Positions 1-20,000 of a stretch of DNA of 20,000 bases are shown piece by piece. Position 1 is the stretch's first letter, and every line of letters starts with the position of its first letter. The DNA is from an uncultured virus (IMG/VR IMGVR_UViG_2690315929_000005). Lineage: Duplodnaviria > Heunggongvirae > Uroviricota > Caudoviricetes. The notes beneath the pieces are model-generated. The model ran no database searches. It saw only the letters and a list, made by a program, of their open reading frames with translations, and was not told the origin of the DNA. The stretch lies in IMG/VR virus record IMGVR_UViG_2690315929_000005, positions 49,611 through 69,610 of that record. The stretch is one strand, 5' to 3'. A program made the position numbers and the translations under genes.

Positions 1-68
1 TAAATGCTGGTGGATTCGCTCACCCTGAAAACCACTCTAGCGATATTAAGGAATTATCTTTTGCTGAA

Positions 69-812
69 ATGCTGCCAGTAATTCAGGGAAATATTAACGG
101 GCAGATTATTAATGCAGTAAGTGCCAAAGCATTACACGAAGCATTAAGTGTAGGTCGTGATTTTTCTACTTGGATTATTGGCCGTGTTAATGAATACGCT
201 TTTGTGGAAGGAACGGATTATCAATCAGATGATGACTTTAATATTCGCTGCTTACTTAATGAACAATATTCCCCCGTTTTGGGGAATAATACAAAACGTG
301 GTCGCCCTGAAAAGGATTACTTATTAACGCTAGGCATGGCTAAAGAATTGGCAATGGTTGAACGTACCGAAAAAGGGCGCTTAATCCGGCAATACTTTAT
401 CAAGTGTGAGGAAGCTCTACACAAAGTCGCGCCAACAATCACTAAGCAGTTACGGCATCAACTTAAATCACGCCTCAAAGTGGCTAGTTACTTTAAGCCG
501 ATGTGTTCAGCGTTAGAGCTAGCACGTATGGAGCAAGGCAAAAGCACACTACCGCACCACTACACAACTGAGTCAAACATGCTTAACCGAATTGTGTTAG
601 GTGGACTCACTGCCAAAGCATGGGCGAAGCAGAACGGCATTATTGGCAATCCCCGTGATGCTATGAGCGAAACCCAATTAGAGCACCTTTCATACCTTGA
701 GCAGACGAATACAACGCTAATTGAATTAGGCATGGACTATCACGCACGCAAGGACAAGTTAATCAGTCTATCTCAAAAGTGGTTAGCGCAACGTGTAGAG
801 GTGGCGCAATGA
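69..812 (+). CDS. AntA/AntB-family phage antirepressor (probably 5'-truncated by the window edge)
   Basis: Motifs VSAKALHEALSVGRDFSTWI...EGTDY and GRPEKDYLLTLGMAKELAMVERTEKGRLIRQYFI are typical of AntA. The frame is open back to position 3 (NAGGFAHPENHSS...), so the true start may be upstream. Confidence 0.85.
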   Translation: MLPVIQGNINGQIINAVSAKALHEALSVGRDFSTWIIGRVNEYAFVEGTDYQSDDDFNIRCLLNEQYSPVLGNNTKRGRPEKDYLLTLGMAKELAMVERTEKGRLIRQYFIKCEEALHKVAPTITKQLRHQLKSRLKVASYFKPMCSALELARMEQGKSTLPHHYTTESNMLNRIVLGGLTAKAWAKQNGIIGNPRDAMSETQLEHLSYLEQTNTTLIELGMDYHARKDKLISLSQKWLAQRVEVAQ

Positions 813-1750
813 TTACCCTATGTTCAATAAAGGATATTGCCTACCAAGTGAATAATTCTCTACTGGCAGGTAATAACGTAAGTTCAACTTACACCACGAC
901 TAATACGGTAGCTTTAAACTATGGTATTACGGGCAGTCAATCAGCGAAAATTTACGCCAATCAATCAATCCTAACCACCGTTGGAGGATGGGATAACAGC
1001 GATAACCTAAAACGTGGAGAATTTACACCATTTATTAAAGGTGATTTTTCTCACCTTTCTAAAGTCGGGAAATCTCGCTATTTATCGAGTGAAATTGAGT
1101 TTTTACAGTCCATAAAAAAGGGCGGCCAATCGGCTACCCTTGGGAACGTCGATATTAAATACCGAGCAAGTGAGAACTATAAGAATAGTATTCATCTTGT
1201 TATCGGTAAAGATGACAACCTTGAGTTAATACAAAAATGTGCAATACATCACTTGCACTTATGGGTAATTGTTGGCTATAGTGATCAGGCACTAGCAAAA
1301 TCTAGTGTCAGGATTGGCGTTCTGAATTTGTACAAGGCGACACATGACGCGCCTAGCGTCTTTTTTTGTGTCAATGCCTACGCACACCTATTAAATGCGG
1401 TATTATATCGCACCGAATCTATGGTGGCGGCAGCAGAGCAACCGAAAGGTTGGCTGGTTTCCTTGTACGCCAGTAACGCCAACTCTACTGTCGTCACCAC
1501 CCCCGAAATTGGCGTTTCTGGTGGTGACTCCTTAGTATTGTACAAGGAGATCATCGTTATGATGGCAACCCCTACCCAAACTCAATTCAAATTTTTGTTT
1601 CTGAGTATTAAACGTTCAGATACAACTGCTAAGCCTTGCCGTATCACTATTACCGCACCGAATGAACACGATGCAAGACTGATGCTTGTACGTGATTATA
1701 TCCTGTCATTCGCTGGTCGCTTACCTGTTAAGGAGGTGGCTCATGCGTAA
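809..1750 (+). CDS. Ash-family / Icd-like long ORF spanning the immunity RNA region
   Basis: ATG at 809 overlaps the antA stop (ATGA) and follows GAGGTGG. The segment GYSDQALAKSSVRIGVLN...SMVAAAEQPKGWLVS...NANSTVVTTPEIGVSGGD is Ash-like and the C-terminus is Icd-like. The N-terminal third is low-information and palindrome-rich, so full-length translation is uncertain. Confidence 0.6.
   Translation: MITLCSIKDIAYQVNNSLLAGNNVSSTYTTTNTVALNYGITGSQSAKIYANQSILTTVGGWDNSDNLKRGEFTPFIKGDFSHLSKVGKSRYLSSEIEFLQSIKKGGQSATLGNVDIKYRASENYKNSIHLVIGKDDNLELIQKCAIHHLHLWVIVGYSDQALAKSSVRIGVLNLYKATHDAPSVFFCVNAYAHLLNAVLYRTESMVAAAEQPKGWLVSLYASNANSTVVTTPEIGVSGGDSLVLYKEIIVMMATPTQTQFKFLFLSIKRSDTTAKPCRITITAPNEHDARLMLVRDYILSFAGRLPVKEVAHA
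1114..1141 (-). terminator. Possible intrinsic terminator on the minus strand
   Basis: Minus strand reads AAGGGTAGCC-GATT-GGCCGCCC-TTTTTT: a GC stem with one mismatch followed by a U tract. Confidence 0.45.
1253..1282 (+). promoter_or_regulatory. Sigma70 promoter for the C4/icd transcript
   Basis: TTGCAC (1253-1258), 18-bp spacer, TATAGT (1277-1282), directly before the first hairpin of the a1b1 leader. Confidence 0.65.
1289..1372 (+). promoter_or_regulatory. c4 a1b1-type target leader with attenuator-like hairpin
   Basis: Hairpin GCACTAG-CAAAAT-CTAGTGT; a1 TTGGCGTT (1314-1321) in a stem-loop; b1 TTGTACAAGG (1328-1337); then hairpin GACGC-GCCTA-GCGTC followed by T7. Confidence 0.75.
1421..1500 (+). 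ncRNA. C4-like antisense RNA (P1/P7 C4, P4 CI type)
   Basis: Closing stem TGGTGGCGGCAGCAGAG / CTCTACTGTCGTCACCA and hairpin CAACC-GAAA-GGTTG. Loop TCCTTGTAC (1460-1468) and AACGCCAA (1475-1482) are complementary to the b and a target boxes found both upstream and downstream. Confidence 0.85.
1559..1750 (+). CDS. icd: Host cell division inhibitor Icd-like protein (63 aa, internal start)
   Basis: AAGGAG RBS (part of target b2) before ATG 1559. Sequence MMATPTQTQFKFLFLSIKRSD...ITAPNEHDARLMLVRDYILSFAGRLPV matches the Icd-like pattern. Confidence 0.75.
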   Translation: MMATPTQTQFKFLFLSIKRSDTTAKPCRITITAPNEHDARLMLVRDYILSFAGRLPVKEVAHA

Positions 1751-1916
1751 TCCTCAACCTAACGATTTCTACACGCATAAAAATAATAGCGAAACCGCCA
1801 AAGTTCTATCGGTTCAATTCAACCGTGTGACCTTTCAGCGAGACGGCTTTGATAGTCCTGTCATTGTTCCATTAAGCCAGTTCAGCAACGAATACACCTA
1901 TGCAGGGAGGGCTTAA
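1743..1916 (+). CDS. Small phage/satellite protein, DUF4222-like (57 aa)
   Basis: AAGGAGG RBS then ATG 1743. PQPNDFY...NRVTFQRDGFDSPVIVPLSQF resembles the DUF4222 pattern. Confidence 0.6.
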   Translation: MRNPQPNDFYTHKNNSETAKVLSVQFNRVTFQRDGFDSPVIVPLSQFSNEYTYAGRA

Positions 1917-1918
1917 TT

Positions 1919-2176
1919 ATGGGGCGTTATCCAGAAAACTATAAGCGTATTCAAGCCGAAATTTCGAACATGTTAGGCAATGACCTCCTTTTATCTTCAG
2001 AAGAACGTAGCCGTGACCGATTACTTAGGGTTCGAAAAGGTATGGCTCATATTCTTAGTGAAGTATTTCCTCTAATTGATGATCCCAAAAAACAAGAACT
2101 CTATTACTGGTTGGAAGCCATTAGCCGTATCAGTGGCGCAGAAGCCGTAGACGCTAAATCGAAGGGGGAAGCATGA
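1919..2176 (+). CDS. Hypothetical protein (85 aa)
   Basis: GGGAGG RBS; tightly packed in the operon. Confidence 0.65.
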   Translation: MGRYPENYKRIQAEISNMLGNDLLLSSEERSRDRLLRVRKGMAHILSEVFPLIDDPKKQELYYWLEAISRISGAEAVDAKSKGEA

Positions 2177-2352
2177 GCAAACCTATTCCATTGGACATAG
2201 CTGCATACAAGGCGCAGCAAAATAATTCATTACTTGCCGTTATCTTAGAGTTAGCAAGTAAAGATTGTTCGCGGGAGTTAATCGACCTCGTTTCTATTGC
2301 GTATGACTTTAATGCGGAAATATGTGAATCCCTCGAGGAGGCGACCAAATGA
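2173..2352 (+). CDS. Hypothetical protein (59 aa, not in ORF track)
   Basis: Manual translation MSKPIPLDIAAYKAQQNNSLLAVILELASKDCSRELIDLVSIAYDFNAEICESLEEATK. ATGA overlaps at both ends; GGGGG RBS. Confidence 0.7.
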   Translation: MSKPIPLDIAAYKAQQNNSLLAVILELASKDCSRELIDLVSIAYDFNAEICESLEEATK

Positions 2353-2558
2353 AAACAATCAAATTAAATGTTGGTCACTTATCTACCTTGGAAGAAGTCG
2401 AACACATCAACGAAGAACTTCAAGCGTTGTTAATCCCGCTGTTAACAGCTGTAGAGAATGAAGCTGAGACGGATACGCATTTTATGCTGAGAGCAGTCAA
2501 CCGCTTAGTGTGTGCTCAAGGAAAAGAAATCACAAAGTTGGTGGAGGTGATGAAATGA
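2349..2558 (+). CDS. Hypothetical protein (69 aa)
   Basis: GAGGAGG RBS; ATGA coupling on both sides. Confidence 0.7.
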   Translation: MKTIKLNVGHLSTLEEVEHINEELQALLIPLLTAVENEAETDTHFMLRAVNRLVCAQGKEITKLVEVMK

Positions 2559-3166
2559 GACAAGTCACTATCAATGCCACCAGCTTAAGTCCATTCATGT
2601 ATCAAGGTAAGCGAGTTGTCACCTTTGCCATGATTGACGAGGTACACCAACGCCCAACAGGTGCGGCTAGAAAATCATTCAATGCTCACCGTCAATATTT
2701 TACTGAGGGTAAGGATTTTTACCGCCTAACTGGACAGGATTTAGAACTGTTTAAACTTTGCGCGTCCATAAAACGGACGCACAAATATTCACCCATTAGT
2801 GATAAAGCCCGAGAAGTAACACTGATTACTGAATCGGGATACTTGCTAACCGTGAAGCCATTTAATGATCCACTTTCTTGGCAGGTACAAAACCAGCTTA
2901 TCGATGCATATTTTCGACTGTCTGAATTCCCTGAATTACAGCACATCAACATACCCACACTGGCAGAACTTGAAGCCATGCCAATTGGTGAGGCTCAGAA
3001 CTTGATTAGCCGCTTAGAGGCTGATTCTTATCAAGGGCACGGTAGGCGTGGCAGCTATGCCATGAACCTACGTCGCAAAGAGAAGAAAGCACTTAAACCA
3101 ATGGTAATCGCCATTGAGCAAGCCTCGCAGCTACACATTCAGGATATGGGAGATTATCGCTCATGA
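2555..3166 (+). CDS. ORF6N-domain DNA-binding / antirepressor-like protein (203 aa)
   Basis: YQGKRVVTFAMIDEVHQRPTGAARKSFN...FTEGKDFY...LITESGYLLTVKPFNDPLSWQVQ is the ORF6N pattern. Start placed at ATG 2555 (GGAGGTG RBS, ATGA overlap). Confidence 0.8.
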   Translation: MRQVTINATSLSPFMYQGKRVVTFAMIDEVHQRPTGAARKSFNAHRQYFTEGKDFYRLTGQDLELFKLCASIKRTHKYSPISDKAREVTLITESGYLLTVKPFNDPLSWQVQNQLIDAYFRLSEFPELQHINIPTLAELEAMPIGEAQNLISRLEADSYQGHGRRGSYAMNLRRKEKKALKPMVIAIEQASQLHIQDMGDYRS

Positions 3167-3336
3167 GAACGTTTCTAATTGCAGGTTATGGCACAACACT
3201 AAAAGGCCTAACACTAGGCATTAACAAGCAAGTGATATCTGCCAGCCTAAAAGATGCTCAGTCACAAGTGGTGCGAGAGGCGCAACGTGACGGTTTAATT
3301 GATATCCGAATCAACTATGCGCGTGAGGTGAAGTAA
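3163..3336 (+). CDS. Hypothetical protein (57 aa, not in ORF track)
   Basis: MRTFLIAGYGTTLKGLTLGINKQVISASLKDAQSQVVREAQRDGLIDIRINYAREVK. GGGAG RBS, with ATGA and TAATG overlaps that fill the gap exactly. Confidence 0.7.
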   Translation: MRTFLIAGYGTTLKGLTLGINKQVISASLKDAQSQVVREAQRDGLIDIRINYAREVK

Positions 3337-3530
3337 TGACGCAAGAACAGAAACGTGAAATAGAGCAATTACTAGAACCGCACCAGTTAAAAGTATTAAT
3401 GCTAATCACCTTACTTTCTACGTGGTTGGAAGCAGAGGAATGCGATGAAACCAGAAACATGATCTGGGCTGTATTGACTGTTGTTTATTCAATTAGGGAT
3501 GAAATGAACGAAGCAGTAGAGGGTAAGTAA
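3336..3530 (+). CDS. Hypothetical protein (64 aa)
   Basis: GAGGTG RBS; TAATG coupling at both ends. Confidence 0.65.
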   Translation: MTQEQKREIEQLLEPHQLKVLMLITLLSTWLEAEECDETRNMIWAVLTVVYSIRDEMNEAVEGK

Positions 3531-4126
3531 TGAATATTTCTAATATTAACGCATTCGAACACAGTGAACAGGGTGTGATCCTCATTACTGAAGCAGCCAA
3601 CCAAGAGGCTATCAGCTATACCGAAGCATTAGAGGTATTAAACGATGGTAGCTTTGATGGTGATCTGATTTTTGGCTTTGAATTGGTTTTAGCTATCTGC
3701 AAGGGAGAGTGTGACGGCTTTTTTAATCCAACTAATCAGCAGCGTGTGATCTTGTGGCGTTGGATTGTAGCCGCTTCGTTTGTCGCAGAGCAAGCAGACA
3801 ATAACGGGACGCATCAAGTTGACAACGGCAGAGGTAAAACCATTACCGCCGCTATTTATCGCAACAAACATGCAACGTTAACCGTCTATGCCGCAAGCGA
3901 ACGTATGTTACTAGCTAATCACATTGAGGGCGCTGCTTATGAGCACTATGGGGCAGAGAATGGCGCAATTATGGCAGTAAAGATATATAGGGATTTTATC
4001 AATCTTGAGCCTAAACGCGGTTGCCGACTATCAGAACGAGGGCGTGAGGGGTTATCTGTTCTTCATGATGATCTAATTAGGGCGATAGAAGATGGTGAAT
4101 TTAGCGACACCGTAACCATTCATTAA
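3530..4126 (+). CDS. Hypothetical protein (198 aa)
   Basis: Long coupled ORF with GAGGG RBS; no family recognised. Confidence 0.75.
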   Translation: MNISNINAFEHSEQGVILITEAANQEAISYTEALEVLNDGSFDGDLIFGFELVLAICKGECDGFFNPTNQQRVILWRWIVAASFVAEQADNNGTHQVDNGRGKTITAAIYRNKHATLTVYAASERMLLANHIEGAAYEHYGAENGAIMAVKIYRDFINLEPKRGCRLSERGREGLSVLHDDLIRAIEDGEFSDTVTIH

Positions 4127-4140
4127 AAGGACGCAATGAC

Positions 4141-4485
4141 ATGATAACGAAGAATTTTAAAGTTAATTCACTAGCGAATAGCTACGCAGCTGCTATTTAC
4201 CACGATATTACCACACGTAATGGCGGTGATTGGTTTTCGATGAAGGTAGGCAACAAAACGATTGAAGTTGCCATTATTGACGGTGTGAAAGGTATTCGAA
4301 TGCTCGTTGATAGCTATTTGCTGAAAGCCTTAAAAGGGCAATATCCCACATGGGAGGCAGTTGCTATTGGCTTGATAGAGCAATGTGTCATTAATGGATA
4401 TGTCACAGGTTATGGTCGAGAGGTGTGGCAAAGCATGATTAATGATATGGGCGACTCTTTCGCTGATAAGGGGGCGTTTCAATGA
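4141..4485 (+). CDS. Hypothetical protein upstream of primase (114 aa)
   Basis: AAGGA RBS; stop overlaps the primase ATG (ATGA). Confidence 0.75.
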   Translation: MITKNFKVNSLANSYAAAIYHDITTRNGGDWFSMKVGNKTIEVAIIDGVKGIRMLVDSYLLKALKGQYPTWEAVAIGLIEQCVINGYVTGYGREVWQSMINDMGDSFADKGAFQ

Positions 4486-7202
4486 AGCCGATTGATGTTA
4501 TCCGTGAGGTGAAGCTGAAAGCTAACGGACAATGGCAAGCTATATTATCTCACCTTGGGGCAGAAGTGCCCCTAAACACGCACACGGCTTGCCCTCATTG
4601 TGGTGGTAAAGACCGGTTTAGATTTGATAACAAGGACGGTAATGGCACGTTTATTTGTAATCAGTGCGGTTCTGGTGATGGATTAGATCTCGTTCAGCGT
4701 GTGTTAGGTGTCAGTGTAACCGAAGCTGCAAAAGAAGTTGCTAACATAATTGGTATTGATACCCGTTCAGCGTGTCCACCAGCCTACCGTCGTTCTGAGA
4801 TAAAAGCACAACAAGACGAACTGAAAGCGCAGCAAGCCGAAAAACAAGCTAACGAGAAGAGAGAGAAGCATAAACGCTTTATTGAACGGTATAACCGCAC
4901 TATTGCCAATGTTCAACGTGGGAGATCTGACTATCTCAAGGCTAAGGGGCTGCATGGTTTTGAAATGGATTTATTACAGGACGGTTCTCTTATCATTCCA
5001 TTATTGGACGCTGGTGGCGTTATTACTGGCGCACAAACTATTAAGCCTAATGGTGATAAGCGTTTGCTGTCAGATAGCGCAAAGTCAGGCAGTTATTACC
5101 CCATCAATGAGCCTGTAAACGTCTCTACGGTGATTATCGCTGAAGGATTAGCAACCGCCCTAACGTGTCACTTAATCCAACCAGAAGCGCACACAGTTGC
5201 GGCAATTGATGCGGGAAACCTCATTCATGTAGCTAAGGTAATGCGAGTTAAGTATCCAGAGAGCAAGATTATTATTGCTGGGGATAACGATATTAAGCCA
5301 GGCCAAGACAATACAGGGAAATTAGCGGCAGAAAAGGCAGCTAAGGTGGTTAATGGTGTCGCTGTTTTACCCCCTACTGATGATAAAGCCGATTGGGATG
5401 ACTACCGCCTATCACACGGTATTGAGGCGGCAAGACAGGCATTTAATGAAATATTAGAGCAGCAAGGAGGCAAGGTGATGATAGAAACTAGGGTAAGCAA
5501 TGAAGTCGTTAAACCTGACCCAATGAAGCCACGCATTGAATCACGTAAAGAGGGGGTATTTCTTGTTACACCGAAAGCCGACAAGGAAACAGGGGAAATC
5601 ATCAATCATGAGCAGTGGTTATCAAATGCTATCAAGCGGATCACTAAAGGTGTTAATGACCTCAATCAAGAGTATTTGATTATTGAGTGGGGGAATAACA
5701 ATGTTCAGGCAATACCGACAGGCGATATAGGAGAGCGTGAAGGATGGCGCACATTAAAAAACGCGGGGTTATTTGTCACTACCAAATCAGGATTAAGACA
5801 GTCGTTTTCTGATTGGCTGTTACGTCAACCATTCAAAGAGGACTGGAGTATTACGAATAAATCAGGTTGGCACAAAGGCGCATATATCATGCCCGATGGT
5901 TCAATTATCGGCACACCTGAACAACCGATATTTTTTAACGGACAAAGCGCAGCAGCAACTGCCTACAAAGCAAGTGGAACGGTGGAAAGCTGGCGAAATG
6001 ATGTAGCGCGATTGGCTAACGGTAATAGTTTTATGATGTTTACGATTGGCGCCGCATTATCTGCACCGATGACGAGTCTTACGGGGGCTGACAGCTTTGG
6101 TATTCACATTTACGCTCAATCGACAGCAGGGAAAAGTACCACGGCAGATATGGCCGTGAGTTTATACGGTGATCCTGATTTACAGCGCTTAACATGGTAT
6201 GGCACTGAATACGGTATGACTAACGAAGCTGTAGCGCACAATGACGGACTTTTGTATTTGGATGAAGTCGGACAAGGGGCAGACCCTAAACACGTCTACA
6301 AATCGGCTTACACGCTGTTTAATGGTAAAGGTAAGATCCAAGGTGCGAAGGAGGGCGGCAATAGGCAAGTTCAAAGCTGGCGGACAGTGGCCATTAGTAC
6401 AGGAGAAAAGGATATTGAGACCTTTTTATTAAGTTCGGGTGTGAAAGTCAATGCAGGGCAGCTAGTACGATTACTCAACATCCCTATTGAACGCGCCACT
6501 GAACTACATGAATGTGAAACAGGGAAAGCCCACGCAGATTTAATTAAGATAAATTGCCGTTCTAGCTATGGGGCCGCAGGACGTTATTGGATTGAATATC
6601 TATCAAATCATAAAGATGAAGCTAAAGAAGCCTATAGAACTGCACAACAACGCTGGAGTAAATTAATTCCGAGCAGTTACGGAGAACAAGTTCATCGAGC
6701 CAGTGATCGATTCGCTACTATAGAAGCGGCTTTGATAATGGGCCGTGTGATTACTGGCTGGAATGAACAAGATTGTAAGGATGCTGTTCAAGCCGCGTTT
6801 AACGCTTGGATTGCTGAGTTCGGCACAGGTAATAAAGAGATTGAACAGATTAAAGATCAGACGATCGCTTTTTTAAGTACGTATGGAATGAGTCGATTTG
6901 CTCCATTGCCTTATGATGAGCAATCTTTACCTATCAGAGAACTTGCAGGGTACAGAGTTAAATCAAACACGCAGGATGAAGCGCCCATATTATTTTATAC
7001 ATTGCCAACAGTATTTAAGAACGAGATAGCCAAAACGTTCAATACGGACACTTTCGCTGATGCCCTGCATAAACTAGGTATTTTAAAAAAGCCTTCCAAT
7101 GGGAAAGGATATCAAGGCAGAACACCGCGTTTGAAACATTTAGGCAACATTCAGCAACGCGCCTATATTTTGATGCTTGTTCCTGATGAAGAGGAGGAGT
7201 GA
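4482..7202 (+). CDS. Primase-helicase replication protein (P4-alpha-type Zn ribbon, TOPRIM, DUF927/NTPase)
   Basis: Zn ribbon CPHCGGKDRFRFD...CNQCGSGDGLDLV; TOPRIM IAEGLATA...IAGDND...DWDD; DUF927 region GWHKGAYIMPDG; Walker A-like AQSTAGKST and Walker B-like YLDEVG. Confidence 0.92.
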   Translation: MKPIDVIREVKLKANGQWQAILSHLGAEVPLNTHTACPHCGGKDRFRFDNKDGNGTFICNQCGSGDGLDLVQRVLGVSVTEAAKEVANIIGIDTRSACPPAYRRSEIKAQQDELKAQQAEKQANEKREKHKRFIERYNRTIANVQRGRSDYLKAKGLHGFEMDLLQDGSLIIPLLDAGGVITGAQTIKPNGDKRLLSDSAKSGSYYPINEPVNVSTVIIAEGLATALTCHLIQPEAHTVAAIDAGNLIHVAKVMRVKYPESKIIIAGDNDIKPGQDNTGKLAAEKAAKVVNGVAVLPPTDDKADWDDYRLSHGIEAARQAFNEILEQQGGKVMIETRVSNEVVKPDPMKPRIESRKEGVFLVTPKADKETGEIINHEQWLSNAIKRITKGVNDLNQEYLIIEWGNNNVQAIPTGDIGEREGWRTLKNAGLFVTTKSGLRQSFSDWLLRQPFKEDWSITNKSGWHKGAYIMPDGSIIGTPEQPIFFNGQSAAATAYKASGTVESWRNDVARLANGNSFMMFTIGAALSAPMTSLTGADSFGIHIYAQSTAGKSTTADMAVSLYGDPDLQRLTWYGTEYGMTNEAVAHNDGLLYLDEVGQGADPKHVYKSAYTLFNGKGKIQGAKEGGNRQVQSWRTVAISTGEKDIETFLLSSGVKVNAGQLVRLLNIPIERATELHECETGKAHADLIKINCRSSYGAAGRYWIEYLSNHKDEAKEAYRTAQQRWSKLIPSSYGEQVHRASDRFATIEAALIMGRVITGWNEQDCKDAVQAAFNAWIAEFGTGNKEIEQIKDQTIAFLSTYGMSRFAPLPYDEQSLPIRELAGYRVKSNTQDEAPILFYTLPTVFKNEIAKTFNTDTFADALHKLGILKKPSNGKGYQGRTPRLKHLGNIQQRAYILMLVPDEEEE

Positions 7203-7235
7203 TTTCTTTCACGTCAGGAAAAAACGCTAATTATG

Positions 7236-7612
7236 GTTGTCTCAGTTGTCTCAATAAGAGAATAGAAAAGATAACTTATTAATATTTATAGTTATTATGA
7301 TTATTTTCTGAGACAACCCTGAGACAACATAAGCCCGTTTTGAGACAACCTAAGGCGTTTTTGAGACAACGCTGAAAAGTTTAGGTTAGCCCTTGGTTGG
7401 TTAAAAAAGTGGGTGAGACAACCGAATCAAAGGCTGAGACAACACGGTAATGAGAAAATAACCCTTAAAAATCAATTTATTGTAAAAATAAGGCGTGGGT
7501 AATCATGAGATTGAGACAACTCAAAATCATCAAGTTGTCTCAGAAAAAAATATTTAATATAGCTTAATCAATAGGTTGTAAGTATTGAGACAACTGAGAC
7601 AACTGAGACAAC
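7236..7612. repeat. Iteron cluster / putative replication origin: 13 copies of TGAGACAAC
   Basis: Forward copies start at 7309, 7320, 7341, 7362, 7414, 7435, 7512, 7586, 7595 and 7604; reverse copies at 7236, 7245 and 7534. AT-rich spacer at 7254-7308; immediately downstream of the primase. Confidence 0.88.
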
Positions 7613-7658
7613 CCCTGATCGCGTATCTAATAAAAAGTTTTTTGAGGAAAAAGAAATA

Positions 7659-8113
7659 ATGGTCAGAGTGACTTTCTTATTAAGAAAAGATAACAATAAT
7701 GTAACCCCCCCCCACCAGCAACGAACACACCAAAAAGCGCACGGACTAAAAGGTCACAGGAAGCCTCAAAGCAATCGAAGAAGAAAAATAAGGCAGATGC
7801 TCACGCTAAAAAGAAACAATACCGTATCGACCGTATAGCGAAGCACTGGACGATATTTAATGAACCAGAGGCTAAACCACTGATGATAGGCATCAAGGAA
7901 GTCATGATTGCTGAGGTTAAAGATAAAGGGTTGGATATTCCAGAGAGCCATATTAAACAGGGATTACGATCATACATTAGTCGTAAAACCTATCTAAAAG
8001 CTCTTACTCTGGGCGGTAATCGTTTTGATATGAACGGGCGTCCTAAAGGAGAAATCACACCTCAACAACAAGCATTAGCAAAACAAATGCTGGTGGAATG
8101 GGCTAAAAAATAG
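7659..8113 (+). pseudogene. ProQ/FinO-family RNA chaperone, frameshifted at a C9 tract
   Basis: ATG 7659 (GAGGA RBS) reads MVRVTFLLRKDNNNVTPP and then stops at 7838. The ProQ domain (HWTIFNEPEAKPLMIGIKE...LRSYISRKTYLKALTLGGNRFDMNGRPKGEIT) lies in another frame that is open from 7700. One extra C in 7705-7713 gives a 151-aa protein. Confidence 0.8.
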
Positions 8114-8187
8114 CAATGTAACAACCGCCAAAGCATAAACTGAGGTGATTATGTATAATTTGCCTTATCAACTAAAAGGATCACTAA

Positions 8188-8700
8188 ATGAAAAAAATCA
8201 TGATAACGGCTCTATTGGCTTTATTTTTATCGGGATGTGATAACAACCCGCCAGCACCCTACGGGTTTAAGTGGGGGCAGACTGTGGCGGATATACAAAA
8301 ATTAAATATTGCTGGCGCTAGCGAGTGCAAAGACCCAGCTTGCTCTATTATGGTAACACCTAGCGGAGCACATGGATTAACAACATTAATTTTCTATAAA
8401 GATTCAGGATTGGCACAAGTGGTACACTCAGGGCCACTGAACGAAACCAACAAAGATGATGTAATGGCAAGGTTTAATCATATTAGTAATGAGTTGAAAT
8501 CAATTTATGGTAATCCAACCAGTGAAATAATACGTATTGATGATGAGAATAACTTTATTGACTGTTTAAAACAAATTAGCTGTAGAGATATCAAGGCAGA
8601 ATATAACAAAGATGGTTATCGGGCATTTATCTCAATAGGAACGAGAAAAAAAGACGGGAGATTATTCATTTTCACCGATCACCAAAGACCTCTAAAATAA
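8188..8700 (+). CDS. Lipoprotein of unknown function (170 aa)
   Basis: Signal peptide MKKIMITALLALFLSG-C with lipobox LSGC; AAGGA RBS; followed by a terminator. Confidence 0.85.
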   Translation: MKKIMITALLALFLSGCDNNPPAPYGFKWGQTVADIQKLNIAGASECKDPACSIMVTPSGAHGLTTLIFYKDSGLAQVVHSGPLNETNKDDVMARFNHISNELKSIYGNPTSEIIRIDDENNFIDCLKQISCRDIKAEYNKDGYRAFISIGTRKKDGRLFIFTDHQRPLK

Positions 8701-8711
8701 GCTATACAAAC

Positions 8712-8736
8712 AAGCCGACCTTGAGTCGGTTTTTTG
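8712..8736 (+). terminator. Rho-independent terminator
   Basis: AGCCGAC-CTTGA-GTCGGTT followed by a T run, just after the lipoprotein stop. Confidence 0.8.
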
Positions 8737-8871
8737 TTCTTATAGCCCCTATCATATTAATTTTTATAGAAATCTCCCTGTTTTATAGTCGTTTGTATTA
8801 ATCAATTATTGATTATTTTTTAATCCATTATATAATTGTATTGTATATAATTACAGGTTGGATAAATAAAC

Positions 8872-9045
8872 ATGAGTAAGCAAAAAAGAACCTTCAAGCC
8901 AGTGTCAATTGATAGTGAAATAATAGAACGCGTCAAAAAGTTTAAAGAAAAACAGGGTGAAAAAGATTTTTTCATTCAACGAGCACCTATTAGTCAATTA
9001 ATTCAAGGGTTACTAATTAATGCCTTACATAACGAGGGATTCTAA
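8872..9045 (+). CDS. Small putative DNA-binding protein, ribbon-helix-helix-like (57 aa, not in ORF track)
   Basis: MSKQKRTFKPVSIDSEIIERVKKFKEKQGEKDFFIQRAPISQLIQGLLINALHNEGF. Its stop overlaps the next ATG (TAATG). The strand-helix-helix pattern is an inference. Confidence 0.65.
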   Translation: MSKQKRTFKPVSIDSEIIERVKKFKEKQGEKDFFIQRAPISQLIQGLLINALHNEGF

Positions 9046-9386
9046 TGGAAAAATTACAACGGTTAGCAAGCACTATAGCCCAGATTTATGTTGATAATTT
9101 AAAAGCTGAAACAGGAGAAACATTAGTAACTTATAACGGTATCACAGGTAAAGTTACCCCTGAATTACTGGCCGCTGGATTGTTTGATAATGCGGTATTT
9201 GCGGTTAAAGCGGATGGAGAAGAGATTGACGTTGAAGGTAAGGCGTATGATTTACTATCCCCGTTAATTAACTTATCAACAAAGCCTTACTCCCTAACGG
9301 GACAGGCATATAAATTGATTAATTTTCTCAATGTGCAGGCACTAAAAGCAGGAAGCACTTTATCAACCTTATCAGTTGTACATTAA
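9045..9386 (+). CDS. Hypothetical protein preceding the tape-measure-like gene (113 aa)
   Basis: GAGGG RBS; coupled to the upstream ORF; no family recognised. Confidence 0.75.
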   Translation: MEKLQRLASTIAQIYVDNLKAETGETLVTYNGITGKVTPELLAAGLFDNAVFAVKADGEEIDVEGKAYDLLSPLINLSTKPYSLTGQAYKLINFLNVQALKAGSTLSTLSVVH

Positions 9387-9402
9387 TCACAGGGAGAAAA
9401 TT

Positions 9403-12400
9403 ATGTATCATGGCGAAGGTTACACAGTATATGTAGATGCCGATACGGCCGGCCTTCTTGAGGCTAACCGTGAAATCGAAAAAGCAAGAAGAAAAATAAA
9501 TGATTTAGGCAACGAAGCAAACACCACAAGCAAATCATTTACTCAATTCAATAAATCAGCAATCGCGGTTTCCAGTGCGTTAAAAATGCCTGAAATAAAC
9601 CGCTTATCACGTCAAATGAGTGAATTGGCGGGGCAAATTGGCGCTGCTTCAATGGCAACAGATAAGGCAACGACTGTTAACGCGCGTTTTACAGGTGTGA
9701 TTAGCAATGTGTCTGGGCTACTAGGGGCGGGATATGTTTCTAATATTGGTAGCGCTACTGTTTCGCTCTTGCAACATACTCAAGGGGCAATTAATGCCAC
9801 ACAAGCCGAGGTTTTACATACTCGCGCTATTCAAATGAAGGCTCAGGCATTGCAAGCTGCTGCCTCCCAAGAAGTGATTAACGCCAAAAATCTTAAAGCA
9901 TCAACACAAGCAGAGCTAAAAGCAGCTCAGGCAGCGTTAGAACACGTTTATTCATTAGAAGGCTCTAATGATATCAAGCAGCGTAATTTAGAGTCACTTA
10001 GGGCACGACAGGCAGCAGTGCTCAAGGATGCTGAAATAACTTATCAAATGACTGCGAGTGAAGAAAATTTGCAGCGAGTGACTAAAGCCAGTAATGCGCT
10101 ACATGCTACGGAAACTAAAATAAAAACGCATTTAGCTACAACCGGAAAAGAAATTGCGCTTGTTGAGGCTAGAGTCGCTAAAGCAAAAGAAGCAGAAACA
10201 CTAGCAACTCAAAAATTAAATGCGGCATTAGCATTAGAGCAAAAAGCGAAAGCCACACTAGCCACTACAACAGACGCGGTGACCGTAGCTAATGGTCGCG
10301 CAGCCCAAGCGGCTAGAAGTCAATCCATTGCTATGCAAGGATTGCGAGGTGTTGTGGGGTTATTAGGTGGCCCAACGGGTGTTTTTATGTTGGCTACTGC
10401 TGGCGTGTATGCGCTATATAACGCGATGAATGATGACACCGCAACGAAAGAGTTTAATGACAGAGTAGATCAGTGGATTGATAAAATTGACGAACTGTCA
10501 GCCAAACAGGCTCGCGCTGTGGCTAACCGCTTAGGCGAGAAGATAGCGGAAACAACCACACAACTAGAGGGACAGAAAAAAAGTCTTTCCAGTGTTAATT
10601 CAGATCTAAAAAGATATGAAAATAGACTTGCTGATATTAATAAAGAGATTCAAAGACAAAAAGAACAAGGTTTTGAAGTAGGTAAGTCTTACGTTCAGGA
10701 TGATATAGTAAAGGAAATCGAAAAACTCACCAAGAAACAGCAGCAGTATGAGCTGATTATTTCAGAAGGTGAGCAGAATATTCGTCGCTGGACGGTATCA
10801 CAAGGTAAAGCCGCTAATATTGCAAAAGAGAGAGCAAAACAAACAGACGAACTCAGCAGAGCGGAATTAATTTATCAACGCCAAGCTAAAGGGATAGTTG
10901 ATGCTAACCAACAATTAGCTAGATCACTAGAGCTAGGCAGTGACGCAGCCGTTAAGAAAGAACAAGCCATCAAAGAGTTAGAAAAGGCTTTAATTGCTGA
11001 TGGTTTTGTTAAAGACTCCGAGTTATTTAAACAAAAAATACAAGAGTTAACGGATGAGCTTGATAAGAAGGCAAGTTTAAACCTTGCTAACTCTCTTGCT
11101 GAGATAGAGCAACGAACACAAGCCCTCACTATTGGCATGAAAGACGGTAAGCCTGCACTGGATGAATACAATGCCTCGTTACTGCTTATGCAAATGGGGA
11201 TAAAAAAAGGTTCGGCTACCTACAATACCGAACTCCCGAAAGCGATAGAGGCAATACGCAATTTACGTGAAGCTCAAGAAGCCGCACTAAATAGCAAATC
11301 AAATGCTAACAAGTCGTTGAAAGCGATTAATAAGGCAAATGATGCCATTAAAAAACAACAGCAACAGACTGAGACGTTAAGAAAAGAATTTGAATTATTG
11401 AGTTCTGGCGCAGCTAACGTAAATAGAGAGATGGCTATTTTTAACGCTGTTCAAAGTCTGGGTGCTGATGCGACAGACAAGCAAAAGAAAGCTATTGCTA
11501 AAGAAGTCGCCGAAGTTTTTGACCTCAAACAAAAAGTCGATGACTTTATTAAGTCGCAAGAAATTACTCCAGAGTTAAAACTTGCAAGAGCATTTAGACA
11601 AGAATCTGAAGAGCTTAAACGCATGTTTGATAATGATTTCATTGATGAAGAAACGTTTAAGGCGTTAGGCAATAAAGCAATGAAGGCATTTGATGCTGGA
11701 ATGGCTGAAATAAAAATAAACGCGGTTATTGACCCAATAACTGAAGCCAAAGGGCAATACGACCCGATACAAGCACTGGCTAACGAACACGCTAAGAAAC
11801 TTGAGATGATCCGCCAATTCGAAACAGAAAAAGGCGCTATTACTCAGCGTGGCTTAGAGTTAATGAATGCCGCTAATACTCAATATGAGCAAGACCGGTT
11901 AAATGCTCAATGGGAGATATGGCGCAATCAAAGCCAAGCCAATCAATTCTTAGCTGATGGGTTGGACGCATTAGGACAGCGCTCTACTAACGTACTCACA
12001 GGGCTATTAACTCAAACACAATCCATTAACGATGCTTTCCGTAATGTCGCCTTAACCATCGTAGACCAAGCCGTTGGCGCTCTGGTCCAAATGGGTATGC
12101 AACAAGTTAAGAATATGATTATGGGTGAAAGTATGGCGACAGCCGCTCAAGCATCTGCATTGGCTCAGGCTGCGGCAGCACAAGCGGCATGGGCACCAGC
12201 GGCATTAAGCGCATCAATAGCCACATTAGGCGCAGCAGTAGCAACGGGAACATCATCATATACGGCGGCTATGGCAGCTAGTAAAACGATGGGGTTGGTT
12301 GCTGGTGCTCGTAAAAATGGTGGACCCGTAAATGCTGGCTCTATGTATCGAGTGGGTGAAGGTGGTAAGCCTGAGATATTCAAAGCATCTAACGGTAGTC

Positions 12401-12633
12401 AGTACATGATACCGGGTGATAATGGTCGAGTTATTAGCAATCGACAAATGGGTAAAGGTGGTAATGGTGTCAGCATGGGTGATATGAACTTTACATTCCA
12501 AGTTCAAGCACCTAATGGCATTACTCAAAAGGAGGCGCAACAAATACAGCAAATGGTGAGAGGTACGGTTTATGACGTACTTGGTAACGAAATGCGTAGC
12601 GGTGGTGCTTTGGAAAAAGTAAGAAGTTGGTAA
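9403..12633 (+). CDS. Siphophage tail tape-measure-like protein (~1076 aa)
   Basis: N-terminal YTVYVDADTAGLL, long Ala/Gln/Lys-rich coiled coil, hydrophobic GLLGGPTGVFMLATAGVYALY, AAWAPAALSASIATLG, and C-terminal GARKNGGPVNAGSMYRVGEGGKPEIF...MIPGDNGRVISN typical of lambdoid TMPs. Start at ATG 9403 after AGGGAG. Confidence 0.85.
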   Translation: MYHGEGYTVYVDADTAGLLEANREIEKARRKINDLGNEANTTSKSFTQFNKSAIAVSSALKMPEINRLSRQMSELAGQIGAASMATDKATTVNARFTGVISNVSGLLGAGYVSNIGSATVSLLQHTQGAINATQAEVLHTRAIQMKAQALQAAASQEVINAKNLKASTQAELKAAQAALEHVYSLEGSNDIKQRNLESLRARQAAVLKDAEITYQMTASEENLQRVTKASNALHATETKIKTHLATTGKEIALVEARVAKAKEAETLATQKLNAALALEQKAKATLATTTDAVTVANGRAAQAARSQSIAMQGLRGVVGLLGGPTGVFMLATAGVYALYNAMNDDTATKEFNDRVDQWIDKIDELSAKQARAVANRLGEKIAETTTQLEGQKKSLSSVNSDLKRYENRLADINKEIQRQKEQGFEVGKSYVQDDIVKEIEKLTKKQQQYELIISEGEQNIRRWTVSQGKAANIAKERAKQTDELSRAELIYQRQAKGIVDANQQLARSLELGSDAAVKKEQAIKELEKALIADGFVKDSELFKQKIQELTDELDKKASLNLANSLAEIEQRTQALTIGMKDGKPALDEYNASLLLMQMGIKKGSATYNTELPKAIEAIRNLREAQEAALNSKSNANKSLKAINKANDAIKKQQQQTETLRKEFELLSSGAANVNREMAIFNAVQSLGADATDKQKKAIAKEVAEVFDLKQKVDDFIKSQEITPELKLARAFRQESEELKRMFDNDFIDEETFKALGNKAMKAFDAGMAEIKINAVIDPITEAKGQYDPIQALANEHAKKLEMIRQFETEKGAITQRGLELMNAANTQYEQDRLNAQWEIWRNQSQANQFLADGLDALGQRSTNVLTGLLTQTQSINDAFRNVALTIVDQAVGALVQMGMQQVKNMIMGESMATAAQASALAQAAAAQAAWAPAALSASIATLGAAVATGTSSYTAAMAASKTMGLVAGARKNGGPVNAGSMYRVGEGGKPEIFKASNGSQYMIPGDNGRVISNRQMGKGGNGVSMGDMNFTFQVQAPNGITQKEAQQIQQMVRGTVYDVLGNEMRSGGALEKVRSW

Positions 12634-12699
12634 TTAAAAGCGTGGATAAAAACCATAATAGGGCAGATTTCTGCCCTTTATAGTATTGAAGGGTACATA

Positions 12700-13068
12700 A
12701 TGATAAAGATAAAAGTATCTAAAAGGAAAGGTCGCAATCAATCATTTCTACAATATTGCCAGCATGTAGATCAACGAGTATCACGGGCTATGCAACGGTT
12801 TCTTTTCGATGCTGGAGCACAATCCGCAATTTATACGCCTATCGATACATCAACATTGATTAATAGTCAGTTTAGGGATGTTACTGTTAATGGTACAAAA
12901 ATAACGGGACGTATTGGTTACTCCGCCAGCTATGCCGTTTATGTGCATGATCCGAAAGTTAAGCAGAAATTTAAACGACCAACAGCTAAAAAAGAGTTCT
13001 TGAAAAAAGCGGTCGAGGAAACGCTACCTAATTTAACTAAGTATATTCATGAAGAATTGAAGAGTTAG
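12700..13068 (+). CDS. HK97 gp10-like tail completion / neck protein (122 aa)
   Basis: SAIYTPIDTSTLINSQFR...GRIGYSASYAVYVHD...AKKEFLKKA matches the TPvDTGtL...YAxYVh...FL pattern of the HK97 gp10 family. Confidence 0.8.
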   Translation: MIKIKVSKRKGRNQSFLQYCQHVDQRVSRAMQRFLFDAGAQSAIYTPIDTSTLINSQFRDVTVNGTKITGRIGYSASYAVYVHDPKVKQKFKRPTAKKEFLKKAVEETLPNLTKYIHEELKS

Positions 13069-13432
13069 CCTTCATACTTTCGTGAACAGTACGCGCGTGG
13101 AAGGAAATATGCAAAAAACAACCAAAAAGAAACCAACCATTATTTTTATGATGTACCGACAATGCGCCTAATTGTGACGTGTGAACAATCCATCAACATT
13201 CACATAAGAGCCGATAGAGTAACAGGGGCAATCATGAGGAGTTTGTGAGGCAAGCAATCATTGAGAAGCTAAAAAAAAGCAACAGCACAAATAGCTAAAT
13301 CGCTATATGTATGTGTCAATAACTTGGTTATAGCTATATATATTGTGTTTACGTTAAAAAAATAGACAGGTAATTACAAGCTCATAATGATTAGCCCCTA
13401 GACAAGATAAATATATTCAGTATTATTTATCC

Positions 13433-13505
13433 CAACAGTGCCCCTCATAACCTCTACGTAGAACGGAGAAATCTGGTTTGCGATACGTTTGGGGCTTTCT
13501 TTTAT
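13433..13505 (+). ncRNA. Candidate structured RNA upstream of the abi gene (abiF-RNA-like antitoxin or attenuator)
   Basis: GCCCC (13440-13444) pairs with GGGGC (13491-13495), followed by TTTCTTTT; internal palindrome TCTACGTAGA; possible promoter TAGACA-16-TATTAT at 13399-13426. Confidence 0.55.
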
Positions 13506-13533
13506 CTACTATCTGATAATTTTCCATGCTGCT

Positions 13534-14529
13534 ATGCACCCTCTAAAACCTCATCTAACGTATTTTGACCAAATAAAAAAGCTAGAAAAACGAGGAATGA
13601 GTTTTGAGGATCTACCTCCTGAGCAGGCGGTAAAGAAAATAATGAATATTGGATATTACAGGCTATCTGGGTATTGGTATCCATTCCGTAAGTTAAAGTT
13701 AATCCCACCAGTAGCACCCGATGAAGCCAGACGTGAAGAAACATTCCTTGAGGGTACAACCTTTACAACGGTATACGCACACTATTTATTTGATGTAAAA
13801 CTAAGAAGTTCTATTTTTTATGGAATAGAACGAATTGAAACTTATCTTAAAGCAAAAATAGCTTACGAACTAGGTAAAGTATCCCCTACGGCATACAAAG
13901 ATAAGAATATCATCCAATACAGACATCACTACCGACATGATACATGGCTAGAAAAGTTAGATTCTTTAATAGAGCGAAATAGTGATAAAGATTGTATACG
14001 ATGGAATTTAGATAAGTATGGGGATATTCCTATATGGGCTATCGTTGATATTTGGGATTTCGGTACAATGTCTCGCTTCTACGGAATGCTTGAAGATAAA
14101 TACAAACATCAAATTTGTAAATCGCTTGGCTTTCTAAAGCCTAACTCAGCAAATGTAAGAGATGGACTGAAAACAGCATTAGAGCACCTTAATACAGTTA
14201 GAAACAGGTGTGCCCACCATGCGCGTTTATGGAATACCGATTTTTCAGACTCAAAAATTAGCATCGATGTGTTAGATAATATTGATTTAACAGCCTCGCG
14301 CTTGTCTCCAAAAAGCCCTGAACTATCAAGAATGGCAGGTATCATATTTTTAATATGGAGTCTGACCAAGAGAATAAGTTGTAATTCTACATGGCTAAGT
14401 TCAGTAAATGATCATTTAGAAAAACATCAGGGCGTTATTCCGTTTAATTCAATGGGATTCGATAATAACAATATCTCAGGATTAAAAAATCTATTGGATA
14501 AGGAAAAAGAACAATCAGCCCAATCATAA
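13534..14529 (+). CDS. Abi family protein (Abi_2; AbiD/AbiF-like HEPN RNase, 331 aa)
   Basis: KPHLTYFDQIKKLEKRGM...IGYYRLSGYWYPF...YLFDVKLR...IERIE...IPIWAIVDIWDFGTMSRFY and HEPN motif RNRCAHH. Start placed at ATG 13534 rather than TTG 13489. Confidence 0.9.
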   Translation: MHPLKPHLTYFDQIKKLEKRGMSFEDLPPEQAVKKIMNIGYYRLSGYWYPFRKLKLIPPVAPDEARREETFLEGTTFTTVYAHYLFDVKLRSSIFYGIERIETYLKAKIAYELGKVSPTAYKDKNIIQYRHHYRHDTWLEKLDSLIERNSDKDCIRWNLDKYGDIPIWAIVDIWDFGTMSRFYGMLEDKYKHQICKSLGFLKPNSANVRDGLKTALEHLNTVRNRCAHHARLWNTDFSDSKISIDVLDNIDLTASRLSPKSPELSRMAGIIFLIWSLTKRISCNSTWLSSVNDHLEKHQGVIPFNSMGFDNNNISGLKNLLDKEKEQSAQS

Positions 14530-14623
14530 GCCAACCCAAATCAAATAAACTTTAATGATTTTCAGGCGCGCTAGCAATAAGTTTTCGGACACGTTAGAAA
14601 GGTTGTAAATAGAGGCTGATAGC

Positions 14624-14728
14624 GACAAATATAGACATTAAATCCTAACAAATCCTAACGTTTTTCTAATACCTAGATCCTAAGTTTTCTTAAGGTAAAT
14701 TGCGCATTCAATGCTAAGATTTGCTAAG
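14624..14728. repeat. Cluster of short ~10-bp-period direct repeat pairs
   Basis: GACAAATATA-GACATT; AAATCCTAAC x2 (14640-14659); TGCTAAG x2 (14712, 14722); CCTAAG-TTTT-CTTAAG. Confidence 0.6.
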
Positions 14729-14822
14729 GTTTTACTATCCACTTAGTATTATGATTAGATAGCTGATAACTTCAGTATATGTTGGGAGTAGCTGTAATGA
14801 TAAAACTAATTTGAGAATAGAA

Positions 14823-15482
14823 ATGCTAATAAATAAATTAAAAAATAAAAATGAGTCACCAGAAGACATTATAGAGAATTTGATATATGCCTATCAAAAC
14901 TCAAGAGAAACATATGTTGAAAACAAGAGAGTGTTTCGTGGGCGTAGTCATTCTGTCTCGGGTATTTTTGAAGATCTATTTGCTGATTATTTATCAAAAA
15001 ATTTACCTGATAGTAATCAATATTTCGTAGACCAGCAGTTGTTTTCATCAGCAGCAAATATACGATTTTTCCCAGATATATTAATTATGAATGATAAAAT
15101 AAATCGCGATATCATAGACTTAAAGCTTGATTTTGGATGGTCTAGAAATGATGTTTTTTCATTTTGTGATACGTGGAATAAAAAAATAGATAAGTTAAAA
15201 GGAACGAGTTTCACTTTCAATGATGGGATAACTAAAGAAAAAAAGAATGGTTTTTTTTCTGATAATTTAAAATATCATGTAGTAGTTTCGACAAAATTAA
15301 ATAATGGAAGTAATTTTATTGAAATAAAAGATAAAGTGACAAAAAATTTGGAGCATGTTGAGTTATATATACTCACTGACAAGGTACATCCGAATGATTA
15401 CAATAGCACTGCCGAAGAACGGGTAAAAAATATACATATATGCATGAGTGAATTTTCAAGGTTAATGAATAATTTATCATAA
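14823..15482 (+). CDS. Putative PD-(D/E)xK nuclease-fold protein (AT-rich cargo)
   Basis: SGIFEDLFADYL...FFPDILI...IIDLKLD gives E...PD...DxK spacing. Very low GC. Start is ATG 14823 or TTG 14811. Confidence 0.6.
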   Translation: MLINKLKNKNESPEDIIENLIYAYQNSRETYVENKRVFRGRSHSVSGIFEDLFADYLSKNLPDSNQYFVDQQLFSSAANIRFFPDILIMNDKINRDIIDLKLDFGWSRNDVFSFCDTWNKKIDKLKGTSFTFNDGITKEKKNGFFSDNLKYHVVVSTKLNNGSNFIEIKDKVTKNLEHVELYILTDKVHPNDYNSTAEERVKNIHICMSEFSRLMNNLS

Positions 15483-15594
15483 TAATATAATTCTTTTAGT
15501 TCTTAACGGACAAAAATATAGTTTAAATTGTCCGTTATTATAGATAGCAAAATTCGGTGATAACAAATTTTATACGTTAAAATCAATAGTTGCT

Positions 15595-16023
15595 TTAGTC
15601 CTGCAAATAATTCAATTTATTTACTATATTCTTGTGACGCCTCCATGCAGAATAGATATCTTTATCCCACGCTTTACCTGCCTTAGTTTGATAGCCTGCC
15701 TCATTAATCCGTTTAGCAATAATGCGCCCATTGGCTACACCCTCAGACAGTACAGAATTAACCACAGAAATGACAGCAGACTCATTATAGGTATAAGGTG
15801 GGATATCTGCCTTGCCAGCAATTAAAGATGCGAAAGACGATTCTAGGCGTTCCACCAGCGACAGTATGCGAGCGTCAGGATTACTGTCTGGGCGGTTTAG
15901 CTTCTCCTTGATAGCAGAGACTATCCATGCTGTTTTATCGCTACCAGAGTTCGATGCAGCATCATTAAACAGGGTTTGTAGTTCAGCAGGGAGACGAAAG
16001 GCAATAAGATTAGATTTACTTAT
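15595..16023 (-). pseudogene. RHH plus C-terminal DNA-binding protein (142 aa) with ATA in place of the start codon
   Basis: The frame extends upstream of 15855 as (ATA)SKSNLIAFRLPAELQTLFNDAASNSGSDKTAWIVSAIKEKL, an RHH pattern, with GGA upstream and an in-frame TAA four codons before. C-terminal IIAKRINEAGYQTKAGKAW resembles the recombinase-type DNA-binding motif. Confidence 0.65.
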
Positions 16024-16119
16024 GATAATAGTCCGTTATTAACTCAGTGAGCGCTTATTATATCAGCGTATAACACTGTTATACAGATTAGAAAATATAT
16101 CATTGCTAGTGGATTTAAT

Positions 16120-16800
16120 GAATAAGTCCATAACTTAAAGTTAGAGTAACCTACTGTAAAACAAGCAAAGCGTATTCTTGCGCCTTGTAACGGATTGAAT
16201 ACATAGCAAAGCTCAAAAATGAGTGCTGTACTGTGGTGATTATCGCCATAGTCGGAAAGGGTAACAGTTGAAATGCTACCCTTGGTATCAAAACCACAAA
16301 TTAGTGATTTTAGCTAAAGTAGCTAAATATTAGCCAATACAGCTAACCACATAAACATAGTGGTACTATGATGATCCGTTGACTTTCAAACGTGAGGTAT
16401 CCACTAAGGTATCCACCGAAAAGGCTATATTTTACTGGATACTTTACCCACTAAATGTTGACAATTGTTAACATCAGAACCAGACAAAACCTGACATCAT
16501 TTACTTATTTTAGGTACGCAATAAATACGTATTTAATTCTCGCAATTCACTATAATTAAATAAAATCATGGTATTACATAAAGGTATGCAGAATAGTGCG
16601 CATTGAAATGATATTATTCGCATCGGTAACTATTTGATTATCCCGAGGCCGTCACTTTGGGGCGTACTGAAATAGCGTATTTCAATCTGCTAACGTGGTT
16701 GCCATTTTGATGGTTGCCACTTTGGTTGCCAGCAAAACGGCATATTTTACGCTAGTGGATTGATAACCTTTGATTGTTCCAATTCAGCACAATCAAGGTA
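16120..16800. repeat. Non-coding array of heterogeneous short palindromes and direct-repeat pairs
   Basis: Examples: ACTGTGGTGAT-T-ATCGCCATAGT (16230-16252); AAGGGTAACA-7-TGCTACCCTT (16257-16283); AAAACCAC-6-GTGATTTT (16290-16311); AGGTATCCAC x2 (16395, 16407); ATGTTGACAATTGTTAACAT (16455-16474); TGGTTGCCA x3 (16696, 16711, 16723); TTGATTGT-11-ACAATCAA (16770-16796). Confidence 0.75.
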
Positions 16801-16833
16801 TGGCGGAAATAACCACTCCTTTGAGGTATAGCC

Positions 16834-17022
16834 ATGTTACAACGAGAAACAATAGAAGCCGTTATGATGGAGTTAGCCCACCAGCAAGGGCATTCACTCA
16901 ATGGGCGTGATCGATTAGCGATTAGAACAGGTGTAGCACAGACAATGCAGGCTAAAGAACGTCACAGACGAAGAATGACAGCACCTACCTACCAATGGAC
17001 GAAGCCAGCACCAAAAAGATAA
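16834..17022 (+). CDS. Small basic hypothetical protein (62 aa)
   Basis: GAGGT RBS 5 nt before the ATG; protein-like sequence. Confidence 0.65.
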   Translation: MLQRETIEAVMMELAHQQGHSLNGRDRLAIRTGVAQTMQAKERHRRRMTAPTYQWTKPAPKR

Positions 17023-17146
17023 TAGGTCGCCTTGAAATTAAGGGGACGTGAGGCTCTGAAATCGGAGGCTCGTCACTGGCTGGCAATATTCCAATAATGG
17101 CTACGAGGTAAAAGTAACCACAATGCAAATAAGCACTCTGGATAAA

Positions 17147-17431
17147 TATCAATAAGTTATCTATGCTGAGAGATAAGATTACAACAAAGAGCGACGGCAA
17201 GATTACGGCAAGGTATTAACAATCAGGTTTCAGTCGGTCAATTTGACCGTTAGCAATAAAAACAATGTGTTGCCAACTCTTACCATTGGTCACTGAAACG
17301 ATGACCAATGAGCGTTAATCTGGTTTTGTTACAGAATTAAGTATTATCAATCAGTTGTATTTTGATTCCGTCGATTTACCGGAATTAAGTATAATCAACA
17401 GGTTATATCTACATACGGGATAATCCCGTAT
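17147..17431. promoter_or_regulatory. Palindromes interleaved with IHF consensus sites
   Basis: WATCAANNNNTTR matches at 17147, 17345 and 17393. Perfect inverted repeats CGGTCAA-T-TTGACCG (17235-17249), CATTGGTCA-9-TGACCAATG (17284-17310) and ATACGGGAT-A-ATCCCGTAT (17413-17431). ACGGCAAG x2 (17194, 17205). Confidence 0.7.
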
Positions 17432-17547
17432 CATCATGGATAAATTAACGTTTAGATCACCCCTAGAAATTGGAATTATTACCTATACAACCTGAATCCT
17501 ACCAGTGTTTTATTTTAACCAATAGCTTATATTGTGATGGTATCAAG

Positions 17548-17835
17548 ATGAATAAACCAAAAATGAGAAAAGCAAAATCAATCAGGATCACCACATCAGG
17601 AACGGTAATCAAAGCCCCTGAGCGAGTTAAAACAGCCACAGGTAAAGTTATGGCCACAATGACTATTCAGGCTGAGAGTGACAAGCGTAGCCCGTACCCA
17701 TTAAAGATAGTGGCATTCGATATTAACGCGCTGGAGCTAATGACCTGCCAGAAAGGAAACAAAGTAACTGCTACAGGTCGCTATGAATGGTTTAATGGTT
17801 ATCAGCTAACAGGGGCGCAGATAGTTGCTGGTTAG
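17548..17835 (+). CDS. Single-stranded DNA-binding (OB-fold) protein-like
   Basis: SGTVIKAPERVKTATGKVMATMTI...IVAFDINALELMTCQKGNKVTATGR follows the SSB OB-fold pattern and lacks an acidic tail. Start uncertain (17548 or 17563). Confidence 0.65.
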   Translation: MNKPKMRKAKSIRITTSGTVIKAPERVKTATGKVMATMTIQAESDKRSPYPLKIVAFDINALELMTCQKGNKVTATGRYEWFNGYQLTGAQIVAG

Positions 17836-18146
17836 TAAAACTTAGTATCAATAGTTACATTAGGCTACTGGCCTACTTATACGCTTGACGTTAATGTTAT
17901 ATAAATTAATTTCTATAAGTCCGAATTGAGCATGGTTAAATGTACGCTAAAGTTAGTTGTATCAAAACTTACATGATGAATGAGATAAAAATATCCAGCA
18001 ACTATAGGTAACTATATAAGATGTTTTTGTTGGTCTAATGGCATATTTTCTCTGTATTTATTCGCTTCTGGCATTTTAGCCTTATAGGTTAGATTCAATG
18101 TGGGTCGATAGACTTGCTTGGATAACAACCTAAGAGAAAGCTTAAA

Positions 18147-18332
18147 ATGAATGATACAGATTTAATACTAGAAACTGATGTTTACAAATGGTTAGGACTG
18201 AAGCGTACGGCATTATGGCGACTAAAAAAGAAGCATGAATTTCCTCTCCCTGTTTTATACCGACCAGCAAAATATCGTAAATCATTAATTCAAAAGTGGC
18301 TTGATGATGGCGGGGTGAATAGAAAAAAATGA
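18147..18332 (+). CDS. AlpA-family regulator / excisionase
   Basis: LILETDVYKWLGLKRTALWRLKKKHEFPLPV...YRKSLIQKWL is the AlpA winged-HTH pattern. Confidence 0.8.
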   Translation: MNDTDLILETDVYKWLGLKRTALWRLKKKHEFPLPVLYRPAKYRKSLIQKWLDDGGVNRKK

Positions 18333-18423
18333 ACACAGATTGAATCATACTCTCAGAATTTATAATTTAGTTGAGCTACCCTGAAAAATTCGAGGTAGTT
18401 CTCACTAATCAAAGAGGATGGTT

Positions 18424-18722
18424 ATGGAAGATGATTCACTTTTCATGGTAAAGGAATATGCAGCACTGCTTAAGCTTCTGAGTCGACTGTTTATAGAAAC
18501 CCAGCTAAGTATCATATGTTCCGTGTTGGCAGGTCATGGCGCGCCAGTAAAGAAAGCTTGAAACGATTTGAACAAGCTCAATTTGATAACAATCGCGATT
18601 ACCCAGCTGTCTTAACCCATAAAAGACAAAAAAAGGCTGATTATAAGAATAAATATGAGATTAGGATGCAAAGTGATGTGGCAAAAGAATTAGATAGGCT
18701 GTTATTTAAAGATACTAAATAA
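18424..18722 (+). pseudogene. Excisionase-like HTH (HTH_17/Xis) gene with a 1-bp deletion
   Basis: ATG 18424 (GAGGA upstream) gives MEDDSLFMVKEYAALLKL. The continuation SESTVYRNPAKYHMFRVGRSWR is in another frame from 18477. Adding one base near 18475-18477 restores a 99-aa Xis-like protein. Confidence 0.75.
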
Positions 18723-18899
18723 AAATCAATTCCACGGGTAGCTGGTTAAATAACCATGTAACGATACTTAAGTTATATCGTTATGATGGAATATTAAGTA
18801 TACATAATAATAAAGTTGTATTTTATAGTTTTTGTAATCAATAGATAAAGATTAAACAGACTAGGGAATATTTTATGTAACCAAGTAATGGAGATTAAA

Positions 18900-20000
18900 A
18901 TGAGTATAGTTTATGTGCCATGCATAAAAAACGGGATGAATGATATAAAGGCTTTATTAAATTTAAAGGAAGAGTCATCAGGTTATGTCATGCCTCTAGT
19001 GTTAACAGCAGGAACGCCTTATGGAGGGAATGGTGTAGATTTAAAAAAAGACTACTTACTAGATGAGTTTATACATAATTGGGATAAGCCATTCATTGTA
19101 GATGCCTCTAGGGCTGATTCAGATAGTGAGTCACTTTATAATTCCTACCACAACCTGACATCACAGCACGACAATTTTTCGGGTAAAATCACTTACTATT
19201 CAAGTATATATTCAATAAATAAAAAATTAATTCCAGCTATAAGTTGGCAGCTAAATGATGATATGAGAAATATTGTTCAACTCTCTCTGTATTTAGAGCA
19301 GCAATATGAAAAAATAGCAATAATCATTGATCCTAATAATAGTGAGAATTTAAATAGATTAGATACGTTGCTTTGTTTGTTTAAAGATAACTCAAGAATT
19401 ATTGTATTGCTTAATTATAATTCTATATATAACAAAGAATTACCTCAAGAGCATAAAGTTTTACCAGTGATTAGTAAATTAACCTCGCGTGGAGTGGGGA
19501 GTATAGTATTACTAAGTTCTTCATTCCCTCCAGTAAAACCTGCAATAAAAGATACATGGATACAGTCAGAGAACACTGATCTACTGTGGCAACTAACAAT
19601 GATGAATAAGTCACCCAGAGATAGCGTTATCTTATATGGTGATTATTCAGCCACATCACCTAATTCAGCAACAGAATATATACAAGGGATGCAAATAATT
19701 CCAAGTGTGACTTATTTTAGAGGCGGTATTTGGTATCAAATAAAATCAGGTGTAGACAAAGAATTTTCAAAATATAAAGACATAGCAAACGAACTAATCA
19801 GATTGGATTTCTTTCATGGCTCAACATTTTGTTGGGGTGCTGAAAATATTTATGATATTGCAACCAATAGAGACAGGAAAGGAGGCACCCCAGGAACATG
19901 GAATGGGTATAAAATTAATGTTCATGTAGAGGAAACGATCAGAATTTTAAAAGACTATTACAGTACTCCACTTGAAAATTACGATGAAGATAGTGAATAG
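18900..20000 (+). CDS. Beta-family protein (T4 beta-like, TIM-barrel-type cargo)
   Basis: YVPCIK...LLSSSFP...YGDY...FCWG...GTPGTW...INVH pattern of the Beta_protein family; GGAG RBS before ATG 18900; the stop is the last codon of the window. Confidence 0.75.
   Translation: MSIVYVPCIKNGMNDIKALLNLKEESSGYVMPLVLTAGTPYGGNGVDLKKDYLLDEFIHNWDKPFIVDASRADSDSESLYNSYHNLTSQHDNFSGKITYYSSIYSINKKLIPAISWQLNDDMRNIVQLSLYLEQQYEKIAIIIDPNNSENLNRLDTLLCLFKDNSRIIVLLNYNSIYNKELPQEHKVLPVISKLTSRGVGSIVLLSSSFPPVKPAIKDTWIQSENTDLLWQLTMMNKSPRDSVILYGDYSATSPNSATEYIQGMQIIPSVTYFRGGIWYQIKSGVDKEFSKYKDIANELIRLDFFHGSTFCWGAENIYDIATNRDRKGGTPGTWNGYKINVHVEETIRILKDYYSTPLENYDEDSE

What the first reader, a model, noticed from the sequence alone, without database searches (positions are those of the whole stretch)
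8872..13068. Satellite late module encoding only tail parts: tape measure plus tail completion protein, no head or packaging genes
Seen: after the primase and origin lies a four-gene cassette (57-aa RHH-like, 113-aa unknown, ~1076-aa TMP-like, HK97-gp10-like). All four ORFs are open, with no tail tube, tip, capsid, portal or terminase. Established: in siphophages the gp10-like gene normally lies upstream of the tail tube and TMP, so this order argues against simple prophage decay. Known enterobacterial satellites (P4, PICI, cf-PICI) mainly act on heads or packaging. Inference: this element may build chimeric tails from helper parts, alter tail length or DNA ejection for its own genome, or poison helper tail assembly. 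It would be a tail-hijacking satellite class.
Basis: partly seen in the sequence, partly recalled or inferred. Interest (0 to 1): 0.88.

Follow-up and report, generated by a model that had tools for sequence, protein, structure and literature searches.

The report
Phage satellite with own tail core
A small parasitic DNA island common in Proteus, Providencia and Klebsiella carries its own copies of the two proteins that run inside a phage tail, plus a likely copy of a helper phage's DNA-packaging signal, so it probably rides in borrowed phage particles while controlling how its own DNA enters the next cell.

Summary
Observation confirmed. The cassette sits in a ~20-kb integrative island with a PICI/P4-like left arm; three att-bounded relatives carry the same four genes and no other structural gene. 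The genes are under purifying selection (TMP dN/dS 0.14-0.40). Best reading: chimeric tails with a satellite-made DNA-injection core, perhaps to evade or impose entry exclusion. No function was shown. Satellite-encoded TMPs are already published (PLE, EPIP, F5), so this is an apparently undescribed family and a new variant, not a new category. The scan found this cassette before in another genome (e1-6224437).

The parts
1..17853 (+). Integrative satellite-like island (part in the window). It starts left of the window at the tRNA-Arg 3' att core (contig 46376-46426), followed by a P4-type integrase (contig 46592-47803) and alpA. A second element is inserted at about 17853, so attR is off the contig.
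   Evidence: Sisters with 97-99% identical integrase have attL and attR 18.9 and 19.8 kb apart. The tRNA-Arg identity of the att core is recalled; ARAGORN found no whole tRNA.
69..1750 (+). AntA antirepressor and Ash/Icd-like gene with C4 antisense RNA (1417-1504) and isrK (1289-1366): P4/PICI-like regulatory arm
   Evidence: Pfam PF08346, PF10554; Rfam RF01695, RF01394
4482..7202 (+). Zn-ribbon/Toprim/DUF927 primase-helicase
   Evidence: phrog_1139, E 3e-159
7235..7618 (.). Probable replication origin: direct and inverted TGAGACAAC iterons
   Evidence: the origin role is inferred
7659..8113 (+). ProQ/FinO-like gene, in two pieces here and a single 145-150 aa ORF in relatives
8188..8700 (+). 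Hypervariable lipoprotein (lipobox LSGC, Asp at +2), candidate entry-exclusion factor paired with the TMP
   Evidence: Mature parts 21-99% identical between alleles and co-vary with TMP aa 385-445. Followed by a terminator-like hairpin at 8712-8732. No family or fold match. The inner-membrane +2 rule is recalled.
8872..9045 (+). 57-aa basic protein, probable small regulator (RHH label unverified)
   Evidence: Conserved 45-100%; dN/dS 0.09-0.31 in 3 informative pairs of 8; no family hit
9045..9386 (+). 113-aa protein (phrog_19131); candidate TMP chaperone by position only
   Evidence: Lies directly before a TMP gene in 9 of 9 newly found genomes. Sister islands have annotated tail assembly chaperones in this position. 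The AF2 model (pLDDT 87) has no convincing fold match.
9403..12633 (+). Tape measure protein, 1076 aa, mosaic: private N-terminus, hydrophobic segments 313-338 and 928-951, hypervariable patch aa 385-445, phage-matched C-terminal ~270 aa
12700..13068 (+). Tail completion protein (TCP; HK97 gp10/Neck1-like), 122 aa, with a private first 24 aa
   Evidence: phrog_5; 58% identical to the neighbour prophage's copy over aa 25-121; satellite copies fall on one side of a branch, support 94/76
13076..13095 (+). 20-bp exact copy of nt 164-183 of the neighbour prophage's Sf6-like terS: probable pac (packaging start) mimic
13429..14529 (+). Variable cargo: Abi_2/AbiF-family gene (13489-14529) preceded by a 75-bp element also present after the prophage's Q gene
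   Evidence: absent or replaced in many sisters
15595..17835 (.). Conserved right-arm genes: ~138-aa protein (minus strand, partly matched here), 62-aa protein (16834-17022), SSB-like gene (17470-17835)

Best explanation
The island is a non-autonomous satellite of temperate, headful-packaging siphophages. Shown: it has integration, regulation and replication genes, no head genes, and conserved copies of the two proteins that lie inside a long tail (TMP and TCP). Inferred mechanism: when a helper is induced, the island excises and replicates. The helper's Sf6-type terminase starts packaging at the terS-derived 20-mer and fills helper heads (no capsid-shrinking gene was found, so probably ~2 island copies per head). 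The island's TMP docks on the helper's tail tip through its phage-matched C-terminus, is coated by the helper's tube protein, and is capped by the island's own TCP, which fits the private TMP N-terminus. The result is a chimeric tail with helper outside and satellite injection core inside. The likely benefit (least certain step, about 0.4 on its own) is control of DNA entry: the private TMP middle would escape exclusion aimed at helper TMPs, while the island's lipoprotein recognises the co-varying TMP patch and excludes particles carrying that allele.
For: Conserved cassette: 4 of 7 genome loci, 7 of 7 viral loci, 1 of 1 metagenome locus, 3 further Providencia genomes, and a diverged Klebsiella-type clade with the same order (L088-L093). 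Many of these are near-identical copies. dN/dS is below 1 for all four genes. Three att-bounded relatives show no other structural gene. Of the 34 loci closest to the TMP C-terminus, 26 are phages with lambda-like tips; the ones with a full TMP in the locus are mostly 87-98% identical over the last 90-aa window and the 811-900 window, share both alleles of the 901-990 window with the satellites, and are only 14-25% identical over aa 361-450. L002's TMP end resembles that of a prophage in its own genome. TMP N-termini score 8-40 bits against a phage profile in 10 TCP-bearing islands and 24-67 bits in 9 TCP-less ones; a Providencia sister without TCP scores 42 against 8-11 for those with it. In phage 80alpha the TCP binds the TMP N-termini and the DNA end (PMC11661146); SPP1 TCP is needed to route DNA into the cytoplasm (PMC11099176). 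The 19-mer occurs 24 times in viral contigs: 14 inside terS, 7 right after this TCP, 3 in sister islands. It is the most synonymously conserved window of 114 among 12 close terS genes (0.98 against a median of 0.71). Sister islands carry unrelated TMPs in the same slot, two types with tail assembly chaperones. Lipoprotein-patch co-variation: Mantel r 0.78, p 0.0005 (11 loci); r 0.57, p 0.0003 in a less redundant set of 11, against r 0.18-0.33 for other TMP segments; repeated in the Klebsiella-type clade (3 envelope-protein types, 3 TMP alleles, 2 loci each). Exclusion proteins that act through TMPs are known (Ltp, HK97 gp15: PMC3952083, PMC10883804). Precedent: PLE chimeric tails (PMC12987554).
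Against: Nothing was shown to be expressed, packaged or incorporated. Sequence matches fit a decoy that blocks tail assembly equally well. The neighbour prophage has the matching terS word, but its TMP end is 21% identical over the last 56 aa and it has a different tip; only 1 of 5 tail-matched phage records tested has the word in its own genes, so a single helper matching both is not the rule. The lipoprotein pairing is not one-to-one: L355 and L007 have lipoproteins 82-86% identical to the window's but patches only 57% identical to the window's (72% to each other), and L356/L357 pair a L003-like lipoprotein (73-74%) with a patch closer to L002/L013 (66-69%). Linkage alone could give part of the signal. 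In 20 phage TMPs the upstream exported protein does not track the TMP middle. No mechanism is evident for sending chimeric tails to satellite-filled heads. TCP is missing in 8 of 9 distant members. Some copies are broken (TMP in L007, L063, L348; lipoprotein in L009). The 113-aa protein has no chaperone-like fold match. The position of the Sf6 pac site is recalled, not read.
Confidence: 0.62

Rival explanations
1. Decoy or poison: the island's TMP and TCP enter helper tail assembly mainly to make helper particles non-infectious, or excluded by island-carrying sister cells, as a defence. Island transfer does not need them.
For: The tip-matched C-terminus would let it compete for tips. Tails are built apart from heads, so helper DNA could receive island TMP. 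Satellite-borne tail blockers exist (Tai, PMC11364771; Rta). TCP-less SPP1 particles eject DNA outside the cell.
Against: A poison need not keep full length (1076 aa against 1048-1122), a cognate TCP with a co-diverged N-terminus or chaperones. Known tail blockers are not full-length TMPs (Tai and Rta passages seen; their small size is recalled). The pac-like word shows investment in the island's own packaging.
Confidence: 0.17
2. The TMP module tunes the recipient range at the inner membrane or periplasm rather than evading exclusion. The lipoprotein is neutral cargo or a general defence gene linked by descent.
For: The variable patches lie beside the two hydrophobic segments. TMPs are thought to form the injection conduit. 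Alleles are shared between Proteus and Providencia. The lipoprotein pairing is imperfect and absent in phages.
Against: L002 (Providencia) matches L013/L014 (Proteus-type) at both lipoprotein (91%) and patch (84%) while the DNA between them follows the host lineage, which simple linkage does not explain.
Confidence: 0.11
3. Tail-length or ejection-timing tuning for a smaller or concatemeric genome.
For: TMP length sets tail length; PLE tails are 10 nm shorter and EPIP tails longer. TCP may time ejection.
Against: The island TMP length lies inside the range of the matching phages, and no capsid-size gene was found.
Confidence: 0.06
4. Decayed prophage remnant or neutrally hitch-hiking captured DNA.
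For: A complete prophage with homologous TMP and TCP is adjacent. Some relatives have broken genes.
Against: Non-phage gene order; dN/dS 0.06-0.40; same architecture across genera; at least four unrelated TMP families in one slot; intact att-bounded islands.
Confidence: 0.03

Closest known systems
Vibrio cholerae PLE tail module (TMP, TAC, BhuB; Mathur, Boyd et al., Nature 2026, PMC12987554)
   Same: The satellite encodes its own TMP and is shown to build chimeric tails; tmp alleles come in distinct groups; a neighbouring gene (rta) acts through the helper's TMP.
   Different: PLE parasitises a lytic myophage, replaces the tip-side hub (BhuB) and remodels capsids. This island matches temperate siphophages, keeps a helper-like tip-docking end, replaces the head-side TCP, has a PICI/P4-like left arm, a pac mimic and a co-varying lipoprotein.
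E. coli F5 satellites of phage SUSP1 (bioRxiv 10.64898/2026.10.15.759431)
   Same: Enterobacterial integrated satellites whose only structural genes are two tail proteins, one a tape measure; no capsid, portal or terminase.
   Different: The second protein is a baseplate protein; replication genes occur in 2.7% of F5 members; no TCP or pac-like word is mentioned in the passages seen.
Gram-negative PICIs / P4-like satellites (SatelliteFinder definitions, PMC10085698)
   Same: tRNA-targeting integrase, alpA, ash/icd with C4 RNA, primase plus iterons, cargo hotspot.
   Different: No capsid-morphogenesis gene, no terS gene in this member, no psu-delta-sid; about 20 kb; carries tail genes, which the PICI model forbids, so such islands would be rejected or left as low-confidence Type C.
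Mycobacterial EPIPs (PMC12822802) and tmp-bearing cf-PICIs (legend of Extended Data Fig. 10, PMC12987554)
   Same: Satellite of a temperate phage with its own TMP and no tube or tip genes.
   Different: They encode head or head-tail joining genes and terS; this island encodes none.
Superinfection-exclusion proteins acting on TMPs (TP-J34 Ltp lipoprotein; HK97 gp15)
   Same: An envelope protein whose specificity is set by the incoming TMP.
   Different: No sequence or fold similarity was found; here the link is only allele co-variation, inside a satellite.

Membership tests
PICI | Integrase | tested here: met
   403-aa tyrosine integrase left of the window; homologues in sister islands hit phrog_1
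PICI | alpA/merR/stl regulator | tested here: met
   alpA homologues of sister islands (81-87% identical to the contig's copy) hit phrog_66/2790
PICI | Primase-replicase module | tested here: met
   DUF927 primase
PICI | Capsid morphogenesis gene | tested here: not met
   No capsid-family hit in 28 window ORFs or 56 ORFs of three bounded relatives; several ORFs have no family at all
PICI | Own small terminase gene | tested here: not met
   None in this island; terS-family genes occur in some distant sisters (L352, L354)
PICI | No tail genes | tested here: not met
   TMP present; tail genes are forbidden in the model
P4-like satellite | psu-delta-sid operon | tested here: not met
   No such hit
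P4-like satellite | alpA, ash/epsilon region with C4 RNA | tested here: met
   PF10554, RF01695
cf-PICI | Capsid, portal, terL and head-tail genes | tested here: not met
   Absent
PLE | TMP + TAC + BhuB tail module | tested here: not met
   TMP yes; no baseplate hub hit; TAC only in sister modules; TCP instead
PLE-like function | Satellite TMP incorporated in virions and needed for transfer | not testable with these tools
   Needs virion proteomics and deletion mutants
F5 satellite | TMP or baseplate gene and no capsid or packaging gene | tested here: met
   criterion
F5 satellite | F5-type recombinase and attB | not tested
   F5 sequences were not fetched; no E. coli genome of 5426 covers 80% of the Klebsiella-type cassette DNA
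Tail assembly chaperone (113-aa ORF) | TAC family or fold | tested here: inconclusive
   No Pfam hit; best structural Z 6.0 to unrelated helical domains; position matches the TACs of sister modules
Sf6-type pac site (20-mer) | Lies inside an Sf6-like terS and is constrained at DNA level | tested here: met
   terS matches Sf6 gene 1 protein, E 1.5e-53; top synonymous conservation. That Sf6 pac maps to these codons is recalled.
Sf6-type pac site (20-mer) | Directs terminase cleavage and packaging | not testable with these tools
   Needs mapping of virion DNA ends

The most novel reading that the evidence does not exclude
A widespread, undescribed family of enterobacterial satellites with a swappable 'injection-core cassette'. 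Each island installs its own TMP (plus TCP or chaperone) inside helper tails, matched to a helper's tip by recombination, and pairs it with an allele-specific envelope protein. The island thereby enters cells that exclude the helper, excludes rival islands, and possibly tags helper virions made in the same cell so that island-carrying sister cells shut them out.
Probability: 0.3. Interest if true: 0.9.

Novelty: new variant of a known kind. Interest (0 to 1): 0.72.

Why it matters
The PLE paper leaves open why satellites make chimeric tails. This family offers natural allele series to test one answer, control of DNA entry, in temperate siphophages of easily grown enterobacteria. It also gives natural matched pairs for mapping TMP function by region (TCP-binding start, exclusion-sensitive middle, tip-docking end), a long-standing gap in how long-tailed phages inject DNA. 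The islands appear common (the window's exact TCP is on 789 contigs, the Klebsiella 108-aa marker on at least 1000) and carry defence cargo, yet the standard PICI model forbids tail genes, so current surveys probably miss them.

Tried and rejected
A structure-based test of TMP-TCP binding could not be run, so binding rests on the 80alpha structure and on sequence co-variation. Fold searches gave nothing usable: 113-aa model against viral structures, 0 hits at E<=0.001, and against solved chains, best Z 6.0; lipoprotein model against PDB, best E 0.011; a wider search on the lipoprotein had not finished. The Atlas gave no named family for either protein. TCP had 0 sequence matches in PDB. Expression: two raw RNA runs had 0 reads on the stretch, and two RNA-library assemblies hold it as flat contigs, which shows presence and not transcription. 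The promoter scans were at chance level. attR was not found on this contig or in five related virus records. Two regions (L024, L025) came from the wrong contig and were dropped. The ProQ-like family search mostly hit chromosomal proQ (136 of 201 genomes); of 11 regions fetched, only L097 was a sister island. Phage morons do not track TMP middles. My script labelled L300 'lambda-tip' wrongly; it has the neighbour-type tip and is counted so. The 75-bp element has no Rfam match and folds no better than shuffles (z -1.6). The Sf6 pac coordinates were not found in four held papers. A chance model gave a shared 20-mer in 0 of 100 simulations but a shared 18-mer in 11 of 100, so the word rests on its conservation and not on its length. 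Literature searches for this family found no description; one search returned 0 papers. Subscription papers, the figure of Extended Data Fig. 10 and bioRxiv supplements were not seen and could list such elements.

Full report
Setting. The window is the last 20 kb of a 69.6-kb provirus record. The first ~46 kb is a complete temperate siphoprophage by ORF order, with integrase, replication, Q, lysis, terS/terL, portal, capsid, neck, tube, chaperone, TMP and tip genes (names other than terS are read from sequence and position). After a tRNA-Arg 3' core (identity recalled) a second element begins: P4-type integrase, alpA, antA, ash with C4 and isrK RNAs, DUF927 primase and iterons. The host is probably Proteus, inferred from the names of close relatives.

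Observation. The four ORFs are open and correctly placed. The long one is a TMP (phrog_1107) and the last a tail completion/Neck1 protein, TCP (phrog_5). They are 32% (aa 228-1034) and 58% (aa 25-121) identical to the neighbour prophage's copies. Of 80 TCP loci in viral contigs, 73 are in phage neck context and 7 follow a TMP in this island. Nine distinct satellite TCPs lie on one side of a branch against 53 phage ones, support 94/76: not rejected, not shown.

Is anything missing outside the window? attR is not on this contig, because a second element is inserted at about 17853. Three Providencia relatives with the same four genes are bounded by direct repeats: G008 about 21.6 kb and G009 about 26.6 kb (tRNA-Ser), G007 about 22 kb. 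I scanned 56 ORFs of 70 aa or more from them against PHROGs: all of G007 and G008, and for G009 all but L007:1-13700, which tblastn had mapped largely to window homologues. The only structural hits were TMP and TCP. Many ORFs have no family, so an unrecognised structural gene is not excluded.

Conservation. The cassette is in 4 of 7 genome loci (the other 3 are two prophages and a tube-chaperone-TMP locus), 7 of 7 viral loci, 1 of 1 metagenome locus, and 3 of the 6 further Providencia regions fetched (L355-L357; L345 lacks TCP, L354 has another TMP, L358 is a remnant). Six viral loci of a Klebsiella-type clade keep the order exported protein or lipoprotein, 56 aa, 108 aa, TMP, TCP, at 42% and 56% identity for the 108-aa protein and TCP. 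A profile of the 113-aa family hit 10 of 401 genomes; in the 9 new ones it always lies after a primase and directly before a TMP gene (8 full length, 903-1245 aa; 1 cut at 210 aa), with TCP in 1 of 9. Pairwise Nei-Gojobori dN/dS against the window: TMP 0.135-0.40 (9 of 9 pairs); TCP 0.06-0.20 (4 informative pairs of 10); 113 aa 0.11-0.25 (9 of 10; one pair 0.65 on three changes); 57 aa 0.09-0.31 (3 informative of 8). L007 was left out of the TMP count because it is frameshifted.

A packaging signal. Eight bases after the TCP stop is a 20-bp exact copy of nt 164-183 of the neighbour's terS, a close homologue of Sf6 gene 1 protein. The 19-mer occurs in 24 viral stretches: 14 in terS, 7 after this TCP, 3 in sister islands with other modules. 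Among 12 close terS genes collected by peptide patterns, codons 55-61 are the most synonymously conserved of 114 windows; among 23 more diverse ones the window ranks seventh, behind the 5' end. P22's pac lies inside terS (PMC9611059, passages). That Sf6's pac maps to these codons is recalled from Leavitt 2013, which I could not see. A wastewater assembly switches to different cargo exactly after base 13095. I read the word as a pac mimic; this is inferred.

TMP anatomy. The C-terminal part is helper-matched. Of the 34 best loci for the last 120 aa, 26 are phages with lambda-like tips, 5 are satellites, 1 has the neighbour-type tip and 2 are unclear. In the lambda-tip phages listed with a full TMP, the last window is 93-98% identical (one 67%), the 811-900 window 87-98% (one 73%), and the 901-990 window has two alleles shared with the satellites. 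The neighbour's TMP is 21% identical over the last 56 aa, so it is probably not the tail donor for this allele. One phage record (G218) matches both the word and the TMP end; 3 of 5 tested lack the word, and the hit in G011 is in its sister island. The N-terminus is private: 23-33% identity to five phage-type TMPs over aa 1-60. Against a profile of 49 phage TMP starts, 10 TCP-bearing islands score 8-40 bits and 9 TCP-less ones 24-67; these are not independent samples. In the 80alpha neck the TCP binds three TMP N-termini and the DNA end (PMC11661146, passages), and SPP1's TCP is needed to deliver DNA to the cytoplasm (PMC11099176, abstract and Discussion). TMP plus TCP is therefore the inner core of the tail. 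Length is unremarkable: 1076 aa against 1048-1122 aa.

Lipoprotein and patch. Among near-identical islands, TMP aa 1-360 is about 100% conserved but aa 385-445, after the first hydrophobic segment, comes in alleles 41-62% identical to the window's. The upstream lipoprotein is just as variable. The two correlate (r 0.78, 11 loci; r 0.57 in a less redundant set of 11 with four new loci, other segments 0.18-0.33, one of them at p 0.03). A Providencia island matches Proteus-type ones at both sites while the DNA between follows the host lineage. The Klebsiella-type clade repeats the pattern. Against this: the window's own lipoprotein type goes with a different patch in L007 and L355, L356/L357 mix types, and phages show no such tracking. 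Exclusion through TMPs is known for Ltp and HK97 gp15 (PMC3952083 and PMC10883804, passages). I rate the exclusion link at about 0.4.

A swappable slot. Sisters with 97-99% identical integrases hold a lambda-type TMP with a Phage_TAC_4 chaperone, or a 714-aa TMP with Phage_TAC_9, each followed by an exported protein and the same word. Others hold 600- and 792-aa tail proteins. What is kept is 'a TMP', not one captured fragment.

Comparison. PLEs are shown to build chimeric tails with their own TMP, TAC and BhuB, and the paper notes tmp genes in PLE-like elements and cf-PICIs (PMC12987554; passages and section 8; figure and supplements not seen). EPIPs encode a TMP (PMC12822802, part 1 of 2). 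E. coli F5 satellites encode only a TMP and a baseplate protein (bioRxiv 10.64898/2026.10.15.759431, passages; supplements closed). Tai blocks tail assembly (PMC11364771, passages). The PICI model requires capsid and terS genes and forbids tail genes (PMC10085698, passages). Four searches found no description of this family or of a satellite TMP-TCP pair. The scan had noted a near-identical cassette in another genome and several unrelated TMP-bearing islands; these are unchecked notes, and my reading was recorded before the first look-up.

Verdict. A real, conserved, apparently undescribed family of enterobacterial satellites that works like PLE's tail module but is not a PLE, PICI, P4 or cf-PICI. 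Chimeric tails for its own transfer 0.62; decoy 0.17; recipient-range tuning 0.11; length or timing 0.06; decay 0.03. New variant of a known kind; interest 0.72. Every functional step is inferred.

Noticed in passing
window 13429-13503 and contig 20074-20148: A 75-bp element upstream of the island's Abi_2/AbiF gene recurs at 96% identity in the neighbour prophage after Q, with no Abi gene beside it. AbiF is neutralised by an upstream RNA in other bacteria (10.1101/2025.04.15.648962), so this could be an orphan antitoxin RNA used by the phage. No Rfam match, weak fold.
   Followed up: partly
window 17117-17160 and contig 20171-20214: A second, 44-bp, inverted match (95%) between the island's right arm and the same late-promoter region of the prophage; possibly a shared late regulatory site.
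   Followed up: no
L065 6373-10246, L063 13972-17846, L067 12525-16597, L354 5295-9062, L097 8913-12294: Sister islands with the same backbone carry unrelated tail modules: Phage_TAC_4 + lambda-type TMP; Phage_TAC_9 + 714-aa TMP; 792-aa TMP + terS; 600-aa lytic tail protein + terS-like gene.
   Followed up: partly
L003 13760-14020, L007 13737-14000: Two tandem variant words after TCP that read like other terS alleles (one resembles the FMQQYA type of L136-L140), separated by a small ORF that is broken in the window; possibly pac sites for more than one helper.
   Followed up: partly
window 17853-20000: A second mobile element (alpA/xis-like genes, Beta-protein gene) is inserted near the island's right end; in G009 the same insertion carries a helicase and an integrase.
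   Followed up: partly
L015 37562-41023 (Klebsiella phage ST101-KPC2phi6.1): A complete phage carries a homologue of the 113-aa gene and a phrog_14435 protein just before its TMP, the same families as in Klebsiella-type islands, suggesting module exchange between islands and phages.
   Followed up: partly
L268-L300, gene before the TMP: Proteus-type prophages have at least nine different exported proteins or lipoproteins directly upstream of their TMP.
   Followed up: partly
L006 7540-12415: Tube, chaperone and TMP genes beside a repressor-like gene and chromosomal regulator genes at a contig end in Proteus vulgaris, with no head genes upstream; a tail-only locus or remnant.
   Followed up: no
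L001 17760-19097: An exported 276-aa ORF with a YRADSR motif, recalled as typical of ADP-ribosylating toxin A subunits, followed by a 164-aa exported ORF, near the island in Proteus myxofaciens.
   Followed up: no
L088 11497-11781, L346 10556-10996: HGGxSTG-like or terS-like small genes (labels recalled; PHROG families unnamed) follow the TMP in distant members.
   Followed up: partly
L001, L002, L003, L007 downstream of TCP: A run of TTTTCGGACACGTTAG-like repeats follows the pac-like word in these islands and is replaced by Abi_2 cargo in the window.
   Followed up: no

Follow-up and report, generated by a model that had tools for sequence, protein, structure and literature searches.

The window analysed here is the last 20 kb (20,000 nucleotides) of a 69.6-kb provirus record, and positions refer to it unless the contig is named. 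A lambdoid siphovirus prophage occupies the first 46 kb of the contig and is separated from a second element, an integrated island, by a tRNA-like att core at contig position 46414, the only att core found. After att the island carries genes for a tyrosine integrase and AlpA, both upstream of the window, and its further genes encode AntA, Ash, ORF6N, a Toprim-DUF927 primase, ProQ, a tape measure, a tail-completion protein, Abi_2 and a beta-family protein. From att to the contig end the island spans at least 23 kb. Among the 26 window and 3 upstream proteins scanned we observed no capsid, large terminase or lysis genes, the right end of the island lying beyond the contig, and no terS-like reading frame was found in the part of the element on the contig. 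An iteron-like 9-mer, TGAGACAAC, is present in 13 copies at 7236-7612, after the primase gene, and these repeats are likely to mark the replication origin. Six boxA-like motifs lie ahead of alpA (L613 1779-2406, just before the window; 0 of 200 shuffles). The leader of the Abi_2 gene (13434-13500) has exact stretches of 25 and 41 nt in common with the prophage (contig 20079-20145), and a lone palindrome at 12659-12682, before the tail-completion gene, is like an array unit of two related islands (L018 and L025).

Two genes flank the non-coding tract that is the subject of this study (Table 1). The protein encoded on its left, by what we call the anchor gene, shares 85-89% identity with Proteus and Providencia proteins and 77-80% with those of Morganella, Xenorhabdus and Photorhabdus, and every Atlas lead for it fell below 0.9. 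The start codon of the anchor gene (16021-16023) is ATA in the window and ATG in most relatives, and a conserved palindrome upstream of the gene (16066-16084) is likely to be its self-operator. The initial annotation had described positions 16120-16800 as a stretch without a credible ORF, tiled nearly back-to-back with different inverted and direct repeats, and had proposed a library of decoy binding sites for phage proteins. Indeed, no ORF of 50 aa or more is present in 16043-16833. Using 8-bp arms with at most one mismatch, we counted 14 local inverted repeats in 16120-16830, where dinucleotide shuffles gave 3.7 ± 1.9. Short-period direct repeats numbered 8, compared with 1.35 in the shuffles; neither count was reached in any of 500 shuffles, in keeping with the density that had been claimed. 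Along the contig, the inverted-repeat count was reached in 3 of 195 sliding windows, namely the tract itself and a pair of AT-rich windows close to 14645 and 15000, and the direct-repeat count in 2 of 195, the tract and the putative replication origin. By strict criteria inverted repeats cover 37-44% and direct repeats 26% of the tract, which is dense, although 'nearly back-to-back' was slightly strong. The repeats that had been named were all located: AGGTATCCAC at 16395 and 16407, TGGTTGCCA at 16696, 16711 and 16723, AACCAGACAA/AACCTGACAT at 16478/16488, and variants of TAGCTAAA at 16310-16347. The array itself extends as far as about 16822, and there are related clusters beyond the 16120-16800 interval.

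No repeat unit is shared across the tract and no family extends beyond a local pair or triple, so that, as had been argued, it is neither a CRISPR array nor a VNTR. It could instead act as RNA, in the form of a hairpin array or a guide RNA array, given its many hairpin-forming palindromes and the existence of RNA-guided satellite conflicts (VIPR, in the available part of 10.64898/2026.10.15.759431). We consider this highly improbable, as no Rfam family matched in 12600-18200, no sigma-70-like site was found within the tract, there is no common repeat unit and the units appear to copy DNA sites on both strands. The GGYNN periodicity of VIPR solo vrRNA arrays was not evident in the tract by eye.

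Table 1. Genes and repeat units of the island discussed in the text; copies are putative.
Feature	Position	Strand	Remarks
Tape measure and tail-completion genes	9376..13068	+	Point to helper class
Sf6-type terS copy	13076..13095	+	20 nt identical to terS of neighbouring prophage (its nt 164-183)
Second cluster, Terminase_2-type direct repeats	14640..14735	+
Anchor gene, left of tract	15595..16023	-	Ribbon-helix-helix-like start by eye; recombinase-like HTH lead
Palindromic unit, no matched source	16127..16161		16/20 to Bro-N site, below threshold
Rha-gene palindrome copy	16163..16190	-	17/20 to L184
Rha-gene palindrome copy	16196..16226	-	21/22 to L186; blastn matches in Acinetobacter phage rha genes
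Palindrome, no matched source	16227..16253		P22_AR_N-like by eye only
Rha-gene palindrome copy	16255..16285	+	19/22 to rha gene of neighbouring prophage
Palindrome, no matched source	16288..16310
TAGCTAA/TAGCCAA repeat unit, no source gene	16310..16347		Conserved in Proteus, Providencia and Xenorhabdus arrays
Palindrome, no matched source	16350..16376
terS-derived unit, GGTATCCA type (phrog_1206)	16380..16446	+	52/67 nt identical to terS in L077
Terminase_2-type 10-bp-period unit, TGTTGACA/TGTTAACA	16452..16476	+	Near-palindromic; 17/20 to L219
Terminase_2-type unit, ACCAGACA/ACCTGACA	16477..16500	+	18/20 to L222; terS matches
Degenerate GGTACGCA unit	16510..16531	+	terS-type likely; integrase-arm-like origin possible; window copy without strong match
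Bro-N-gene palindrome copy	16530..16562	-	18/20 to L480
Eroded GGTACGCA pair	16582..16603	+	Intact in most orthologues, there matching phrog_1206-type terS
Bro-N-gene site and perfect IHF-consensus box	16627..16662	-	29/35 to L485
Palindrome, no matched source	16665..16690
terS-derived unit, GGTTGCCA x3	16694..16766	+	15- and 12-nt spacing of the gene; 40/69 nt identical to L335
Palindrome, no matched source	16769..16796
P22_AR_N-gene palindrome copy	16797..16822	+	19/22 to L198
Flanking 62-aa gene (phrog_7271)	16834..17022	+	No function assigned
Second palindrome cluster	17025..17440		KilA-N-type site, Bro-N-like sites, three perfect IHF-consensus boxes

The direct repeats led to genes for the phage small terminase, TerS. 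In viral contigs the pattern AGGTATCCAC-NN-AGGTATCCAC occurs at 28 loci, of which 17 are genes of one family, 10 are orthologous arrays and 1 is unrelated; the one family member scanned among the matches to two copies of GGTATCCA is a terminase small subunit of phrog_1206 (E 1.5e-82). The GTTGCCA triple, three copies of GGTTGCCA, gave about 160 matches in viral contigs, and among the 120 listed 102 lie in terS on the same strand, 9 in arrays, 1 on the opposite strand and 8 elsewhere, many of the at least 102 terS matches being near-identical copies. This unit had been missed by blastn, which gave no match for 16685-16830 against phages, because the program is too blunt for such short units; with the entire tract as query, E. 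coli genomes likewise gave one weak blastn match. For the unit at 16477-16500 we observed, among noise, matches to the terS genes of phig1e, EG-TP1, two Bordetella phages and Morganella phage IME1369_01, which span four unrelated phage groups. In the Terminase_2 family search the control gave a match in Bacillus subtilis. For phrog_1206 phages such as HK639 and SEN34 we found no mapped pac site in print, and no solved structure for the family; site-level pac mapping is likewise absent from the available parts of PMC12597102, PMC5217972 and PMC12946183.

Within terS these source sequences occupy the 5' part of the gene, either at the DNA-binding domain or directly behind it. The direct repeats of the tract are best read as copies of repeats located within terS genes, and it was in terS, among other regions, that the initial annotation had suggested looking for matches. 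We infer that the terS repeats are candidate sites read by TerS, that is, pac sites. Both GGTACGCA units are eroded in the window copy and intact in most orthologues. The satellite as a whole carries at least 7 terS-type copies, which come from three unrelated TerS families and include an allele series within one family.

Integrase arm sites are short direct repeats, and the initial annotation had compared the direct pairs with the arm sites of tyrosine integrases or with iterons. By eye, the unit at 16510-16531 does resemble element-end sequences, as do its longer orthologues. The direct repeats map to terS genes instead, however, which largely refutes such an origin for the GGTATCCA, GGTTGCCA and Terminase_2 units; moreover, the sole att core is far off and the iteron-like repeats of this element are a different 9-mer after the primase gene. 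A role as arm sites or replication iterons is therefore extremely improbable.

The terS genes also offer a view of how such repeats might be recognised. We compared the genes in L062-L089, L141-L166 and L334-L453 and observed that the type of in-gene repeat co-varies with two residues of the putative recognition helix in 58 of 58 terS sequences, two of the four helix-repeat classes having been fetched by DNA pattern. THG is found with GTATCCA (10 sequences), S/TEG with GTACGCA (7), SDT with GTTCGCA (4) and S/TH-T/Q with GTTGCCA (37). In a 51-row tree built without the helix and the repeat, well-supported branches force at least 3 changes each for GTATCCA and GTTGCCA. The putative helix and the repeat are about 70 nt apart in terS, and co-transfer of a short cassette by recombination could give the same pattern. 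The two helix residues nevertheless represent a candidate recognition code for the in-gene repeat, which would predict His versus an acidic residue with CCA versus CGCA, and Gly versus Thr/Gln with GTA versus GTT.

The palindromes point to a second group of genes. In the enterobacterial genomes sampled, the Rha, P22_AR_N, KilA-N and ORF6N genes each contain a variable palindrome at one alignment column. We gathered a reference set of 161 in-gene sites independently of the array, dropping before the site counts 11 loci with a wrong frame or duplicate as well as loci cut by a contig end. Seven array units match these in-gene sites at 17/20 or better, three of them Rha, one Bro-N, one P22_AR_N and two Terminase_2. 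At this threshold same-gene control segments gave 0 matches, 60 shuffles a mean of 0.18 with a maximum of 1, four other non-coding stretches 0, and palindrome-preserving relabelings of the array 0, 0 and 0. No array unit reached 16/20 against AntA sites, and DUF3102, for which the search returned weak matches, was left out of the site library. A scan with the pattern of 16627-16662 itself placed 7 of 32 loci in frame within one gene family, with 3 of 3 scanned being Bro-N. IHF boxes were scored against the IHF consensus. Six palindromes of the tract are evidently copies of palindromes within Rha, Bro-N and P22-Ant genes. Palindromic units are present on both strands.

The resemblance to antirepressor-gene palindromes that had been proposed thus stands for Rha, Bro-N and P22_AR_N, but the best matches are in phage genes, one of them in the neighbouring prophage, and not in the antirepressor genes of the window. 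Together with the terS matches, this agrees with the earlier description of the tract as a collection of different short phage-derived sites. About seven tract units have no matched source gene. For the palindrome at 16227 the pattern scan returned 9 arrays and 2 copies of one unrelated sequence, and blastn of 16222-16312 against phages gave scattered short matches only, with one further match at a gene end. Scans with the TAGCTAA unit found no source gene either, one returning 9 arrays and the others 95 loci in 53 unrelated clusters.

Related copies are also found outside the tract. The unit at 13076 is assigned to the Sf6 type because it is identical to the terS of the neighbouring prophage, the product of which is an Sf6-type protein; blastn of this unit against phages gave no terS match. 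Of 101 related loci, 24 have the Sf6-type piece at 17/20 or better in the orientation of the window and 2 have it reversed. The cluster at 14640-14735 matches the terS genes of phiS10 and Shewanella 1/41, and against the in-gene sites it gave 3 matches at 16/20, versus 0.5 in shuffles. By blastn this cluster also matches unannotated stretches of the Streptococcus satellite phages Javan574 and Javan594, a hint that Gram-positive satellites may carry similar copies. In the second palindrome cluster the KilA-N-type site (17117-17152) is identical over 36 nt to a non-coding stretch of the prophage after a Q-like gene. That prophage stretch has a small row of palindromes of its own (contig ~20150-20250).

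Orthologous arrays differ from that of the window by gain or loss of whole units, a comparison that the initial annotation had proposed. Scored against the site library, six other arrays reach 3-11, and the E. coli-type arrays L018 and L026 score 0. In other enterobacterial genera (L107, L019, L018, L026 and L016) the same position holds arrays of different units, including KilA-N, ORF6N, Rha and other terS alleles. The terS-type units are strongly directional: outside terS-like frames, 86 distinct pairs face the main direction of the element versus 3 (65 versus 2 loci of 101), and for Terminase_2-type matches the numbers are 68 versus 12. In 16 orthologues identity to the window is 96.8% for repeat cores, 86.9% for spacers and 90.8% for the whole tract, compared with 78.8% at four-fold sites of the anchor gene, all of these values being from related sequences and inflated by the alignment filter. 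The 2-nt Terminase_2 spacers are invariant, and so are conserved like the cores.

These data bear on whether the tract is merely neutral debris, in which phage gene pieces captured by recombination are now decaying. Longer broken terS pieces do lie near the tract position in the relatives L054, L026, L058 and L123, two units are eroded in the window copy and some orthologues have lost units. Against this, the part retained is each time a repeat or a palindrome, the source genes belong to six or more unrelated families, the cores are more conserved than synonymous sites and the orientation is biased. In addition, a relative without the tail-completion and Abi genes retains a 25-nt Sf6-type piece and an 18-nt palindrome. 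Decay alone is therefore an improbable account of the tract, and the broken terS pieces suggest that part of a gene is captured and then worn down to the site. In L037, L051 and L054 the slot upstream of the anchor gene is occupied by a stretch that looks cos-like by eye or by a broken 5' piece of terS, which hints at the way units may be acquired and at the use of cos helpers as well.

It is also possible that the copies act as a sponge, soaking up helper TerS and regulators and lowering phage yield without starting packaging, which is close to the decoy purpose first proposed. The units are non-coding and many, satellite amplification would multiply them, and the palindromic ones lie on both strands; extra chromosomal pac sites are also known to lower the productivity of P1 (cited in the available part of PMC11260489). 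We nevertheless consider this unlikely as the main function and do not favour it for the terS units, because almost all of these have one orientation, a feature needed for directional packaging but not for a sponge. In the part examined the element lacks its own terminase, so it needs a packaging signal of a helper, and its tail genes fit helpers with matching terS. Of five prophages that have a matching terS, four encode proteins related to the satellite tail-completion protein (56-63%) and to the C-part of its tape measure (42-84%), these tail relatives being absent in the fifth; the tape measure has a relative in the neighbouring prophage too. The two roles are compatible, and titration is favoured for the palindromes.

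Taken together, the tract is probably a non-coding library of packaging signals for multiple helpers, combined with a cluster of operators for helper regulators, in an apparently terminase-less satellite. In support of this stand the identity of the units, their one-way orientation, the turnover of whole units, their conservation, and the lack of a terS, terL or capsid gene in the part examined. We hypothesise that, on induction of a helper, its TerS would bind the matching unit on replicated satellite DNA and TerL would cut near that unit. Headful packaging would then proceed along satellite concatemers, in the reading direction of terS, into helper capsids, and the particles would be finished with tails using the satellite's own tape measure. 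Less firmly, the palindromes, several of which sit beside IHF boxes, would probably bind the Rha, Bro-N, Ant or KilA-N proteins of the helper, together with IHF. On amplified satellite DNA our first guess would be titration of these regulators, and our second cis control of the two flanking genes.

Helper signals are known from PICIs: in the available part of PMC6092414, EcCICFT073 has two cos sites and Gram-positive PICIs carry pac or cos. Our element resembles the PICIs described there in having no terminase among the 29 proteins scanned, in its integrase, AlpA and primase, and in having apparent helper packaging signals in non-coding DNA. EcCICFT073-type PICIs have more than one signal, with effects that differ by helper in the part of the literature available, and multiple signals are present here too. 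In contrast to PICIs, however, there are at least 7 terS-type copies, which would be signals of headful and not cos type and are mixed with regulator sites. The hallmarks of Gram-negative PICIs are present, namely a tyrosine integrase beside att, AlpA, a primase and a putative origin. The median size of such PICIs is about 10 kb in the excerpted literature, and because the element is at least 23 kb and carries tape measure and tail-completion genes we do not class it as a plain Gram-negative PICI. Vibrio PLE is a tail-encoding satellite. So are the F5/SUSP1 satellites, which in the available part of their description have their own tape measure and no capsid or terminase (10.64898/2026.10.15.759431). 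The element here is like both in its own tape measure, with no capsid or terminase among the 29 proteins scanned. As far as the same partial source describes it (10.64898/2026.10.15.759431), F5 has a recombinase, a baseplate protein, GGYNN guide RNAs and mostly no replication module, and differs in this from our element with its tyrosine integrase, AlpA, DUF927 primase and DNA site arrays.

In SPP1, pac coincides in part with the region of gene 1 encoding the DNA-binding domain, and DNA is packaged in the direction of transcription (available part of PMC6316719); the P22 pac, in gene 3, works with very little context (available part of PMC11260489). The sources of the tract units resemble these sites in lying in the 5' part of terS, whereas the copies in the array stand apart from any gene. 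The terS-type units further share with pac sites their asymmetry and the directional bias given above. For the palindromes a parallel may be Roi of HK022, which Clerget and Boccard are said to have found in 1996 to bind within its own gene, at a site adjoining one for IHF. The same module of palindrome and IHF consensus is seen here for Bro-N and KilA-N sites, and the source palindromes have the feature of Roi/Rha-type intragenic operators, a fixed gene column, often beside an IHF box. Unlike HK022 Roi, with one site in one Rha-family gene, the satellite has a row of sites from four regulator families. In the literature covered, chiefly open-access papers, we came across no description of pac or operator libraries drawn from several families. 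PICIs with helper pac or cos, even with two cos, are known, and the multi-family site library would extend this kind of packaging-signal mimicry.

How headful TerS finds pac is unsettled; in the available part of PMC9611059, TerS of pac phages binds DNA weakly in vitro, without clear specificity and in a way that looks unspecific. The pac of ES18 is unmapped, according to the accessible part of PMC11260489. The satellite has in effect excised candidate pac sites for three TerS families, and its array offers candidate targets for the Rha, Bro-N, KilA-N and Ant proteins, about whose roles little is known. More tentatively, the island may hold an updatable catalogue of the cis signals of its helpers, comprising pac sites of three TerS families, operators of four regulator families and nut-like sites before alpA. 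Such a catalogue would make satellites promiscuous for helpers without proteins of their own, and would mark the unmapped pac sites and operators of phage families as well as a two-residue TerS code. If this is true, the satellite uses many helpers through DNA signals alone, in hosts that include the opportunistic pathogens Proteus, Providencia and Morganella, in which islands of this kind carry defence genes.
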